Assembly: GCA_032250835.1 (NCBI GenBank)
Contig: JAVVEA010000020.1
Location: forward strand, 1-63,315
DNA: 63,315 nucleotides
Direction of reading: 5' to 3'
Source of the DNA: a bacterium
GTDB taxonomy: Bacteria; SAR324; XYD2-FULL-50-16
Under the pieces are notes generated by a model. It was not told the DNA's origin. It saw only the letters and a program-made list of their open reading frames with translations, and did not search any database. Both the position numbers and the translations under genes were made by a program. The stretch's first letter is position 1, and every line of letters begins with the position of its first letter. This document shows, one piece after another, positions 1 through 63,315 of this stretch.

Positions 1-135
1 CGGTTCGGGGAGGGCCGCTTGGTAAGGGGCTCTTATTGATACCCCCATAAAAAATGGATTAAAATAGCAATTATACTAACGGCCTATACATGCCATACCT
101 AGGGGCACCTAAAAATAATTCTTGGCAAGCCCAGT

Positions 136-543
136 TTGAACCTGTTAAGCCTCCTCGAAACTTGTTTTGTGAGACCTGTGAGACCGATTCTTACCTTTTT
201 TGCGCTGCTGGCGGTGTTGGCCAATTTGGTCAACGCCACCTCAAGCTGTCATATGCTGCAAAGCGGCCAACCCGAACTTTCCGGGTTGGCCGCTTTGCAG
301 GTGGTATGCGTCACTCACTTAGGCGAGGAGCCGGCTGAAGACGAGCCCTCCGATAGCGCTGCGGTGGACCTATGCTGCCACCAGCTCCAGAACCATTCGA
401 TCGCTTTTAGTCTGTTGAACCCGCACTGGGAATGGTTGGAGCTGCCTACCAAAGCCGTTGTCTATCCAGCCGCCCAAGTTCTTCCTAGTTCCGCGTCTCG
501 TTCGTTCCGTCTCCCGCCCCGCGCACCGCCGCTGCAAGCCTAA
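136..543 (+). CDS. DUF2946-like (CruR/CutF-type) exported leader peptide with C-terminal RAPP arrest motif
   Basis: Hydrophobic N-terminus (ILTFFALLAVLANLV), ALQVVC, CCH motif, Pro-rich tail ending RLPPRAPPLQA; upstream of a TonB-dependent receptor. True start may be the in-frame GTG at 169 or 178. Confidence 0.75.
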   Translation: MNLLSLLETCFVRPVRPILTFFALLAVLANLVNATSSCHMLQSGQPELSGLAALQVVCVTHLGEEPAEDEPSDSAAVDLCCHQLQNHSIAFSLLNPHWEWLELPTKAVVYPAAQVLPSSASRSFRLPPRAPPLQA

Positions 544-604
544 TTTCAGAGTTGTTTTAATCCTGATTTTTATTTGGCTGGGCTCTGTCTAGCTGGCTTG
601 ACGG

Positions 605-979
605 GTGTGTCTCTTGTTATCTTGGTTGGTTCGGCCTTTTTGGGTCCAAATTTTTGCGCTGTTGATGGCGCTAGATATTTACGGTCTAGCCGCCAACTGC
701 AGCCCTTTGCCCAGCGTACCGAGCCCGCCCAGCCCCTCTTTTGCCGCACTCCAGCAGGTCTGCGGTACTACCGCGAGTGATTCAGAAGAGCCCGAAGGAC
801 CGCAGCGCTGCGACCAGTGCAGGCATTGTCAGTTGGCCGGTCGAGGTCTGCTCCCTGAGGCTACAACAGTCCAACTTCCCGTTATCCTCAGCCTCGTGGA
901 AGCGCCGACGCTTCCGTTGGTTATTCCTGTCCCCTCCAAGGGGCCTAAGTGCCTCTCCCGCGGTCCGCCTTCGGTTTAA
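605..979 (+). CDS. Second DUF2946-like leader peptide, CxxCxxC and C-terminal RGPP motif
   Basis: Hydrophobic N-terminus, AALQQVC (paralogous to AALQVVC of the first peptide), CDQCRHC, Pro-rich tail ending SRGPPSV; ends 64 nt before the receptor ATG. Start uncertain. Confidence 0.7.
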   Translation: MCLLLSWLVRPFWVQIFALLMALDIYGLAANCSPLPSVPSPPSPSFAALQQVCGTTASDSEEPEGPQRCDQCRHCQLAGRGLLPEATTVQLPVILSLVEAPTLPLVIPVPSKGPKCLSRGPPSV

Positions 980-1043
980 GCTCGTCCTTTATCGGTGGCT
1001 CTTTGTGCCGCCCAACGAATTAAACCTCTTTGCAAAAAAAAAC

Positions 1044-3197
1044 ATGAAGGCTTTGTCTATAAGTTTGTCCGCCCTACTCCTGCTTTCCCCTATGGCCCTA
1101 AAGGCCCAGCAGCAGGAAATTGAAGAACAGCTGATCGATGAAATCAGCGTCACCGCGACCCGCACGAAACGAAAAACCTCTGAGGTCTCGGCTTCGGTTT
1201 CGGTGGTCAATAGCGAGAAGTTGGAAGACGAAAGTATGTACAACATCAAGGATGCCCTGACCTCGACTCCGGGCGTTCAGATCGACACCAAAAACGGCGG
1301 CTACGACAGCCGCTTGGTGATCCGCGGGGCTGGCTTGAAGGCCGCTTACGGGGTGCGCGAGATCATGGTCTTGTTAGATGGGGTGCCGGTCACTGATCCC
1401 GACAGCTTCACCCGCTTCGACCTGATCGATACCCAAAATATTGAGCAAATTGAGGTGGTCAAAGGCCCGAACTCTACTCTTTGGGGCGCTAATGCCGCGG
1501 GCGGTGTGGTCAACATCATCACCAAAGACCCGCTCAAAACGAAACAGGGCAGCCTTAAGGTCGGTGCGGGCAACTTCGGCCGGGCCAACGCCAACATCTT
1601 TTGGAACGACAACCTGGGCGGTAGCCTCTTCTACAATCTTTCGCTAAGCCACCGGGAAGCGAAAAACGACTGGCGGCGTTGGAACGAGTTTTCCACCGAT
1701 CAAGTCTCTTTGGCCCCTACCTGGATGTTCGAAGACGGTAGCTCCCTAGAGACCCGGCTGGTCTATAGCCAAGCGGACATGCAACTGCCCGGCAGCTTAG
1801 ACGAAGAAATGTTTAAGACCTATGAAGAAACGGGAAAAGCCCCCGAGTCCACCGGCATCTGGCAGTATTCGGGACGTTATTCGACCAACTCCTACCTCTC
1901 GACACGCTTCAAAAAGCAGATCGGCAATTGGGAAATCGTGCCGATGCTGTACGCCAACCAATGGAGCCATCGCCACCCGGTCTATGCCCAAATCGGCAAG
2001 GCCAGCGCACTCAACTTAGGGACGGACCTTCAGGCAAATTTAGAGCACCCATCAGGAACCTTGACCTTTGGCATCAGCCAGCGGCAGGAAAACTATGACT
2101 CCAAGTCTTACGCCTTCGGGGATGTGGAAACCGAAAGGGTCACCTCGCGGTGGGCTAGCTATGATAAGATCGTCAAGGTCAACAGCGATGCCGAGGGCGA
2201 ACTGAACGAAACCGGGAAGCGCTCGACCCAACTGAGTGGGGTTTATATCCAGGAGTCTTGGCGGCCCGCCGATGGTTGGATTGTGGACGCCGGAGTCCGG
2301 CATGACCAAATAGGTTTTAACCTGTCCGGGGAAATCTACCGCTATTATTCGAGCTACACTTCCACTTACAGTGACTGTGGCTCGACGGCGACGGACTGCG
2401 GCGGTACCGCGGTGGATCAAGGAAAATACGACTTTAGCAAAAACTATTCGGCCACCAGCCCGAGAATCGGGGTGAACTACCGGGTCGCTCCGGGTGCTAA
2501 CGTTTATGCAGCCTTGGCTTCGGGCATCCAAACCCCGACTCAGGGCGAGCTTTCTTCCAACCACCAGTTGGAGTTGGTCCAGAGTATCAACTACGAAATG
2601 GGCCTGAAGATGCGCCAGAACCAGTTTGAGCTGGACAGCGCAGTTTACCAGAACCTTCTGAGCAATGAGGTGGTCAAGGTCATCAACAGCGATGGGCGCA
2701 CCGAATACACCAACGCAGGCAAGACCAAGAAGTTGGGCTTTGAGTTTTCCGGCAACTACCAGGTGAGCGACGAGGTCACTGCGGGTCTCTCTTATACGGC
2801 CAATGATTTCCGCTTTGTTGACTATATGGAACCGGTCTCTTCAAACGGCACGACGGTCTTAGTGGACCGCTCCGGCAACCGGATGGCCTACTCTCCCGAT
2901 CAAATGTATAGCCTAATGGCAGGATACAAGCAGCCCCAAGGGCTACGGGCCTCGATGCAGGCGGACAGTTGGGGAGCCTACTACATTGATTCGGAAAACT
3001 CGCAAACCTACGAGGGCTTTCAGTTCGTCACCAAGGCCATGGTGGGCTACGAATTGGGTCGCTATGACCTCCGTTTTAATGTGGAAAACCTCTTCGACCA
3101 ACGCTACGCCGTCGAGGTCACCAAGTCTTACGGAAGTAAGTACTACAGCCCCGCTGCTCCGCGGACCTTTTTGCTAACCCTCTCAACCAAGCTATAG
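1044..3197 (+). CDS. TonB-dependent outer-membrane receptor
   Basis: Signal peptide MKALSISLSALLLLSPMALKA; TonB box DEISVTAT; plug motifs IRG, LLDGVP, IEVVKGPNSTLWGANAAGGVVNIIT; barrel end NVENLFDQRY...PRTF. ATG 1044 preferred over the ORF-track start at 741. Confidence 0.95.
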   Translation: MKALSISLSALLLLSPMALKAQQQEIEEQLIDEISVTATRTKRKTSEVSASVSVVNSEKLEDESMYNIKDALTSTPGVQIDTKNGGYDSRLVIRGAGLKAAYGVREIMVLLDGVPVTDPDSFTRFDLIDTQNIEQIEVVKGPNSTLWGANAAGGVVNIITKDPLKTKQGSLKVGAGNFGRANANIFWNDNLGGSLFYNLSLSHREAKNDWRRWNEFSTDQVSLAPTWMFEDGSSLETRLVYSQADMQLPGSLDEEMFKTYEETGKAPESTGIWQYSGRYSTNSYLSTRFKKQIGNWEIVPMLYANQWSHRHPVYAQIGKASALNLGTDLQANLEHPSGTLTFGISQRQENYDSKSYAFGDVETERVTSRWASYDKIVKVNSDAEGELNETGKRSTQLSGVYIQESWRPADGWIVDAGVRHDQIGFNLSGEIYRYYSSYTSTYSDCGSTATDCGGTAVDQGKYDFSKNYSATSPRIGVNYRVAPGANVYAALASGIQTPTQGELSSNHQLELVQSINYEMGLKMRQNQFELDSAVYQNLLSNEVVKVINSDGRTEYTNAGKTKKLGFEFSGNYQVSDEVTAGLSYTANDFRFVDYMEPVSSNGTTVLVDRSGNRMAYSPDQMYSLMAGYKQPQGLRASMQADSWGAYYIDSENSQTYEGFQFVTKAMVGYELGRYDLRFNVENLFDQRYAVEVTKSYGSKYYSPAAPRTFLLTLSTKL

Positions 3198-3207
3198 GAG
3201 TCTCCCC

Positions 3208-4113
3208 ATGTTAAGGCTGATTTTATGGTCCCTATTGCTGACCCCTTGGGCGCTTCAGGCAGAGCCCTTGCGGCTGAGCCTGGACCCGCCCGGAGCGGGG
3301 AGCCAAAAGGCCTCTTATGAGTCCAGCCACGCGCCAAAGATGATGCGCAAATACTGGGTTCACGGGCAGGCGGAAAACTTGTCGGCTCAATTATTGACTG
3401 CCGATGGCGTCCAACATCCGCTCGTCCCGGTCCAGGAGTCTGGGGCCAGTTATTTAAGCTTTAAGACAGGGTTCATGGACGGGCCTTTACATGGGGTCAA
3501 TCAACTCTATGCCCAAAGCCGCCGCGTTGAGGGCCCTGACCTAAGGGTAGAGACGGCTCAGTGGTATAATGTCAACCATAGCTGCGGCTGGGGCCACCCC
3601 TTCCGCGCTGAGCCCGAAGGCTTGGCCCCTAAGGCATCGGGCATCGATGGCTTAGAACTGCTGGTAGAGCACCTTTGGGACGGCAACCTGCACAAAAGCA
3701 CCGAAGCGGGGGACCAGTTGCAGATCACCGCCTTGCTTAAGGGCAAGCCGGTGGCTGGGGTGGAACTAGCAGTCACTACCGGAAGCGGCTGGTCCAAAGG
3801 TCTGGTCTCTGATGAACAGGGCCGGGCACAGGTGCAATTGATTGGGGACTACTTCCCCGGAGACTGGTCTCGCTTTAAGGCGCGCCACCAAAGCTCTTTG
3901 TTGATTACCGCTCGCTACCAGAGCCTACAGGCCGGTACCTTTGAAAACCAGCCATACCAGTCGATCAACTACCAGACCAGTCTCCCCTGGAACTTCACCC
4001 CCGAGCGGAGCGGTTACCAAAAATATGAGACCGGGGCCCTGTTGGGTTTTGGGGGCTTCCTGGCCTCGGGCTTGGGGGTCTTTTTTTGGCGCTTTAAGCG
4101 CAGGAGGTGGTGA
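3208..4113 (+). CDS. Exported, C-terminally membrane-anchored protein (DUF4198-like beta domain)
   Basis: Signal peptide, HSCGWGH motif, LLKGKPVAGVEL...SDEQGRA segment, C-terminal TM helix followed by RFKRRRW; GGAG RBS. Confidence 0.7.
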   Translation: MLRLILWSLLLTPWALQAEPLRLSLDPPGAGSQKASYESSHAPKMMRKYWVHGQAENLSAQLLTADGVQHPLVPVQESGASYLSFKTGFMDGPLHGVNQLYAQSRRVEGPDLRVETAQWYNVNHSCGWGHPFRAEPEGLAPKASGIDGLELLVEHLWDGNLHKSTEAGDQLQITALLKGKPVAGVELAVTTGSGWSKGLVSDEQGRAQVQLIGDYFPGDWSRFKARHQSSLLITARYQSLQAGTFENQPYQSINYQTSLPWNFTPERSGYQKYETGALLGFGGFLASGLGVFFWRFKRRRW

Positions 4114-5084
4114 TGCGGCGATTTCTCGATTTAATGGACATCCGCAAATTCCGCTGGTGGGTCCAACTCTTTGGGTTTGTGCTGTTTGTCTATGGCGCAA
4201 ACTTTGGGTTGGTTTTGGACCAAGACCTGCCGACCTTTGCTTGCCCCTACGTTGACGGGCGCAGCGGCAACTGCATCTTGTTTGTGCTACAGCACCGCCT
4301 AACCATTCCTTTGGACCAAGTAGTGACCATGCGCGGGCTCGGTTTGTTGATGGCACTGGTGGGCTTTTTTATTTGGTTTGTGGCTCTGTCTAAGTCTTGG
4401 TGTGGTTTTATGTGCCCTATGGGGACCCTGCAAGACGCTATAGCCGCCCTTAGGGAAAAAATGGGTATCCCCTACAGCACCTATGCCAAGCCAACGATGG
4501 CCAAGCTGGGGAAGATCAAGTGGGTCTTGTTGTCGCTATTGCTGCTGATTCCTTTGGCTATGGCCAATGCGCTCCCAGGAGTGGGCAAATTGAGCCACGA
4601 ATGGGCCACACCCTTTTGTATGATCTGCCCTAGCCGGACCCTGCTGCCCCTGTTTTCGGGCGATTTCTCGCAGTTGGGCTTGGACCTTAGCTCTATCCCT
4701 AAGCTGGTTTTAACGGGCCTGGGGCTGCTGGTGACGGGCGCGGTCTTGGTGGGGGCTTTTGTCAAAAAACGCTTCTTTTGCCTCTTTTGCCCCATGAGTG
4801 CGCTGCATTATGTGTTCAGCAAATTAGCCTTTTTGAAGCTGATCAAAGAGCCCGACAAATGCACTCGCTGCGGAAATTGCTACCGGGCTTGCGACGTGGG
4901 GATTCATGAGATCGCCGAAGACCTAGAGCACCGCAACCTGACCACCCAAAACTGTTTGCTCTGCCTAGACTGCATCTCTGCTTGTCCCGAAGAAGACTGC
5001 CTCAAGCTGACCTTTATGGGCAAACCTCTATACCGCAGCACCGAGCTGGGCTTTTTTAAACGCCATTCCAATGAGTCTAAGTGA
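4113..5084 (+). CDS. Membrane 4Fe-4S-binding polyferredoxin (NapH/MauN-like)
   Basis: Several TM helices, WCGFMCPMG and FCLFCPM motifs, two ferredoxin motifs CTRCGNCYRAC and CLLCLDCISACP; TGATG overlap with the upstream stop. Confidence 0.9.
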   Translation: MRRFLDLMDIRKFRWWVQLFGFVLFVYGANFGLVLDQDLPTFACPYVDGRSGNCILFVLQHRLTIPLDQVVTMRGLGLLMALVGFFIWFVALSKSWCGFMCPMGTLQDAIAALREKMGIPYSTYAKPTMAKLGKIKWVLLSLLLLIPLAMANALPGVGKLSHEWATPFCMICPSRTLLPLFSGDFSQLGLDLSSIPKLVLTGLGLLVTGAVLVGAFVKKRFFCLFCPMSALHYVFSKLAFLKLIKEPDKCTRCGNCYRACDVGIHEIAEDLEHRNLTTQNCLLCLDCISACPEEDCLKLTFMGKPLYRSTELGFFKRHSNESK

Positions 5085-6346
5085 CCCCGAATCCAAAACA
5101 ACAAGCAGCAGCCTTCAAGCATGCTGCCATGGAAGCGATGTCCGTCTTGGACCGCATTTGTAATGAGTTTCCTGATAACCCCAAAGCGATGGGCCGCTTC
5201 TACCGGTTCTTTGAGCAACGCCACCAAGGGCAAGCTGATTGGGGGCCAGCAGGCACCCGGATCGGAACCGCCTGTGTGCAGGTGCCCGAAGAATTGATTT
5301 ATGCCGTGGGCGCGACACCGGAGCGGTTGTGTAACGGTGCCTATACCTTTGACCAGATCGGTTCGGAATTTTTGCCGATCAAGTCCTGTTCGCTAGTCAA
5401 GGCTACCCATGGGGTCCTGGCCATGCAAAACCGGCCCGACCGGCTCCCCTTGGTGGTGCTGCCTACCACCTGTGACCAAAAGAAGAAGTCCGGCGTGCTT
5501 TTAGAAGATATGGGCTACCACACCTGGGTGATGGAAATGCCTCCCTACAAAGACACCCCCGAGGCAGTCGAGTATTGGCGGGCTAGCGTAGCCAAGCTGG
5601 CCGGGGAGTTGGAGCGCACGACGGGGCGCAAGATCACCAAAAAGGGCCTGCGGGACGCCTTGGCCAAGACCCAAGCGGCCAAAGCCCAGTACCGAAGGTT
5701 CCACCAACTCCGCAAACTGGACCCGGCGGTCATTTGGGGCAAAGACGCCTTTTTAGTGACCAATAGCTACTTCTTCGCCCCCATTGAAGACTGGACTGAC
5801 GCCTTGAGTCAGCTAAATGACGAACTGGAAAAAAGGCGGGATACCGGAACGTCTCTGGGTGGCAAGAAGGCACCGAGGGTTTTGTTTACCGGGAGTCCCC
5901 CGATTTTTCCGAACCTAAAGGTTCCCTTGATGATCGAAGAATTGGGCGGGCTGCTGGTTACCGACGAGGTTTGCTCGTCGACCCGTTTGCTGTACGACGC
6001 CCCGGCTCCGGTGGAAGAGGGGAAATACGAATGGGTAGAGTCCATTGCCGACCGCTACCTTAAGCCCTGCACCTGCCCTTGTTACGCGCCCAACGAAGAC
6101 CGCAAACGCAAACTGGCCCGTTTGGTCGAAGACTTTGCGGTCGACGGAGTGATCTACCAATCCCTTTCGGGGTGCCAGCTTTATGAATTTGAACAGAAGC
6201 CGGTAGAACGCTTCTTGGCCGAGCGGGGCATCCCGATGTTGTATCTGGAGTCGGACTACAGTCCTGAGGATCAAGGCCAGCTGTCGACGCGGATTGAAGC
6301 CTTTTTGGAATCATTGAAAACCAAAAAACGAAAGAGGAAGCTGTGA
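5081..6346 (+). CDS. 2-hydroxyacyl-CoA dehydratase-family Fe-S protein, double-cubane cluster protein (DCCP)-like
   Basis: VPEELIYA, KSCSLVK, TTCDQKKK, EVCSSTR, CTCPC, GCQLY, LESDYS...GQLSTRIEAFLE; single subunit next to an activator. Confidence 0.85.
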   Translation: MTPNPKQQAAAFKHAAMEAMSVLDRICNEFPDNPKAMGRFYRFFEQRHQGQADWGPAGTRIGTACVQVPEELIYAVGATPERLCNGAYTFDQIGSEFLPIKSCSLVKATHGVLAMQNRPDRLPLVVLPTTCDQKKKSGVLLEDMGYHTWVMEMPPYKDTPEAVEYWRASVAKLAGELERTTGRKITKKGLRDALAKTQAAKAQYRRFHQLRKLDPAVIWGKDAFLVTNSYFFAPIEDWTDALSQLNDELEKRRDTGTSLGGKKAPRVLFTGSPPIFPNLKVPLMIEELGGLLVTDEVCSSTRLLYDAPAPVEEGKYEWVESIADRYLKPCTCPCYAPNEDRKRKLARLVEDFAVDGVIYQSLSGCQLYEFEQKPVERFLAERGIPMLYLESDYSPEDQGQLSTRIEAFLESLKTKKRKRKL

Positions 6347-7155
6347 ATCCGTCTTATTTTGTGGGGATCGATATCGGTTCGACCACCATCAAAGCGGTCC
6401 TGATTGATCGGAACCAAACCATCCAAGGGCAGGTCAAACGCCCTACTGGCGGTAACTACCACCAAAACGCCAAGGAAGCTTTTGATCAACTGCTCGCTGA
6501 GGCGGACGTGGACCCTGAGGCGGTGGGCTATGTGATCAGTACCGGCTATGGCCGCAAGCTCTTTAAATTGGCCGATGAGACGATCAGCGAAATCACCGCC
6601 AACGCAAGGGGGGCGGTTAAGGTGGGTGAAGGGGCCGGCACGGTTCGGACGGTAATCAACATTGGCGGCCAGGACCTAAAAATTATTGCCCTAGATGAAG
6701 ACGGGCATTGCAGTAATTTTGCGATGAACGACAAATGTGCCGCCGGGACCGGACGGTTCTTAGAGATGGTGGCGGTCAATTTGGAGGTGGAATTAGAGGA
6801 ATTAGGCCAGCTGCATGCCGACTGCCAGGCGACACCGGTGGTCATCAACTCAACCTGCACCGTTTTCGCTGACTCGGAAATCATCAGTATTTTGGCCAAA
6901 GGCCACAGCAAGGCCGAGGTGGTCGCCGGGGTGCACTACAGCATCGCCCGGCGGATCGCCCGCCTCACCAAGCGGGTGGGCGTCGATGGGATCGTGTTGT
7001 TCGACGGCGGTCCGGCGTTAAATCCCGGATTAGTCGAAGCGGTCCAAACCGAACTCATGCGCGAGTTGTTGGTTCCCCAGTACCCGCAAATGACTACCGC
7101 ATGGGGGGCGGCGATTTTGGCGCTAGAAGCGGCCCAGGAGCTTCACGATGCTTGA
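6343..7155 (+). CDS. ATP-dependent electron-transfer activator (HgdC/BcrAD/BadFG family, DCCP reductase-like)
   Basis: GIDIGSTTIK, STGYGR, IGGQD, MNDKCAAGTGRF, STCTVFA motifs. Confidence 0.92.
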   Translation: MNPSYFVGIDIGSTTIKAVLIDRNQTIQGQVKRPTGGNYHQNAKEAFDQLLAEADVDPEAVGYVISTGYGRKLFKLADETISEITANARGAVKVGEGAGTVRTVINIGGQDLKIIALDEDGHCSNFAMNDKCAAGTGRFLEMVAVNLEVELEELGQLHADCQATPVVINSTCTVFADSEIISILAKGHSKAEVVAGVHYSIARRIARLTKRVGVDGIVLFDGGPALNPGLVEAVQTELMRELLVPQYPQMTTAWGAAILALEAAQELHDA

Positions 7156-7762
7156 ATTGGCCTCTCTCTTTTTACTGGGCCTTGTCAACGGCGGGAGCGT
7201 TTGCGCGCTCAGTTGCCTGCATTACCTGGGTCCCTATTTGGTTACCGAAGGGGAAGGGTTCCGCAGCGGCGTCAAGACCACCGGCTGGTTTTTGGCCGGA
7301 AAGGCCTTCGGTTATACGCTCTTAGGTGGGGCTGCGGGCTTGATGGGGCAGTTGGTGAATCAGTGGATGGAGACCTGGGGGAAAAATTTGATGGCTGTCG
7401 CCCTGTTGGGTTTGGCCCTAAGTCTCGCTTTGCGTGCCCCCAAAGCCTGCCCCAAGCCGAGCGGGCGAGAGCCCTTTAAATTGTTCACCTTGGGCCTGAG
7501 TACCGGGGCGCTCCCTTGCCCGGCTTTGGTAGCCCTGCTTTTGGCGGCCAGCACCCGCGGCAGTTGGGTAGGTGGGGTGGAATTGGGTCTGGCCTATGGC
7601 TTGGGGATCGCCGCCAGCCCCTTAGCCTTGGTCGGCGGCGGCGTGGCGCACCTGGGGCGTCATCTGCGGGTCGAGGTGGGCTCTTTTTTGCCTTGGCTCA
7701 GGCGTTTGAGCTTTGTGGTGATTGCGCTTTTAGGACTTAAACTGATTTTAACGGAGTTTTAG
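7148..7762 (+). CDS. DsbD_2/TauE-SafE-like membrane protein with Cys motifs
   Basis: About 6 TM helices, CALSC in the first helix, GKAFGYTLLG, LPC motif. Confidence 0.75.
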   Translation: MLELASLFLLGLVNGGSVCALSCLHYLGPYLVTEGEGFRSGVKTTGWFLAGKAFGYTLLGGAAGLMGQLVNQWMETWGKNLMAVALLGLALSLALRAPKACPKPSGREPFKLFTLGLSTGALPCPALVALLLAASTRGSWVGGVELGLAYGLGIAASPLALVGGGVAHLGRHLRVEVGSFLPWLRRLSFVVIALLGLKLILTEF

Positions 7763-8188
7763 ATGCAGTGGATGAATGATCTGGTCGACTTCGGCATGAT
7801 GGGGCTCTTAGGGGCCTTGAGTTTTTTAGCCTTGGCGGTGGTGGTGGAACGCTGGTTGGTGTACCGCAAGCTTGAGCCGGGCGCTTTTAAAAGCCGCAAA
7901 CAGCTGGAATTGGTGCTTTCGACGAGGTTGCATCTGCTCGCCACTATTGGGAGCAACGCCCCCTATTTGGGCCTCTTAGGGACCGTGTTGGGGATCATGT
8001 TGACCTTTTACAATCTCGGCCAATCAGGGCAAATGGACTCGGGAAAAATCATGACCGGCTTGGCGCTGGCCATGAAGGTAACGGCCCTGGGCTTGGTGGT
8101 GGCGATCCCCACGGTGACGGCCTATAACCTCTTGCAGCGGCGGGCCAAAGTGCTGTTGATGCGGTGGGAAATTGCCCAGGAGGCTTGA
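7763..8188 (+). CDS. exbB: TonB-system energizer ExbB (short form)
   Basis: LATIGSNAPYLGLLGTVLGIM and ALAMKVTALGLVVAIP MotA/TolQ/ExbB motifs. Confidence 0.92.
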   Translation: MQWMNDLVDFGMMGLLGALSFLALAVVVERWLVYRKLEPGAFKSRKQLELVLSTRLHLLATIGSNAPYLGLLGTVLGIMLTFYNLGQSGQMDSGKIMTGLALAMKVTALGLVVAIPTVTAYNLLQRRAKVLLMRWEIAQEA

Positions 8189-8571
8189 TGGACGAGCAGG
8201 AGTTCAGCCAGATGAATGTGATGCCCTTGGTGGACGTTATGTTGGTGCTGTTGACCATCGTTTTGACCACCAGCAGCTTCATCGCCACCGGGCATATCCC
8301 GGTAAACCTACCCCAGACCGGTGGCCGGGCTGAAAAGCCGGTCGAAGCGGGAAAAATGCTTGAAATCAATGAGGCAGGACAGGTTTTTTTTGAAGGCCAG
8401 CCCCAGGAAGTCGCCCAGTTGGAGCAGGTATTAGAGCCCGTTGAACGCAACCTTAAGATCACCTTACGGGCAGACCAAAACATCCGGTTGGGCCGATTTG
8501 TGGAGGTGATGGACCTACTCAAACGCATGCAGTTCACCCGGCTGGAATTGGTGACCGAGGTCCAGCCGTGA
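8188..8571 (+). CDS. exbD: Biopolymer transport protein ExbD
   Basis: MNVMPLVDVMLVLL, LRAD motifs; TGATG coupling to exbB. Confidence 0.92.
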   Translation: MDEQEFSQMNVMPLVDVMLVLLTIVLTTSSFIATGHIPVNLPQTGGRAEKPVEAGKMLEINEAGQVFFEGQPQEVAQLEQVLEPVERNLKITLRADQNIRLGRFVEVMDLLKRMQFTRLELVTEVQP

Positions 8572-9227
8572 ACGCTTGGCGTTGGGGAATCTTGGTGAGT
8601 CTGATGGCACACTGCGCGCTGGCGGGAGCTATTTGGTCTTTTATGGCCCTCTCGTCTCGTCCGAGTAAGCCTTACCAATTAGACTTAGACATGACCTTTT
8701 CCAGCAGTTCCGGTGGGCAAGCCAGCCAGTCGGTGGCCCAAGTAGCCCCGCAGCCACAGAAAAAAAAGCGTCCAGTCCAGCCTAAGCAACCGACCGCAAA
8801 GCCCCCAGCGGCCCCTAAAGAGGAGGTGGAGGCCGTCGCAACGGCCCCCGGGACGCAGCGCCCTGAACCCAGCGGTCCGACCGAAGCCGAAGCCCAACCA
8901 GAGCAGCCTGAAAAGGACCCGGAACAAGAACAGCGCGGGCTGCGGCGTAATTATGTCAAAGCCCATGGCAGGCATTTGGCCCAGGCTATCCGGGCGCATT
9001 TCGACTACCCAGAGTTGGCCCGAAGCCGGGGTTGGTCCGGCAAGGTCCTGGTGGCGGTGCTGATCGGGACTAATGGGACGGTGCGGTCGATAGAGTTGGT
9101 ACGCAGTTCGGGCTTCGAGTTGTTAGACCATTCGGCGCTCAAAACCCTAAGGGCGATCAAACAGCTTCCGGCACCGCCAAAGGAAACCCGATTGATCTTA
9201 CCCATCAGCTTTAAGTTGCAGGGTTAG
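8568..9227 (+). CDS. tonB: Energy transducer TonB
   Basis: N-terminal TM with SxxxH (SLMAH), Pro/Lys/Glu-rich linker, YPELARSRGWSGKV...SSG...LD C-terminal domain. Confidence 0.92.
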   Translation: MNAWRWGILVSLMAHCALAGAIWSFMALSSRPSKPYQLDLDMTFSSSSGGQASQSVAQVAPQPQKKKRPVQPKQPTAKPPAAPKEEVEAVATAPGTQRPEPSGPTEAEAQPEQPEKDPEQEQRGLRRNYVKAHGRHLAQAIRAHFDYPELARSRGWSGKVLVAVLIGTNGTVRSIELVRSSGFELLDHSALKTLRAIKQLPAPPKETRLILPISFKLQG

Positions 9228-9458
9228 AGTCTGCCGCCGCTGAACTGCGCTTGCTGCTAAAAGACGGGATAGGCGCAGGGCTGCAATTGGATCCAGAGTT
9301 CCGGGCGGTCTTGGTGCCAAAGGTACCAGGCGGCCAAGCTGCCTGCCGAGGCTTAAGCCCAACAGCAGCAGCAAGAGCCCGGGTGAACTCCAATAGGTAC
9401 GGGAACCGATTTTTAGGTGGAAATGCCCCTTTTCGAAAAAAAAATTCATGGGCCATTA

Positions 9459-9475
9459 TTGAAAATCATTTTGAA
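9459..9475. promoter_or_regulatory. Fur-box-like palindrome
   Basis: TTGAAAATCATTTTGAA, one mismatch from the WTGAAAATnATTTTCAW deltaproteobacterial Fur consensus; lies between convergent genes. Confidence 0.45.
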
Positions 9476-9507
9476 TTCTATGGCACATTGGCTTGGTGCG
9501 TCGAGTT

Positions 9508-10533
9508 TCAAAATTTCCCCTCGATCTTGCCCGCATAGCCCGTCATCTCCAGGTAGCCCTGTCCGGTCACCGCTTGGCCCTGCCACTGGCCCTCTACTTC
9601 CACGGCTCCCTCAAAATAGATCATCCCGGCCACCGGGGTGCGTAGCTCTTGGTCGGCCCGCCAGGGGGTTAGGCGTAGTTGGCCCTCGGGGGCCTGAACT
9701 AGGAACCCGGCGGGGTAGCGGGTTTTGCTCGCTCCGCTGGTCCACTGGCCTTGGGGGATCAGTTCGAAGCCTCGGTAGGCGGTGGCGGGGCCCTGGGCCG
9801 GAATCCAGGTGCCCCAAAGGAAGTCGGGGCCCGGTTCTTGGCGGATGCGGAAGAGCATTAACTTAAGCCCGGAATTTAGGCTCAAGGTCACCCAGTCCCA
9901 GCCCTTCTGCTGGGGCTCTAAGAAGTTGCTGCCAAATTCATGGTCCATCCAGGCTTGGGCTTTCAGCTCCCTGCGTTGCCCTTGCCAGTCCAGCACTGCC
10001 GTTCCCTCTAAGTCCACTACCGAATAATAATGGCTGGCGTTGCCGGGCTTAGTTCCTTTGGGGCTGATCCCGTCGGTTCCGTGTACCACCGGCGGGCGCT
10101 GGTGGGTGAGGTTTAAGGTGAGGTCCGCTCCTTGGCAATGGCTGGTCATCCGGTGGCGGTTGCCTTCGATCTGCAATCGGTTGTTCTCGACCCACAAGAC
10201 GCCGTTTTTATAGCCCGCCAAGCCCGGAAACTCACGCTGCAAGCGCTCATCAAAAACAAATTTGCCTTGCGGCGGCGTCAAGGCGCAGTGGAAGAGGAAG
10301 GCGGTGCTGCCTTCGCGTTCTAGCTTAAAGATCGTGAACTGGAAGCCATAACGTTCTGGGCCGCCGTCCAGATGGCCGGTGTAATACCACCATTCGGTTT
10401 TATAGCCCCGGTGTAAGCCGTGGTCTTGGGGGAAGGAAAAGGGGTAACCCGCTTCGGCCTGTTTAAATTCCCCCGCCTGGACCGGAGTCCAAGTCAATAA
10501 AAATAAACTAATCAGCCACAGCCAAGTTTTCAT
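9508..10533 (-). CDS. Secreted AttH-like / lipocalin-like (CrtC-family) protein
   Basis: Signal peptide, FPQDHG.H, EWWYYTGHL, WMDHEF, GWDW, YFEG, GYLEMTGY. Confidence 0.88.
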   Translation of the reverse strand: MKTWLWLISLFLLTWTPVQAGEFKQAEAGYPFSFPQDHGLHRGYKTEWWYYTGHLDGGPERYGFQFTIFKLEREGSTAFLFHCALTPPQGKFVFDERLQREFPGLAGYKNGVLWVENNRLQIEGNRHRMTSHCQGADLTLNLTHQRPPVVHGTDGISPKGTKPGNASHYYSVVDLEGTAVLDWQGQRRELKAQAWMDHEFGSNFLEPQQKGWDWVTLSLNSGLKLMLFRIRQEPGPDFLWGTWIPAQGPATAYRGFELIPQGQWTSGASKTRYPAGFLVQAPEGQLRLTPWRADQELRTPVAGMIYFEGAVEVEGQWQGQAVTGQGYLEMTGYAGKIEGKF

Positions 10534-13010
10534 TGTCCCTCACTTTTTAAGACCTGCGCCGGTTCGGCTTTGGCCAGAGCGCGGATCGGCACCAAAGAAG
10601 CCAGCGCAGCCCCGGCTAAGATCAAAAGCCCCGTCTCGGCCAATTCACCCCAGGGGATATGGGTGACGATGGTCCAGCCGAAGGAGAATCGGTTGATCAC
10701 GTCGATCAACATCCAGCTAAGATAAAAGGCCCCCAAGGAGGCTAGCAGCAAAGCCGCCGAAGCGATCACCCAAGATTCGGTGAGTAGAGCCCAGCGCAGC
10801 ATTGCGGGCTTGGCCCCTAAGGCCAACAGCAGCGCCAGCTCCCCTTTGCGTTCTAAGATCATCGCGCTCAAGCTGGCGACGACCGCCAAGATCGAGATGC
10901 CGAAGGCGATCAGCTGCAAAAGTTTGGTCATGCGGAAGGTCTGGTCGAAGATTTCTAACGCCCTGGCCTTGATCTGTCCGCTTTGGCTGATGTCGATCCG
11001 CAGGTCTTTAAATAATTCGCGGACCTTTAATTGGCCCCTTTGGGCGTCTAAGCCGGGGCTCAAGAAGACGGCCAGCCCGATGGCCTGGGCCCCAGGGAAT
11101 AGCGCCTTGTATTGACCCACATCCAGGTAAACCAGCCCCCGTTGGCTGCTGTAGTTGCGGAAGACACCGAATATTTCAAAGTTCCGCCCCGCCAGCTTTA
11201 GCGCGTCACCTCGGCCCAGCCCGGTCTTTTCGGCCAATACCTCACTGATCAAAACGCCGCCTTGTTCTAAGGCCTCGCCAAAGGCTTGCGGGCTGCCGGA
11301 AACAAAGCTAATGCTTTTTTGGTAGTTGGCCTTGGCGAACTCGACGCCCGCCAAATCCACCTCCCGCTCGCCCAGGTAGGCGCGGGTCATGTAGAGTTGC
11401 AGAGTTGCTTCAACCCAAGGCTGGGCGCTCAATCGCTGGACCACCTCGGGCGGCAGCTCGCCGGCTGGGGAGCGGTCGTTGGACTCGCTTTTAAGGTATA
11501 GGTCCGCCTGGATGGTGGTCTCCATCCAGTTGATCAGCGTCGCCCGGAAACTATGCACCATCACCGCCACCGAACCGGCCATGGACAAGGAAACGGCTAG
11601 GGCGGCCACCGCCACCGAAAGCTTAAACAAATGCCCCCGGATCGAGGCCCGCAGGAACAGGCCCAACCCGTCGCCGCGCGCCAGCAAAGCGACCAATCGC
11701 TCCAACAGCAGCGGAGCCAAGAAGCTTAAGCCCGTGACCGCCGAAAAGATGCTGATAAAACCCATCCAATAGCTGCGGCTGGCGAAGGCCGCCCAGGCGA
11801 CCGTTAACGCCAGCCCAATCAACCCTAACCCCAACCCGGTGGCCTTGACGACGCCCTTGGGGTCAAATTCGCTGATCTTTTGCTTGAGTCCCTGGGCGGT
11901 TTGGAACTTGACGGCCCGGCGGGCGGGGTGCCAAGCGGCGAGCAGGCAGGCGGCGACGCCCAGGGCCATGCTCCCTAGGGGGCCACTTAAGTCGCGGTAA
12001 GGCAGCCGGGCGTCGGTTAGGTAAAAAAGATTGGTCAAGCTTTCACTGACTTCCCCGTAAGACAGACGGCTCAAGGCCCAGCCGCCTACGGCACCGAGCA
12101 GGCCGCCCAGTAGGCCGAAGAACAGGCCCTCTAACATTAAGGCTAAAAAAACCTCCCGCTCCTTGGCCCCCAACGCCGCCAAGACGTTCAGGTCCCTCCG
12201 CCGCTCTAAGACCGAGATGTTCATGGCATTATAAACCAAATAACAACTGACCAACAGAGCGATCAGGCCGAGCGCACCGAGGTTCATCTGGAAGGCTTCC
12301 AGCATGTCTGAAGTAAAGCGTTGCTTGGCGGCGACGGTGACGATCCGGGCGGTCGGGAAACTCTCGGCTAGCCGGGCCTGCACCTCGGCCAACTGGTTTT
12401 GTTCCACCCAGATGTCGAGGCCGCTTAAGCGTGGGTGCCAGGGTAATACCTCGCTTAGGTCCACAAAAGCCGCACCTAGCGGGGGTAACTTGCCGTTGAT
12501 GGCGCGGATGGTCCCGGCCAGCGGCAGGCGGTGGGCTTGGCTGCCCACCACCAATTCGACCGAGTCTTGGCCTGCTAAATCGCTGTCCTGGGGAACCCAG
12601 AGGCCTTTGGGTGGCTGGTCCTTGAGGGTTTTAGAAAGCTCATATTGGCGGATGCGGCGGTCGCCCAAAAAGTCAAAGGCATAGAGGTCTACCCGTTGTT
12701 TGTTCCAACTAGTTTCCAGCTTAATGAAAGGCGAGAAATAACCCACATCCCACAGCCAATTTAGCTCCCAAAGCCGCTGGGCGTCGATCCCTCCGGTTTG
12801 GGTCAACTGTAGGTTCGCCTTGCCGGAGAGGTGGGCGATGCTGCTCGAAAAGCTATGGATCACCCGGTCGTTGGTGCTGCGGATCGCTGTGGATACCGCC
12901 ACCGCCAGGGCCACGCCCAATACCGCCAGGGCCAAGCGTCCGGGTTTGCGTTTGTAGTGGGCCCAGGTCAGGGTCCCGAAGAGTGCGGCAAGCCGAGCTA
13001 TAACAGGCAC
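10530..13010 (-). CDS. ABC transporter permease, duplicated FtsX/MacB type
   Basis: Two repeats of periplasmic domain plus TM block; ERRRDLNVLAALGA and ERKGELALLLALGA. Confidence 0.9.
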   Translation of the reverse strand: MPVIARLAALFGTLTWAHYKRKPGRLALAVLGVALAVAVSTAIRSTNDRVIHSFSSSIAHLSGKANLQLTQTGGIDAQRLWELNWLWDVGYFSPFIKLETSWNKQRVDLYAFDFLGDRRIRQYELSKTLKDQPPKGLWVPQDSDLAGQDSVELVVGSQAHRLPLAGTIRAINGKLPPLGAAFVDLSEVLPWHPRLSGLDIWVEQNQLAEVQARLAESFPTARIVTVAAKQRFTSDMLEAFQMNLGALGLIALLVSCYLVYNAMNISVLERRRDLNVLAALGAKEREVFLALMLEGLFFGLLGGLLGAVGGWALSRLSYGEVSESLTNLFYLTDARLPYRDLSGPLGSMALGVAACLLAAWHPARRAVKFQTAQGLKQKISEFDPKGVVKATGLGLGLIGLALTVAWAAFASRSYWMGFISIFSAVTGLSFLAPLLLERLVALLARGDGLGLFLRASIRGHLFKLSVAVAALAVSLSMAGSVAVMVHSFRATLINWMETTIQADLYLKSESNDRSPAGELPPEVVQRLSAQPWVEATLQLYMTRAYLGEREVDLAGVEFAKANYQKSISFVSGSPQAFGEALEQGGVLISEVLAEKTGLGRGDALKLAGRNFEIFGVFRNYSSQRGLVYLDVGQYKALFPGAQAIGLAVFLSPGLDAQRGQLKVRELFKDLRIDISQSGQIKARALEIFDQTFRMTKLLQLIAFGISILAVVASLSAMILERKGELALLLALGAKPAMLRWALLTESWVIASAALLLASLGAFYLSWMLIDVINRFSFGWTIVTHIPWGELAETGLLILAGAALASLVPIRALAKAEPAQVLKSEGQ

Positions 13011-13642
13011 CCGTCCTCCATGGTGACGATCCGGTCGGCCACCGCCCCAGCCTGCCTGCTATGGGTGACCATCACCAACGTCATGCCCTCGGCCTGTTGT
13101 AGCTCTTTGAGCAACGCCATGATGGCCTCGCTGTTTTTGCGGTCTAAGTTGCCGGTCGGTTCATCGGCCAGTAGGATTTTGGGTTGCAGCGCCAGGGCGC
13201 GGGCAATGGCCACGCGTTGCTGCTCGCCGCCCGAGAGCTTTTGGGGCAGTTGCCCGGCTTTGCCTGCTAAGCCGACCCGGTCTAAGAGCGCTTTGAGCCG
13301 GTCTTTGTCGGCAGGCCGCCCCGAAAGGCGCAGTGGTAGTGTTAGGTTTTCTAAGGCCGTCAAGCCCGCCAAGAGGTGGAAGTCTTGGAAGATCATGGCC
13401 AAATGCTCGCGGCGGAAGGTGACCAGTTGGTCTTTACTGCGGCCTACCAGCTCCACCCCGGCGACCTGCAACTGACCGCCATCGGCGCGGTCTAGTCCCG
13501 CTAAAAGATTGAGCAGACTGGTTTTACCGCTGCCTGACTCACCCATGATGGCCACAAACTCGCCCGGAGCTATGTTAAGGTCAACGCCCCTAAGGACCGG
13601 CTGTCCGCCGTAATGTTTAACTAACTGTTGCGCTTGGATCAT
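12998..13642 (-). CDS. ABC transporter ATP-binding protein (LolD/MacB-like)
   Basis: GESGSGKT, LSGGEQQRVAIARAL, LLADEPTGNLD, VTH. Confidence 0.95.
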   Translation of the reverse strand: MIQAQQLVKHYGGQPVLRGVDLNIAPGEFVAIMGESGSGKTSLLNLLAGLDRADGGQLQVAGVELVGRSKDQLVTFRREHLAMIFQDFHLLAGLTALENLTLPLRLSGRPADKDRLKALLDRVGLAGKAGQLPQKLSGGEQQRVAIARALALQPKILLADEPTGNLDRKNSEAIMALLKELQQAEGMTLVMVTHSRQAGAVADRIVTMEDGCLL

Positions 13643-13772
13643 TGGGCTCCCTTAGGGTTATTGTTATGTTAGAGCGGCGATAGCAGTTGGGCAAGGGGGA
13701 GCTAGATTCTTGCCATTAGGGTAAATTTTGGTTAGGTTTATTCACCCTGGGAATTGATTTTAAGGAGTGAGG

Positions 13773-14954
13773 ATGACAGAGATAGGAACCCCCAACAGCC
13801 CAACGGCTAAGCGGGTGATGCTGCTGGGCTCGGGTGAGCTGGGCAAAGAAGTGGTGATTGAATTGATGCGGCTGGGTGTCGAATGTATCGCCGTGGATCG
13901 TTACGCCGGGGCTCCGGCCATGCAGGTGGCGCACCGCTGGGCGGTGATCGACATGCTCGATGGGGCGGCTCTGCGGGCTTTGGTAGAAAAAGAAAAGCCC
14001 CATTTGATTGTGCCCGAGATCGAGGCGATTGCCACCGAAACCCTGTTGCAGCTAGAAGCCGAAGGGTTTAACGTCATCCCCACCGCCCGTGCCGCTCGTC
14101 TCACCATGGACCGCGAGGGCATCCGCCGCTTGGCCGCCGAGGAATTGGGCTTGCTCACTTCACCTTATCGTTTTGCCGAAACCTTGGCTGAATACCAGGC
14201 GGCCGTTGAGGCCATAGGCTTACCCTTGGTGGTTAAACCGGTGATGAGCAGCTCAGGCAAGGGGCAAAGCTTGGTCAAGACCGCTGAGGCCGTAGACGCC
14301 GCTTGGGAGCATGCCCTTAGTGAGGGGCGCGGCAAAGGCGGCAAAGTGATTGTCGAGGGCTTTGTGGATTTTGACTTTGAGATCACCCTCTTGACGCTAC
14401 GCCACAGCGCGGGAACCACCTTTTGTGAACCGATCGGCCACCGCCAGGAAAAGGGCGACTACCAAGAAAGCTGGCAACCCCAGCCGATGAGCCCTGCCGC
14501 CCGCGCGGCGTCTATGGCGATCGCCTCGAAAGTGACCGAGGCCTTAGGGGGCCAAGGGATATTTGGGGTGGAACTGTTTGTCAAAGGCGATCAGGTCTAC
14601 TTCAGCGAGGTGTCCCCTCGGCCCCATGATACGGGCATGGTCACCTTGATCAGCCAAGACCTTTCGGAGTTTGCCCTGCACGCGCGCGCCATCCTGGGCC
14701 TACCGGTGCCCGAAGTGCGCCAATGGGGCCCTTCGGCTTCGGCGGTAGTGCTGGTCAAAGGGGAATCAAGACAAGTCACGTTTGGCGGTCTGGACGAGGC
14801 CTTATCGGAGCCCGAAGTGGACCTGCGCCTCTTCGGCAAGCCCGAAGTGGCTGGCGAACGGCGTATGGGCGTGGTGCTGGCTCGGGGAGATAGCCTCAAG
14901 GAAGCCCGCGAAAAAGCGGCCCGCGCCGCCCAGAAGATCACCGTTAAGCTTTAG
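13773..14954 (+). CDS. purT: Formate-dependent phosphoribosylglycinamide formyltransferase
   Basis: [52 protein letters not shown]. Confidence 0.97.
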
Positions 14955-14989
14955 CGCCAAAGCACCTACGGTTTTGACTGGGCGAAAGC

Positions 14990-17005
14990 CTAGTTTTGGC
15001 CTCGGGTCAGTTCGGCCAGTTTGGCTAAAAGCTGGTCCTTGTCCATGCCGATTTTGGGTTTGTCTTTGGGCGCTTCCCGGCGCGCTGGGTGTTGGTCTGG
15101 GCGGTCCAAGAAGGCCTCGATGCCCGGCTGGTCTAAAAACCGGCTGGGCTTGTTGAACTGGGTGATGCCGCCCGAAAAGCCATAGTGGGTCAGGCTCAAA
15201 AAGAGCCGGTCTTTGGCCCGGGTCACGGCCACATAAAACAACCGGCGCTCCTCTTCAAGGCCTTCTTCGTTCTTGAGCGCATAAGCACTAGGGAAGATGC
15301 CCTCGATCATGCCGATCATGAAGACATTGCCCCATTCTAGGCCCTTCGATGAATGGATCGTCGAGAGGGTCACCCGGCCTTCTTCTTTATAAATCCCAGA
15401 AACTTCGCTCACTTCCCGGTCCGGCGGTTCTAAGGCGAAATCGGTCAATAGTTGTTCCAAGCTTTCATAGCGCCCGGCAATCTGGGCGAGCATTTCTAGG
15501 TCCTTTTTGCGCTGGGGCCAGTTGTCATATTGGTCCTCTAAGAGCGGCAGATAGGCCTCTAATAGTTGGATGTACATCTCTTCGATGTTCTGCCCCCTTT
15601 GGGCGGCCTCAGCCAGCGCCTTGACCAACCGCTGCCCGCCCACCTTGTATTTGGTCTTCTCGGGCAGTACATCAAAGACTGCCTTCATCTCCACCAAAGT
15701 GGCCCGGCCCAACATATCGACCATCAGTTTTCTGGCTGTCTTAGGCCCCACGCCGGGCATCAGCATCAAGACGCGGTTCCAGGCCAGTTCGTCCTTAGGG
15801 TTGGCGACGATCTTTAAGTAAGCCAGCAGGTCTTTGACATGGGCGGTGTCGCTAAACTTCTTGCCGCCAAAGACATCAAAGGGAATGCGGCGCTTGGCCA
15901 GTTCGGTTTGGAGGTGGAAGGACAGATAGGAGGAACGGAAGAGAACGGCCATTTCAAAGAGCGACTCCCCTTCGTGGTAAAACTCCTGGATTCGGTCCAC
16001 CACCCAGACCGCCTCTTCGCTAGGGTCCTTAAAAAAGCTCAAGCTGGGCTGTTGCCCCTGGCGGCCCTCGGCGGAGCGCAGGTGTTTGGAGAATTTATGC
16101 TCCATTCCGTTTAAGACGCTGTTGCCCAGGTCTAAGATCTGCTGGCTACTGCGGTAGTTGCTCTCTAGCTTGATTACCTTGGCCCCCTTAAAGAGCTGGG
16201 GGAAATCCAAGATGTTCTGGTGGTAGGCCCCCCTAAAGCCGTAGATCGACTGGGCATCGTCGCCGACCACCATCACATTGCCATGGGTCGAGCCCAGAAG
16301 TTTGACGATCTCGCCTTGCAGCACATTGGTGTCTTGGAATTCGTCGACCATGATGTAGCGGTATTGCTCGCCCAAATGCACCCGGATGGGCTCTTCGTTT
16401 AGGAGTAGGCGGGTGTATAACAATAGGTCATCGTAGTCGAAGTAAGACTTTTCCAGCTTGTATTGAGCGTAAAGGTCCCGCAGCTTTTCGATGTCCTGGG
16501 CACATTCGGCAAAATTGGGGTATTCGGCCTGGGTGATCTCGGCGACGGGCTTACGTTTGTTGGTCGCCATACTGACGATTTTTTGCAGCGTCGATTTTTG
16601 GGGGAAGCGCTTTTCGCCTTCGTAGAGCTTGAGGTCCGTGGCGCAGCGGTGCAGCGCCTCTTCGGCGTCGGACTGATCTAAAACCGTAAAATTCTCGTTA
16701 ACGCCGATGCTGGCAGCGAACTCGCGCAGCAGCTTGACCCCAAAGGCATGGAAGGTTCCGCCTTCTACCTCGGCGGCGCGGGGGTCGCGCTTGGCAGCGC
16801 GCTGCAACATTTCCTTGGCCGCCCGGCGCGTGAAGGTGAGCAGCAGGATCGAACGGGGGTCCACCAGGTTCATGATCAAATTCAAGACCCGGTATTCGAT
16901 CACCCGGGTCTTGCCGGAGCCCGCCCCGGCGATCACCAACAACGGCCCTTCGCGGTGTTCGACGGCGGCCAGTTGCTCGGAATTTAAAAAAGATGCCAGT
17001 TCCAT
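14990..17005 (-). CDS. UvrD/Rep/PcrA-family ATP-dependent DNA helicase
   Basis: AGAGSGKT, VDEFQDTN, VGDDAQSIYGFRGA, NYRS, STIHSSKGLEW, EERRLFYVAVTRA; start at MELASF. Confidence 0.95.
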   Translation of the reverse strand: MELASFLNSEQLAAVEHREGPLLVIAGAGSGKTRVIEYRVLNLIMNLVDPRSILLLTFTRRAAKEMLQRAAKRDPRAAEVEGGTFHAFGVKLLREFAASIGVNENFTVLDQSDAEEALHRCATDLKLYEGEKRFPQKSTLQKIVSMATNKRKPVAEITQAEYPNFAECAQDIEKLRDLYAQYKLEKSYFDYDDLLLYTRLLLNEEPIRVHLGEQYRYIMVDEFQDTNVLQGEIVKLLGSTHGNVMVVGDDAQSIYGFRGAYHQNILDFPQLFKGAKVIKLESNYRSSQQILDLGNSVLNGMEHKFSKHLRSAEGRQGQQPSLSFFKDPSEEAVWVVDRIQEFYHEGESLFEMAVLFRSSYLSFHLQTELAKRRIPFDVFGGKKFSDTAHVKDLLAYLKIVANPKDELAWNRVLMLMPGVGPKTARKLMVDMLGRATLVEMKAVFDVLPEKTKYKVGGQRLVKALAEAAQRGQNIEEMYIQLLEAYLPLLEDQYDNWPQRKKDLEMLAQIAGRYESLEQLLTDFALEPPDREVSEVSGIYKEEGRVTLSTIHSSKGLEWGNVFMIGMIEGIFPSAYALKNEEGLEEERRLFYVAVTRAKDRLFLSLTHYGFSGGITQFNKPSRFLDQPGIEAFLDRPDQHPARREAPKDKPKIGMDKDQLLAKLAELTRGQN

Positions 17006-17389
17006 GGGACCAAAAGCGAATGTTTGTTCTCTTATTGTGGAGAACAAAACCCACAAAAGCAAGGATCAATCGAATGGAGGCCCCATCAGGTGCTTTAAAT
17101 GGCTAGCAGGGTCAAGGGGGCTTTGCCTTGGCAAGTTATGGGCCGAGTAATGCGGGGGCTGTGCCTGCGGTCCAGACAAAGGGTTGGTCGTCCTACCCAA
17201 CGCCCAGTGCTGGAACCCAGGGGCCCTTTGGCCCTGGCGCTCGCCAGTGCGTATAAAAGGAAGGCTTGGGTCCCCTCGGGTTGTGGTTTGCGGCAGATTT
17301 AAAACAGCGCACCGAAGGGGTATATTAGAACTGCCCGAGAGAACACCCAGCCTTTCTGGCACAGAGCGGGGGGTAGCGGCCCGGAAAGA

Positions 17390-17854
17390 TCAACTGCTGG
17401 AGCAATGCCCAGGAACCGCCAATTTAAGCTTGGATACCTCTTCTTGGCCCACCGCAACGTCTTGTTCCCTCAAATCGGCACCGCCGACAAAAACGCCGAG
17501 TTTAATGTATTGTTCCACAAAATATAACCTGCCCTTTTTCGGGTTGATCACGATACGGTTGGGGGAAAACTCAGATTCGGTGGCGATGGAGTGGGGTAGG
17601 TCTCCATCCACTTCCTGATAAAAAAAGACCCCCTTTGCCGTTTCGCCCACACAATCCTGATCAATCCAAACATCTTTTTTAAGGCCTGCACCGGCGAAGG
17701 AATCTATCCGGTAAATATAGACTCCGGCCTTATCGGGGCTTGGGGCATTAAACTGTTTAGCTTGCGCGGAGTTTGAAGGCGGGGCCAGGGGTACCGAAGC
17801 GCAACCAGCTAGCATAGCGAGCAGAGCGATCACCGCGACAAAAATGGGTTTCAT
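17390..17854 (-). CDS. DUF2846-like lipoprotein
   Basis: Lipobox LAGC; KAGVYIYR...TESEFS...YFVEQYIKLGVFVGGA. Confidence 0.8.
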   Translation of the reverse strand: MKPIFVAVIALLAMLAGCASVPLAPPSNSAQAKQFNAPSPDKAGVYIYRIDSFAGAGLKKDVWIDQDCVGETAKGVFFYQEVDGDLPHSIATESEFSPNRIVINPKKGRLYFVEQYIKLGVFVGGADLREQDVAVGQEEVSKLKLAVPGHCSSS

Positions 17855-18132
17855 AAAGTTCCATTTAATTAAGGTTGATCTACAAAAAGCTAACGACAAA
17901 GGGCTAGTGTATTCACCCTAAGGATATTTCGCAATAGACTTTTTTGTCACCTACTAGAGAGGGGGGAATTCGTAAGGGTATGCTTTTGATCTGTGGGCCT
18001 TCTAGGCGGCAGGGTTTTGATGCCATAGCCTTTGAGGTGGGGCGGCTGAGCGGCGCATAAAAGGTGGGGCCAGTCTGGGTACTGGCGACCCTGCTCCACC
18101 TGGGCATATGAACCGCCCAAGGGCCGCGCGGG

Positions 18133-18288
18133 ATGTTTAGGTTATTTTTTTGGGGTGGGCCCCAGATCAGGGCCTTGGTCGTATTGGTGGCCTTGGCGGT
18201 AGTGGCCGGGGTGTTGGTCGTGGTGGCACCAGGGACAACAACCCGAAAGGCCCCAAGCCAACAAGAGCAATCCGCTCAACATGAATAG
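18133..18288 (+). CDS. Putative 51-aa single-pass membrane protein (below the ORF-track cutoff)
   Basis: MFRLFFWGGPQIRALVVLVALAVVAGVLVVVAPGTTTRKAPSQQEQSAQHE; clean hydrophobic helix, fills an intergenic gap; weak RBS. Confidence 0.4.
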   Translation: MFRLFFWGGPQIRALVVLVALAVVAGVLVVVAPGTTTRKAPSQQEQSAQHE

Positions 18289-18302
18289 ACGCATAAAATT
18301 TC

Positions 18303-19193
18303 CTAGTTATCTGCCAGCAGGGCGGCACCAAAGACGCCGCTGCTGTCGCCAAGTTGGTTTTTTAAGATCGGCGTGGTGAGCTCGTCGTTAAAAATATGGC
18401 TTCGGATTTGTGCTACCCCTTGGTCATAAAGGATCGGTAGGTTCGAAGCCCCGCCGCCGATAACCACCACGTCCGGGTCGAAACAGGTGATCAAGTTACC
18501 GAGTCCTAAACCAAAATGGAAGAGCAAGGTGTTGATGCATTCTTGGGCGGCCCCTTCGCCTGCCTCAAAGTCGGCGTAGATTTGGGCCAGTTTTTTGGTT
18601 TGGCCCGTTAGTTCCTTATAGTGCCGCTCGGCTCCGCTACCGGAGATGTACATCTCCAAACAGCCCTTGTTACCGCACCAGCACTCTGGCCCGTTGTAGT
18701 TGATGGTGCTGTGGCCGAATTCGGCCGCGATGCCCATAGAGCCGCTCCAAATACGGCCGTTTTCCACCAGACCGCCGCCCATACCGGTGCCCATGATGAT
18801 GCCCATCACCCGGCCATAGCCTTTTCCGGCCCCGAAGAGTGCCTCGGAAAGGGCAAAACAGTTGGCGTCGTTTTCCACATACACCGGTTGGCCAATGGCT
18901 TTTTCTAAGTCCGCTTTAAAGGGTTGGCCGATCAAACATTGGGTGTTGGCGTTGCGGACCAAGCCGGTCTTGTGGTTGAGGGTGCCGGGGATGCCGATGC
19001 CAATGGCTGGGGGTTCGTCGCAGACTTTTAAAAAATCTTTGACCAGCCCGGCAATCTGCTCCACAATGAACCCGTATCCCTTTTCTTGCCCCGTGGGGAC
19101 GCGCTTGCGCTCGATCACCTCTAAAGGGTTTTGTTCGGACAAGAGCACTTCCGTTTTGGTGCCGCCTAAGTCGATGCCAATTCGCCGCTTCAT
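18303..19193 (-). CDS. ROK-family sugar kinase
   Basis: GIDLGGTK, ENDANCFALSE, GTGMGGG, EFGH, CWCGNKGCLE zinc motif. Confidence 0.93.
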   Translation of the reverse strand: MKRRIGIDLGGTKTEVLLSEQNPLEVIERKRVPTGQEKGYGFIVEQIAGLVKDFLKVCDEPPAIGIGIPGTLNHKTGLVRNANTQCLIGQPFKADLEKAIGQPVYVENDANCFALSEALFGAGKGYGRVMGIIMGTGMGGGLVENGRIWSGSMGIAAEFGHSTINYNGPECWCGNKGCLEMYISGSGAERHYKELTGQTKKLAQIYADFEAGEGAAQECINTLLFHFGLGLGNLITCFDPDVVVIGGGASNLPILYDQGVAQIRSHIFNDELTTPILKNQLGDSSGVFGAALLADN

Positions 19194-19263
19194 GGGTTTC
19201 CTAGGAATAGGGTTTGGCTTTAGCCTACCCTATGGCGACGGGGCTATCAAGTCGAAGCTCTAG

Positions 19264-19306
19264 TTTGACAAAATAGACAATTGTCGGTTTTGTTCTTATT
19301 GTCAAA
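19264..19306. promoter_or_regulatory. Candidate upstream activator (enhancer) site
   Basis: TTTGACAA...TTGTCAAA inverted repeat enclosing the palindrome GACAATTGTC, about 60-100 nt upstream of the sigma-54 promoter. Confidence 0.4.
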
Positions 19307-19368
19307 AAACACGAAAAAATCGGGCTGCTGCAAGGGCTAATCACCTGAAACTAAAGTCACGAATCGGG

Positions 19369-19384
19369 TGGCATTGGCCTTGCA
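19369..19384 (+). promoter_or_regulatory. Sigma-54 (-24/-12) promoter of the GSIII operon
   Basis: TGGCATTGGCCTTGCA, exact GG-N10-GC spacing, upstream of nitrogen-assimilation genes. Confidence 0.8.
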
Positions 19385-19463
19385 CTTTGAAGAAGCAAAC
19401 CGGAAACTGTTCCGGAGCAACTTACCACAACCGTTAACCTATTATTAAGTTTACAGGAGTCAC

Positions 19464-22048
<2,585 letters not shown>

Positions 22049-22072
22049 AAAACCCTTAAGACCTTTTCAGCC

Positions 22073-23362
22073 ATGCCCAACTTGAAAACCCTCTCCTACC
22101 TGGGGATTGGTCTGCTCGCTCCCCAGGTTGCCTTCGCGCAAGGCATTGACACTGCCGACACCGCTTGGATGTTGATTTCCACGGCGTTGGTCATGTTCAT
22201 GGTCCCCGGTTTAGCGCTCTTTTACGGTGGTCTGGTCCGTTCGGCCAACGTCCTTTCGGTAGTGATGCATTCCCTGTTTGCTATGGGCGTGATGACCATC
22301 CAATGGGTGGTGATTGGCTACAGCTTAGCTTGGGGCCCCGACATCGGAGGCTTCATTGGTGGATTGGATTATTTTATGCTGCGCGGCGTCGGTCAAGAGG
22401 CCAACGGCACCATCCCCCACGTTTTATTTATGATGTTCCAGGGCATGTTCGCCATCATCACCCCGGCGATTATCGGTGGTGCGGTGGTCGAGCGGATCAA
22501 GTTTTCCACCTTCGCCGTCTTTATGGTGCTGTGGGGGACCTTGGTTTATGACCCCTTGTGCCATATGGTCTGGCACGCTGACGGGTACCTACTCAACCGG
22601 GGCGGACTTGACTTTGCCGGCGGGACGGTGGTGCATATCAGCTCCGGTATTTCGGCGCTCGTCTTGGCGGTCTTAGTGGGCAAACGTAAGGGTTATGGCC
22701 GCATCCCCATGCCGCCCCACAACTTAGTTTTTACCTTAATCGGTGGGGCTATGCTTTGGTTCGGTTGGTTCGGCTTCAACGCAGGCAGTGCGCTAGCCTC
22801 AGGTGGCTTGGCGGCTAACGCTTTGGTGGTCACCCACATCAGCGCCTGTGCCGGGCTCTTCAGTTGGACCCTGGCCGAGTGGGTGTTTTTAAAGAAGCCT
22901 TCGATCTTAGGGGCCCTTTCGGGTATGCTCGCCGGTTTAGTGGCCATCACCCCCGGCGCGGGCTTTGTTAGCCCCACCTCTAGCCTAGTGATCGGCCTGA
23001 TCGGGGGTCTGGTTTGTTACTTCGGGGTGCGGATCAAGGGCCGCTTTGGTTTTGACGATAGCCTGGACGCCTTTGGGGTGCACGGCATCGGCGGTATCTT
23101 CGGCGCTTTGGCGACGGGCCTCTTTGCTAGTGTTTTAGTTAACTCTGGTGGGGCCGATGGGGTTTTCTCCAACCTCTCGACCGGTTGGCACCTCTTCGGT
23201 GAACAGGCCTTCGCGGTGGCGGTGACCATTGTCTATTCCGTGGTGATGACCCTAATCATTGCCAAGGTCTTAGACAAAACCATGGGTCTACGGGTCACGG
23301 ATGACGAAGAAACCCAAGGTTTGGACAGCCAACTACACGGCGAAACGGCCTACCAAAACTAG
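22073..23362 (+). CDS. amtB: Ammonium transporter
   Basis: DTAWML, FQGMFA, DFAGGTVVH, WFGWFGFNAGS, DDSLDAFGVHG, GLD..LHGE.AY. Confidence 0.97.
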   Translation: MPNLKTLSYLGIGLLAPQVAFAQGIDTADTAWMLISTALVMFMVPGLALFYGGLVRSANVLSVVMHSLFAMGVMTIQWVVIGYSLAWGPDIGGFIGGLDYFMLRGVGQEANGTIPHVLFMMFQGMFAIITPAIIGGAVVERIKFSTFAVFMVLWGTLVYDPLCHMVWHADGYLLNRGGLDFAGGTVVHISSGISALVLAVLVGKRKGYGRIPMPPHNLVFTLIGGAMLWFGWFGFNAGSALASGGLAANALVVTHISACAGLFSWTLAEWVFLKKPSILGALSGMLAGLVAITPGAGFVSPTSSLVIGLIGGLVCYFGVRIKGRFGFDDSLDAFGVHGIGGIFGALATGLFASVLVNSGGADGVFSNLSTGWHLFGEQAFAVAVTIVYSVVMTLIIAKVLDKTMGLRVTDDEETQGLDSQLHGETAYQN

Positions 23363-23366
23363 GTTT

Positions 23367-23394
23367 CCTGGGCCCCCCGCACGGGGGGCTTGGG
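23367..23394 (+). terminator. Hairpin after amtB, possible terminator
   Basis: GGCCCCCC-GCAC-GGGGGGCT stem directly after the stop; poor U tract. Confidence 0.4.
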
Positions 23395-23469
23395 GTATCC
23401 TGCTCGGTGAAGTACTTGTCGGGCGCTCCTTTTTGAGTTACAACAAGCCAAAACCTAGAGGCTTTGGCG

Positions 23470-24006
23470 ATGTTGCTCAAACAATACACCCCCCAAATGC
23501 GGCAGTTTTTTGAAAGCCGCACCCGGCTGCATATCCGGCGAGTCCACCTAGCTCTGGTGACGCTCGAAGGGTTTCGTGGTTTGGAACATGCCGCGCTACA
23601 CCGCCGGGGCTTTGACCACGATGCCTCAAAATTCGAGCCCGAAGAGCAAGACGCCTATATCTGGCTGACCGAACACCACCGCCAACGTGGCCAAGGAAAC
23701 CCCTACCTTTACCCCTCGGGGATCGAGCCTCAGGTCCAAGAAGCGATCTTGCACCATTATTCGGTCAACGACCACCATCCCGAATTTTATGCCCACCCCC
23801 AAGAGATGCCCGAATTGGCGCTGGTGGAAATGGTTTGCGATTGGACCGCCATGGCCCAAGAGGTCAACCGGACCAACTCGGCCCGAGTCTGGGCTGAGGC
23901 CCATGTTGGCTCTACTTGGGACTTTAGTAGCAGCCAATCGGACCTGATCTTCGAAGCCATCGGCCTCTTGGAAACCCGCCTGGGCGACCGACTACCTAAA
24001 CTGTAA
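23470..24006 (+). CDS. DUF5662-like HD-type metal-binding protein
   Basis: H..RV, HDASKF, HHYSVNDHHPE, EMVCDW motifs. Confidence 0.7.
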   Translation: MLLKQYTPQMRQFFESRTRLHIRRVHLALVTLEGFRGLEHAALHRRGFDHDASKFEPEEQDAYIWLTEHHRQRGQGNPYLYPSGIEPQVQEAILHHYSVNDHHPEFYAHPQEMPELALVEMVCDWTAMAQEVNRTNSARVWAEAHVGSTWDFSSSQSDLIFEAIGLLETRLGDRLPKL

Positions 24007-24011
24007 AACCC

Positions 24012-25544
24012 ATGTCCCTACCGCCCAAGTCTTCGTTAGGGATCGGATCGGTGTGGATCATGGCGGCGTTCTTTGGCTTACTGGTGGCGGCCCAGGCGCA
24101 AAATCCCCTGGTCGGGCATTCGGCCCTGCGCTCCCAGTTGGGACCTGACTGGTTTGATGTTGAAGCGAGTCTGGTCTGGGCTTTGGGCCATTTTTTAGGC
24201 CCGCAGCCGGTCTGGATTTACCTAACCCAGGCGGCTTTGCGGTTGGTTAGCCTGGGGCTGTTGTTGGCTCTGTTAGGCTTCCACCGGGGCATTAGCCGCG
24301 ATCAGCCGGGCCTGCGTTGGTTGCTGTCTGGGCTATATTTGCTGGCTCCCTTGACCCTTCAAGGTTCCTTCGCACTCAGCGCCCACGGGCATTTAAGCAC
24401 CCCCTTGTTGCTCGCTCATTACCTGGCTTTGTGGTTCTTTGACCGCAAGGGAGGCCCCCTGGCCATGGTCTTGGTTTTTGTGTCATCCTTGGCCTGTCTT
24501 TGGGTGGACCTACCGGTCACCTTGATCCTTTGGGCGGCACTGTTGGGGGCCCAGTTGGTCTCTGGGGTACCTTCTCGGTTGGTGGGGGCCTATGGGGCTT
24601 TGGCGGTAGCGCTGATCTTGGTGGTAGGGGCCCAGCACAGCTTTGGCGGGCCCAACCAGTTGCTCCAGTCTTTGGCGTTGGGGCAAAATCCGCTCACTCC
24701 TTGGGAGTCCATCGGGGCGCTGGTTTTTTGGCTCACTCCCCTGTTGCCGCTGGTCTTGCTGTTGCTTTTTATCAAAGGGCTGGACCCAAATGGGCGTGCG
24801 AGCCGGGCCTATTGGGCTCCCTTGCTTTTTGTTTTAGGCTTGTGTTGTACCGCTCCTTGGCTGAACACAGGAGAGATCCCGCTGCGGTTGATGCCCCTTT
24901 GGCCTTTTTTGCTGCTGTTGTTAGGGCTTTTGCTGGCTGGGCGCGGACGCCACGTTGAAGGTTGGGAGTTTTTTTTGTGGTGGATCGCCCTGGGGGTCTT
25001 CTTTCTGCTCCAACGCGACCCCTTGCGGCCTTTTTCAGTCTGGTTACGCTCAGGTAATCTGGAAGCCTTAGCCTTTGCTCTATTGCCCGCTTTGGGGGCC
25101 GCCGTGGTTTTCTGGCTGGGATATTACGGGGCCCTGCGCGGGCGGGGCGAGGTGGGGGCCGAACGGCTGGTGCGGGTCTTGGCGTTGGTTGCCTTAGCTT
25201 GGCTCTTCGCGGCCCCCTGGCGGGTCTGGGCACCTTACAACCGGGTAGACGATTATGGCCTTAAAGGGCACCGGCGGGCGGTATTGCAGGCCCAGCGAAA
25301 CCTGCCGCCGGACCGCAAAATGCTTTTTCCGGGGGCCGGGGCTAGGTTGGGCGTAGAGGGGGTCAACGGGCATTGCGCCGCGCCTGAGTCCTTCGATTAC
25401 CTACTGCTCGCCTCGCCGCTGCTGGACTGGGGCGGTTATTGTTTTGGGCGGCAAGAGGCATTGCTCGGCTTTGAGCCGGTCAAGAAACTGGGGGATTATT
25501 GGCTGTGGCGTCGTCGGGGGGTACCGGAGGCCTTGCAGGAGTGA
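24012..25544 (+). CDS. Polytopic membrane protein of unknown function
   Basis: 510-aa ORF with about 12 hydrophobic segments and a soluble C-terminal part; no recognisable motif. Confidence 0.6.
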   Translation: MSLPPKSSLGIGSVWIMAAFFGLLVAAQAQNPLVGHSALRSQLGPDWFDVEASLVWALGHFLGPQPVWIYLTQAALRLVSLGLLLALLGFHRGISRDQPGLRWLLSGLYLLAPLTLQGSFALSAHGHLSTPLLLAHYLALWFFDRKGGPLAMVLVFVSSLACLWVDLPVTLILWAALLGAQLVSGVPSRLVGAYGALAVALILVVGAQHSFGGPNQLLQSLALGQNPLTPWESIGALVFWLTPLLPLVLLLLFIKGLDPNGRASRAYWAPLLFVLGLCCTAPWLNTGEIPLRLMPLWPFLLLLLGLLLAGRGRHVEGWEFFLWWIALGVFFLLQRDPLRPFSVWLRSGNLEALAFALLPALGAAVVFWLGYYGALRGRGEVGAERLVRVLALVALAWLFAAPWRVWAPYNRVDDYGLKGHRRAVLQAQRNLPPDRKMLFPGAGARLGVEGVNGHCAAPESFDYLLLASPLLDWGGYCFGRQEALLGFEPVKKLGDYWLWRRRGVPEALQE

Positions 25545-26967
25545 GCTGTTTAAAGGCCAACAAACCCGCCAACAGTTGGGCCACCAACAATAAACCGGGG
25601 CCGAACCGGTAATAGGGCGACTGGCTGTCCTGACCAATTACTAACGCTTTGCCGCCCATCGCTTCGGGCTTCCACTGGCCCAAGTCCTGCCCTTTGAGCC
25701 GCGCCATCACCGGGCCGCTAAGCCCGCCATTGACCACCTGGACCACCGGTTTGTCGGTTTGGGCCGCATAGGCTCGGCCTAAGTTGTGTAACAGTTCCCG
25801 GCCCAAGGGACCGAATAAAAACCAGCGGGACAAAAATACGTAGCCCTGGGCTTGCTCTTCTCGGCTGCGGTACCAGGGTTCAATAAACTGCTCAGAACAA
25901 AGGCCCGGAGCCAAGCTCAGGCCGTTGACCTTAAACCAAACCGGCGAGCCTGACCGGTAGGTAAACTGGCGGGGGATTATCGTGAATCCGCCCAATGCGG
26001 TTTCCACTCCAGGAACCAAATATTCTTTGGCGACAAATTGGGGCGAAAATTCCCCGGCGGACAGTAAATAGGCGGCGTTGGCGTAGTTTAGGTGGTCCCC
26101 GGCCAATTCAGCCCGGTTGACCCCGAAAAGCAGGGACTGCCCTGGATTCAGTTTTGATTGCAGCTGCTCTAAAGCCCTGCCTTCGGCGGCATTGCCCGGC
26201 AGCGCCGACTCGGGCCAGAGGATCAGCGGAACCTCGGGAAATTGGGCATTGCGGACCAACATTTCGGCCAGGGCCCGCTGGCGGGGGGGATCGGTCCCGA
26301 CAATCCCGCGCCAAGGCAAGTAGGCCACCTCAAAGGAAGGTCCCTGGGCTGGTGGCGGGGGCCATAGCCACCCACTCAAGAAGACCAGCAGTAGCGGCAA
26401 CAGCGCCCAGGGGGCCCATAAAGCCCGGCGGTGGTGCCAGGCCCAGGCCAGCAACAGACCCGACCAAAGCAAGGCCAGCTCCATGCCTTTGACCCCCCAA
26501 ATCCGGTAAGCCGGGCCCCAGAGGTCCACCACCGGGCTTAATGCGGCGGGGCTGCTGGCCACCAAGCCGCTGAGTGGGAAGTAGTCGCGGAGGTAGAGGT
26601 GGAGGCCGTAGACTAACGGAAAACCCCAAAAGAAAAGGGCTGAGGCCTCTTTAACTCGGCGGCGCGCCCACCGCGCAAGGACCCAGAGCAGGGCCACCAA
26701 AGGCAGACTAAGGACCCAACCACCAAAGCTCAGCAACAGCCAATCAAGCGGCCAAGGGCGGCCACTGGCCGGTTGCAATGCGCTGATAAGCCAAACAAAT
26801 TGTCCTTGGGCTAAGCCGAAGCCAAAGGCCAACAGGCGGCTCAGTTTCGGTGGGCAGGTAAAGGCGCGCGCAAAGGCCAAGGGCCACAACAACCCAGCCC
26901 AGGCCCAAAGACCCGGCCAGCCCAAAACGCCCAGGGCCAACCCAGTGGCCAATGCCCAAAACATCAT
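25480..26967 (-). CDS. lnt: Apolipoprotein N-acyltransferase (divergent)
   Basis: N-terminal TM region, nitrilase triad WPESA / KEYLVPG / LCSE; downstream of a corC-like gene as in many genomes. Confidence 0.8.
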   Translation of the reverse strand: MMFWALATGLALGVLGWPGLWAWAGLLWPLAFARAFTCPPKLSRLLAFGFGLAQGQFVWLISALQPASGRPWPLDWLLLSFGGWVLSLPLVALLWVLARWARRRVKEASALFFWGFPLVYGLHLYLRDYFPLSGLVASSPAALSPVVDLWGPAYRIWGVKGMELALLWSGLLLAWAWHHRRALWAPWALLPLLLVFLSGWLWPPPPAQGPSFEVAYLPWRGIVGTDPPRQRALAEMLVRNAQFPEVPLILWPESALPGNAAEGRALEQLQSKLNPGQSLLFGVNRAELAGDHLNYANAAYLLSAGEFSPQFVAKEYLVPGVETALGGFTIIPRQFTYRSGSPVWFKVNGLSLAPGLCSEQFIEPWYRSREEQAQGYVFLSRWFLFGPLGRELLHNLGRAYAAQTDKPVVQVVNGGLSGPVMARLKGQDLGQWKPEAMGGKALVIGQDSQSPYYRFGPGLLLVAQLLAGLLAFKQLTPARPPVPPDDATANNPPVS

Positions 26968-27761
26968 GAATTGGGCGGTGCGGTGATCTTGAGTTTGTGG
27001 ATGCTGCGGTCCGTGGATTCCTCGACGGTGAACTGGATTTCTAACAGTTTAAACTGTTCTCCGCGGCTGGGGATCTTGCCTAAGGTGTGGCAGGCATATC
27101 CGCCGATGGTTTCGACCCCATCTTTGTGGAAATCGGTGCCGTACAATTCATTGAATTCGTCCAGCGCGTAGGTCGCGTCCATCTCGATCAATCCGTCTTC
27201 TACATGTTCCCAGGTGGGGTCACTGTGGCGGTTGGATTCGTCGGGGATGTCACCTACCAGTTCTTCGATGATGTCGGTGACGGTGATCATGCCGTCTACG
27301 CCGCCATATTCATCGATCACGATGGCCATATGGTTGTTGGCCTTCTTAAACTCGGTCAGTAGCTGGTGGATGGGCTTGGAGTAAGAAACAAACAGGGGCT
27401 TGCGCATGATCTCTTGGACCTTGACCTGATGGCGCTGTTCCACATAAGGGAAGAGGTCAATGGCCGACAATACGCCCACAATGTTGTCTCTTTTTTGGTC
27501 TTGAACGGGTATGCGTGAAAAGCCGCTCTTGTGGAAGACTTCCATGGCTTCAGCGACGGTTTTATCTCGCTCAAGCGTGCACATCTGGGTGCGCGGGGTC
27601 ATCACTTCGGAGGTGGTGGTTTGGAAGTACTCTTCCAAATTCTTGAGGAGGTCGACTTCCTCGGCTGTCGGTGGGGGTTCCTTTTCTGCTTCCTCGTCCC
27701 GGAAGGGATTAATCGAGCGCCTGAAGAGATGGAACAGCGACAGCTGGCCAGGCTCGTCCAA
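26964..27761 (-). CDS. corC: CBS-domain CorC/HlyC family protein
   Basis: EVMTPR, SGFSRIPV, HMAIVIDEYGGVDG, ETIGG CorC_HlyC domain. Confidence 0.85.
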   Translation of the reverse strand: MDEPGQLSLFHLFRRSINPFRDEEAEKEPPPTAEEVDLLKNLEEYFQTTTSEVMTPRTQMCTLERDKTVAEAMEVFHKSGFSRIPVQDQKRDNIVGVLSAIDLFPYVEQRHQVKVQEIMRKPLFVSYSKPIHQLLTEFKKANNHMAIVIDEYGGVDGMITVTDIIEELVGDIPDESNRHSDPTWEHVEDGLIEMDATYALDEFNELYGTDFHKDGVETIGGYACHTLGKIPSRGEQFKLLEIQFTVEESTDRSIHKLKITAPPNS

Positions 27762-27962
27762 AAAAACTCCCTAAGGTGTTATAAATTAGGGTTCTACAAG
27801 AACCATTCGTCTCAACGGCAGTATATCGGAAAGGGAGGCAACAAAACAAGGGAAAAGCACTCCTTTCAAGTCTGGCGCGGCTTGGTTCAATCTCCTTGCC
27901 GCTCTACGGAGTAAGTGGTACTTTGACGCTGGAGGGCTGATAAGACTAAGGAGGCATTTTTC

Positions 27963-28775
27963 ATGAAAGAAATCGACAGCGCCGCCCGTTGGATCGATCA
28001 CGCTTCTGGCTTGGTCGTCTTGAGCGGTGCAGGCATGGGCGTTGATTCGGGGCTTCCTGATTTTCGGGGTGACCGGGGCTTTTGGAAGGCCTACCCTATG
28101 TATGAACGACTGGGTCTTTCTTTTGTCGAAGCAGCCAACCCCGAGCACTTCGAAGGGGACCCCCATTTTGGCTGGGGCTTTTATGGCCACCGGCTCAACC
28201 TGTACCGCAAAACCACGCCCCACCAAGGCTATAGCGTCTTAAAAAAATGGGCGGAGCAGCGGGGGAAAGCGCTGTTTTTTGTGACCAGCAACGTGGACGG
28301 GCATTTTCAAAAGGCTGGGTTTGATCCCGCCCAGGTCTATGAGGTCCATGGCTCGATCCACCAACTCCAATGCTGCCGCCCCTGTAGCTCAAAGATTTGG
28401 GATAATCAGGCAGAAGTAGCGGTGGAAGAGTCCACCATGCGCTCGACCCAGGTGCCGCGCTGCCCCGAATGTGACCATGTGGCTCGGCCCAATATCTTGA
28501 TGTTCGGGGATTTTGCCTGGATTTCTGGGCGCTCTGAAAGCCAAGCCCAACAATTTGAGGCCTTTTGCCAAAGAATTGGGCACCAGAACTTGGTGGCGCT
28601 GGAAATCGGGGCTGGGTTGGCGGTCCCCACCATCCGCATGATGACCGAGCGGTTAGCCCGGTTGGGCACCAAATCGATCCGCATCAACCCCAACGACCCG
28701 GCGATCACCTCGCCCAATATTTCGATCCGGCTGGGCGGGAAAGACGCCTTACTGCGTCTCGATCAGGCCCTGTAG
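27963..28775 (+). CDS. Sir2-family NAD-dependent deacylase
   Basis: GAGMGVDSGLPDFRG, TSNVDGHF, HGS, CxxxC and CxxC zinc ligands, RPNILMFGD. Confidence 0.9.
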   Translation: MKEIDSAARWIDHASGLVVLSGAGMGVDSGLPDFRGDRGFWKAYPMYERLGLSFVEAANPEHFEGDPHFGWGFYGHRLNLYRKTTPHQGYSVLKKWAEQRGKALFFVTSNVDGHFQKAGFDPAQVYEVHGSIHQLQCCRPCSSKIWDNQAEVAVEESTMRSTQVPRCPECDHVARPNILMFGDFAWISGRSESQAQQFEAFCQRIGHQNLVALEIGAGLAVPTIRMMTERLARLGTKSIRINPNDPAITSPNISIRLGGKDALLRLDQAL

Positions 28776-28779
28776 CTTT

Positions 28780-29325
28780 ATGTCGCCGATCCAAATCCAA
28801 CTGATGGCTTTAGCCCAGCAATTGGCCAAGCTGCTTAAAGTGATCCAGCATTCTGACCCTTCGGCAGCGGCGATGAAAAAACCGCTGTATGAAAAATACA
28901 AAGCGGCGCTCGAAGAGTTGCACGATGAATGGGAGGGGCAACTCTATTGGCCCGAATTAAAACGGCGGTTAGACGAATTGCCCCAGCTCCCTGGCTGGAA
29001 CCTAGAAGAGCAAACGGGCGGAGTGGTTTTAGATAAACTACGCCGCGATCTTGAAGACCGGATGGTGCCTAAACAACAACTATCCGAATTGGAGCCCGGC
29101 CCCAAGCCGGTCGGCCCGCCGCGCCGTAGGCCCCCAAAGAAGAGGCCCGCCCCGGCGGCGGACCCCGAATTTTTGCTCAAGCTGGCCCAGATGGATTCGC
29201 GCCAAGCCGAGGCGAGCCGAAGCCTACAGGGGCTAATCGATGTAATCAACCGTTTGGACCCTGAATTTTTAGAAAAAAAGATCTTATCTTCGGTACCCAA
29301 AGACCTGGACCCCAAAGAACCTTAA
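28780..29325 (+). CDS. Hypothetical helical protein
   Basis: Tightly packed between the sirtuin and glgA; coiled/helical composition. Confidence 0.6.
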   Translation: MSPIQIQLMALAQQLAKLLKVIQHSDPSAAAMKKPLYEKYKAALEELHDEWEGQLYWPELKRRLDELPQLPGWNLEEQTGGVVLDKLRRDLEDRMVPKQQLSELEPGPKPVGPPRRRPPKKRPAPAADPEFLLKLAQMDSRQAEASRSLQGLIDVINRLDPEFLEKKILSSVPKDLDPKEP

Positions 29326-29338
29326 CCCATAACTTTTG

Positions 29339-30796
29339 ATGAAGATATTGATGGTCGCCTCTGAGGCGGTTCCTTTCATAAAAACCGGCGGTCTCGGCGA
29401 CGTCGCCGGGACCTTGGCTTTAGAACTGCACCGCGCCGGGCACGAAGTGGCCCTAGTACTGCCTCGGCACTACATCATCGACCCTCAGGGGTTAAAAGAA
29501 AAGTTCAGCCCCTTCTTCGTCAATATGGGGAACACCACCATGTTCGCACGGGTGATGGAAACGGACATCGAGGGCATGCCCGTTTACCTGATCGACTACG
29601 AAGACTATTTTGGCCGCCATCCCATCTATGACGACGGAGAGGAAGGCTACCCAGACAACGCCGCCCGCTTTGCCTTCTTTTCCAAGGCGGCTTTGGACCT
29701 CGCCGTTGCCTTGGACTTTAAGCCCGACGTGGTCCATTGCTCTGACTGGCAGACGGCACTGGTGCCCTATTACGTAAAAGCTTGGGGCTGGCCGGGCGAC
29801 TTTTTTAAAGGCACCGCCAGCGTCCTGACGATCCACAATATCGGTTATCAAGGGATCCACAGTGATTTATCGCTGGCCCGCTTTATTGGGCTCAATTGGA
29901 TGCAATTGCGGCCCGACGAGTTTGAGTCTTTCGGCGGCGTCAACCTGCTCAAAGGTGGCTTCTTTTATGCCGACCAGATCACCACCGTCAGCCCCACCTA
30001 TGCCCAAGAAATCTTGACCGAGCCCGGCGGCAACGGCCTGAGCCCCTATTTGCTGCGCCGCAAAGAAGACGTGTCGGGGATCTTAAACGGCATCGATACC
30101 GACGAATGGAACCCCGCCAAGGACCGCCACTTACCCGCCAAGTTCAGCGCCAAGGATCTTAAAGGTAAGGCGGCTTGTAAGGCGGAACTACAAAAGGCCA
30201 TGGGCCTAGAGGTCAACCCAGACAAGCCGGTCTTCGGTTTGGTTGGGCGGTTAGCGGAACAAAAGGGCTTGGACCTTTTGCAGAAGTCGATCCACGAGAT
30301 ACTGGGCTGGGATCTTCAGATTGCCCTTTTGGGTAGCGGCATGCCGGAACTTGAGGGCTTCTTTGGCTGGTTACCGGGCCTGTATCCGGGCAAGATGGGG
30401 AGTTATATTGGCTTCCAAAACCGGCTGGCCCACTTGATCGAGGCGGGTTCAGATTTCTTTATTATGCCTAGCCGTTACGAGCCCTGCGGTTTGAACCAGA
30501 TGTACAGTATGGCCTACGGCACCCTGCCCATCGTGCGGGCTACCGGTGGCTTGGTGGACACGGTACAAAACTATGACCCCAAAGCGGGCACCGGCACGGG
30601 CTTTGTTTTTGAAGACATCGACGCCGGAGCGCTGCGCGATACTATCGGCTGGGCTCTTTACACTTGGTACAACGACAAGAAGGGATACCTGGGGATGCAG
30701 CAAAGGGCCATGAAAAAGGACTTTAGCTGGAAGCAGGCCGTCAAAGGTTATGAAACGGTCTACAAGAAAGCACTGGGACGCCGGGCGGGCTGGTAG
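29339..30796 (+). CDS. glgA: Glycogen synthase
   Basis: KTGGLGDV, HCSDWQ, TIHNIGYQG, RLAEQKG, PSRYEPCGLNQ, TGGLVDTV. Confidence 0.96.
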   Translation: MKILMVASEAVPFIKTGGLGDVAGTLALELHRAGHEVALVLPRHYIIDPQGLKEKFSPFFVNMGNTTMFARVMETDIEGMPVYLIDYEDYFGRHPIYDDGEEGYPDNAARFAFFSKAALDLAVALDFKPDVVHCSDWQTALVPYYVKAWGWPGDFFKGTASVLTIHNIGYQGIHSDLSLARFIGLNWMQLRPDEFESFGGVNLLKGGFFYADQITTVSPTYAQEILTEPGGNGLSPYLLRRKEDVSGILNGIDTDEWNPAKDRHLPAKFSAKDLKGKAACKAELQKAMGLEVNPDKPVFGLVGRLAEQKGLDLLQKSIHEILGWDLQIALLGSGMPELEGFFGWLPGLYPGKMGSYIGFQNRLAHLIEAGSDFFIMPSRYEPCGLNQMYSMAYGTLPIVRATGGLVDTVQNYDPKAGTGTGFVFEDIDAGALRDTIGWALYTWYNDKKGYLGMQQRAMKKDFSWKQAVKGYETVYKKALGRRAGW

Positions 30797-30810
30797 GTCG
30801 GTAGCTTACC

Positions 30811-31941
30811 TTAAAGGGCCAGTGAAGGATTACTGGCCGCCATTTCGCCGCGCCGCATGCGGACATTGAGGATCAAGCCGATCCCGATCATGTGGCTGAT
30901 CATCGCACTCCCGCCGTAAGACATAAAGGGCAGGGGCATACCCACCACCGGCAACAGGCCGATCACCATGCCGATGTTGATCAAGATTTGGCTGCTTAAG
31001 ATGATGGTCACGCCCAGGGTCAAGACGGTCCCAGAGCGGTCCTTGGTCCGCCCGATGTCTTTAAGGCACCAGAGGATCAAAAAGGTATAGAGTGCCACCA
31101 AGGTGGCCCCGCCGATAAAGCCCCATTCCTCCGTGAAGACTGAAAAAATAAAGTCTGTATGGCGCGCCGGGAGAAAGTTCAAATGCGCTTGGGTTCCTTC
31201 TAGATAACCCTTGCCCCAAACGCCGCCCGAACCCACCGCGATCTTGGATTGGATGATGTGGTACCCCTTACCCAGAGGGTCCCGCTCGGGGTCGAGCATC
31301 GTTAAGATACGGCTGCGCTGGTAGGGCTTGAGTACATAAAACCAAGCGAAGGGCGCCGAAACCACACCCAAGCCGGCCATGATGCCCACCAACCTGGGCC
31401 GGATGCCCACCAAAAAGATCACCGGAACGAAGATAAAGAGTAACACCACGGCGGTGCCCAGGTCGGGCTGGCGCAGGATCAGCACAAAGGGGACCAAAGT
31501 GACCGCCGCCGGCCAAGCTAGGTCCTTGAACCCTAAATCGCCAATACGCCGAGAATCGCGGAAATAATGCCCCAGATACAACACCAGCGTAAATTTGACG
31601 AACTCCGAGGGCTGTATAAAGAAGGGACCTAACTTAAGCCAACGTTCCACTTTACTGCCCGGTCCGCCGGTTCCGTACATCAGCGTCAAGACCAACAACA
31701 AGATCACCACAATATGGAACCAAAGGGAAAGCTGTCCTAAGGCCTTATAGTCAAAGATGGTCACCGCCGCCATCACCACCAAGCCCACGAAGAACCAAAG
31801 CAACTGGCGCTTGAAGAAGTTGGTTTCGGTGCCGTAAGACACCGAGGCCGAATAGATCGAGAAAAACCCGACTACACTGATGATACAGACGATACCGATT
31901 AAAACCCAGTCGATATGGGGCCAAAGTCTGCGGTCAAACAT
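30811..31941 (-). CDS. rodA: Rod shape-determining SEDS protein RodA
   Basis: QPSEFVK, QPDLGT, YQ..RI, GYHIIQS.IAVGSGG, HTDFIF, EEWGF, PFMSYGGS. Confidence 0.95.
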   Translation of the reverse strand: MFDRRLWPHIDWVLIGIVCIISVVGFFSIYSASVSYGTETNFFKRQLLWFFVGLVVMAAVTIFDYKALGQLSLWFHIVVILLLVLTLMYGTGGPGSKVERWLKLGPFFIQPSEFVKFTLVLYLGHYFRDSRRIGDLGFKDLAWPAAVTLVPFVLILRQPDLGTAVVLLFIFVPVIFLVGIRPRLVGIMAGLGVVSAPFAWFYVLKPYQRSRILTMLDPERDPLGKGYHIIQSKIAVGSGGVWGKGYLEGTQAHLNFLPARHTDFIFSVFTEEWGFIGGATLVALYTFLILWCLKDIGRTKDRSGTVLTLGVTIILSSQILINIGMVIGLLPVVGMPLPFMSYGGSAMISHMIGIGLILNVRMRRGEMAASNPSLAL

Positions 31942-32434
31942 GGGGGCCGTAGGCTTTTAAGATGCGGTCGATGGTTCCGGTGGTGCTGCCGCCGGGGATC
32001 TCGGGGATGGTGCTGACCTTTCCGCCCCAGCTTTCGACCAACTCACGGCCCACAATTTGGTCCAAGGCATAGTCGCCGCCTTTGATTAAGCGGTCAGGGC
32101 GCAAGAGGGAGATCAATTCAAAGGGGGTGTCTTCGTCGAAGTAGGTCACAAAATCGATAAAATAAAAGCCCGCCAAAATCTCGGCCCGTTCTTCCAAAGG
32201 AACCACCGGGCGGCGTTCTCCTTTAAGCCGAGAGACCGAAGCATCGGTGTTCAACGCGACCACCAAAGCGTCCCCTTGGGCCCTTGCTTCCCGAAGGTAG
32301 CGGGTGTGCCCTTTGTGGACCAAGTCGAAGCAGCCATTGGTGAAAACAATCACCTGTCCTTGGGCCTGGAGGCCCCGCAGGTGCTGGGCCAACGCGGCGG
32401 GCTCGAAAATTTTTGATTCGCTGATTTGGTCCAT
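31934..32434 (-). CDS. rfaE2: D-glycero-beta-D-manno-heptose 1-phosphate adenylyltransferase (stand-alone RfaE domain II)
   Basis: FTNGCFDLVHKGH, NTDASV.RLKG..RP, KGGDY, STT. Confidence 0.92.
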   Translation of the reverse strand: MDQISESKIFEPAALAQHLRGLQAQGQVIVFTNGCFDLVHKGHTRYLREARAQGDALVVALNTDASVSRLKGERRPVVPLEERAEILAGFYFIDFVTYFDEDTPFELISLLRPDRLIKGGDYALDQIVGRELVESWGGKVSTIPEIPGGSTTGTIDRILKAYGPHV

Positions 32435-32498
32435 TGACTTTTAGCACAGGTATCGGGTTTTTCCGATTATCAACCTGCCGCGCCTTGGGGTCAAGGGA

Positions 32499-33080
32499 TT
32501 AGAGGGTCAACGGACCGCGGTCGATCTCAAAATGAGCCTGGGGGTGGAAGCAAGCGGGGCAGAGCTTGGGCGCTTCGGTCCCTTCGTGTAGGTAACCGCA
32601 ATTGCGGCAACGCCAGATCACGTTATCGCCGACTTTAAAGACCTCACCTTGGTTGATGCGCTCTAGCAGGGTTCGGTAGCGCTCTTCGTGGCGCTTTTCG
32701 GCCACACAGATGGCTTCAAATGCCTTGGCGACCTGCTCAAATCCTTCTTCGCGGGCCACTTTAGCAAAGCCCGGATATAGCTCTGTCCATTCGTGGTGCT
32801 CACCAGCAGCGGCAGCGGCAAGGTTTTCTTCGGTGGTGCCGATTTTACCGGCCGGGTAAGCTGCGGTGATTTCGAGGTCGCTGCCGCTACTTAAAAACTT
32901 AAAAAAGCGCTTGGCGTGCTCATGTTCTTGCTCAGCCGTTTCGGTGAAGATGGCGGCCATCTGCTGGTAGCCTTCTTTGGCGGCGACTGAAGCAAAATAA
33001 TTATAGCGATTGCGCGCTTGGGATTCGCCTGCAAAGGCTTTAAGTAGGTTTTTTTCTGTTTCGCTGCCCGTAACATCCAT
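32499..33080 (-). CDS. rbr: Rubrerythrin
   Basis: AFAGESQARNRY, EHEHA, E..H, C-terminal CRNCGY...CPAC rubredoxin domain. Confidence 0.96.
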   Translation of the reverse strand: MDVTGSETEKNLLKAFAGESQARNRYNYFASVAAKEGYQQMAAIFTETAEQEHEHAKRFFKFLSSGSDLEITAAYPAGKIGTTEENLAAAAAGEHHEWTELYPGFAKVAREEGFEQVAKAFEAICVAEKRHEERYRTLLERINQGEVFKVGDNVIWRCRNCGYLHEGTEAPKLCPACFHPQAHFEIDRGPLTL

Positions 33081-33394
33081 CTGGAACCTCTGAATTTAGT
33101 GGGTCATTGGTGATTTGCTACTAGTTTAGCGCCCCCTTGGGGCTGGCGTCAAATATTTGGGGGCCCTACTGAAACTTTGTCGGTAAATGGGCTACAGGTA
33201 GGGGTCTGAGCGATTTTTGGCCGGACGGATCAACTTTTTTTGCGCCTCTGGGGTAGGGCCGTGGGGGATTATTCATGGAAAAGGCTTGCCGGAATTTTTT
33301 CCAAATTTATAATGGCCACTTGGTAAAAGGGCCAAGATATTAGTTTAAAAGCCCTTACGGAATGTGATACAACCTCCTTAAAATTCGAAAAACT

Positions 33395-33811
33395 ATGAAA
33401 TCATACCGCAAGGAACTTTGGTTTAACGTCGTTGAACGGATGCAACTGATCAACATCACACCCGACGTGCAGGCCTGTTTGGCCGAATCAAGGGTGCAAG
33501 AAGGCCTGTGCTTGGTTAACGCCATGCACATCACCGCCAGTGTCTTCATCAACGACGACGAACCGGGATTGCACAATGATTATAAAAAGTGGCTTGAAGA
33601 ACTGGCGCCCTATGATCCCCAGGGTTACCAGCACCACCGAACCGGCGAAGACAACGGCGACGCCCACTTAAAGCGGCAGATCATGGGCCGCGAGGTCGTC
33701 GTCGCCATCACCGAGGGCCGTTTAGACTTCGGCCCCTGGGAACAAATCTTCTACGGTGAATTTGACGGCAGGAGACGTAAGCGGGTTTTGGTGAAGATTA
33801 TTGGGGAGTAA
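33395..33811 (+). CDS. yjbQ: YjbQ/UPF0047 family protein
   Basis: [34 protein letters not shown]. Confidence 0.93.
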
Positions 33812-33830
33812 GCTTTATAGAGACTAGAAA

Positions 33831-34697
33831 ATGAAGCGTACCGCTCAGTTTTTTTTGTTGATATGGCTGTTTGTTGGTTGTCTTTCTGTCGCACTAGCAG
33901 CAACGAAGCCCACTGTGGATAGGGTTTCAAGAAGTTCCAATGCACTTCTTGTGTACTGGACAGCGGCTGCAGATCACACTTACCAAATCAGGTGGCACCT
34001 TGAGGGGGAGAGTTTTGCCGCACATCCAGTAGCTGCAAATTTGACGAGTCCTGCTCGCATCGAAGGAATCCCATCAGGTCAAGTTGTCTATTTTCAGCTT
34101 GAGGCTACCGATGCTGGCGGTGCTACTGAAACAACAAATCTGACGGTTGCCGTTCCGGGGGAGGAGAGCGCTTCGCCAGCAGAACACGAATTGAATGAGT
34201 TGAGAGCAAACATTGAACTCAATAACCTAAAAGAAGAAAATATGACCTTTAAAGGCTGGAGTTGGATGCCTTCCCTGATGCTGAGTTATGACCAACTGCC
34301 TGGCCGTATTAGCGGAGAAGTTACTATCGATGAAACAACAGGAGAAATCCGGGCAAAAAACCAAGGTCAGGCAGTTCCCAGAATAGCATATGAATTCCAC
34401 AATCAGGAGGGTTATTTCGTCAATATTTTGGTTACGAAATTGGATGACCTAGAAAAAGATATTAAGAATTTGGTATCAGATGGCTTTAATGGAGCCGGAG
34501 TCGGCAAGTACCTGTCATATAATTCTAACGCTGGAATGAACGTAGGCGTTGGCTTTTTCGTCGAAAGGAATGTTCCAGTATTTCGAGATGGCTATAGTGA
34601 CGGAGGTACGGCCACAGGTAAAAGTGTTGCAGATATTACCAGAACTGAAACAAGAGGAGGGGTTTTTATTTCGGTGGCAATAGGCGAAGGAGATTAA
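33831..34697 (+). CDS. Secreted protein with a fibronectin-type-III-like domain
   Basis: Signal peptide; VYW...YQIRW...GIPSGQVVYFQLEA FN3 pattern; visibly AT-richer than neighbours. Confidence 0.65.
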   Translation: MKRTAQFFLLIWLFVGCLSVALAATKPTVDRVSRSSNALLVYWTAAADHTYQIRWHLEGESFAAHPVAANLTSPARIEGIPSGQVVYFQLEATDAGGATETTNLTVAVPGEESASPAEHELNELRANIELNNLKEENMTFKGWSWMPSLMLSYDQLPGRISGEVTIDETTGEIRAKNQGQAVPRIAYEFHNQEGYFVNILVTKLDDLEKDIKNLVSDGFNGAGVGKYLSYNSNAGMNVGVGFFVERNVPVFRDGYSDGGTATGKSVADITRTETRGGVFISVAIGEGD

Positions 34698-34700
34698 GAT

Positions 34701-36020
34701 TCAGGTAATATCCCCCAACAACGAATGCTCCCGCCGCCCGGTGATGGTCACGGGGACCAAATCGCCGATTTCTAGGTCCGGGGCGCTTAAGGCGACGCGG
34801 AGGTTGGCGTCGGTGCGGCCTTGCATGACGCCGCGCTCCTTGGGGTGGGCGGCGTCGATTAAGACTTCTTGGCGGGTGCCCAGGTGGGCGTCTAAGATTT
34901 GGTCTTGGATGCCTGCTTGTAGTTTTAAGACCCGCTCCAATCTCGCTTCCTTGACCTCGGTGGGGATGTCGTCTTCGAGCTGCGCCGCCTTGGTGCCGGG
35001 GCGGGGGCTGTATTTAAAGGCGTAGATCAAGAAAAACTTGGCCTGTTTCAGCACTTCCAAAGTCTCCTCAAACTCCGCTTCAGTTTCGCCGGGATAACCC
35101 ACAATCACATCAGTGCTCAATTGCAGGCCCGCAACCTGCTCGCGCAGATAAGCGACCTTGGCTAAATATTGGGCTTGGTTGTGGTCGCGGCGCATCAACT
35201 CTAAGATCCGGTCACTACCGGCCTGGAAGGGCAGGTGCAGGCTCTTGCAAATCACCGGATGGCGGGCCATTAGGTCCGTTAACTCGGCGTTCCAGTCGTT
35301 GGGGTGCGGGCTGGTGAAGCGCAGGCGCTTGAGGCCCGGTAGGTCGGCTACGGCTTGCAATAGGTCGATAAACCCATGCCCCTGGGCCTGATAACTGTTT
35401 ACGTTTTGGCCCAACAAGAGGATTTCGACAGCCCCCTTGTCAATTAGGTCCCGGCATTCGGCCAGGATATTGTCCAACTCACGGCTGACTAGGGTGCCAC
35501 GGGTCTTGGGGACGATGCAAAAGCTGCAATGGTTGTCGCAGCCTTTGGTGATGGCCACCATCCCCTGGCCGCCTTCTACGGTCCCGGCTTCTAATTCTTC
35601 GTCAGGGATAAAGTTTTGCAGCTTGCGGTCCCGCTCTTGCCAGCCCGTATAAACGCCGCGCTTGCCTGCTTGGACTTCCTGGATCATGCGGGGTAGATGG
35701 AAGATTTGGTCGGGGCCAAAAACCAAATCCACCGCTTTGTGCCGCTTTAAGATCTTTTCCCCTTCCTGTTGGGCCACACAGCCGCCCACGGCGATGATCA
35801 TCTCGGGCCGCTCTTTTTTGATCCGCGCCAACCGACCCACCATGGAGTAAACCTTGTTCTCCGGGTTCTCGCGGACCGAACAGGTGTTGAGCAACACCAA
35901 GGACGCTTGGTCCATCTCGCCGCCTACTTGGTACCCCGCTTCTTCCAGCAAATGGACCATCCGGCGGCTGTCGTGGTCGTTCATCTGGCAGCCAAAGGTT
36001 TGGATAAAGGCAGACTTCAT
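34701..36020 (-). CDS. miaB: tRNA-2-methylthio-N6-dimethylallyladenosine synthase
   Basis: TFGCQMN..DS, NTCSVRE, GGCVAQ, radical SAM CDNHCSFC, LGQNVNSY, YSPRPGT, TRAM domain. Confidence 0.96.
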   Translation of the reverse strand: MKSAFIQTFGCQMNDHDSRRMVHLLEEAGYQVGGEMDQASLVLLNTCSVRENPENKVYSMVGRLARIKKERPEMIIAVGGCVAQQEGEKILKRHKAVDLVFGPDQIFHLPRMIQEVQAGKRGVYTGWQERDRKLQNFIPDEELEAGTVEGGQGMVAITKGCDNHCSFCIVPKTRGTLVSRELDNILAECRDLIDKGAVEILLLGQNVNSYQAQGHGFIDLLQAVADLPGLKRLRFTSPHPNDWNAELTDLMARHPVICKSLHLPFQAGSDRILELMRRDHNQAQYLAKVAYLREQVAGLQLSTDVIVGYPGETEAEFEETLEVLKQAKFFLIYAFKYSPRPGTKAAQLEDDIPTEVKEARLERVLKLQAGIQDQILDAHLGTRQEVLIDAAHPKERGVMQGRTDANLRVALSAPDLEIGDLVPVTITGRREHSLLGDIT

Positions 36021-36535
36021 GGCGCGGTGACCTCCACCGCCGGACCCAGCGGCCCTTCTAAGTCCGCCACCAGACCGCGCAGGGTCTGCTCAAAATCGCT
36101 CATCCCATGGGCCAAAAATCGGTAAAGCGGGTTGTGGATGCTCGCTTCCTCGCTCAGGGTCAGTAAGGTGCCTTCACCATCGGCGCTTAACTGGTAGCGC
36201 CAAAAGCCCTGGAAGGGTTGGTCCGGATCGGCGATGCGCCGTTCTAACAGGTGGGGTGATTCCAAGGCGGTGGTTTGCATGGCCATCAAGGTGCCCTGAT
36301 AATCTTCCACCCAAAGCCCCGGTGCGGCTTGGTTCACGCCGGTCAAACCGCTGCGCCAAGCCGGTTGTCCTTCAAAGTCGCTGAGCACCGCCCAGACCCG
36401 CTCAATGGGCGCGTCAAAACGGAAGGTGAGTTGGGTACGGTGGCTTTCGGGCAGCTGGCCGCCGCGCAGCCAAACGTAACCCAGACCCATCCCACAGGCA
36501 GCGAGGGCCCCTAAGGTGAATTGAATCCAACGCAT
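36017..36535 (-). CDS. SRPBCC (polyketide cyclase/dehydrase-like) protein
   Basis: APIERVW..LSD....PAWR, W.YQL...GT.LT; N-terminal TM. Confidence 0.75.
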   Translation of the reverse strand: MRWIQFTLGALAACGMGLGYVWLRGGQLPESHRTQLTFRFDAPIERVWAVLSDFEGQPAWRSGLTGVNQAAPGLWVEDYQGTLMAMQTTALESPHLLERRIADPDQPFQGFWRYQLSADGEGTLLTLSEEASIHNPLYRFLAHGMSDFEQTLRGLVADLEGPLGPAVEVTAP

Positions 36536-36543
36536 GAGGGCTC

Positions 36544-37563
36544 CTAAAAGTTGAGTTGATCCGTGGGCTCAGTGCCCCAGCCGATGGCGTCGCGGGCCTT
36601 TTGGGTGGCTACGCGGCCCCTGGGGGTGCGTTGCAACAGGCCCATTTGTAGCAGGTAAGGTTCCACTACGTCTTCGATGGTGTCCGACTCTTCGCCCACC
36701 GAAGCGGCGATGGTGTTCACCCCCACCGGCCCGCCGCCGTGGCCTTCAATGATCTGCCGCAAAATCTTGCGGTCTAAGTTGTCCATGCCCAAGGGGTCTA
36801 CGCCCAAGCGCGAGAGGGTTTCTTCGACAATCGGCAGGGTGATCACCCCGCCGGACTTGAGTTCCGCAAAGTCACGGGCCCGCTTGAGCAGGCGGTTGGC
36901 GATACGCGGCGTGCCCCGGCTGCGCTTGCCCACCTCTAGGGCGGCGTCGTCGTAAATCTCTACCTCTAAAATCCCGGCGGACCGCACGATGATCCGCTGC
37001 AACTCTTCAGGTTTATAAAACCCAAAGTGTAGGGGGATGCCAAAGCGTTCGCGCAGCGGGGTCGAAAGCAGGCCCGTGCGGGTGGTGGCGCCGATCAACG
37101 TAAAGTGGGGCAGGTCCAGCTTGAGGGTGCGCGCACTGGGCCCCTGGCCGATCATGATGTCTAGCTTAAAGTCCTCCATGGCCGAATAGAGCACCTCTTC
37201 AACCACCCGGCTCATGCGGTGGATCTCGTCGATAAACAAGACTTGGCCCGCTTCTAGGCTGGTCAAAATGGCCGCCAAATCGCCCTGCTTTTCGATCACC
37301 GGCCCCGAAGTGGACTTAAGCCCCACGCCCATTTCGTTGGAGATCAGGTTGGCCATGGTGGTCTTGCCCAGACCCGGCGGGCCGTGCAGTAAGACGTGGT
37401 CCAGGCCGTGGCCCCGGCGGCGGCTCGACTCAATAAAGACCTTTAAGTTGGCCTTCATTTCCTCTTGCCCCACATACTCGTCGAAGTAGCGCGGACGCAG
37501 CGACAACTCGCGCTGGTCCTCTTCGAGCGGTTGGGGGGTGGTGATCTTGTCCTGTTCGTCCAT
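36544..37563 (-). CDS. ruvB: Holliday junction branch migration helicase RuvB
   Basis: [49 protein letters not shown]. Confidence 0.98.
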
Positions 37564-37707
37564 CGGGCCTTTGGGGTGGTTATCGGGCGATTATGGACGC
37601 CCTGCCGCGTCTCGTCAATCGACGGGTGGTCCGGAAAAATAGCTGCAAAAATTTACCTCTATTGCTAAAATGTCGCCGCAACCCCAATTTCTCTCGGAGC
37701 TTTGTTT

Positions 37708-38730
37708 ATGTCTACTCAAACACCTGTAGATACTATTCTGTTGGTCGATGATAGCGAACTGAACTTAAAATATTTAAAGGTTCTTTTGTTGTCTGAAGGA
37801 TACCACTTGGAATTTGCCGAAAGTGCGGAAGAAGCTTGGGAGCGCCTGCAGGCGGAACCCAAGATACAGACCTTGTTGCTCGACTGGAAAATGCCCGGCG
37901 GCATGGATGGCATCGAATTGTTGGCCCGCATCCGCGCCGACAAACGTTTGAGCGACTTACCAGTGATCATGCAGACCGCCGTGATGGGCCCTGAAAAAGA
38001 GATTGCCGCTGAGGGCGCGGGGGCGAACCGCTATCTGGCCAAACCGATCAACCCCAAGCGGTTGGTCTCTGCGGTGCGGGCTTGCCTACGCGACTACCAC
38101 CGCATCAGCAGTTTGCATGATGAGGTCGACCAACAAGGCTACCGCGCCCGTCTGTTTGAGCGGTTTTTGCAGGCCCTCGAAAGTAATGCCGAGGGTACGA
38201 CCCCGATGCAATTACTTTCGAACATGCGCCAATTGATGCGCGACACGATGGACATCGACGGCGATCCCCAAATCAGGCTTTTTAATGGACAGCGGGGTAA
38301 CGGGATTTTTGAAGAACCAGAGGCGGTGTTGGTGAATTTCGAGCCATACCAAGCCGTATTGCCGTTGACCACCACGGAAGAACAGCAGGTGGGGGTCTAC
38401 CAAATGCTGGCTTTCTTAGCCAAACACCTAGACGCCAAGTTCCACCAAGCCCAAGCCGAGAAAACCCGCAAGCAGCTGCAAGAGGTGGTCAGTCAGACCG
38501 GCCAGCGGACCCTGGATTTGATCCAGGAGATTGACGCAAGCAGCAGCGAGATGAGCCGCGAGCAATTGTTCCAGAAGATGAAGCTCAATCTCTTGGAAAT
38601 GCTGGTTACCGCCGGACATGCAGAATTGTCACAAGAGCTTGAAAAACTCCGCATGGGGGCCATGAGCGGCGAAACCAACGCCAGCGACCAAAACCAAATC
38701 GACGACCTGCTGGCCAGTTTTGGGATGTAG
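37708..38730 (+). CDS. Response regulator (REC) with helical CheZ-like C-terminus
   Basis: LVDD, LLDWKMP, QT, KP receiver residues; C-terminus DQNQIDDLLASFGM. Confidence 0.8.
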   Translation: MSTQTPVDTILLVDDSELNLKYLKVLLLSEGYHLEFAESAEEAWERLQAEPKIQTLLLDWKMPGGMDGIELLARIRADKRLSDLPVIMQTAVMGPEKEIAAEGAGANRYLAKPINPKRLVSAVRACLRDYHRISSLHDEVDQQGYRARLFERFLQALESNAEGTTPMQLLSNMRQLMRDTMDIDGDPQIRLFNGQRGNGIFEEPEAVLVNFEPYQAVLPLTTTEEQQVGVYQMLAFLAKHLDAKFHQAQAEKTRKQLQEVVSQTGQRTLDLIQEIDASSSEMSREQLFQKMKLNLLEMLVTAGHAELSQELEKLRMGAMSGETNASDQNQIDDLLASFGM

Positions 38731-38840
38731 CGGGCAGGCCACCGGTTTTGGCTGCATAAGCATCTCGACTTCCCAAAGGGAACATGGCAGGTTTTGGTTA
38801 AAGCAGTCCTATTCTTTCAGCCAATTCTAAAACCTAAGTC

Positions 38841-41708
38841 ATGGCGGACCTTTTGGGCTTAACCGATTTTCATGCCTGTTATTATGCCCAGGAGCTAACC
38901 CGCCGGTTCCCGTCCGATGCTCCCGAAAAGCTCACCAGCGCTTTGTTGGACGCCCAGGTGGACCTGAATCCGCACCAGATTGAGGCGGCCCTCTTCGCCT
39001 TTAAGTCCCCTTTTTCCAAGGGTTGCATCCTCGCCGACGAGGTGGGTCTGGGCAAAACCATCGAAGCGGGGATTGTTATATCCCAAAAATGGGCCGAAAA
39101 GCGCCGCCGGATCTTGATCATATGCCCCTCTTCGTTGCGCATGCAATGGAGCCAGGAACTGGCCGAGAAGTTCCACCTCGCCGCTGAAATCATCGACTCC
39201 AACCGCCTCAAGGCCCTGACCCGGACCGAACAAGCCAATCCCTTCGAACAAGACGCCGTAGTGCTCTGTTCCTTCGAGTTCGCCCGCCGCCAAGAAGCAC
39301 CTATCAGTGCCCTGCCTTGGGACTTGGTGGTGATCGACGAGGCCCACCGGCTGCGTAATGTTTATAAAAAGGACAACCGGATCGGCAAATCCATCATGCG
39401 CTCCACTGCCAGCGCGCCCAAGCTGCTCCTGACCGCCACACCGCTCCAAAACTCCTTATTGGAGCTATTCGGGCTGGTGAGTCTGGTGGACGAACATGTC
39501 TTTGGGGATGTGCGCAGTTTTAAGGCCCAATACACCAGCGGGTCGGTGGACTACGAAAATCTGCGCCGCCGGATTGCCCCCTTCTGCAAGCGTACCTTGC
39601 GCCGGGAGGTACAAGAATATGTACGCTATACCCAGCGCATCTCCTTAACCCAAGAATTCACCCCCAGCCCAAAGGAACGCGAGCTATACGAGAGCATCTC
39701 GGCCTATCTCCAACGCGAAAAGCTCTATGCCCTGCCCACCAGCCAGCGGCAGCTGATCACCCTAGTGCTGCGCAAACTGTTGGCCAGCTCCAGCTTCGCC
39801 ATCACCGGAACCCTAGAAAGCCTCGTGGCCCGGCTTGAGGACCAACTCAAGGCCAACCAACAGGTTGAGGACCTCTTTTACTCAACGTTGCTCAAAGAAG
39901 ACTACGAACCCTTTGAAGAAGACCAAGAAGCCTGGGATTTGGTGCCCTTAGACCAAATGCCCGACCCCTTAAGCTTGGAAGACAAAGCCAGTATCCAAAC
40001 AGAAGTAGAGGAATTACAGGGTTATTTGGAATTGGCCCGGTCCATCGAGCAAAACCAAAAGGGTACGGCCCTGTTGACCGCGCTTTCGAAGGCCTTCGCC
40101 AAGCTAAGCGAGCTGGGCGCACCGCAAAAGGCGCTGATCTTTACCGAATCGCGCCGGACCCAAGCCTATTTGTACCAAATGCTCGAAGAAGCGGGCTACG
40201 GTGGCGGGGTGGTGGTGTTCAACGGGCAGAACGACGACGAAAAGTCGAAAGAAATTTACCGGACCTGGAAGGAGCGCCACCAAGGAACGGATAAAATTTC
40301 GGGCAGCGCCAGTGCCGACCGCCGACAAGCTTTGGTGGACCACTTTAAGGAAAAATCACAGATCATGATCGCCACCGAGGCCGGGGCCGAGGGGGTGAAC
40401 CTTCAATTTTGTTCCTTGGTGGTCAACTACGACCTTCCCTGGAACCCCCAACGTATCGAGCAGCGCATCGGGCGCTGTCACCGGTATGGTCAGAAGTTCG
40501 ACGTGGTGGTGGTCAACTTCTTGGACCGCACCAACCAAGCGGACCAGCGGGTTTTTGAACTGCTAGACCAAAAGTTTCAGCTCTTTCAGGGGGTCTTTGG
40601 GGTTTCGGACGAGGTCTTGGGGGCCATTGAGTCGGGCGTGGACTTCGAGAAGCGGATTGTGGCCATTTACCAAAGCTGCCGCAGCGCCGAAGAAATCAAC
40701 CAAGCCTTTGACACCCTACAAAAAGACTTAGAAGAAAAAATCGCCCAGGACATGCTGCTCACCCGCAGCAACCTGTTAGAAAACTTCGACCAGTCCGTTG
40801 GCGAACGGTTCCGTTTTTCTTCAAAGCAGGCCCAGGGGCTTTTGGATCATTTTGAATCTTGGACCTGGAAGCTTACCGAGCACTTCCTTGAAGGCCAAGC
40901 CCGCTTTGGGCCGGGCCATGAATTTGAACTGGAAAGGCAGCCCTTCGACGGGTTGGTCGTTCCCTTGGGGCGCTACCGCTTGGGCAAGGGAGCCGAGGCG
41001 GCTTACCAGTACCGCCCGCACCACCCGCTGGCCCAAAAGATCTTTGAGTTGGGCCGGGACTTGCGTCCCGAGGCCGCAAGGGTTAAGTTCCAATTGACCG
41101 ATTCTGGCCTCAAGGTGAGCGCTTTGGAGCCCTGGTTGGGGCAGTCCGGGGGCCTACAGGTAGAGTTGTTGCAGGTGGACTCGGCCGAAGAAGAGGACTT
41201 TTTGCTGCTCTCGGGCTACGGGCCCGGCGGCTTGCCCATCGAACCCGAGGCCCTGGCCGGGCTGTTTTACCTGCCCGGCAATTTGAAGGGAGCGGCCCCG
41301 GAGCTGAACTTAGGCCTGCTGGTCCAGGGTATCGAAGCCGAAGAATCCCGCGTGCTGGCGCAGATTGAAGCCAAAAACAGCCGCTTTTTTGATGAAGAAA
41401 TGACCAAACTAGACGGCTGGGCCCAGGACCGCAAAGAAGGGCTAGAGATCCAGCTCGACAAGCTGGAACAGGATATTGGCCTCAAGAAAAACGAGGCCCG
41501 CCGCCTGCTGGACCTGGAAAAGAAAGTGGCCGCCCGCCGGTTGGTCAGTGAGCTAGAAAAGAAACGCGACCAACTCCGCCAAAACCTCTTCACCGCCCAA
41601 GACGAGGTCGAGGCCAAAAAGGACGAACTGTTGGATCAGGTCGAAGAACGCCTCAAGGCCCGAGTGGAGCGGAAGTTTCTGTTTCGGTTGGGGTGGGAAC
41701 TAAAGTAA
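38841..41708 (+). CDS. SNF2-family helicase associated with a type III R-M locus
   Basis: LNPHQI, LADEVGLGKT, DEAH, TATPLQN, ATEAGAEGVNLQ, YDLPWNPQRIEQRIGRCHRYGQ; coiled-coil C-terminus. Confidence 0.93.
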   Translation: MADLLGLTDFHACYYAQELTRRFPSDAPEKLTSALLDAQVDLNPHQIEAALFAFKSPFSKGCILADEVGLGKTIEAGIVISQKWAEKRRRILIICPSSLRMQWSQELAEKFHLAAEIIDSNRLKALTRTEQANPFEQDAVVLCSFEFARRQEAPISALPWDLVVIDEAHRLRNVYKKDNRIGKSIMRSTASAPKLLLTATPLQNSLLELFGLVSLVDEHVFGDVRSFKAQYTSGSVDYENLRRRIAPFCKRTLRREVQEYVRYTQRISLTQEFTPSPKERELYESISAYLQREKLYALPTSQRQLITLVLRKLLASSSFAITGTLESLVARLEDQLKANQQVEDLFYSTLLKEDYEPFEEDQEAWDLVPLDQMPDPLSLEDKASIQTEVEELQGYLELARSIEQNQKGTALLTALSKAFAKLSELGAPQKALIFTESRRTQAYLYQMLEEAGYGGGVVVFNGQNDDEKSKEIYRTWKERHQGTDKISGSASADRRQALVDHFKEKSQIMIATEAGAEGVNLQFCSLVVNYDLPWNPQRIEQRIGRCHRYGQKFDVVVVNFLDRTNQADQRVFELLDQKFQLFQGVFGVSDEVLGAIESGVDFEKRIVAIYQSCRSAEEINQAFDTLQKDLEEKIAQDMLLTRSNLLENFDQSVGERFRFSSKQAQGLLDHFESWTWKLTEHFLEGQARFGPGHEFELERQPFDGLVVPLGRYRLGKGAEAAYQYRPHHPLAQKIFELGRDLRPEAARVKFQLTDSGLKVSALEPWLGQSGGLQVELLQVDSAEEEDFLLLSGYGPGGLPIEPEALAGLFYLPGNLKGAAPELNLGLLVQGIEAEESRVLAQIEAKNSRFFDEEMTKLDGWAQDRKEGLEIQLDKLEQDIGLKKNEARRLLDLEKKVAARRLVSELEKKRDQLRQNLFTAQDEVEAKKDELLDQVEERLKARVERKFLFRLGWELK

Positions 41709-41758
41709 GTTAACTTTATTTGATATATCGATATAATATACTATTTCATGCAGCACCA

Positions 41759-42496
41759 ATGACCAAATTGAGCCAGCCCTCGACTTTCGGACGGATTGTC
41801 AAATCCCCAGCTCTTTTTCTAAGTCTCGGAACGGGTTATCTGTTCGTAGTCGGAGTAATGTCCTTTAGCGAGCGGATGAGGAATTTAAATATCCCTCAGA
41901 CCATGTTTCAGATGCCTTTCGACCAGTTAGTATACCTTGGGTTTGATGCAGTTGTTTTAGGTTTTCGAGGAACCATCGGATGGAGCTTTGGAGTTGCGTC
42001 AATTTTATTAGGTACGGCAAGTGTATTACGCGGACTTATAAACTTTACAATTAAAAAATCAACCAAGAGCCACTTTTGCCTGAAGAAAGTATCCTTCAAA
42101 ATCGGATGGGTTGCATTTTTACTGATTTATTCTATTTTAGCTGGAGTTGAGCATGGGCGTTATTTTGCCCGCAAAATATTGAAAACTACTGAGGAAAACG
42201 GGAATCAAATTCGTTTATATTACGGGCAAAGATCACCCAACGAGCCAATTACCGGGAGCCTTTTGGTCGCAGACAATCAGAAGATTGCTTTTCGCTCAAA
42301 AGGCCGCACATTCGTAGTGCCCTACCCAGAGCGGGTTGAACTTGTCGGTGTTGAACCAACCCCCTCTGAGTGCCTAGAGCCAATTCCAAATTGGTTGGAA
42401 ATGGCGACATTTAAGCCAATGAAGGTGCCGGAACATTGCGAAAATACGGAAGATATTGAGGAAGGGGAAAAGGCAATGCCAGAACCGGGGTTCTAA
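41759..42496 (+). CDS. Hypothetical membrane protein (about 3 TM), AT-rich cargo gene
   Basis: Open frame with hydrophobic segments; markedly lower GC than flanks. Confidence 0.6.
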   Translation: MTKLSQPSTFGRIVKSPALFLSLGTGYLFVVGVMSFSERMRNLNIPQTMFQMPFDQLVYLGFDAVVLGFRGTIGWSFGVASILLGTASVLRGLINFTIKKSTKSHFCLKKVSFKIGWVAFLLIYSILAGVEHGRYFARKILKTTEENGNQIRLYYGQRSPNEPITGSLLVADNQKIAFRSKGRTFVVPYPERVELVGVEPTPSECLEPIPNWLEMATFKPMKVPEHCENTEDIEEGEKAMPEPGF

Positions 42497-42594
42497 CAAA
42501 GCCTCCGAGGGATAAGTTAAAGTACTCGGGGAGTCGAGTCAAGGGAAGTCAACGGGGTAGAACCTAAAATCTATCTCAAATTCAAAGGGAAGCA

Positions 42595-44259
42595 TTGAAA
42601 CCGAAGAAGGGACAGAAGTTGGAGTTGACCTGGGTGGGCAAGGGCGAGCGGCCCCGGTTGGAGCCAAGGATATTGGTGGAAGAGCCGGACTTGTCTTATG
42701 GGGACAAGGGGCAGGGGAACCTGTTGATCCAGGGGGACAACCTCTTAGCACTCAAGGCGCTGGAATCGGAGTACGCCGGTAAGGTCAAGTGCATCTACAT
42801 CGACCCGCCCTACAACACCGGCAGCGCCTTTGAGCATTATGACGACGGCCTAGAGCACAGCCAGTGGCTGAACCTGATGAAGCCTCGGTTGGAAATCTTG
42901 CGCAACCTGCTTTCGGAAGACGGGAGCATTTGGGTAACGCTAGATCACAATGAACATGCGTACCTGAAGGTGATGCTGGATGAGGTTTTTGGCCGTGTAA
43001 ATTTCAAAGCGAATATTACTTGGCAAAAGAAATATAGCGTTAGTAATAATTTTAAAGGAATAGCCTCAATTTGTGACTACATCCTGGTGTACTCGAAAGG
43101 CGATGCATTTCAAAATAACCTTCTGCCCCGCTCTCAAGAATCTGAATCTCGGTATCAAAATCCAGATAGCGATCCACGAGGTCCGTGGAAGGCAGTCGAC
43201 TATTTGAATCAAGCCACGCCACAAAAGCGACCAAATCTTTGTTATGACATTACTAATGAGTTTACAGGCGAGGTAATTAAGAATACCAAGAAAGCGTGGA
43301 AATATGAAAAGTCGGTGCATTTAAAACATGTCCAAGAAAACAAAATTTGGTGGGGACGCGATGGTAAAAATAGTGTCCCGGCTTTAAAGCTTTTCTTATC
43401 AGAGGTCCGCGATGGTATGACCCCACATAACTGGTGGCCACATACAGAGGTTGGTCATACAGATGAAGCAAAAAAAGAAGGAATTAAAATTTTCGGGCAT
43501 GGCGCAATATTTGATACACCAAAACCCGAGCGATTAATCGAACGAGTGCTACTGCTCGCCACCAACCCCAACGACCTAGTCCTCGACAGCTTCCTGGGTT
43601 CCGGCACCACCGCTGCCGTGGCGCAGAAGATGGGGCGGCGGTGGATCGGGGTGGAGTTGGGCGAACATGCGCAGACCCACTGTTTGCCGCGCCTCAAGAA
43701 GGTGGTGGACGGGCAAGACCCCGGCGGGATCAGCAAGGCGGTGGACTGGAAAGGTGGCGGCGGGTTCCGCTATTACCGCTTGGCCCCGAGCCTGCTCAAG
43801 AAAGACGACGAAGGGAACTGGGTGATCAACCCCCAATACAACGCCGAAATGCTGGCTGCCGCCATGGCCAAGCAGGAGGGCTACCAGTTCGAACCCGCCC
43901 CGGACTGCTTCTGGAAACAGGGGCACCTAGAGGGCAAGTCCTTCATCTTCACCACCACCAACTACCTAAGCTTCGACCAAGCCCAACACTTCGAGGATTC
44001 CTTGGGCCCCGACGAAACCCTAATGGTCTGCTGCCAAGCCTTCGAGCCCGGCCTAGAGTCTTTAAAAAAAGTGACGCTGCGAAAAATCCCCCAAGCCGTC
44101 TTGGGCCGCTGCGAATTCGACCGCGACGACTACAGCCTCAACATCGTCAACCTACCGGACTTAACTGAGGAGGAAGGAGAACCCGAAGCCCCGGCTTCGC
44201 CGAAGAAACCCAAATCCAAGAACTCTTCGGACGAAGACCCCCAACCCACTTTATTTTAA
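42595..44259 (+). CDS. mod: Type III R-M DNA methyltransferase (Mod)
   Basis: KLELTW.GK, GDNLLAL, IYIDPPYNTG, TPKPERL, LDSFLGSGTT (beta-class N6-adenine MTase), GGGFRYY. Confidence 0.93.
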   Translation: MKPKKGQKLELTWVGKGERPRLEPRILVEEPDLSYGDKGQGNLLIQGDNLLALKALESEYAGKVKCIYIDPPYNTGSAFEHYDDGLEHSQWLNLMKPRLEILRNLLSEDGSIWVTLDHNEHAYLKVMLDEVFGRVNFKANITWQKKYSVSNNFKGIASICDYILVYSKGDAFQNNLLPRSQESESRYQNPDSDPRGPWKAVDYLNQATPQKRPNLCYDITNEFTGEVIKNTKKAWKYEKSVHLKHVQENKIWWGRDGKNSVPALKLFLSEVRDGMTPHNWWPHTEVGHTDEAKKEGIKIFGHGAIFDTPKPERLIERVLLLATNPNDLVLDSFLGSGTTAAVAQKMGRRWIGVELGEHAQTHCLPRLKKVVDGQDPGGISKAVDWKGGGGFRYYRLAPSLLKKDDEGNWVINPQYNAEMLAAAMAKQEGYQFEPAPDCFWKQGHLEGKSFIFTTTNYLSFDQAQHFEDSLGPDETLMVCCQAFEPGLESLKKVTLRKIPQAVLGRCEFDRDDYSLNIVNLPDLTEEEGEPEAPASPKKPKSKNSSDEDPQPTLF

Positions 44260-44273
44260 CTAAGAGAGACCAA

Positions 44274-45158
44274 ATGACTGCACAGCAAATTGCCCAAAAC
44301 CTTTTTGATCTTGATAAATCGTGCCGCGACGAACTTCATCGTAATGTAATCTCGGATGAAAATGACTACACTTCAACCTTTTGTGCCGTTTTAAGGCATG
44401 GAAACTATGGTCCAGGGATGGGGCAAAAACTTTCCCGTGTATATGAAAATAAATTTGGTTGTGATGCAATGTTGGTGTTTCGGGGGGCCAATCAGGTGAA
44501 AGTAGGGGTGTGGGAAGCAAAATATCCTCGCCTCACCCAAAAGACAAATAATAATTATAAGTACTCTTGGGACTATGCCAGCGTTGATAGATCTAAAATT
44601 CCCCACCAGGCTATCTCCCACTTCACGCACCAACTGCAACGGCAAGCAAAAGCTCACGCTCTGGGTTTTGCGGCATGGGAAATGTTTTATAATGAACATG
44701 CGGTTGGCACTACCTACCGAAATTTTGACCCTCAAGGTTCCAGTTGCGTTTGGTGGCAAGACGCGATTTCCTATCAGCAAAACCAGTTTAGTCAAACCAG
44801 CCTTTGGAACTCAGATGAGTTAAACAATATGCTGTCCGGCTCCGGTACGAACCTTTTTCACATAGTGTTTGATTTGCTGACCTGCAAGCAGGGTGAGCCA
44901 TTTGCTCTATCACGAGACAGTCAAAAGTTGGCCGTAAGACCTAGTTCTGGGCGTTTAGATGAAGCCATGTCTCGGGTTTCGGGTGAAGACCGGGAAGTGT
45001 TTATGACAGAACTAGAAAAGGAACTCATTTTGCCAATCCCGACCCGTCGTTTTGATGCCGAAGCCAGTAAAGAAATGAACAAATTCATTCATGAGCAGGG
45101 CATCCACCGGTACACCTATATCGACTTGGGACCTGAGTTTAAATTCGAAGAGGCATAG
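44274..45158 (+). CDS. Hypothetical protein, putative PD-(D/E)xK nuclease
   Basis: ENDYT...YENKFGCDAMLVF...VWEAK pattern; AT-rich; abuts the res start. Confidence 0.55.
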   Translation: MTAQQIAQNLFDLDKSCRDELHRNVISDENDYTSTFCAVLRHGNYGPGMGQKLSRVYENKFGCDAMLVFRGANQVKVGVWEAKYPRLTQKTNNNYKYSWDYASVDRSKIPHQAISHFTHQLQRQAKAHALGFAAWEMFYNEHAVGTTYRNFDPQGSSCVWWQDAISYQQNQFSQTSLWNSDELNNMLSGSGTNLFHIVFDLLTCKQGEPFALSRDSQKLAVRPSSGRLDEAMSRVSGEDREVFMTELEKELILPIPTRRFDAEASKEMNKFIHEQGIHRYTYIDLGPEFKFEEA

Positions 45159-47885
45159 ATGACCCCCAAGTACAAAGAAGTAGAAGAAAAAATCAGCCGG
45201 AACGTGGCCGACATTTCGGCGCGGATGGGGCTTTGGGGGCGGTTGCCTCAGATTGAGAGTCTGCATTTGTTGGAGCAAGCCCTAGAAAAGCTTTCGCTGA
45301 CCAAAGAGCATGACTTGGCCGCTGAGTTGGCGGCGGTGCAAGAGGTGATGCCCGGCGTCAAAGACTTTGAGCGGGATTTCCCCAACCTCTGTTTTGCCCT
45401 GGCCACCGGCGTGGGCAAGACGCGGTTGATGGGGGCGTTTGTGGCCTATCTGTACATCTTCAAGCGGGTGCGCAACTTCTTGATCTTGGCCCCGAACCTG
45501 ACCATCTACCGCAAGCTGAAAGAGGAGTTCAGCAACCCGAGCCACCCCAAATATGTCTTGGGCGGCTTGAGCCACTTCGTGCAGAAGCGCCCGCGCATCA
45601 TCGACGGGGAGTCTTACGAACAGACCCATATGAACACGCTGGAGGACTACCAAGCGGGCTTTGGGCAGGCGAACCTGTATATCTTCAACGTAGATAAGAT
45701 CAAGCGCGACGAAAAAAGCGGGCGCATCCGGCGCTTTAATGAATATTTGGGTCAGGACTTTTTTGGCTACCTCGCCGAGTTGGAAGACTTGGTGGTGATC
45801 ATGGACGAGTCGCACCACTACCGCGCCGAAAAGTCCCTGGCGGCGATCAACGAACTGAAGCCCATTTTGGGCTTGGAACTGACCGCCACGCCCCGAGTGG
45901 AGTCCCAAAACCGGGATTTTAAGAATGTGGCCTATCAGTTCAGCCTCAAAAACGCGCTGGACATGGGGTACGTTAAACGGCCCGCCGTGGTCACCAAAGG
46001 CGACTTGGACCCTTTGGCGATGACGCCCGAAGAGTTGGACCGCCTTAAGCTATTAGACGGCATCCGCCTGCACCGAAACACCGCCGCCGAACTGCTGCGC
46101 TACCACAAACAAACGGGCCGCAAGCTGGTGCGCCCCTTTGTGTTGGTGGTGGCCAAAGACACCGGCCACGCCGCCGAAATCCGCGAATACCTAGAGTCCA
46201 AGGACTTCTTTGAAGGGGACTATGAAGGCAAGGTGTTAGAGATCCACAGCGCCCAACGGGGCAGCGAGAAGGACGAGAACGTGGCCAAGCTGGTGGAGCT
46301 GGAGCACAAAGACGATGTGGAGATTGTGGTGCATGTGAACATGCTCAAAGAAGGCTGGGACGTGACCAACCTGTATACCATCATCCCCCTACGGGCCAGC
46401 GTTTCGGAAACCTTGACCCAGCAAACTATGGGCCGGGGCCTTCGGGTTCCTTATGGAAAACAGGTCGGTGATGCGGCGGTGGACCGTTTGGCCATCGTGG
46501 CCCACGATAAATACCAAGCCCTTTTGGACGCCGCCAACCAAGAAGACTCGCTGTTCAAGAAAGAGAACATCATCGACTTGGACCTAGAAGACAGCACCGA
46601 ACGCCAAACGCTGAGCACGCCCAGCGCCCTGAACGCTGCCTTAGAAGCCGAGGAGCAGCGCGCCGAAGCCGAAGAAGACCCCCAAAAGCGCCAAAAAGCG
46701 ATCAGCCGGGTGGCCGTCAAGCGGGCTTTTGTCCAGACCCTGACCACCGCCTCACGCCAGCCGCAAGTCAAGAGCGTTCAGGACACCCGCCGCGCCGAGG
46801 TTAAAACAAAGATCCAGCAAGAAGCCAAGAACCAACTGACCCAAACCGGCCAGATTGGCTTCATGAGCGACCTGAGCGATACAGAGGTAGAAGAGGTCTA
46901 CTTGGAGGTAGTCCAAGAGTTTGAGCAAAAGTTTATCGAAATCCCCCGGATCACCATCTTCCCCAGCGGGAACATCAAGACTTGGTTCGATGATTTTGAC
47001 CTAGAACTGGCCGACTATGCGCCCCAGCCGCTGCCCGAAAATCTTTGGATCAAGTACTTGGCGGATCAGGAAACCAAGGAGGTCTTGGAGACCGTCGGCG
47101 GCCTGACCATTGATCGACTCGACCGGATTTTGGTGACCACCCTGCTCGATGTGCCCCAGGTGGAATACCCCCGGGACAAAAAGCTGCTGTTCAAGCTGGC
47201 CCAGCAGGCCCTAATAAAGATCGGCCTGGGGCTGCGCGAGAGCTACGCCAACGAGCAAGAGCGGGGCGCGGCCATGCAAAACGTGGTTTTTTATTACCGC
47301 CGCGAAATCTGCAACCGCATCGCCGAGGAGTTGACCGCCCACTTCCACCAAGAAGCGCCCAAGCAATTTGAGGTGCAGGTGCTGCCCTTTAAAGAGATTT
47401 TGCCGCACCACTTCACCTTGCCCAGCGACGGGAAACGGGTGAAATATAGCCAGTGGTCGGGCAGTACCGCCGAGATGAAGAAATGCCTGTTCACGGGCTT
47501 TAAAAAGGCCTGCCATTTGGAATATGTGTTCCATTCGCGCCCCGAGTTCCGCTTGGCTAGCTTGATGGAAGAGGAGGCCGAGGTGCTCAAGTGGCTGCGC
47601 CCGGCGAACGGGCAGTTTAATATTGTCTGGGGCCCCGCCAAAAGAACCTACGTCCCCGACTTCGTCGCCGAGACGGCCAATATGCGGTACTTGATCGAGG
47701 TCAAACGGGCCGACCAAATCGCCACCGACGAGGTCCAACAAAAAAAGGACGCCGCCGAAGCCTACTGCCAACAAGCCAGCGACTACGCCAAAGAAACCGG
47801 CAGGGCCCCCTGGAAGTATGTGATCATCCCGCACGACAAATTAGAAAGCGGAGCCGGGGTCAGCTTTGGGCGGTTGGTGGGGTGA
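45159..47885 (+). CDS. res: Type III restriction endonuclease (Res)
   Basis: ATGVGKT, DESHH, TATP, MLKEGWDV.N, QTMGRGLR, C-terminal YVPDF...IEVK nuclease motif. Confidence 0.93.
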   Translation: MTPKYKEVEEKISRNVADISARMGLWGRLPQIESLHLLEQALEKLSLTKEHDLAAELAAVQEVMPGVKDFERDFPNLCFALATGVGKTRLMGAFVAYLYIFKRVRNFLILAPNLTIYRKLKEEFSNPSHPKYVLGGLSHFVQKRPRIIDGESYEQTHMNTLEDYQAGFGQANLYIFNVDKIKRDEKSGRIRRFNEYLGQDFFGYLAELEDLVVIMDESHHYRAEKSLAAINELKPILGLELTATPRVESQNRDFKNVAYQFSLKNALDMGYVKRPAVVTKGDLDPLAMTPEELDRLKLLDGIRLHRNTAAELLRYHKQTGRKLVRPFVLVVAKDTGHAAEIREYLESKDFFEGDYEGKVLEIHSAQRGSEKDENVAKLVELEHKDDVEIVVHVNMLKEGWDVTNLYTIIPLRASVSETLTQQTMGRGLRVPYGKQVGDAAVDRLAIVAHDKYQALLDAANQEDSLFKKENIIDLDLEDSTERQTLSTPSALNAALEAEEQRAEAEEDPQKRQKAISRVAVKRAFVQTLTTASRQPQVKSVQDTRRAEVKTKIQQEAKNQLTQTGQIGFMSDLSDTEVEEVYLEVVQEFEQKFIEIPRITIFPSGNIKTWFDDFDLELADYAPQPLPENLWIKYLADQETKEVLETVGGLTIDRLDRILVTTLLDVPQVEYPRDKKLLFKLAQQALIKIGLGLRESYANEQERGAAMQNVVFYYRREICNRIAEELTAHFHQEAPKQFEVQVLPFKEILPHHFTLPSDGKRVKYSQWSGSTAEMKKCLFTGFKKACHLEYVFHSRPEFRLASLMEEEAEVLKWLRPANGQFNIVWGPAKRTYVPDFVAETANMRYLIEVKRADQIATDEVQQKKDAAEAYCQQASDYAKETGRAPWKYVIIPHDKLESGAGVSFGRLVG

Positions 47886-47997
47886 TGCCTTTTGGGCAGA
47901 GGACTTCCGGAGCCCCGCCGAAAACCCGCAAGGCTTGAGTCGACTAGGCCGAAGTACCGCTGGGGAGCGGGAAGCTGGTTGGCCAGGGGGAATCTTC

Positions 47998-48026
47998 TTG
48001 ACGGGCCCTTTGGTAATGGCGAGAAT
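47998..48026 (+). promoter_or_regulatory. Candidate sigma-70 promoter for the small TGA-containing gene
   Basis: TTGACG-N17-GAGAAT, 27 nt before the ATG at 48054. Confidence 0.4.
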
Positions 48027-48053
48027 ATGCGGAAATTTAAATATAGGAGTCCT

Positions 48054-48338
48054 ATGTCTGCCTTTTCTGAAGAAACTTACCAGGGCCGCTTCATCAGCAT
48101 TGTCAGTGCCGAACGCGCCGCCAAGGGAGCCTGAGGCCCCCCGGTAGACATCGTGTATGTCGAAAACGGCCAGGGAGTGCCGCACAAGCTCCTGATGCTC
48201 GATTGCAAAGTCCCCAAAGACTCCGCCAACCCCTACGAATTAGAGCAGGGGCAAAAGGTCGAGGTTTGTTACAAGAAAATCTTGAACCACTTGGTCTGGG
48301 TCCGCCCCGCCGTCAGCCACGGGTACGAGAACAGCTAA
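48054..48338 (+). CDS. Candidate 94-aa selenoprotein (in-frame TGA at 48132-48134); alternatively a nonsense pseudogene
   Basis: AGGAG RBS, ATG 48054, single in-frame TGA at codon 27, frame continues to TAA 48338; SECIS-like hairpin follows the TGA. Confidence 0.6.
48135..48171 (+). other. Bacterial SECIS-like stem-loop
   Basis: Upper stem GACAT/ATGTC (48147-48161) with loop CGTGT, 17 nt from the UGA; possible lower GGCC/GGCC pairing. Confidence 0.5.
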
Positions 48339-49240
48339 CCCCCCGCATTCCGCTTGAGCCCCTCTAGCCCGGCCCGTTTGAGGGGGCTGGTGATTTTTAG
48401 TTGGTCGAATTCGGCGGCGGTCCAACTGTGGACCCGCTCGAAGCTCAAGCCCCGCCACTTCTCGGCGAAGGCGTAGGGGCTGTCTGGGGGTTGGTCGGGC
48501 ACCTGGGCGTTGTAGGGGCAGCAGTCTTGGCAGCGGTCGCAGCCGAAGAGCTGGCCCTGGGTGGCTTTGGCTTGGGTGCTGGAAAAGGGGCCTTGGTGCT
48601 CGATGGTTAGGTAGCTGATGCAAAGGTTGGCGTCCACCATGCCTTGGGGCTTGATCGCGCTGTTGGGGCAAAAGTCCAGGCACAACCCACAGTCCCCGCA
48701 GCCCGCCGAGTCCACCGGCCCGCTAGATTCCAATTCCAAGTTGCAGACAATTTCCGCCAAAAAGACGTAAGAGCCCCATTCAGGGTGGATCAGCAGGCTG
48801 TTTTTGCCGATAAACCCCAGCCCTGCCTTCTGGGCCAAAATCTTTTCAGGCAAGGGGGCGGAGTCCACAAAGACCCGGCCTTCAAAGCCCTCAAACTCTT
48901 GGGCCAGTAGCGCCAAGGCGGGTTTGAGGCGTTTTTTGATCACTTCGTGATAGTCCCGGCCCCAGGCGTAGCGGCTGATCAGTCGCCCAGGCTCGGTGAA
49001 GCCTTCTGGCGCGGCGGTTTTGTAGGGTACGGCCAGGCAGATGATCGAGCGGGCCCCTGGCTGGATAGCCAAGGGGCGGCGGCGCAGCTCCAGGTTGCGC
49101 TCCATATAGCCCATGCCTGCCTGATAGCCCCGCTCTAACCAAGAGGCGAACCAATCGCCCAGTTCCAAATCGGCTGCGCCGACAAACCCAACGGAGCTAA
49201 AGCCCAGGCGGCCTAGAATCTCTTTGATCTTACCTTGCAT
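48335..49240 (-). CDS. queG: tRNA epoxyqueuosine(34) reductase QueG
   Basis: ISRYAWGRDYH, VDSAP..EK, GKNSLLI...GSYVFL, CGDCGLCLDFCP, CISYLTIE, FGCDRCQDCCPYN. Confidence 0.95.
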   Translation of the reverse strand: MQGKIKEILGRLGFSSVGFVGAADLELGDWFASWLERGYQAGMGYMERNLELRRRPLAIQPGARSIICLAVPYKTAAPEGFTEPGRLISRYAWGRDYHEVIKKRLKPALALLAQEFEGFEGRVFVDSAPLPEKILAQKAGLGFIGKNSLLIHPEWGSYVFLAEIVCNLELESSGPVDSAGCGDCGLCLDFCPNSAIKPQGMVDANLCISYLTIEHQGPFSSTQAKATQGQLFGCDRCQDCCPYNAQVPDQPPDSPYAFAEKWRGLSFERVHSWTAAEFDQLKITSPLKRAGLEGLKRNAGG

Positions 49241-49314
49241 TTGCCAAAAATCCGGTTAACAAAATCCTACCGACCTGCCTAGAATCGCCAAACACTCGTG
49301 ACTGAAGGAAACTC

Positions 49315-49950
49315 ATGTTGGAATATCTGGTTTTCGACTTAGAAACCCAGCGTTCGGCCCAAGACGTCGGCGGTTGGGACCACATCCCCGAAATGAAGAT
49401 GTCCGTTGGCGTACTCTACGACAGCCGCGACGGAAAGTTCCACAGCTATTTTGAATCCGACGTGGTGGCCCTGATGGACCACCTGCGCTCGGGCCCTTTG
49501 GTGATTGGCTACAACCACATGGGCTTCGATTATCCGGTCTTAAGCGGTTATTACCCCTTAGAAGAACGTGCCGAAGCGTTGCAGGGCTTTAAGGACCTTA
49601 AAAATCTAGACCTCCTGTTGGACCTGCGCGACCGCATCGGCAAGCGGGTTAAATTAGACGCCGTGGTCCGGCCTACTTTGGAAGTGGGTAAAAGTGCCGA
49701 CGGCTTGATGGCCTTAGAATGGTATAAAGAATACCTCGACGGGCAGACCGAAAAACTGGGCATGATCGCCGATTACTGCAAACAAGACGTGGCGGTCACC
49801 CGTGACCTCTTTGAGTATGGCCGCAAAACCGGAGAGGTCAAATACTTAGACCGCGACCGGGGGATTCTGGAAGTGGGCGTGGTCTGGGGCGAAGAGCCCA
49901 AAGCGGACGACCCGGAGCCAGACCAAAGCGAACAACTCTCATTCTTTTAA
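49315..49950 (+). CDS. RNase H-like (DnaQ/YprB-type) 3'-5' exonuclease domain protein
   Basis: VFDLETQ, GYN..GFD, YC.QDV. Confidence 0.85.
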   Translation: MLEYLVFDLETQRSAQDVGGWDHIPEMKMSVGVLYDSRDGKFHSYFESDVVALMDHLRSGPLVIGYNHMGFDYPVLSGYYPLEERAEALQGFKDLKNLDLLLDLRDRIGKRVKLDAVVRPTLEVGKSADGLMALEWYKEYLDGQTEKLGMIADYCKQDVAVTRDLFEYGRKTGEVKYLDRDRGILEVGVVWGEEPKADDPEPDQSEQLSFF

Positions 49951-49960
49951 AGGCCTAGGT

Positions 49961-50956
49961 TTGGAAAAGTTCTTTATCACCGGTTCGACCGGATTTTTAG
50001 GCCAGAATCTTTTAGAGCATCTAAAGGGCCGCCCCGTTAAACTCTACCTAGGCATCCGCGAACACCAGCCGGAAATGGACCCCCACCTGGACGTGGAACT
50101 GGTGCCCTATGACCAGTTGGACCAGTTGACCCTGGGCCCTGAGTTTTCGGTCATCCACCTAGCCGCCAGAGCCCACCGGATGCGCGATACCGCCGCCGAC
50201 CCAAAGACCGCTTTTATGGAGGCGAACCGCGACTTCACCCTGCGGCTCGCCGAAAAGGCGGTCCGCGAGGGGGCCAAAAAGTTTGTGTTCATCTCTTCGG
50301 TCAAGGTGATGGGCGACCGGGCCGGGTTTTATAAAATCGGCGACATCCCCCGCCCCACGGACTTTTACGGTCAATCTAAATATGAGGCCGAGCTGGGTTT
50401 GGCCCGCATCTTTGCCCATGGGCAAACAGAAGGCACGATCTTACGCCTCCCTATGGTTTACGGCCCCGGTGCTAAAGGGAACGTTTTGACGCTGTTGCAG
50501 GCCGCCAGCCGGGGCTTGACGCTGCCGCTGCGGGGGACCCGCGGCTACCGAAGTATGCTGTTTGTGGGCAATTTCCTCAGCGCTTTGGATGCTATTTTAG
50601 CGCGCTCGCCCAAGAGCGGGACCCAGTTGGGCACCTATTTCCTCAACGATTGCGACGACCTCACTTCGGCGGAAGTATATTCTATGCTCTACCGGGGCAT
50701 GCACAAACGAGGCGATGGCTTGGTTTGGCTGCCTGAACCGGCCATGCGCCTGATGGGGGCCATAGGCGGGGCGTTGCAATGGATCACGCGACTGCCCATG
50801 CCCGTAAATCCGGCGGTGGTCAGCCGCCTGTTCGACGAGTTCCGCTTCGATGCCGACCCCTTTTTAGAAGACTACGACTGGCGTCCGCCCTTTAGCCCTA
50901 AGGAAGGGCTTGAGGCGACCCAACGCTGGTATGGCGACGACGCCGACATGATTTAA
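49961..50956 (+). CDS. NAD-dependent epimerase/dehydratase
   Basis: TGSTGFLG, HLAARAH, SSVKV, YGQSK, RLPMVYGP. Confidence 0.92.
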   Translation: MEKFFITGSTGFLGQNLLEHLKGRPVKLYLGIREHQPEMDPHLDVELVPYDQLDQLTLGPEFSVIHLAARAHRMRDTAADPKTAFMEANRDFTLRLAEKAVREGAKKFVFISSVKVMGDRAGFYKIGDIPRPTDFYGQSKYEAELGLARIFAHGQTEGTILRLPMVYGPGAKGNVLTLLQAASRGLTLPLRGTRGYRSMLFVGNFLSALDAILARSPKSGTQLGTYFLNDCDDLTSAEVYSMLYRGMHKRGDGLVWLPEPAMRLMGAIGGALQWITRLPMPVNPAVVSRLFDEFRFDADPFLEDYDWRPPFSPKEGLEATQRWYGDDADMI

Positions 50957-50978
50957 TAAAACCTTATACCCCTCCAAC

Positions 50979-52232
50979 ATGAATCCCTCGCCCCGCAAAA
51001 AACTATTCACCCCCCTAGAGAAGAAGGGCATTTTAGGCCTGTCCTTGATCTTCTTCTTCCGCATGTTTGGCCTCTTTTTGATCCTGCCGGTATTCTCGGT
51101 TTTGGCCTCTGAAGAATTAGACGGCGCAACGCCGCTTTTGGTGGGTCTGGCGATGGGGGCTTACGGCCTCACCTCGGCGCTGCTGCAAATCCCCTTTGGG
51201 GCCTGGAGCGACCGAGTCGGGCGTAAAAAGGTCATCACCTTGGGGTTGTTGCTCTTTGTGGTCGGCTCGGCGATGGCCGCTCTTTCCACCAATATTTACC
51301 TGATGATCTTCGCCCGTTTGGTCCAAGGGGCCGGGGCGATCAGCTCGCCGATTTTTGCGCTCATTGCCGATTTGACTCGGCCAGAAGTCCGCGCCCGTGC
51401 GAATGCGGGCCTGGGGGCTTCGGTGGGGATGAGCTTCGGAATCGCCATGTTTTTGGCCCCTTTGCTGGCCGCTTGGGTGGGTCTTTCGGGTATCTTTTGG
51501 GTCATTGCCTTCATGGCGGCGACCGGTTTAGCGCTGCTTTGGTTAGTGGTGCCGGACCCGGAAGAAGAGCCGGTCCGCTCGACCGCTTCGCTCAAATCTA
51601 TGTTGGGTTTGGTGTTGAACCGTCCGCCCTTGATGACCATCAACCTGGGCGCGCTGGTGATCAGCATGGGCCTTTCGGCCACCTTTTTTAACCTGCCCAT
51701 GTTGCTCAAGGCCGAGGGGTGGGACAAGACGGAATGGTGGAAAATCTATCTTAGCATGTTAGCCGCAGGCGGCCTGACCATGTTACCGGCCGTGTTCTTC
51801 GCCGAGGCCAAAAATAAGTTTAAGCAGGTCATGACCGGCGGGGCTTTGGCGATTTTCGCCAGTTGGCTGGTTTCGGCCTGGGGTTGGGCGGATCGGGACT
51901 TTCCGGTGATGTTGGTGTCGATCTTCATCTTCTTTATGGCCTTTAACATCTTCGAGCCCATCTTCCCCAGTCTGGTGACGCGCTTCACGGGGCCTGAAAC
52001 CAAAGGCACCGCCAGCGGCGTCTATAACTTCAGCCAGTTTTTGGGGCAGTTTTTGGGCGGCGTTTTGGCGGGCTTGCTGCACGAGACCGACGGCCCGGTT
52101 TTAGCCGCAGTGATGACCGCGGCGACCTTACTCTTTTTGTTTAGATGCCTGAATTTTGAAAACCCCGAGGCGCGCAAACGCAAGCCGGAGACCGAAGAGG
52201 AGGCTCCGGTGCCCGCCGAAGCGGAAGTTTAA
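50979..52232 (+). CDS. MFS transporter (YajR-like)
   Basis: RMFGLFLILPV, SDRVGRK motif A, 12 TM, GTASGVYN.SQFLG. Confidence 0.9.
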   Translation: MNPSPRKKLFTPLEKKGILGLSLIFFFRMFGLFLILPVFSVLASEELDGATPLLVGLAMGAYGLTSALLQIPFGAWSDRVGRKKVITLGLLLFVVGSAMAALSTNIYLMIFARLVQGAGAISSPIFALIADLTRPEVRARANAGLGASVGMSFGIAMFLAPLLAAWVGLSGIFWVIAFMAATGLALLWLVVPDPEEEPVRSTASLKSMLGLVLNRPPLMTINLGALVISMGLSATFFNLPMLLKAEGWDKTEWWKIYLSMLAAGGLTMLPAVFFAEAKNKFKQVMTGGALAIFASWLVSAWGWADRDFPVMLVSIFIFFMAFNIFEPIFPSLVTRFTGPETKGTASGVYNFSQFLGQFLGGVLAGLLHETDGPVLAAVMTAATLLFLFRCLNFENPEARKRKPETEEEAPVPAEAEV

Positions 52233-52259
52233 ATCCGGCCAAAGAATAGGAGGTTATTT

Positions 52260-53474
52260 ATGAAGCTAGACGTCGAACAAAGCATTAAGGGCAGCCTACG
52301 GGGGGCGGTGTCGCAGGAGCTGTTCAGCAACAGCCTGCACTTTCCCTTGGCCAATATTTTGGTCGAGTTGCTGCATGCCGGTCCGGCGCTCTACCTAGCC
52401 AAGCCCGACCCTTGGGTCTTGGTTTTTGCTTGTTTGGTCCAGGCTTATTTGATGGGCCTTTGGCGGTTTCAGGAACGTACTTACGTCTGGGCTGGTAATT
52501 TGATTGGCGTAGGCATCTACACGCTCTACGAACTGGGTGCCGAGGGGTTTGAGGAATACATCGAAAGTCCCAACCACCGGGTTTATATCACCTTTTCGAT
52601 CTTGATCGGCTTGATCCAGCTGAGCCGCCAATGGGCACCGGGCTGGCTAGAAAAGGTCTTGCTTTTGGTCGAAAACGTGGTGCGGACGGGCATCATCATG
52701 GCCATGTTCTGGGTTATCGAGGTCGGCAAAAACCCCAACCATGGCTTGATCATCCGCTTCTTCGACAACGAAGGCCATGTGTTCATGACCCTGATCTTGT
52801 TGCTGTTGGGTCTGTTGATCGGCTCGGCCAACCTCAGCGCGCTGACCTACCAGGAACTACTGCAACGCACTGCCCAGCAGTTGCGCCGCTTTTCTGAGTG
52901 GCTCTTTGGCCGTGAGCTTTTGGGTGCGGTGATGAAGGACCAGAACCGCTTGGCCCTCAAGCGGACCGAACGGTCCATTTTGTTTATGGACATCCGGGGG
53001 TTTACCGCCTGGGCGGAGGCCAAGTCTCCCGAAGCGGTGGTCTCGATGCTCAACGGATACTTTGAGCTATGTGAGTCTGTCTGGGGTCAATGGGAGGCCA
53101 TCAAGGTCAAACACACCGCCGACGAGATCATGGCCATCTTCTCTGACACCAGCGCCGCCTACAACGCCGCCTTAGAAGCCCGCGCCTTGGTGGGCCCCTA
53201 CTTGGCCCAAGACGGCTTGGCCGCCGGGATCGGCTTGCATGTGGGTGAAGTGGTCGAGGGCCTGATCGGCTCGAAGGAAGTCAAAGTATACGACATCATC
53301 GGCGACACCGCCAACACCACCAAACGCATCTGCGACCGAGCCGAAGCCGGAGAAATCCTGCTTTCCGAAGAAATGAGCAGGCGCATCACCGACTTCCCCA
53401 CCGGAGCCGCCGCCCGCAAAATCGAAGTCAAAGGCAAGTCCGAACCCATCCCCGTCGTCTCGCTGGTGGGGTGA
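52260..53474 (+). CDS. Membrane-bound class III adenylate/guanylate cyclase
   Basis: TM N-terminus; LFMDIRGFT, KHTADE, GIGLHVG, YDIIGDTANTTKR, VKGK. Confidence 0.88.
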   Translation: MKLDVEQSIKGSLRGAVSQELFSNSLHFPLANILVELLHAGPALYLAKPDPWVLVFACLVQAYLMGLWRFQERTYVWAGNLIGVGIYTLYELGAEGFEEYIESPNHRVYITFSILIGLIQLSRQWAPGWLEKVLLLVENVVRTGIIMAMFWVIEVGKNPNHGLIIRFFDNEGHVFMTLILLLLGLLIGSANLSALTYQELLQRTAQQLRRFSEWLFGRELLGAVMKDQNRLALKRTERSILFMDIRGFTAWAEAKSPEAVVSMLNGYFELCESVWGQWEAIKVKHTADEIMAIFSDTSAAYNAALEARALVGPYLAQDGLAAGIGLHVGEVVEGLIGSKEVKVYDIIGDTANTTKRICDRAEAGEILLSEEMSRRITDFPTGAAARKIEVKGKSEPIPVVSLVG

Positions 53475-53521
53475 GGATATTGGGCGGTAGTCCGCCTTCA
53501 TGGGCCCGCTTGGCGATTGTT

Positions 53522-53552
53522 GTTTAAAGGCCTAACGATCAGGCCTTTAAAC
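53522..53552. terminator. Palindromic, probably bidirectional terminator
   Basis: GTTTAAAGGCCT-AACGATC-AGGCCTTTAAAC between convergent genes. Confidence 0.6.
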
Positions 53553-55031
53553 TCACTCTCCCTTATACTCGTTCAGCTTGTTGCGCAAGGTGCGGATGCT
53601 GATGCCTAGGATGTCGGCGGTCTTGGTTTTGTTGTCGGCGTTGGCTTCTAGGGTTTTGAGGATCACCATCTTTTCTACTTCCGCCATGGGGGTGCCCAGG
53701 GCGATGACCAGGTGGTTATCGTCGGCCGCTGGGGCCGGGGAGCCTTGGTTAGCCGCTGGGGCCGCCGGGCTGGCGGATTGGTCTTTGGGCCGGGCATGTT
53801 GGGGTTGGGTGATGGCCTTGGGCGTCATCAGCAGGTTTGAAACCTGGATCTGTCCGCCGCCGCAGAGCAGCAAGGCCCGCTCCATCACGTTTTCTAGCTC
53901 CCGCACGTTGCCGCGCCAGTTGTAGTTTTCCAGCAATTTGTAGACGTCTTCATGGACCGGTGGGCCCTCTATGCCGTTGATCTCGGCGTGTTTTTCAATG
54001 AAGTAATTGGCCAGCAGCCGCACGTCGCCTTTGCGCTCGCGTAACGGGGGCAGGTACAACGGGATCACGTTGAGGCGGAAGTAGAGGTCTTCCCTGAAGT
54101 CGCCTTGGTTGACCGATTCCATCAGGTCCCGGTTGGTGGTGGCGATCACCCGTACATCCACCGGAATCGACTCCGTCCCGCCCACTCGGTCCACCACGTA
54201 TTCTTGTAAAACCCGCAGCAGCTTGGCTTGTAGGCTCAAGGGCATTTCGCTGATTTCGTCGAGCAGGATCGTTCCGCCCTGGGCCTGTTCAAACTTGCCT
54301 CGGTGGTCGGCGGTGGCTCCGGTAAAACTGCCCTTGCGGTGGCCGAAGAGTTCGGATTCCAGCAGGTTTTCGGGCAGGGCGGCGCAGTTGACGGCCACAA
54401 AGGGGCCCTCAACGCGGTCGGAGCTGTTGTGGACATAGCGGGCCAGTAATTCCTTACCGGTGCCCGATTCGGCCTGGATCAAGACGGTGGCTTTGCTGGT
54501 GGCGATGCTCTTGGCGACGGACATCAAGTTGCGCATCCCTTCGTCTTGGGTGATGATGTCCTTGAAGCTGGCCTTCGAGCGGTCGCCGCCCTTCTTCTTG
54601 ACGCCCTTTTTGGCGGCCATGGCTTGCCCTTCGGGCACCGCCAAGGGCATGGGGGCTTGGTTGCGCGAAGCCAGAGCCCGCTCGATCAAGAAAATAAAGG
54701 TGTCGAAGTCAAAGGGCTTTTGGACATAGTCAAAGGCCCCGTGTTTCATGGCCGCTAGGGCCGTGTCGATGGTGCCGTAGGCGGTGATCAAGACCACCGG
54801 CGTTTCGGGCCTGTGGGCCTTGATGTCCTTGAGCAGCTCGATCCCGCTGCGCTTGGGCATGGTCATGTCGGTGATGACGAGGCTGTATTCCTTTTTCTTG
54901 AACTTATTGAAGGCGTCGATGGCGTTATGGCTCAGCTCCACGGGGAAACCGCATTTTTTTAAGGCGGCACTCATGGCGATGCGCATTTCCACTTCGTCGT
55001 CTACAATCAGGATCGGATGTTCAAGGTCCAT
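53553..55031 (-). CDS. Sigma-54-dependent response regulator (NtrC/FleR-like bEBP)
   Basis: REC domain, ESGTGKE, ESELFGH.KGSFTGA, FREDLYFRLNV, W.GNVRELEN, Fis-type HTH GISIRTLRNKL. Confidence 0.93.
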   Translation of the reverse strand: MDLEHPILIVDDEVEMRIAMSAALKKCGFPVELSHNAIDAFNKFKKKEYSLVITDMTMPKRSGIELLKDIKAHRPETPVVLITAYGTIDTALAAMKHGAFDYVQKPFDFDTFIFLIERALASRNQAPMPLAVPEGQAMAAKKGVKKKGGDRSKASFKDIITQDEGMRNLMSVAKSIATSKATVLIQAESGTGKELLARYVHNSSDRVEGPFVAVNCAALPENLLESELFGHRKGSFTGATADHRGKFEQAQGGTILLDEISEMPLSLQAKLLRVLQEYVVDRVGGTESIPVDVRVIATTNRDLMESVNQGDFREDLYFRLNVIPLYLPPLRERKGDVRLLANYFIEKHAEINGIEGPPVHEDVYKLLENYNWRGNVRELENVMERALLLCGGGQIQVSNLLMTPKAITQPQHARPKDQSASPAAPAANQGSPAPAADDNHLVIALGTPMAEVEKMVILKTLEANADNKTKTADILGISIRTLRNKLNEYKGE

Positions 55032-55034
55032 GGT

Positions 55035-56054
55035 TCACCAATTGGGGGTTTCGTTTTCTTTAAAGAGGGCCGCACCGAGGCTGGCCCATCGTGAGAATCC
55101 TTTCCCAGCCGCTTTGGGCTGGATTAGTTGCAACGCCAAAAGTTGGCGGGTCGCCGCTTGGCGGCGTAGGTATTCGTCGCTGGTGCCTAGTTCGTCGACC
55201 AAGCCCAATTCCAGCGCCGCCCCGGCATGCCACCATTCTCCGGTAGCGACTTGCTCTAACTTAATCTGCGGGCGGCCCTGCAACACCCAATCTTTAAAGA
55301 GCTGGTGTGCGGCGTCCACTTCTTCTTGGACCTTGGCCCGGCCCTTTTCGGTGTTCTCGCCGAAGAGGCTTAAAGAACGTTTGTGCTCGCCTGCGGTGAC
55401 CTGCTCAAAGTCGATTTGTTTGGCATCCAGCAGCCGCTTGAAGTTGGGCAGGCTGGCCACCACGCCAATAGAGCCCACCACCGCAAAAGGCGCGGCCAAG
55501 ATGTGATCGGCCACTGAAGCCATCAAATAGCCGCCCGAAGCGGCCACTTGGTCTACCGCTGCCGTTAATTTGAGTCCTTTGTCGCGCAGCCTTTTGAGCT
55601 GGCTCGCCGCTAGGCCGTACCCGGCCACCGCGCCGCCGGGGCTTTCGATTTTGACCAACACTTCGTCTTGGGGGTCCGCTAAATTTAAGATCCCGCTAAC
55701 CTCGGCGGCCAACCGCTGTGCCCCGCTGGCTTTGAGGTCGCCTTTAAAGTCGAGCACAAAGGTGCGGGGGCGTTTCTTGAGCTCGCTTTTAAGCTCTTTA
55801 AAGCGGCGCTTGCGGTTTTTATAGTCCGATTTGGAAAGACAGGCTTTAGCAAGGCTTAGGGCTTGGCGCTCAAAACGTTCGTTAAGCGAGACCACCTCTA
55901 GGTGTGCTCCCCTGCGCCCTCGGTTCTTTCGGCTGAGGCGCAAAACCCAGGCGAAGCCCAGGACCACCAACAACCAAATGGTCACCCCTTGGGCGACAAA
56001 AAGGGCGTACTGGAAGGCAAGATCAACGGCAAATTGGACACGGTCGTCGTACAT
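55035..56054 (-). CDS. sohB: Protease SohB (S49 family)
   Basis: N-terminal TM, ESPGGAV.GYGLAASQL, DQVAASGGY.MA, GSIGVV, VATGE.W. Confidence 0.9.
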   Translation of the reverse strand: MYDDRVQFAVDLAFQYALFVAQGVTIWLLVVLGFAWVLRLSRKNRGRRGAHLEVVSLNERFERQALSLAKACLSKSDYKNRKRRFKELKSELKKRPRTFVLDFKGDLKASGAQRLAAEVSGILNLADPQDEVLVKIESPGGAVAGYGLAASQLKRLRDKGLKLTAAVDQVAASGGYLMASVADHILAAPFAVVGSIGVVASLPNFKRLLDAKQIDFEQVTAGEHKRSLSLFGENTEKGRAKVQEEVDAAHQLFKDWVLQGRPQIKLEQVATGEWWHAGAALELGLVDELGTSDEYLRRQAATRQLLALQLIQPKAAGKGFSRWASLGAALFKENETPNW

Positions 56055-56291
56055 AGGCTCCCTGGTTTCCCCCTTATTACCTGATTATCAATGGCTTGAA
56101 AAGAGAGAAAGCGGAAGAAATTGCCGGTTTGTATTCTTTGGAACAGCCTTTGAATAGGTTATTGAGATAAGTGTTGAGGTACCTATAGTCCTGGCACCGC
56201 CTGCCTGGGGTATTGATCGGGGTCGAACTTCCTTTTTGGGGGGGATTCTGGTATGATTAGAGGGAGCGCTGCTTTAATAAAGGAGGTGTCT

Positions 56292-57260
56292 ATGTGGTGG
56301 GTTCTAAAAGTCCGAAAAATTGCCCTGTGGTCGCTGTTGCTCTGCTTCTGGGCGGGGCTCGGCTGGGCCGCTGAAGAAGGATTCAGCCCTGCCGAACGAC
56401 AGCTTTTGGTAGACGCCTATGTGGACCGGTTTGACCGTAGCTTTTTAGAGCAGACCTTCTTCGATCAGCGCCTCGATAAGGTGGAAATGCTGGTCAAGCG
56501 CAACATCCACAACCAAGAAACCGGGCGGGACTACGAAGATTTTAAAAGCAAGTACTCTATGTGGCTGGCCAAGAAGTTTCAGCGCAAATGGCGCACCACC
56601 CTCAAGCGAGCTTCCGAACAATTTGGGGTAGACCAAGAGGTGGTGGTGGCTATCTTGCTCGTGGAGACGGGCTTCGGCAACGTGATGGGCAAATATCCGG
56701 TGATCGGCACCTTTAGCTCGATTTTGGTGCAGTACGAACAAAATAAACACCTATATCCAATCGCCCCGGACGCCGACGAAGATCAGGTCTACTTCCTCAA
56801 CCGGCTAGAGCAAAAGGCCGCTTGGGCCAAGACCGAACTGGCCGCTTTGTTGACGCTGTCCCAGAAAAACCGCAAAAGCCCCTACCGCTATAAAGGCTCC
56901 TACGCCGGGGCCTTTGGGTTGCCGCAATTTTTGCCCTCTAGTTACTTAAAGTGGGGCTTTGATTCCGACGACAATGGCTCGGTAAATCTTTTTTATTTCC
57001 CTGACGCCATTTACTCTACGGCTAACTACTTAAAGAGCCATGGCTGGAAAGAGGGATTGCACCACTTTGAAAACCAGCGGGTCGTTTGGCATTACAATCG
57101 GTCTGCACCTTATGTGGAAACTGTATTGGAGATTGCAAAGAGTTTAAGAAAAAACAGGGCTGGAAAAAGCCCCCAACGGCCCGAAAACTTGGCGCTCAAT
57201 CAACCGGATAGGCGCGCCGAACGTGCTTCTGGCGGGAAAATATTTACTGACAAACTCTAA
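56292..57260 (+). CDS. Lytic murein transglycosylase, MltB/SLT_2 family
   Basis: AGGAGG RBS; ILLVETGFG, GSYAGAFGLPQFLPSSY, DSDDNG, ANYL..HGW, YNRS..Y. Confidence 0.88.
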   Translation: MWWVLKVRKIALWSLLLCFWAGLGWAAEEGFSPAERQLLVDAYVDRFDRSFLEQTFFDQRLDKVEMLVKRNIHNQETGRDYEDFKSKYSMWLAKKFQRKWRTTLKRASEQFGVDQEVVVAILLVETGFGNVMGKYPVIGTFSSILVQYEQNKHLYPIAPDADEDQVYFLNRLEQKAAWAKTELAALLTLSQKNRKSPYRYKGSYAGAFGLPQFLPSSYLKWGFDSDDNGSVNLFYFPDAIYSTANYLKSHGWKEGLHHFENQRVVWHYNRSAPYVETVLEIAKSLRKNRAGKSPQRPENLALNQPDRRAERASGGKIFTDKL

Positions 57261-57345
57261 GGTGCATGTTACCTTTTGGCCGACTCCCATGCCCATGTAC
57301 CCAGCGCATTGAAACTTATATTTCGTCTGACTTCGATCCGCTATT

Positions 57346-57663
57346 ATGTCGCCTAAACACGACCAGGGGCCCCTCGGGCATACCCAAACCCAGACCGAAC
57401 AAGGTCTTGAGCGGCCCCGTCAATATAAGGTTTTGCTGCACAATGATGACTACACTCCCATGGAGTTTGTTGTGCAGGTCTTGATGGAAATTTTTCACAA
57501 GGATGAGATGTCGGCCATGCGCATCATGTTAAACGTGCACAATCACGGTACCGGGCTCTGTGGTCGGTATTCCTTTGAAATAGCTGAAACCAAGATCGTT
57601 AAGGTCCACGAAATCGCCTCACAGCATGAATACCCGCTACGCGCGACCATGGAGGAGGAATAA
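57346..57663 (+). CDS. clpS: ATP-dependent Clp protease adaptor ClpS
   Basis: YKVLLHNDDYTPMEFVV, ML.VH..G, EIAETK, YPL. Confidence 0.97.
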   Translation: MSPKHDQGPLGHTQTQTEQGLERPRQYKVLLHNDDYTPMEFVVQVLMEIFHKDEMSAMRIMLNVHNHGTGLCGRYSFEIAETKIVKVHEIASQHEYPLRATMEEE

Positions 57664-57666
57664 ACT

Positions 57667-59922
57667 ATGTTAAGCCGCGAATTGGAAATCTCACTGATCT
57701 CAGCCGTTCGAGACGCCAAGAAAAGGCGACATGAATATGTCACCTTAGAACACGTCTTCTTCGCGTTGCTACATGACCACGTTACCTCGTTGATTTTAGA
57801 GGAATGCGGCGGCGATGTGGAAGAGCTCAAACGACAGGTAGACCAGTACCTAAACACCCAGGTCCCCTCGCTTCCTGAAGAAGTGGAGCAGGAGCCCTTG
57901 CAAACCCTGGCGTTCCAGCGGTTGATGCATCGGGTGATGAAACATGTCCAGTCTAGCGGCAAAAAAGAAGCCGACGGCGGAGACGTTTTGGCGGCCTTCT
58001 TTAAAGAAGTAGACAGCCACGCCGTTTATTTCTTGCGTTCTCAGGGAATCGAGCGTCTCGACATCCTGCGCACCATCAGCCACGGCGAAAACGGCAAGAA
58101 AGAAGGGCTCGGCCCAGAGGCTCAACGAGCGCCCAGCGACGAGCGCAGCCAAGCACCGAAGCAGCCCGGCAAAAAGACCGCCCTGGAGTCTTATACCCTC
58201 AACCTGACCGAAATGGCCAAGGCAGGGAAAATTGATCCGGTGGTGGGCCGTGAGATCGAGCTAGAGCGCTGCATGCAGGTGCTCAGCCGCCGCCGCAAGA
58301 ACAACCCGATCTTAGTCGGAGAGCCCGGCGTAGGCAAAACCGCCATTGCTGAGGCCTTAGCCTTGCGCATCGAGTCGGGCCATGTGCCCGATACGCTCAA
58401 AGACGGTGAGGTCTATAGCCTCGATATGGGCAGCCTGCTGGCCGGAACCAAGTTCCGCGGCGACTTTGAACAACGCTTAAAGGGCGTGATCCAAGAAGTG
58501 GGCGAGCGCGAAAAGGCCGTGTTGTTTATCGACGAGATCCACACCATCGTCGGTGCCGGGGCGACCTCGGGCAGCAGCATGGACGCCAGCAATATTTTAA
58601 AACCCGCTTTAATCACCGGCAATCTACGCTGCGTAGGCGCGACCACCTACGGCGAGTACCGCAACTTCTTCGACAAAGACCGCGCCTTAAGCCGCCGGTT
58701 CCAGAAGATCGACGTGCCCGAACCGACGATCGAAGAGGCCGTGCAGATTTTGCAGGGCCTACGCGAGCGCTACGAGACCTACTTTGGCATCAAATACTCC
58801 AACACGGCGCTGCGCGCTGCGGCGGAGCTTTCAGCCGAGTACATCCACGACCGCTTCTTGCCCGATAAGGCCATCGACGTGATCGACGAAGCCGGTGCGG
58901 CGGTGATGCTGCTACCCCAGCACAAACGCCGCAAGCGCGCGATCAACGTTTTGGATATTGAGCGGGTGGTCAGTAAGATTGCCCGCGTGCCCATCAAGAG
59001 CCGCAGCAAAGAAGATATTGGGGCCTTGGCTGAGCTGGAAGCAGAGCTTAAGGGCCAAGTCTTCGGCCAAGACGAAGCGATCAAGCATATCGTCACCAGT
59101 ATCAAACGCAATAAGGCAGGCTTGGGCCATCCCGACAAGCCGATCGGCAGCTTCCTCTTCGCCGGACCGACCGGCGTAGGTAAAACCGAGGTGAGCAAGC
59201 AGATTGCCAAGCAACTAGGCATTCACTTCGAGCGGATCGACATGTCTGAGTACATGGAGAAACATTCGGTGGCTCGTTTGATCGGGGCCCCTCCGGGCTA
59301 CGTGGGCTTTGAACAGGGTGGCTTGATGACCGAGTCGATCCGCAAGCACCCGCACAGTGTGTTGCTGCTTGATGAGATCGAAAAGGCCCATCCGGATGTA
59401 TACAACATCCTGCTTCAGGTAATGGACCACGCGACCTTGACGGACAATAACGGGATTGAAGCCAACTTCCGCAACGTGATCTTGGTGATGACCAGCAACG
59501 TGGGCAGCAGCGAAGGCGGGGCCAAGGCCATCGGCTTTGGGGCGTCGAACCACAACAAGGAAAGCGACGCCATCGACCGGCACTTTCCGCCGGAGTTCCG
59601 CAACCGCTTAGACGGCATCATCAACTTCAACAGCCTCGATGCGGCGGTGATGGAGTCGGTGGTCGAAAAGTTCATTAAGGAACTTGAAGGCCAGTTAGGT
59701 GAGAAGAAAATCACCATCAAACTGACCGCTAAGGCCCGCAAATGGCTGGCCACCAAGGGCTACGACCCTGAAATGGGTGCAAGGCCCCTGGCCCGCGTGA
59801 TCCAGGCGAACATCAAAGACCAACTTTCCGACGAGATCCTCTTCGGTAAGTTGATCAAAGGGGGTGAGGTTAAGGTGGACGAGAAGAAAGACGCACTCAC
59901 CTTCACCTACAAATCCCGTTAA
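57667..59922 (+). CDS. clpA: ATP-dependent Clp protease ATP-binding subunit ClpA
   Basis: Two AAA+ modules ([16 protein letters not shown]), no ClpB middle domain, IGF loop, follows clpS. Confidence 0.96.
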
Positions 59923-59946
59923 CCACCGCGGATTGGGGTTTCTTTG

Positions 59947-59984
59947 AAAGCCCGGACAGGGGAACCTGTCCGGGCTTTTTTTTT
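59947..59984 (+). terminator. Rho-independent terminator
   Basis: AAAGCCCGGACAGG-GGAA-CCTGTCCGGGC followed by T9. Confidence 0.9.
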
Positions 59985-59994
59985 GGAGCGCAAG

Positions 59995-60579
59995 ATGGCG
60001 AGCAAATACCTCGGGTTGGTCCTGCTTTTCCTTTTTGGCTGCGCCACCGGCCCGGTCTGGGCCCCTGATTGGGCTTTGAGCGACCCGGCCCAAATCCCGG
60101 TGCAGGTGGAGCAAAAAGACGCTTTGACCCGGGTCTACCTTTCTCCTGCTATGAGCCCCCGCATGGGGGCTCAGTCGAGCCTGCTGCGCTGCTATCGCAA
60201 TATTGAATCCAAGAACATCGCCTGCCAGCTATTTATCCAGGTCCGGAGTGAACTTCCTTCGGGCGAGCGGCAAATTGCCTATGAACTAGGCGGTGAGGAA
60301 CGCTTGGGCGAGGTCAAGTTGGTCTTAGAAGACCGGGCCTGCGGTCCGCTTTGTTCGGGGTTTGATTGTGGCAATAGTTGTTACAATATCTATTTCTTCA
60401 CCTATAACCTCGATGCGGCTTTAGTAGACCAATTACGCAAAATGGCCCGGATGCCTGTGGACCTGCGACGCCCGTTAAACTTTGCGCTGGTAGGCAAGGG
60501 GCCTAAGTACCAGGGGGCCATTGCGCCCACCGCCCTAGAAGCGCTCTTCTTAAAAATGGCCGAGGAGCAGACGCCATGA
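59995..60579 (+). CDS. Hypothetical Cys-rich lipoprotein
   Basis: Lipobox LFGC; CGPLCSGFDCGNSC plus two further Cys. Confidence 0.65.
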   Translation: MASKYLGLVLLFLFGCATGPVWAPDWALSDPAQIPVQVEQKDALTRVYLSPAMSPRMGAQSSLLRCYRNIESKNIACQLFIQVRSELPSGERQIAYELGGEERLGEVKLVLEDRACGPLCSGFDCGNSCYNIYFFTYNLDAALVDQLRKMARMPVDLRRPLNFALVGKGPKYQGAIAPTALEALFLKMAEEQTP

Positions 60580-61043
60580 GTCAAGATTTCGAAACTTCTT
60601 TTAAGATGTTGCGCTGGATGTTTGAGGATCTGGCGCTACCCATTGGGGACGGGCTGGAATATTATCAGGCCCCTGGGCCACAAGAAGAGCGACAGGCTCA
60701 CCTCTTGTGGCATGTGGGCCATGCCGCTTCGGACTTGGCCCGTGCGCTGATCGACCCCTACCAACCGGACCTGCAACTCTCGGCTCCTTGGGGCGATGAA
60801 TTCCGCGGGTTTAACGCCCACCTACCCTGGCCCGAGGGGCCGCCGGATTTTTTTGCGTTGATTGATTGGTACGAAGGTTTGTTCGCCGCGATCAAAACGC
60901 TGATGCCCCGCTACCAGCGGTCTTTGGTGCTGCCGGTAGACTTGGGGGATCGTCAGGTAAGGACCGCACGCGAAGCCTGGGACTATGTGTTGTTCCACAC
61001 AGGCTTCCACCTGGGCCGCTGCCACCAGCTATTGGACTGGTAA
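60576..61043 (+). CDS. DinB/YfiT-like four-helix protein
   Basis: HLLWHVGH and FHTGFHLG His motifs. Confidence 0.7.
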   Translation: MSQDFETSFKMLRWMFEDLALPIGDGLEYYQAPGPQEERQAHLLWHVGHAASDLARALIDPYQPDLQLSAPWGDEFRGFNAHLPWPEGPPDFFALIDWYEGLFAAIKTLMPRYQRSLVLPVDLGDRQVRTAREAWDYVLFHTGFHLGRCHQLLDW

Positions 61044-61047
61044 GGGG

Positions 61048-62355
61048 CTAGTCAGCGAAGGCAAACATCTCGATCAATTGGCTCTGGCCTTTGACCTCCA
61101 CGGAACCCATAGACTTGAAATTAAACTGGCCGGCTAGGGCCTGCTGGACTGTTTGGGAAACCAGAAAGTCAGCACCCAAGCTGCGGCAGGCAGACTCAAT
61201 CCGGCTGGCCAAGTTAACGGTGTCCCCAATCACGGTGTATTCAAGCCGCTCGGCGGTGCCGATGTTGCCTACAATGGCTTCGCCGTAATGGATGCCGATC
61301 CCTTGTCCTAGTTGGCTTTTGCCTTCGCTTTGGCGCTGCTGGTTCAACTCGGCCAAGGCGCGCTTCATGGCCAAGCCGCACTGCACCGCCCGGAGCAAGT
61401 CTTCCTGGCCCGTCTCGGGGGTGCCGAAGGTGGCTAAGATGCCGTCGCCTAAGAATTTGTCTAAGGTCCCGCCGTGCTCAAATATCAAGCGGACCATGGT
61501 TTCGTGGTAGGCCGAAAGGAACTGGACCACCTCTTCGGGCGGCAAGGTTTCGGACATAGCGGTGAAGTTGCGTAGGTCGCAGAACATCACCGCCACGGGC
61601 TGCCGCCTCCCGCCGGGGCGGAAGAAGTCTTCACCGGCCCCGCTGATCGCTTGGGCCACCGAAGGGCTAAAATAACGGCCCAACTGGGCGTTGGCCCGTT
61701 CTAGGTTGACTGCTTTGATCACCGTTTGGCGGAAGTTGTAAGAAATCAAGCTGATCAATGCCCCGACCATCAAGATCGCACCGGTGTTGATCCAGAAAAA
61801 CACCGGGTTTAGCCCGGTGCCCATGATGTGTTGGCTGTAACTAGAGGTGAGCACAACCCTTGGGTCCTCTAAAACCCACCTATAAAGCCCTAGGTTGAAA
61901 GCAAAAGACAAGAGCGAGAGCAGGGCCGGGTAGAGCGGGCGCAGCGCCAATCCACTGACGGTGATCAGGCCAATAGATACTAAAATGCCGGAGGTTTTGA
62001 GGGTATAGGCCCGGTTGATGAGCTCGCCCCCGCCAATTTCGTACCAAGCAAAGGGCAAAATGCAGATCAGGGCGAGATCGATCCCCAATCCGGTGAGCCC
62101 CATTAAATGCAAGTGCTTGGCGTCTAGGTTGCCGTGGCGGATGCGCCAGAGCAAAACACCGATAACCGCCAGCAAGATTAGGTACAAAACACCCAGGTGC
62201 TGGGTGGGCTGGGTAAAATATTCCAGCGTGAAGTTAGTGCCTAGTAGGTAAAGTAGCAGCAGCCCCTTAAAGACCAGATGCAGGCGGGTGCCTTGCAGCT
62301 CCTTCTGGAACAAGACTTCGTCAGAAACCTTTAGTAATCGGCGCGGCAGCTTCAT
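61048..62355 (-). CDS. Membrane-bound class III adenylate cyclase
   Basis: About 6 TM; LGRYFSP, FCDLRNFT, LDKFLGDG, GIGIHYG, EYTVIGDTVNLASRIE, VKG. Confidence 0.92.
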   Translation of the reverse strand: MKLPRRLLKVSDEVLFQKELQGTRLHLVFKGLLLLYLLGTNFTLEYFTQPTQHLGVLYLILLAVIGVLLWRIRHGNLDAKHLHLMGLTGLGIDLALICILPFAWYEIGGGELINRAYTLKTSGILVSIGLITVSGLALRPLYPALLSLLSFAFNLGLYRWVLEDPRVVLTSSYSQHIMGTGLNPVFFWINTGAILMVGALISLISYNFRQTVIKAVNLERANAQLGRYFSPSVAQAISGAGEDFFRPGGRRQPVAVMFCDLRNFTAMSETLPPEEVVQFLSAYHETMVRLIFEHGGTLDKFLGDGILATFGTPETGQEDLLRAVQCGLAMKRALAELNQQRQSEGKSQLGQGIGIHYGEAIVGNIGTAERLEYTVIGDTVNLASRIESACRSLGADFLVSQTVQQALAGQFNFKSMGSVEVKGQSQLIEMFAFAD

Positions 62356-62416
62356 ATCCCTCAACTCCGAGAAAGGGTTGAGGGTAGTCTAGCGGCTTGG
62401 GGGCCTCTTGAAAAGG

Positions 62417-63115
62417 CTAGAAGCGGGTCGCCAAGCTGAGCATAAATCCGTTTTCTAAGTTGAAGGTCATGCTTTCGGTGCTGTCTTCAATGGTGATCGT
62501 GGTAGCCAAAGATTGGGCCTCGAAACCTAACATCAGGTTGTCATTAACGGCGAACAGTATAGGTAGGGCATAGACGCGGAGCGGGACGCTGTCGGTATAC
62601 TCGCCTAGGTAATCGCCCGAACCGCTCAAACCACCCAAAGATAAGGAAACACTGCCCTCTTCTTGGTAGGTCATTTTTGCGGTGCCTTGGCGCACCTGAG
62701 GCATGACTGTCACACTTTCACCTATATTGAAGTGGAAGCCAAAAGCCCCGAAATTACCGGCTAAGGCCAGCTTGCTTTGCTGGACGTCGATTTCGATGGT
62801 ATCGAAGGTGGTACCATCAAGAGTGTAGTTGGTTTCTTTCCAGTTCGCCTTCCCGGTCATTAGGTAACTCTGATAACCCACGCCAATCAATAGACCAAAG
62901 TCCGGGGCCCAATAAAGCCCCGCCACGCTCCCGCTACCGGTCAATTTGTGGTCCAAAGCCTGAAAAGCTTCGGTCAACTCGGTGCCAGTGGTAGCATAGT
63001 CGATGTTTGCGCTAGCAGCTCCTCCGCTAAGCATCAAGAGGCCGCCTGCCTTGGCTTGAGGTGCCGAAAACAGGATCAAACAAGAAGCAATTAAGAGAGG
63101 TATGCGCGTTTTCAT
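62417..63115 (-). CDS. Putative outer-membrane beta-barrel protein
   Basis: Signal peptide ending AKA, amphipathic beta strands, C-terminal Phe (SLATRF). Confidence 0.6.
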   Translation of the reverse strand: MKTRIPLLIASCLILFSAPQAKAGGLLMLSGGAASANIDYATTGTELTEAFQALDHKLTGSGSVAGLYWAPDFGLLIGVGYQSYLMTGKANWKETNYTLDGTTFDTIEIDVQQSKLALAGNFGAFGFHFNIGESVTVMPQVRQGTAKMTYQEEGSVSLSLGGLSGSGDYLGEYTDSVPLRVYALPILFAVNDNLMLGFEAQSLATTITIEDSTESMTFNLENGFMLSLATRF

Positions 63116-63315
63116 GGCATTTGACCGAACAGATGATTTCCGAAAGCCCTTAAAGGCAAAAGCTTAAAGAAACCTAAAAAGCAAAGAAGGGGCCAAAAGG
63201 AAGGACCGGACTGTCTTTATAGGGCAGTCCGGCAGGGGGTATAGTGGACCGAAAAGTTCAGACAAAATTTGAATTAGGCGTTATTTCTGAATTGCGGTAA
63301 CGAACCTCGATTTAG

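Follow-up and report, generated by a model that had tools for sequence, protein, structure and literature searches.

Why would a bacterium encode TonB-dependent import in one operon with an ATP-driven iron-sulfur reductase, and what would such an operon acquire? The question is raised by a candidate system at positions 136-9227 of the window, the whole 63,315-nt stretch of DNA analysed here, and our analysis confirmed the observation itself. We tentatively propose that the operon serves copper-repressed reductive metal acquisition.

A conserved five-gene module within a tightly packed operon

The preliminary description had counted ten genes at 136-9227, but the same-strand open reading frames (ORFs) number eleven (Table 1). 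Every gene overlap that it had listed was present when the junctions were read from the sequence, and these overlapping or abutting junctions would couple translation from the DUF4198-like gene through to tonB. The genes at 9508-13642 lie on the opposite strand and are unrelated to the operon; therefore, the unit ends at 9227. On the other side, the contig ends at the window start, 135 nt 5′ of uORF1. The promoter in Table 1 is a candidate only, because the number of promoter-like sites in positions 1-9700 (4) equals the number expected by chance (3.7). A scan for Fur, Zur, NikR, CueR, CsoR and ModE boxes yielded nothing clear, and a search of the window and of 7 loci for riboswitches, cobalamin and NiCo types among them, was negative. 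The operon holds no ABC importer, as had been stated, and the domain search found it free of catabolic genes such as a CoA ligase or hydrolase. A full-text literature search returned no paper linking these parts, in agreement with the earlier remark that no described pathway with this gene set was known.

Table 1. Coordinates of genes, junctions and predicted elements of the operon
Feature	Position	Strand	Evidence
Sigma-70-like promoter candidate, TTGATA-18-TAAAAT	36..65	+	10/12 consensus matches
uORF1, divergent DUF2946/CruR-like arrest-peptide ORF, 135 codons from TTG (putative start)	136..543	+	
RAPP codons of uORF1, predicted stall site	520..531	+	translation
uORF2, second CruR-like arrest-peptide ORF, 124 codons	605..979	+	
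RGPP codons of uORF2, predicted stall site	959..970	+	translation
Predicted RNA hairpin, uORF2 Pro-Ser-Val-stop codons with first codons of receptor	967..1051	+	
TonB-dependent outer-membrane receptor	1044..3197	+	Plug 2.8e-26, barrel 9e-35
Periplasmic DUF4198-fold protein, predicted metal-binding, C-terminal helix and RRR tail	3208..4113	+	weak DUF4198 match
TGATG junctions	4111-4115 and 8186-8190	+	sequence
NapH/MauN-like membrane polyferredoxin, 4 predicted TM segments, 16 invariant Cys	4113..5084	+	Fer4_5 and Fer4_10
GTGA junctions	5081, 6343, 8568	+	sequence
Double-cubane-cluster-protein (DCCP)-like reductase	5081..6346	+	HGD-D 6e-95
ATP-dependent activator/reductase (archerase, DCCP-R/HgdC type)	6343..7155	+	BcrAD_BadFG 2e-54
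8-nt overlap of activator and DsbD_2 genes	7148-7155	+	sequence
DsbD_2/LysE-superfamily membrane protein, candidate permease or thiol relay	7148..7762	+	DsbD_2 1.8e-13
TAG-ATG abutment of DsbD_2 and ExbB genes	7760-7765	+	sequence
ExbB, short, group-2 type	7763..8188	+	MotA_ExbB 8.5e-30; TIGR02805 148.8 bits, cut-off 135 passed
ExbD	8188..8571	+	ExbD 1.7e-22; TIGR02804 92 bits, under cut-off 123
TonB	8568..9227	+	TonB_C 2e-17; TIGR01352 67 bits, above cut-off

We sampled 80 loci encoding DCCP relatives (49-57% identical) from Gamma- and Betaproteobacteria, Desulfobulbales, Nitrospirota, Spirochaetia, Bacteroidota and others, at least six phyla in all; 19 of these loci are shorter than 12 kb. 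Matching ORF clusters were present for the activator (77 loci), the NapH-like protein (76), the DUF4198-like protein (73) and the DsbD_2 protein (70); tblastn found all five core genes in 58. Overall, the module of DUF4198-fold, NapH-like, DCCP, activator and DsbD_2 genes recurs in 58-80 of the 80. In 48 of the 64 judgeable loci, the DUF4198-like gene is preceded by a receptor gene whose end lies less than 600 nt away, which places the reductase/activator pair in synteny with TonB-system genes elsewhere; lack of such synteny, which the preliminary description had named as grounds for refuting its proposal, is therefore not what the neighbourhood comparison shows. The core stands without an adjacent receptor in 16 of the 64, among the sampled loci L026 has a CobN-type chelatase gene upstream in place of the receptor, and ExbB and TonB occur in 33 and 23 of the 80 loci, respectively. 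The nine genes from receptor to TonB are kept in the same order in both same-family genomes that carry an orthologue, and the receptors of these operons are 52% and 49% identical to the present one. The long receptor frame opens at 741; since the signal peptide starts at 1044 and the receptors of relatives align from there, the stretch from 741 is taken as an untranslated 5′ extension. Among solved structures, YncD (3e-36) and the PQQ transporter PqqU (4e-35) come nearest to the receptor, and an assignment as an OprC-type receptor was rejected on this basis.

Leader ORFs and copper markers

Two ORFs precede the receptor gene, with gaps of 61 nt between uORF1 and uORF2 and 64 nt between uORF2 and the receptor. 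uORF1 matches Pfam DUF2946 along profile positions 4-117 of 117 at a score below the cut-off (E = 0.0068; 17.6 bits, cut-off 23.7), and it is 30% identical over 120 amino acids to a paralogue in its own genome (C3:1440-1796) that scores above this cut-off. Its hydrophobic segment (residues 10-28) is followed by C58, CCHQ (80-83), 45 residues, RAPP (129-132), LQA and the stop codon; RAPP is described as the arrest motif of CruR (PMC9426467). uORF2, for which a Pfam search gave no match, has a hydrophobic N-terminus (residues 1-19), C53, CDQC (69-72), C75, RGPP (119-122) after a spacer of 46 residues from CDQC, and then SV and the stop codon. In BLAST comparisons, uORF2 is 31% identical to uORF1 over 115 amino acids and 28% identical over 132 amino acids to another ORF (C3:938-1360), which scores 17.1 bits against DUF2946. 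When uORF2 was aligned with five bona fide DUF2946 proteins by hhalign, CxxC and RGPP fell in register, although the match is weak (E 0.0011, probability 20%). Both ORFs thus share an export segment, a semi-conserved Cys, a Cys motif, a spacer of 45-46 residues and R[AG]PP placed 2-3 residues before the stop. Among 24,167 stop-to-stop frames of at least 60 amino acids in the same genome, only 20 terminate with R[AG]PP and 0-6 further residues. A Cys/His motif lies 38-52 residues upstream in five of the 20, including both uORF1 and uORF2, which are adjacent. As judged from their sequences, uORF1 and uORF2 are tandem divergent members of the CruR/CutF (DUF2946) arrest-peptide family. The earlier view of them as two leader peptides holds for the arrest-peptide architecture and for their place first in the operon before the receptor, but at 135 and 124 codons they are not short leaders.

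The CruR/CutF family is reported to be copper-responsive by experiment (PMC9426467; 10.1101/2025.02.05.636593) and cofit with a copper receptor (10.1101/072470). One Caulobacter DUF2946 gene is described at the Zn/Cd/Co efflux cluster czrCBA (PMC4176598), and so the family is not strictly bound to copper. In the cruR-bfrG-bp2921 operon of Bordetella pertussis, as described in PMC9426467, an exported DUF2946-type ORF likewise comes first and a TonB-dependent receptor next, and in CruR a Cys motif is separated by 45 residues from a C-terminal RAPP lying three residues ahead of the stop. PepSY_TM partners occur both in that operon and in 7 loci related to the present module. In contrast to cruR, two ORFs stand here in tandem, uORF1 has CCHQ instead of CXXC and uORF2 has RGPP instead of RAPP, the gaps are 61-64 nt instead of 162 nt, and the Pfam scores fall below the cut-off. 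Downstream lies an ATP-driven reductase module, which does not appear in the synteny section of PMC9426467. CutF of the Rhodobacter capsulatus cutFOG operon is described as a DUF2946 protein bearing a signal peptide and a Cys/His copper site, for which stalling at a proline-rich site opens a stem-loop masking the start of the next gene (10.1101/2025.02.05.636593). The analogous hairpin predicted here is weak (MFE -25.9 kcal/mol, z = -1.75; 10 of 200 shuffles folded equally well), and no counterpart was seen in the relative L088. In the cutFOG account, copper induces stalling and turns on a detoxifying oxidase, whereas an uptake operon follows the present uORFs; therefore, the opposite, CruR-like logic is expected here.

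Copper markers (DUF2946 uORFs, NosL and SCO1) recur near the module in a minority of loci. DUF2946-type ORFs above the Pfam cut-off head or sit in the module of L056 (two in tandem), L078 and L060; with an HMM built for the purpose, DUF2946-like ORFs were detected in only 3 of the 80 loci, and the modules of both same-family relatives contain such ORFs as well. A NosL gene (49 bits) lies between uORF and receptor in L087; NosL was counted in one of the 80 loci (on the opposite strand) and in one relative. Downstream of the module, L050 and L027 have SCO1/SenC genes, the count for SCO1 being 2 of 80. Further pointers to copper are the PepSY_TM genes of 7 loci and a haem-copper oxidase encoded in the host genome.

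The reductase and its membrane partners

The reductase scores 333.1 bits against NF040772, just under the cut-off of 350, and its best solved match is DCCP (PDB 7YYL/6ENO, ~1e-62, best 2.6e-62), compared with 1e-24 for BzdN and 3e-16 for 2-hydroxyacyl-CoA dehydratase. It has seven Cys (65, 84, 103, 131, 298, 332 and 365; motif source 10.1101/2022.07.06.499078) and is encoded by the only HGD-D gene of the genome, in support of the DCCP-like assignment made in the preliminary description. A canonical acyl-CoA dehydratase was rejected, given the single subunit, the seven Cys and the far weaker dehydratase match. The activator passes the cut-off of TIGR00241 (237 bits), matches HadI (1e-58), HgdC (6e-49) and DCCP-R (2e-41) in the PDB, and keeps C132 and C172 in at least 90% of 78 homologues. 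DCCP/DCCP-R of Carboxydothermus hydrogenoformans (6ENO, 7YYL; PMC9351452) have the same single HGD-D-type subunit with seven cluster cysteines and the same neighbouring homodimer-type ASKHA ATPase with two cluster Cys. Here, the spacing between Cys is shorter at two places (18 and 27 residues against 19 and 29), and, unlike C. hydrogenoformans DCCP, the present clade adjoins NapH-like, DUF4198-fold and DsbD_2 genes and mostly TonB-system genes too. PMC9351452 describes that DCCP as having no established physiological role, and its double-cubane cluster as being reduced only via its ATPase, not by dithionite or Ti(III) citrate; because of this, electrons would leave the DCCP-like protein rather than enter it.

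Pairwise complex modelling, which the preliminary description had proposed, predicted a contact between the DCCP-like protein and the polyferredoxin, with an ipSAE of 0.67 in three runs against 0.01 for the best of three controls. Among 80 solved complexes, 58 scored at least this high, as did 2 of 110 mismatched pairs; these counts hold only roughly, since our own alignments were used for the model. At least 91% of contacts agreed between runs, and partner pLDDT was at least 74. The modelled interface joins residues 306-329 and 340-350 of the DCCP-like protein, beside cluster Cys 330/332, to residues 248-259 of the NapH-like protein, which include C250, C253 and C256 of its first 4Fe-4S motif. 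Like NapH/MauN, NosH/NosR and CcoG, the last of which is a cupric reductase, the polyferredoxin has a Fer4_5 transmembrane part, CX3CP-type motifs and a cytoplasmic two-cluster ferredoxin domain. Unlike NapH, it scores only 61.6 bits against TIGR02163 (cut-off 213) and lacks NapG/NapC or Nos partners; no CcoG-family match was among the matches listed, and it differs further in being modelled as a docking partner of a DCCP.

The DUF4198-fold protein (AF2 model, pLDDT 87.7, helix 267-300) gave as best Foldseek matches Zcp with Cu, Co or Zn bound (E 7e-10, TM 0.61-0.63), and also the Ideonella DUF4198-Ni protein (E 1e-6). It had been called a His/Cys protein; no His is invariant, but one ligand-like position is well kept, with Cys at column 126 in 52 of 75 homologues and His in 14, a swap expected of a metal ligand. 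Conservation is highest at Tyr, Trp, Asp and Arg residues, and about half of the homologues have an N-terminal HxH and His-rich stretches. Zcp (Neisseria gonorrhoeae) and IsDUF4198 (Ideonella sakaiensis; PDB 9MHL, 9GCB) have the same two-domain beta-sandwich fold and are periplasmic metal binders often encoded beside TonB receptors. Sequence identity to them is ~10%, the Pfam score here is under the cut-off, and the operon's protein differs in adding a C-terminal helix and basic tail, in lacking their N-terminal His pair and in having Cys126 as its ligand-like position. The DsbD_2 protein has five hydrophobic segments, keeps C19, C23 and C124 in at least 90% of 72 homologues, and has Atlas neighbours named UreH-like, ArsG permease, NicO and MntP. 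It appears as probable that this protein is the missing inner-membrane permease as that it acts in thiol redox.

Candidate functions of the operon

Since two stalling peptides of copper-sensor type stand at its head, copper scavenging is suggested as the job of the reductase. By analogy with the family, the tandem ORFs would be translated first, and when copper is scarce ribosomes would stall at RAPP and RGPP, permitting downstream expression; copper bound by the Cys/His motifs of the nascent peptides would relieve stalling, and expression would fall. The receptor, powered by the operon's own ExbB-ExbD-TonB, would import copper into the periplasm in some form, probably as a tight chelate. There the membrane-anchored DUF4198-fold protein may receive the metal, and the Cys-lined DsbD_2 protein may be its route through the inner membrane. 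On the cytoplasmic side, the archerase would charge the double-cubane cluster of the DCCP-like protein at the expense of ATP; the DCCP-like protein would dock on the cytoplasmic ferredoxin domain of the NapH-like protein and feed it electrons of very low potential, two steps that are partly supported. At the membrane, these electrons would reduce the bound metal or its ligand and loosen it. Reduction of Cu(II) to Cu(I) should not in itself need a very low potential, and the need would rest on the assumed tight chelate. Also counting against copper are the small share of loci with copper markers, the low or missing Pfam scores of the uORFs, the missing CXXC of uORF1, the short intergenic gaps, the DUF2946 gene at czrCBA, a receptor that is not of OprC type, the zinc and nickel of the solved DUF4198 proteins, the loci without an adjacent receptor, the chelatase of L026 and the negative regulator-box scan. 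Reductive release is known from TonB-dependent iron uptake with FhuF, FoxB/PepSY_TM and ViuB, where reduction after outer-membrane import likewise frees a metal from a tight chelate; these reductases rely on flavin, 2Fe-2S or haem groups and receive electrons at ordinary potentials, and to our knowledge none uses an ATP-driven archerase. If our proposal is right, copper scavenging would be a natural job for an ATP-driven Fe-S reductase of very low potential. The earlier interpretation of the operon is supported in part, in its arrest-peptide, DCCP-like and synteny claims; its proposed metal-chelate cargo and the reductive release of that cargo are putative.

The same machinery could instead acquire nickel, cobalt, zinc or iron, with leader peptides sensing that metal or several, a reading that we consider unlikely. 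Ferric siderophores are an established case in which low-potential reduction is needed; solved DUF4198 proteins bind Zn (Zcp, in vitro also Co, Ni and Cu) or Ni (Ideonella), and the UreH-like and NicO nickel transporters named among the Atlas neighbours of the DsbD_2 protein, the His-rich DUF4198-like homologues, the chelatase of L026, the DUF2946 gene at czrCBA and the CCH...H of uORF1 would all suit another metal. Yet both tested members of the leader family are reported to respond to copper, and the chaperone genes found within loci, NosL and SCO1, encode copper proteins. In a survey of 148 small and 77 large same-strand neighbours, NikR, Fur, Zur, HypA/B and CbiM were absent from the 25 commonest of 92 and of 107 families, and the riboswitch search argues in the same direction. 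Iron scavenging is less likely in many carriers because, by their record titles, these are iron oxidisers from iron-rich settings.

Still less probable, in our view, is an organic redox-active or aromatic cargo, such as a quinone cofactor or tetrapyrrole, that the DCCP-like enzyme would reduce after import so that it can be salvaged or broken down. The nearest solved receptors, YncD and the PQQ importer PqqU, the L026 chelatase and the conserved Tyr, Trp, Asp and Arg without invariant His in the DUF4198-like protein are compatible with it, and DCCP relatives in class I benzoyl-CoA reductases are described as reducing rings at [8Fe-9S] clusters (PMC11971306). However, similarity to PqqU amounts to 166 bits, far under the family cut-off of 1200, receptor type varies between loci (21-47% identity) while the core is fixed, the operon lacks catabolic genes, and the leader peptides, NosL, SCO1 and the metal-binding solved members of the DUF4198 fold all point to metal. 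We give equally little credence to outward electron flow for protection, in which DCCP, polyferredoxin and DsbD_2 protein would keep periplasmic Cys or copper sites reduced and the TonB genes would merely be co-located. The kinship of the DsbD_2 protein to the thiol-electron carriers DsbD/CcdA, its conserved Cys in two hydrophobic segments, the receptor-less loci, AhpC/TSA-type genes (4 of 148 sampled neighbours) and a CutF-type logic as described for cutFOG would fit such defence. Against it stand the putative translational coupling through to tonB, the receptor adjacent in three quarters of judgeable loci and the dedicated ExbBD-TonB set of this lineage; thiol reduction does not need an ATP-boosted potential, and CruR-type logic would silence the genes in abundant copper, whereas a copper-stress defence would require the reverse.

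Layout of the operon and its flanks

The preliminary description had reported a run of ten same-strand genes at 136-9227. The run itself was confirmed, but it holds eleven ORFs rather than ten, and each of the overlapping or abutting gene junctions that had been claimed was read in the sequence. The start of the window is the contig end, and the sigma-70-like site near it is a candidate only, since the frequency of such sites is no higher than in shuffles. The frame of the receptor gene extends in the 5′ direction to 741; the receptor start was placed at 1044 because the signal peptide begins there and because the receptors of two relatives align from there. This start is preceded by an A-rich leader both in the window (1044: caaaaaaaaacATG) and in the same-family relative L088 (10602: tataaaaacaATG), with no Shine-Dalgarno-like sequence, unlike several internal genes of the operon, which carry GGAG/AGGAGG. 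The genes beyond the operon are on the opposite strand and are unrelated to it; convergent with it lie genes for an ABC ATPase, an 826-aa FtsX/MacB_PCD permease and a CrtC/lipocalin-like protein (9508-13642, reverse strand).

Features of the operon and its upstream edge
Feature	Position	Strand	Basis or remark
Sigma-70-like site, candidate	36-65	+	such sites equally frequent in shuffles
uORF1, small Cys/His ORF	136-543	+	
uORF2, small Cys/His ORF	605-979	+	
TonB-dependent receptor	1044-3197	+	Pfam/NCBIfam
Secreted protein, 301 aa (DUF4198-like)	3208-4113	+	weak Pfam match
NapH-like polyferredoxin	4113-5084	+	Pfam/NCBIfam
HGD-D protein (DCCP-like)	5081-6346	+	Pfam/NCBIfam
BcrAD_BadFG ATPase (activator)	6343-7155	+	Pfam/NCBIfam
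DsbD_2 membrane protein	7148-7762	+	Pfam/NCBIfam
ExbB, ExbD, TonB	7763-9227	+	Pfam/NCBIfam

An Rfam search of the whole window gave no RNA-family or riboswitch match, and the sole match in seven related loci was an unrelated ureB sRNA. In Azovibrio restrictus, this 5′ ureB sRNA match (L046:17294-17583; 130.6 bits) follows the module downstream at a distance of about 6 kb, which indicates urease genes near the module in that locus.

The double-cubane-like reductase and the membrane polyferredoxin

Double-cubane cluster proteins (DCCPs) are nitrogenase-like, ATP-driven reductases that number thousands in genomes and whose physiological function is stated as unknown, and the double-cubane cluster is reported to be reducible through its ATPase only, not by dithionite or Ti(III) citrate (PMC9351452). 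In the PDB sequence search, the best match of the HGD-D protein was the double-cubane protein of C. hydrogenoformans (7YYL, 2.6e-62; 6ENO, 7e-62), while the matches to BzdN (1.4e-24) and 2-hydroxyacyl-CoA dehydratase (3e-16) were far weaker. The protein scored 333.1 bits on NCBIfam NF040772, just below the cut-off of 350, so it is most aptly placed in a sister clade of this curated family. All seven positions of the cluster motif are filled (C65-18-C84-18-C103-27-C131-166-C298-33-C332-32-C365), and these cysteines are invariant in 35 homologues. Compared to the published motif, CX19CX18-19CX29CX166-170CX32-34CX32C (10.1101/2022.07.06.499078), two spacers are shorter by one to two residues.

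A canonical acyl-CoA dehydratase, which the preliminary description had named among the findings that would refute its proposed system, was rejected together with a class I benzoyl-CoA reductase, as the protein is a single HGD-D subunit with no alpha/beta or B/C pair. Since the HGD-D gene of the operon is the only one matched in the 97%-complete genome, a heterodimeric enzyme of either kind is excluded. The HadB/HadC and Bcr/Bzd models gave 18-87 bits against cut-offs of 421-750, and no CoA ligase or transferase was found in the operon. The DCCP-like call is thus upheld by the lone subunit and by the PDB and NCBIfam scores. The activator is a standard archerase (TIGR00241, 237 bits, above the cut-off), with PDB matches to HadI (1e-58), HgdC (6e-49) and DCCP-R, the ATP-dependent reductase of DCCP (7YYL_E, 1.8e-41), and with conserved C132 and C172, which are both cysteines of the bridging 4Fe-4S cluster.

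In a hydropathy scan, the NapH-like protein has four hydrophobic segments; of its 16 invariant cysteines, eight belong to two ferredoxin motifs and the other eight to the membrane part. It scored 61.6 bits on the NapH/MauN model TIGR02163, compared to a cut-off of 213, and there are no nap genes in the operon. When the DCCP-like and NapH-like proteins were modelled as a complex, the score was 0.67 in three runs compared to 0.01 for the best of three controls. Among solved complexes this mark was attained by 58 of 80, and among mismatched pairs by 2 of 110, figures that apply only approximately because we supplied our own alignments. The runs share at least 91% of the contacts, with a partner pLDDT of at least 74. 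On the NapH-like side, the predicted interface covers residues 248-259, which hold the first 4Fe-4S motif (C250, C253 and C256), as well as 286-292 and 311-319; on the DCCP side, it covers residues 306-329 and 340-350, which flank the cluster cysteines C330 and C332. To our knowledge, there is no solved DCCP-ferredoxin complex, and the PDB sequence matches of the NapH-like protein are to generic ferredoxin domains only, so it seems unlikely that the model result was memorised. The model supports, but does not show, binding of the DCCP-like protein to the NapH-like protein. Since the double-cubane cluster is reported to be reduced through its ATPase only, the simplest reading is that electrons would flow from the activator through the cluster to the polyferredoxin.

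Conservation of the module and its envelope proteins

A scan of one genome per species gave 80 loci with DCCP relatives of 49-57% identity, which by record title come from sulfur-oxidising Gammaproteobacteria, Rhodocyclaceae, Gallionellaceae, Sulfuricellaceae, Desulfobulbales, Nitrospirota, Spirochaetia, Bacteroidota and others. ORF clustering placed the activator in 77 of these loci, the NapH-like protein in 76, the DUF4198-like protein in 73 and the DsbD_2 protein in 70, and the order and strand of the core genes in the clustered loci are always alike. By tblastn, all five core genes are present in 58 of the 80 loci, 19 of the 80 being shorter than 12 kb. Among the 64 loci whose flanks are long enough, the distance from the end of a receptor gene to the DUF4198-like gene downstream of it is below 600 nt in 48 and not so in 16; the linkage of the reductase/activator pair to TonB genes that had been proposed from the window is thus syntenic elsewhere. 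A receptor occurs anywhere in 58 of the 80 loci, ExbB in 33, ExbD in 16 and TonB in 23 (tblastn); the receptors are 21 to 47% identical to that of the window, and a second one follows the DsbD_2 gene in 21 loci. In the family of the window, the DCCP orthologue is patchily distributed: of 18 other genomes, 2 have a clear one, and both of these keep the nine genes from the receptor to TonB in order.

In four loci, the surroundings of the module include MacAB-TolC-type tripartite efflux genes (OEP, HlyD, MacB_PCD/FtsX), no more than a few kb away: directly after it on the same strand in L021 (10233-14717), L030 and L059, and upstream on the other strand in L052. In an alphaproteobacterial MAG (L026:702-7294), the DUF4198-like gene is immediately preceded by a 1580-aa gene of the CobN/Mg-chelatase family (E 4e-277) together with a 791-aa ORF.

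PDB sequence searches returned nothing for the DUF4198-like and DsbD_2 proteins. The 301-aa protein scored 21.4 bits on the DUF4198 Pfam model (PF10670) over residues 166-211 only, compared to a cut-off of 34 bits. Its structure was modelled (pLDDT 87.7) as two beta-sandwich domains and a C-terminal helix at 267-300, which was not called transmembrane at the hydropathy-scan threshold. The nine best Foldseek matches of this model are chains of Zcp (with Zn, Cu or Co bound) and IsDUF4198, with a clear gap to the next, and the predicted structure has the DUF4198 fold. Zcp is a zinc-capture protein, and the Ideonella DUF4198 protein binds nickel. The metal site of Zcp is formed by H29, H31 and H142, whereas an N-terminal HxH, present in 32-40 of 75 homologues, is missing from the window's protein. 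This protein carries H124, C126, H130, H162 and H227, and about half of the homologues have His at these columns. No His is invariant in the family; in one column, 52 of the 75 have Cys and 14 have His, the kind of exchange that is typical of metal ligands. In the aligned homologues, the C-terminus is a conserved cytoplasmic tail, RRRR..P[FY].EVRFDE, which the window's copy (4090-4113) is without. This copy ends straight after RRRW, at the start of the next gene.

The DsbD_2 protein has three conserved cysteines (C19, C23 and C124). Since its look-alikes are named as UreH-like, NicO, MntP and ArsG permeases and also as DsbD/CcdA, it could act either as a thiol relay or as the inner-membrane transporter that is otherwise missing. 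For the receptor, an OprC/NosA-type copper receptor (TIGR01778) was considered and rejected, as this model is not among the best 25 of 27 NCBIfam matches. An HxH at receptor residues 309-311 (1968-1976; W-S-H-R-H-P-V-Y) is invariant in the five closest receptors (the window, L087, L088, L007 and L073), while H335 is kept in four of the five, as is the Cys pair 445/452.

Leader ORFs, copper and a reading of the operon

In Bordetella pertussis, CruR has a CXXC motif that is followed after 45 residues by RAPP, three residues ahead of the stop; cruR opens an operon that includes a TonB-dependent receptor, and CruR stalling keeps this operon on until copper relieves the stall (PMC9426467). CutF of Rhodobacter has the same parts with the opposite sign (10.1101/2025.02.05.636593), and a Pseudomonas member of the DUF2946 family is cofit with a copper receptor (10.1101/072470). 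The two leader ORFs of the window are likewise the first genes of their operon, ahead of the TonB-dependent receptor, and leader ORFs stand there also in L056, L078, L087 and L088. Each has a hydrophobic N-terminal segment in the hydropathy scan (uORF1 residues 10-28, uORF2 residues 1-19), a lone Cys after an 'ALQ..C' stretch, and then a Cys/His motif, a spacer and a proline stall motif near the stop. uORF1 reads CCHQ (80-83), 45 residues, RAPP, LQA and stop; its spacer and its RAPP plus three residues are as in CruR, but CCHQ...H87 stands in the place of CXXC. uORF2 reads CDQC (69-72) plus C75, 46 residues, RGPP, SV and stop; its sensor motif is of the CXXC type, its spacer is within the one to two residues of leeway around 45, and RGPP plus two residues stands in the place of RAPP plus three. 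The RGPP variant is present too in an ORF of L078 that passes the Pfam cut-off.

Scores were low for both ORFs. uORF1 reached 17.6 bits (E 0.0068) on DUF2946 (PF11162), below the gathering cut-off of 23.7, and uORF2 had no Pfam match; in hhalign against five clear DUF2946 members, the matches were weak (uORF2, E 0.0011, with CxxC and RGPP in register; uORF1, E 0.056). The architecture that we read in the two ORFs is the published DUF2946-family signature, with membership weak by score, and they were assigned to the family because of this architecture and their paralogy, not because of the scores. The putative tandem of arrest peptides with different sensor motifs is a new layout for the CruR/CutF mechanism. 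A hairpin predicted at 967-1051 would join the Pro-Ser-Val-stop codons of uORF2 to receptor codons 2-3 (GCCUUC with GAAGGC), and a ribosome stalled at the RGPP of uORF2 would open it. The prediction is statistically weak (z -1.75; equally good folds in 10 of 200 shuffles), no counterpart was seen in L088 (leader folding z about -0.9), and the spacer between uORF1 and uORF2 has no RNA structure (z = -0.12).

Several observations across loci argue for copper as the metal. Both tested members of the leader-peptide family are copper-responsive, and clear DUF2946 ORFs are present in L060, in L056, a Bacteroidota locus with a tandem pair immediately ahead of the receptor, and in L078 (Rhodoferax), which has three. 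The same-family relatives carry leader ORFs as well (L087, CPYC-45-RAPP, 21.6 bits; L088, C-45-RAPP, no Pfam match), and in L087 a NosL gene (49 bits) lies between the uORF and the receptor; a NosL gene is also near the module in L080, on the opposite strand. SCO1/SenC genes follow the module in L050 and L027, PepSY_TM genes occur in seven loci, and the genome of the window encodes one haem-copper oxidase. Against copper, such markers occur in a small minority of the 80 loci, with DUF2946-like ORFs in 3 of 80 by a local HMM; the receptor is not of the OprC type, and among solved structures it is closest to YncD and PqqU. The metals bound by DUF4198 proteins are Zn or Ni, the CobN-type chelatase is present in one locus, and a Caulobacter DUF2946 gene lies beside a Zn/Cd/Co efflux cluster (PMC4176598). 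None of the known operator motifs is prominent upstream of 47 receptors, as consensus boxes for Fur, Zur, NikR, CueR, CsoR and ModE showed no clear enrichment over shuffles; there was a slight Fur-like shift (at least 13 of 19 matches in 14 of 47 receptor loci compared to 1 of 47 shuffles). Taken together, copper control is most likely for the operon in the window's lineage. Copper limitation is the condition to focus on, since the leader-peptide family senses copper by experiment and a relative carries a NosL gene.

The operon is a conserved, undescribed variant of what we infer to be TonB-dependent metal uptake, with an ATP-driven double-cubane reductase embedded in it; the observation made from the window is confirmed, and its interpretation, as an inferred function, is correct in outline. 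A more specific mechanism is offered tentatively and may well prove wrong. The archerase-charged [8Fe-9S] cluster would inject ATP-boosted electrons of very low potential into the NapH-like protein, which would then be the natural 'substrate' of the DCCP. With these electrons, chelates imported by the TonB-dependent receptor would be stripped of their copper or other thiophilic metal, and in the window's lineage two copper-sensing arrest peptides in series would gate this uptake. From general coordination chemistry, a tightly chelated oxidised metal can be expected to need a very negative potential for reduction and release.

The conserved operon ties one DCCP clade to an outer-membrane importer, a metal-binding protein and a membrane polyferredoxin, which gives this clade a concrete, testable job. 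Other DCCPs have been linked to a selenoprotein ABC locus, not to TonB systems, in the text of the Haft preprint (10.1101/2022.07.06.499078). Our literature search found no link between TonB-dependent systems and double-cubane proteins, nor CoA dehydratase, TonB, copper and BadF together, and the Price et al. preprint mentions none of the operon's genes except DUF2946. In its section on synteny, the CruR paper names receptors, PepSY_TM, ScoC, PcuAC, YcnI, CopC, MbnPH and AhpC; the text of that section has no HGD-D or BcrAD genes, which the supplementary neighbourhood table might name (PMC9426467). If true, the proposed mechanism would found a new class of reductive metal uptake that is energised, and would give DCCPs their first physiological role and archerases a third use besides dehydratases and aromatic-ring reductases; it would also show how bacteria of sulfidic or low-oxygen habitats get copper for oxidases and N2O reductase.

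The local HMM, built from ten CruR-like ORFs, recovered its seed ORFs only, plus two overlapping frames (L078, 14867-15330) that cover the ORF above the Pfam cut-off. Two small ORFs just before the receptor that have a transmembrane start, Cys/His motifs and divergent proline tails, found by eye and recognised by neither Pfam nor the local HMM, may be further arrest-peptide variants: L068:5255-5512, which ends …VCHQ-46-RPPRS, and an ORF of L050 ending at 5168 (CVHC-26-RRPPAGDD). In the window's own genome, frames of at least 60 aa that end in R[AG]PP plus 0-6 residues number 20 of 24,167, and five of the 20 have the Cys/His motif at the right distance, namely uORF1, uORF2, an ORF on contig C3 (1440-1796), one on contig C38 and one frame on contig C1. 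The C3 ORF (CEHC-45-RAPP, 26.4 bits, which passes the DUF2946 cut-off) belongs to a second tandem pair (C3:938-1796, reverse strand), whose second ORF (CTYC-43-RGPP, 17.1 bits) was left out of this count because its tail after RGPP is too long. The pair is paralogous one-to-one to uORF1 and uORF2, with 30% identity over 120 aa for the first ORFs and 28% for the second in a five-sequence database, and as it points at a contig end 937 nt away, its target genes are unassembled. The C38 ORF (CGDC-45-RGPP, 17.1 bits), the fifth CruR-like ORF, heads three genes (C38:153644-157294, reverse strand) and with them may form another copper-regulated unit. The three encode a 544-aa secreted Ig-like/Ser-Thr-rich protein, a 315-aa protein that ends in F, has no Pfam match and is possibly an outer-membrane barrel, and a thioredoxin-like lipoprotein with a weak AhpC/TSA match.

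What the first reader, a model, noticed from the sequence alone, without database searches (positions are those of the whole stretch)
48054..48338. Hidden candidate selenoprotein: in-frame UGA followed by a bacterial SECIS-like hairpin
Seen: the two ORF-track fragments (47892-48134 and 48153-48338) are in the same frame, separated only by TGA 48132-48134. With AGGAG RBS and ATG 48054 the product is MSAFSEETYQGRFISIVSAERAAKGA-U-GPPVDIVYVENGQGVPHKLLMLDCKVPKDSANPYELEQGQKVEVCYKKILNHLVWVRPAVSHGYENS (94 aa). A GACAU/AUGUC stem has a CGUGU loop 17 nt from the UGA. A TTGACG-N17-GAGAAT promoter lies upstream and the TAA overlaps the convergent queG stop. Established: bacterial SECIS elements lie just 3' of the UGA with a G near the start of the apical loop at about this distance. 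Inference: a small beta-rich (OB-fold-like) selenoprotein resembling no family I recognise, with Sec in a Gly/Pro loop and no CxxU motif.
Basis: partly seen in the sequence, partly recalled or inferred. Interest (0 to 1): 0.85.

Follow-up and report, generated by a model that had tools for sequence, protein, structure and literature searches.

The report
New small selenoprotein gene in SAR324
This is very probably a real, so far unannotated gene for a roughly 94-residue selenocysteine-containing protein with a barrel-like (OB) fold, found only in a few SAR324 bacteria and with no cysteine-containing relatives, so it adds an unusual new family to the known selenoproteins.

Summary
ATG 48054 to TAA 48338 is one frame interrupted only by TGA 48132-48134, and a GACAU/CGUGU/AUGUC hairpin follows it.

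The hairpin alone is no better than chance. About 38% of random TGA sites in this genome carry a comparable one, and the fold z-score is -0.33. Comparison with relatives is what supports the reading:
- Four other SAR324 genomes from three other genera carry an orthologue with TGA at the same codon, an ATG 26-27 codons upstream, and a hairpin in the same alignment columns with compensatory changes.
- A metagenome contig about 92% identical keeps the TGA. 16 of its 17 changed codons are synonymous, including all 6 upstream of the TGA, and it has no change in the 80 nt around the TGA and hairpin.
- In one orthologue no start codon follows the TGA until codon 82 of 88, so the conserved domain can only be made by reading through.
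- selB, selD and tRNA-Sec are present in all five genomes; selA is in 18 of 19 genomes of the family.
- TGA is an ordinary stop elsewhere in the window.

No Pfam, NCBIfam or PDB sequence match and no Cys-containing homologue was found. AlphaFold predicts an OB-fold whose first strand lies upstream of the TGA. The Sec lies between the first and second strands, which I take to be loop L12.

Function is unknown. My best guess is a single-selenol ligand-binding or relay protein.

The parts
47998..48026 (+). sigma-70-like promoter candidate TTGACG-N17-GAGAAT
   Evidence: 9 of 12 consensus matches; 1 site found against 0.1 expected in shuffles. A consensus match only; function not shown.
48045..48049 (+). 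Shine-Dalgarno-like AGGAG, 4 nt before the ATG
   Evidence: SD-like motifs also precede the ATG in G007 (GAGGAG) and G013 (AGGAG); weaker in G006, none obvious in G010.
48054..48338 (+). coding sequence of the 94-aa selenoprotein (stop TAA 48336-48338)
   Evidence: Orthologues in 4 other genomes. 16 of 17 changed codons are synonymous in a contig about 92% identical.
48132..48134 (+). in-frame TGA, proposed Sec codon (U27)
   Evidence: TGA at the aligned codon in 5 of 5 genomes and unchanged in the metagenome contig X2.
48147..48161 (+). bSECIS-like hairpin GACAU-CGUGU-AUGUC
   Evidence: Same alignment columns in 5 of 5 orthologues. 3 pairs show compensatory changes; 77.5% of cells are paired against 15-42.5% when the partners are slid. 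It fits the consensus model quoted in PMC13188914 section 5. No substitution at 48108-48187 in contig X2.
48369..48400 (+). terminator-like hairpin plus T-run, inside the 3' end of convergent queG
   Evidence: 1 found against 1.6 expected in shuffles, so not significant on its own.

Best explanation
window:48054-48338 (+) is a functional, apparently monocistronic gene for a small cytoplasmic selenoprotein. UGA27 is decoded as selenocysteine by SelB and tRNA-Sec, directed by a minimal bacterial SECIS hairpin. The hairpin has a 5-7 bp stem and a small apical loop with an invariant GU; 17 nt lie between the UGA and the loop. It lies inside the coding sequence and overlaps the conserved P-D-I/L-V motif.

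The product is predicted to fold as a five-stranded OB barrel. Its first strand (residues 6-17) is encoded upstream of the UGA. The Sec lies between the first and second strands, which by recalled OB-fold topology is loop L12, in the motif [G/S]-U-G-x-[P/A]-[P/S]-D-[I/L]-V.

Shown computationally: the gene is real, is translated through the TGA in one frame, and has the recoding signal and the machinery. Inferred: that the inserted residue is Sec. More weakly inferred (about 0.3): the lone selenol, which has no conserved Cys partner, works as a ligand-binding or relay site (sulfane sulfur, selenium, soft metal or nucleic acid) on the canonical OB binding face next to the conserved Y73-K74-K75 (Y73 and K74 invariant), rather than as a CxxU-type oxidoreductase.
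For: (1) Conserved TGA. The first genome search covered 41 genomes and gave 5 convincing matches. Profile searches found the gene in 5 of 24 genomes of the order and 5 of 88 of the phylum. All five have TGA at the aligned codon and an ATG 26-27 codons upstream.
(2) Purifying selection in one frame across the TGA. G013 against G006 shows 6 synonymous and 1 non-synonymous codon differences upstream of the TGA. The sediment-metagenome contig X2 covers 48034-48340 with 23 differences and keeps the TGA. Of its 19 listed differences, 16 are at third codon positions (binomial P = 7e-6). 16 of 17 changed codons are synonymous, including 6 of 6 upstream.
(3) In G010 the only start-type codon after the TGA is TTG at codon 82 of 88, so the conserved domain cannot be translated on its own.
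(4) Hairpin. It occupies the same columns in 5 of 5 sequences, with C-G to U-A and other double changes at 3 pairs. 1 of 500 shuffles reaches the observed pairing and 2 of 500 the covariation score; slid controls give 15-42.5% paired against 77.5%. Given each protein sequence, synonymous codon choice would keep the stem with P = 0.04-0.23 per orthologue; the product is 1.5e-5 if they are treated as independent. Contig X2 has no change in the 80 nt around the TGA and hairpin, where 4.95 are expected (P about 0.007).
(5) Fit to the bSECIS model (3-9 nt loop, 4-16 bp stem, G in the first two loop positions, 16-37 nt spacing; PMC13188914 section 5, passages read). 4 of 5 fit strictly. selD of the same genome has a comparable hairpin with loop GGUC.
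(6) Machinery. selA is in G000 and in 18 of 19 genomes of the family. selB, selD (itself with an in-frame TGA) and tRNA-SeC with anticodon TCA are in 5 of 5 holders.
(7) TGA is an ordinary stop: it ends 17 of 43 long ORFs in the window and ends the G007 and G010 orthologues themselves.
(8) The AlphaFold model (pLDDT 82.4, pTM 0.71) needs the pre-TGA segment as strand 1. The best structural matches are OB-folds.
Against: - No Cys-containing homologue was found. An exhaustive phmmer search of 1.84 billion representatives gave 5 hits: 4 post-TGA fragments and 1 spurious repeat protein. Profile searches gave 4 and 8 hits. Nearly all accepted selenoprotein families have Cys forms (PMC13188914).
- Two ENA-derived proteins (P0007, P0008) have W at the site. 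For P0008 I could not see whether the DNA has TGA or TGG.
- The single-sequence hairpin is weak (5 bp, z = -0.33) and of a kind common at random TGA sites.
- The G010 hairpin fits the consensus only if an inner A-U pair closing a GUA triloop is accepted.
- Only five genomes and one contig give DNA. Two pairs of them are close, so there are about three independent lineages.
- No conserved gene neighbourhood supports any function.
- No protein-level or selenium-labelling evidence exists.
Confidence: 0.85

Rival explanations
1. Two coupled genes: a 26-aa upstream peptide that really ends at TGA, and a separate downstream ORF (for example from GTG 48153) encoding the conserved domain. The hairpin would then be a coupling or regulatory structure.
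For: An in-frame GTG at codon 34 exists in 4 of 5 orthologues. Gene callers and GenBank annotate only the downstream fragments (P0002, P0003, P0005, P0006, P0009-P0012).
Against: G010 has no start-type codon after the TGA until codon 82 of 88. Codons 28-33, between the TGA and the GTG, are conserved as protein (G28, D32), and G013 and G006 differ there only at third codon positions (visible in the alignment; not separately tallied). No SD-like motif precedes the GTG. The predicted barrel needs the pre-TGA strand. The distance from ATG to TGA is fixed at 26-27 codons in all five.
Confidence: 0.04
2. The TGA is read through, or in some members replaced, with a standard amino acid (Trp via TGG or near-cognate decoding). 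The protein would then be real but not a selenoprotein, and the hairpin would merely stimulate read-through.
For: P0007 and P0008 carry W at the site. No Cys form exists to show that a chalcogen is needed there.
Against: P0007 is letter for letter the G006 protein, whose DNA has TGA, so its W is most simply TGA read under a TGA=W table. All 5 genomes and contig X2 have TGA. The complete Sec machinery is present. The hairpin fits the SelB-type model with an invariant GU in the loop.
Confidence: 0.06
3. A decaying pseudogene with a nonsense mutation, or non-coding DNA with a chance open frame.
For: No family annotation. Patchy distribution: 5 of 19 genomes of the family.
Against: The same TGA is kept in 4 genera, with strong synonymous bias on both sides. 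The alternative frames are closed, with 1-12 stops each.
Confidence: 0.02

Closest known systems
Canonical bacterial selenoprotein genes with an intragenic bSECIS (E. coli fdhF as recalled; selD of this same genome)
   Same: An in-frame UGA is followed within about 10-15 nt by a short stem with a small apical loop containing GU. The loop lies 17 nt after the UGA here and 21 nt in this genome's selD. Decoding depends on selA, selB, selC and selD, all present.
   Different: The protein is unrelated to any known selenoprotein family. The stem is minimal (5 bp in the window), and no bulged U or lower stem is evident. That E. coli SelB contacts G23/U24 of the loop is recalled, not tested here.
Computationally defined small 'hypothetical' selenoprotein families (for example hypothetical proteins DG, DW, DF of deep-Sep; GOS_B, GOS_C; table in PMC13188914 section 7, passages read)
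   Same: Short proteins of unknown function, recognised by a conserved TGA plus a SECIS-like hairpin.
   Different: The nine new deep-Sep families (including DG, DW, DF) are stated to have Cys-containing homologues, and the families listed carry NCBIfam or Pfam accessions. None of the 5 members here matches any NCBIfam model at E <= 1; the window protein matches no Pfam model at E <= 10. No Cys form was found.
OB-fold proteins: bacterial and mitochondrial SSB/PriB, and the CusF/SilF periplasmic Cu(I)/Ag(I) chaperones
   Same: Predicted five-stranded barrel. VIA-align gives Z 8.2 to Rim1 SSB (rmsd 3.0 over 78), Z 8.1 to S. coelicolor SSB, and Z 7.6 to SilF (rmsd 2.1 over 67). Foldseek's top rows are also OB-folds.
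   Different: No sequence similarity. No signal peptide is evident from reading the N-termini. No conserved Met or His that could form a CusF-type site. Z values of about 8 are at the level the tool itself calls a common arrangement.
Small carrier-type selenoproteins such as glycine reductase selenoprotein A (GrdA) (recalled, not tested)
   Same: A small protein whose Sec sits in a lower-confidence region of the model (residues 21-30, mean pLDDT 64), which could act as a relay or carrier rather than a stand-alone enzyme.
   Different: No sequence or fold relation. No CxxU-type motif. No reductase genes nearby.

Membership tests
Bacterial selenoprotein gene (Sec-UGA plus bSECIS) | In-frame UGA conserved at the same codon in orthologues of other Sec-using organisms | tested here: met
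   5 of 5 genomes (4 genera) and 1 independent metagenome contig have TGA at the aligned codon.
Bacterial selenoprotein gene (Sec-UGA plus bSECIS) | Protein-level conservation and purifying selection on both sides of the UGA in one frame | tested here: met
   G013 against G006: 6 synonymous and 1 non-synonymous upstream. Contig X2: 16 of 17 changed codons synonymous, 6 of 6 upstream. Invariant columns on both sides.
Bacterial selenoprotein gene (Sec-UGA plus bSECIS) | Stem-loop just 3' of the UGA fitting the consensus: 3-9 nt loop, 4-16 bp stem, G in the first two loop positions, 16-37 nt from UGA to loop (PMC13188914 section 5) | tested here: met
   Window: 5 bp stem, loop CGUGU, 17 nt. 4 of 5 orthologues fit strictly; G010 fits only with an inner A-U pair and a GUA triloop. 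Covariation. bSECISearch itself was not available.
Bacterial selenoprotein gene (Sec-UGA plus bSECIS) | Genome encodes selA, selB, selD and tRNA-Sec | tested here: met
   all above the curated cut-offs in G000. selB, selD and tRNA-SeC (anticodon TCA) are in 5 of 5 holders.
Bacterial selenoprotein gene (Sec-UGA plus bSECIS) | Cys-containing homologues with Cys aligned to the UGA (the usual Sec/Cys-pair criterion) | tested here: not met
   None among 1.84 billion representatives or in the profile searches. This criterion is customary, not defining. The deep-Sep authors note that their method may miss selenoproteins lacking Cys homologues.
Bacterial selenoprotein gene (Sec-UGA plus bSECIS) | Selenium actually incorporated at the UGA | not testable with these tools
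   Needs 75Se labelling or mass spectrometry.
Any described selenoprotein family that has a Pfam or NCBIfam model | Match to the family's HMM | tested here: not met
   Pfam: 0 families at E <= 10 for the window protein. NCBIfam release 20.0: 0 families at E <= 1 for 5 of 5 members.
OB-fold superfold | Five-stranded closed beta-barrel with a helix between strands 3 and 4 | tested here: inconclusive
   The predicted model has strands 6-17, 32-38, 43-48, 68-74, 79-85 and short helical turns at 49-51 and 60-62. Best matches are OB-folds at Z 7-8.3, but Foldseek gives none at E <= 0.001. This is a prediction from 8 sequences.
CusF/SilF metallochaperones | Met/His (plus Trp) metal site and periplasmic export signal | tested here: not met
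   No conserved Met, His or Trp in the 11-member alignment. The N-terminus is not signal-like. No Pfam hit.

The most novel reading that the evidence does not exclude
This is the founding member of an obligate-Sec protein family: no Cys form was found anywhere in the roughly 15 billion proteins searched. In it selenocysteine sits on what I infer, from recalled OB-fold topology, to be the canonical ligand-binding face of an OB-fold, beside the conserved Tyr-Lys-Lys (Tyr and the first Lys invariant). That would make it a selenol-based binding or relay module (for sulfane sulfur, selenium, a soft metal or a nucleic acid), not a thiol-oxidoreductase derivative, and a functional class not yet represented among selenoproteins. 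It would also be a concrete example of what Cys/Sec-pair pipelines systematically miss.
Probability: 0.3. Interest if true: 0.8.

Novelty: new member of a known kind. Interest (0 to 1): 0.62.

Why it matters
- Bacterial selenoprotein discovery relies mostly on Sec/Cys pairs. A well-supported family with no Cys form shows that such families exist and are being missed. GenBank annotates only truncated 'hypothetical protein' fragments of this one.
- It would add an OB-fold, a fold I found in no selenoprotein paper in the searched libraries, to the selenoproteome.
- It gives SAR324, a widespread and largely uncultured phylum, a lineage-specific use of selenium.
- The very short SECIS is embedded in a conserved peptide motif, with clear interplay between codon choice and stem pairing. 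That makes it a compact natural example for studying the minimal requirements for SelB recruitment.

Tried and rejected
- Pfam on the window protein, NCBIfam on 5 members, a profile search against PDB sequences (only two E > 1 toxin rows, meaningless) and Rfam at E <= 10 on 47800-48500 (only an sX5 row at E = 5.7) all gave nothing.
- The first word-index protein search found nothing.
- P0004 (551 aa, 7 repeated stretches) and the G027 match (E = 0.0175, 3 TGAs; no similarity visible when translated) were dropped as spurious.
- The single-sequence fold of the hairpin region is not significant.
- Gene neighbourhood gave no conserved partner.
  - G007: GltD-like oxidoreductase, then rhodanese, then the selenoprotein, then a 110-aa ORF.
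  - G010: seryl-tRNA synthetase upstream; a 93-aa ORF, a MASE10-HD protein, a rhodanese-rubrerythrin protein and a metallo-beta-lactamase-fold protein downstream.
  - G013 and G006: K+ channel upstream; a 437/427-aa unknown protein and a MASE10-HD protein downstream.
  - Window: restriction-modification island upstream, queG convergent.
  - The small downstream ORFs are not homologous to each other. The G000 MASE10-HD orthologue lies on another contig.
  - I therefore dropped a 'rhodanese operon' claim to a weak hint.
- Sequencing runs: no RNA holder was listed, so expression could not be examined. Contigs of X1 cover the TGA only near their ends or in a 57-nt piece, so I draw nothing from them about the TGA.
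- Paper PMC12013261 (Haft and Tolstoy 2025) is not held, so its families were checked only indirectly, through NCBIfam and the review's table.
- The BSepDB supplement was searched for family motifs and 'SAR324' with no hits. The file is cut at 4 million characters and long cells are cut, so this is a weak negative.
- Complex prediction was not used, because its rules take only table-11 proteins.

Full report
**The observation.** The window sequence and the ORF list show the two fragments 47892..48134 and 48153..48338 in one frame, separated by TGA 48132-48134.
- AGGAG lies at 48045-48049, 4 nt before the ATG.
- The stem GACAT (48147-48151) / ATGTC (48157-48161) encloses the loop CGTGT, and 17 nt separate the TGA from the loop.
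- The promoter-like TTGACG-N17-GAGAAT site at 47998-48026 is the only one found in 47700-48600, against 0.1 expected.
- The TAA overlaps by 2 nt the stop of a convergent ORF that carries QueG_DUF1730 and Fer4_16.

All stated facts are therefore confirmed.

The hairpin itself is not remarkable.
- The 65-nt fold has z = -0.33.
- 1982 of 5238 sampled TGA trinucleotides in this genome (38%) are followed by a hairpin of 5 bp or more that meets the loose bSECIS rules. With Watson-Crick pairs only it is 390 of 5238 (7.4%).

**Orthologues.** A six-frame search of 41 related genomes, the window's own included, gave convincing matches in G007, G010, G013 and G006 (E from 2e-13 to 6e-5) besides the window's own genome.
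- Reading these loci shows an ATG in each case, then 26 or 27 codons, a TGA, and a conserved domain in the same frame.
- The motif around the TGA is [G/S]-U-G-x-[P/A]-[P/S]-D-[I/L]-V (alignment A1).
- Profile searches found the gene in 5 of 24 genomes of the order and 5 of 88 of the phylum, which is 5 of 35 among the high-quality genomes. All holders are in one family, in 4 genera counting the window's own.
- Record titles identify the phylum as SAR324 / Candidatus Lambdaproteobacteria.
- A weaker match in G027 (E = 0.0175, 3 TGAs) shows no real similarity when translated and was dropped.

**Translation across the TGA.**
- Between the two species of one genus (G013 and G006), the 26 codons before the TGA differ at 7 codons, of which 6 are synonymous.
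- A 405-nt contig of a sediment metagenome (run X2) covers 48034-48340 with 23 differences and no gaps. No difference is listed at 48132-48134, which lies 98 nt inside the contig.
- Of that contig's 19 listed differences, 16 are at third codon positions of this frame (binomial P = 7e-6). 16 of 17 changed codons are synonymous, including all 6 upstream of the TGA. Four of the 23 differences are not listed, presumably because they lie near the contig ends.
- In G010 the only ATG, GTG or TTG in frame after the TGA is at codon 82 of 88, so the conserved domain cannot be initiated separately.
- Codons 28-33, between the TGA and the first possible GTG, are conserved as protein. G013 and G006 differ there only at third codon positions (visible in the alignment; I did not tally this separately).

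Together these points exclude a pseudogene and make a model of an upstream short ORF plus a separate downstream gene very unlikely.

**The recoding signal.** In an ungapped codon-register alignment of the five TGA regions (A3), the hairpin occupies the same columns in all five.

| Genome | Hairpin |
|---|---|
| G000 | GACAU-CGUGU-AUGUC |
| G007 | CGACAU-CGUGU-AUGUCG |
| G013 | UGAUAU-CGUGC-AUAUCA |
| G006 | CUGAUAU-CGUGA-AUAUCAG |
| G010 | CCGGAU-UUAGUAUUU-AUCCGG |

- In G010 two inner pairs are lost and three outer pairs are gained.
- Three pairs show double (compensatory) changes. 77.5% of cells are paired against 15-42.5% when the 3' partners are slid by 1 to 3 columns. 1 of 500 shuffles reaches the observed pairing and 2 of 500 the covariation score. 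RNAalifold predicts the same helix independently.
- The coding sequence bends to the stem. The variable residue after D-I-V is Y, H or N, always an NAU codon whose AU pairs. The V/I change (GUC/AUC) covaries with the synonymous Asp codon (GAC/GAU).
- Given each protein sequence and local codon usage, the chance that synonymous choice keeps each stem is 0.04-0.23. The product is 1.5e-5 if the five are treated as independent, which overstates it, because there are only about three independent lineages.
- Contig X2 has no substitution in 48108-48187, where about 5 are expected (P about 0.007).
- The consensus bSECIS model is quoted in the 2026 review PMC13188914 (section 5 and Fig. 2 legend; passages read). 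It asks for a 3-9 nt loop, a 4-16 bp stem, a G in the first two loop positions often followed by G or U, and 16-37 nt from the UGA to the loop. Four of five hairpins meet it strictly, with loop CGUGN and 17 nt spacing. G010 meets it only if an inner A-U pair closing a GUA triloop is counted.
- The GU is invariant in all five.
- selD of the same genome, itself a TGA-containing gene, has CCGACA-GGUC-UGUCGG with its loop 21 nt after the UGA.

**Machinery and code.**
- SelA is present in G000 (420.7 bits) and in 18 of 19 genomes of the family.
- selB and selD are above their curated cut-offs, and tRNA-Sec above its Rfam threshold, in 5 of 5 holder genomes. ARAGORN calls the tRNA a tRNA-SeC with anticodon TCA.
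- TGA ends 17 of the 43 ORFs of 200 aa or more in the window, and it ends the G007 and G010 orthologues themselves. TGA is therefore not reassigned in this lineage.

**What the protein resembles.**
- No Pfam family matches the window protein at E <= 10. No NCBIfam family matches any of the 5 members at E <= 1. There is no meaningful PDB sequence match.
- An exhaustive phmmer pass over 1.84 billion cluster representatives returned 5 proteins at E <= 0.001. Four are fragments that begin just after the TGA site (P0002 from the window, P0003, P0005 from G007, P0006). The fifth is a spurious repeat protein.
- Profile searches added P0007-P0012.
- In all there are 11 distinct members (alignment A4). 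None has Cys at the site.
- Six members exist only as truncated calls starting at or just after the P-D-[I/L] motif. That is what a stop at the site would produce.
- Two proteins (P0007, P0008) have W at the site. P0007 is otherwise identical to the G006 protein, whose DNA has TGA, so its W is most simply TGA read under a TGA=W table. P0008 is unresolved because its DNA was not obtainable.
- GenBank names the fragments 'hypothetical protein'.

**Structure.**
- AlphaFold2 with the 8-sequence alignment gives pLDDT 82.4 and pTM 0.71. The strands are at 6-17, 32-38, 43-48, 68-74 and 79-85.
- The first strand is encoded before the TGA. The Sec lies between strands 1 and 2, which by recalled OB-fold topology is loop L12. 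The mean pLDDT of residues 21-30 is 64.
- Foldseek finds nothing at E <= 0.001, but its top rows are OB-folds: the DUF35 OB domain, SSB, the PAN N-domain, CusF and cold-shock domains.
- VIA-align gives Z 8.3-8.1 to LEF-3 and SSBs, and Z 7.6 with the lowest rmsd (2.1 A over 67 residues) to SilF. The tool notes that such Z values may reflect only a common arrangement.
- In the 11-member alignment P54, P60, G66, Y73 and K74 are invariant, and D32, D50, L63 and I83 are nearly so. Among the 5 full-length members K75 is also invariant.
- Y-K-K ends strand 4 and enters what I take to be loop L45. By the established topology of OB-folds (recalled), L45 flanks the same binding face as L12, so Sec and Y-K-K probably line one site. 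This is an inference; I could not inspect the coordinates.
- G007 and G010 have no Cys at all apart from the Sec position, and most members are basic, with pI 8-9.4. An intramolecular selenenylsulfide mechanism is therefore excluded for them.

**Context and function.** No neighbour is conserved in all five genomes.
- In the window the gene stands alone, between a restriction-modification-type island (SNF2 helicase, DNA methylase, ResIII) and convergent queG. It has its own promoter-like and terminator-like sites.
- In G007 it follows a GltD-like FAD/FeS oxidoreductase and a rhodanese on the same strand.
- In G010 a rhodanese-rubrerythrin protein and a metallo-beta-lactamase-fold protein lie within 3 kb.
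- In G010, G013 and G006 a MASE10-HD protein lies one or two genes downstream, but its G000 orthologue is on another contig.

I therefore commit only to this: a cytoplasmic single-selenol OB-fold protein whose Sec acts as a ligand-binding or relay site. A sulfane-sulfur or selenium relay gets a weak hint from the rhodanese neighbours, and nucleic-acid or soft-metal binding from the fold and the charge. I put about 0.3 on this class of function and much less on any one ligand.

**Comparison with the literature.**
- The review's table of prokaryotic selenoprotein families (PMC13188914 section 7; passages read) ties the families shown in the passages I read to Pfam, NCBIfam, TIGRFAM, PANTHER or CDD accessions. 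The lack of any Pfam or NCBIfam hit argues that this family is not among them.
- The deep-Sep paper (PMC12013277; passages read) states that all of its new families have Cys homologues and that the method may miss selenoproteins without them.
- Full-text searches gave the following. 'SAR324' with 'selenoprotein' found 1 paper, PMC5029168, which lists SAR324 only in an HGT table. 'Selenoprotein', 'OB-fold' and 'selenocysteine' together found 2 unrelated papers. 'Selenoprotein' with 'Lambdaproteobacteria' found none.
- A motif search of the BSepDB supplement found nothing, but that file is stored cut.
- Haft and Tolstoy 2025 is not held.

Within these limits the family appears undescribed. I rate it a new member of a known kind: Sec insertion is canonical, while the protein family is new and has the unusual traits of no Cys form, an OB-fold and no redox partner.

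**Limits.**
- DNA is available for only five genomes and one contig, and these represent about three independent lineages.
- Selenium incorporation and expression are untested; no RNA run was listed.
- The structure is a prediction from a shallow alignment.
- The DNA behind P0008 is unknown.

Noticed in passing
window 38841-47885 (+): A restriction-modification or defence-type island lies directly upstream of the selenoprotein gene. It holds an SNF2-type helicase (38841-41705), an N6/N4 DNA methylase (42595-44256), two ORFs with no family match (41720-42493, 44274-45155) and a 908-aa ResIII protein (45159-47885).
   Followed up: partly
G000:C33:93520-94443 (-) and the selD genes of G006, G007, G010, G013: selD carries an in-frame TGA in all five genomes, so it is the selenoprotein form. 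In G000 its SECIS is CCGACA-GGUC-UGUCGG, with the loop 21 nt after the UGA.
   Followed up: partly
window 48110-48166 (run X1, record 2): An 895-nt soil-metagenome contig matches the window only over the 57 nt that hold the TGA and the hairpin, with unrelated sequence on both sides. It may be a more distant family member in which the recoding signal is the only part conserved at nucleotide level.
   Followed up: no
proteins P0007, P0008 (ENA-derived): These database proteins have W where the genomes have TGA. P0007 is otherwise identical to the G006 product, which suggests gene calls made under a TGA=W table on short contigs. P0005 and P0009 in GenBank are post-TGA fragments named 'hypothetical protein'.
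   Followed up: partly
L024 (G007:C6) 9557-12499 (-): One strand carries, in order, a GltD-like pyridine-nucleotide-disulfide oxidoreductase with a 4Fe-4S domain (559 aa), a rhodanese (160 aa), the selenoprotein, and a 110-aa ORF with a lipoprotein-like N-terminus. This may be a sulfur-related operon. An RND efflux pair (HlyD, AcrB) converges on it.
   Followed up: partly
L025 8224-9711 (-), L026 11876-13324 (+), L027 11763-13268 (+): A MASE10-HD (HD-GYP-like) membrane protein lies one or two genes downstream of the selenoprotein in G010, G013 and G006. The proteins are 54-89% identical to each other. The G000 orthologue is on contig C38, not in the window.
   Followed up: partly
window 47841-48185 (-): A 114-aa ORF on the opposite strand overlaps the promoter region and the first half of the gene. 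The third-position substitution pattern fits the + frame, so this ORF is probably spurious.
   Followed up: partly
window 48369-48400 (+): A terminator-like hairpin with a T-run lies 31 nt after the TAA, inside the 3' end of convergent queG. It is not significant against shuffles.
   Followed up: no
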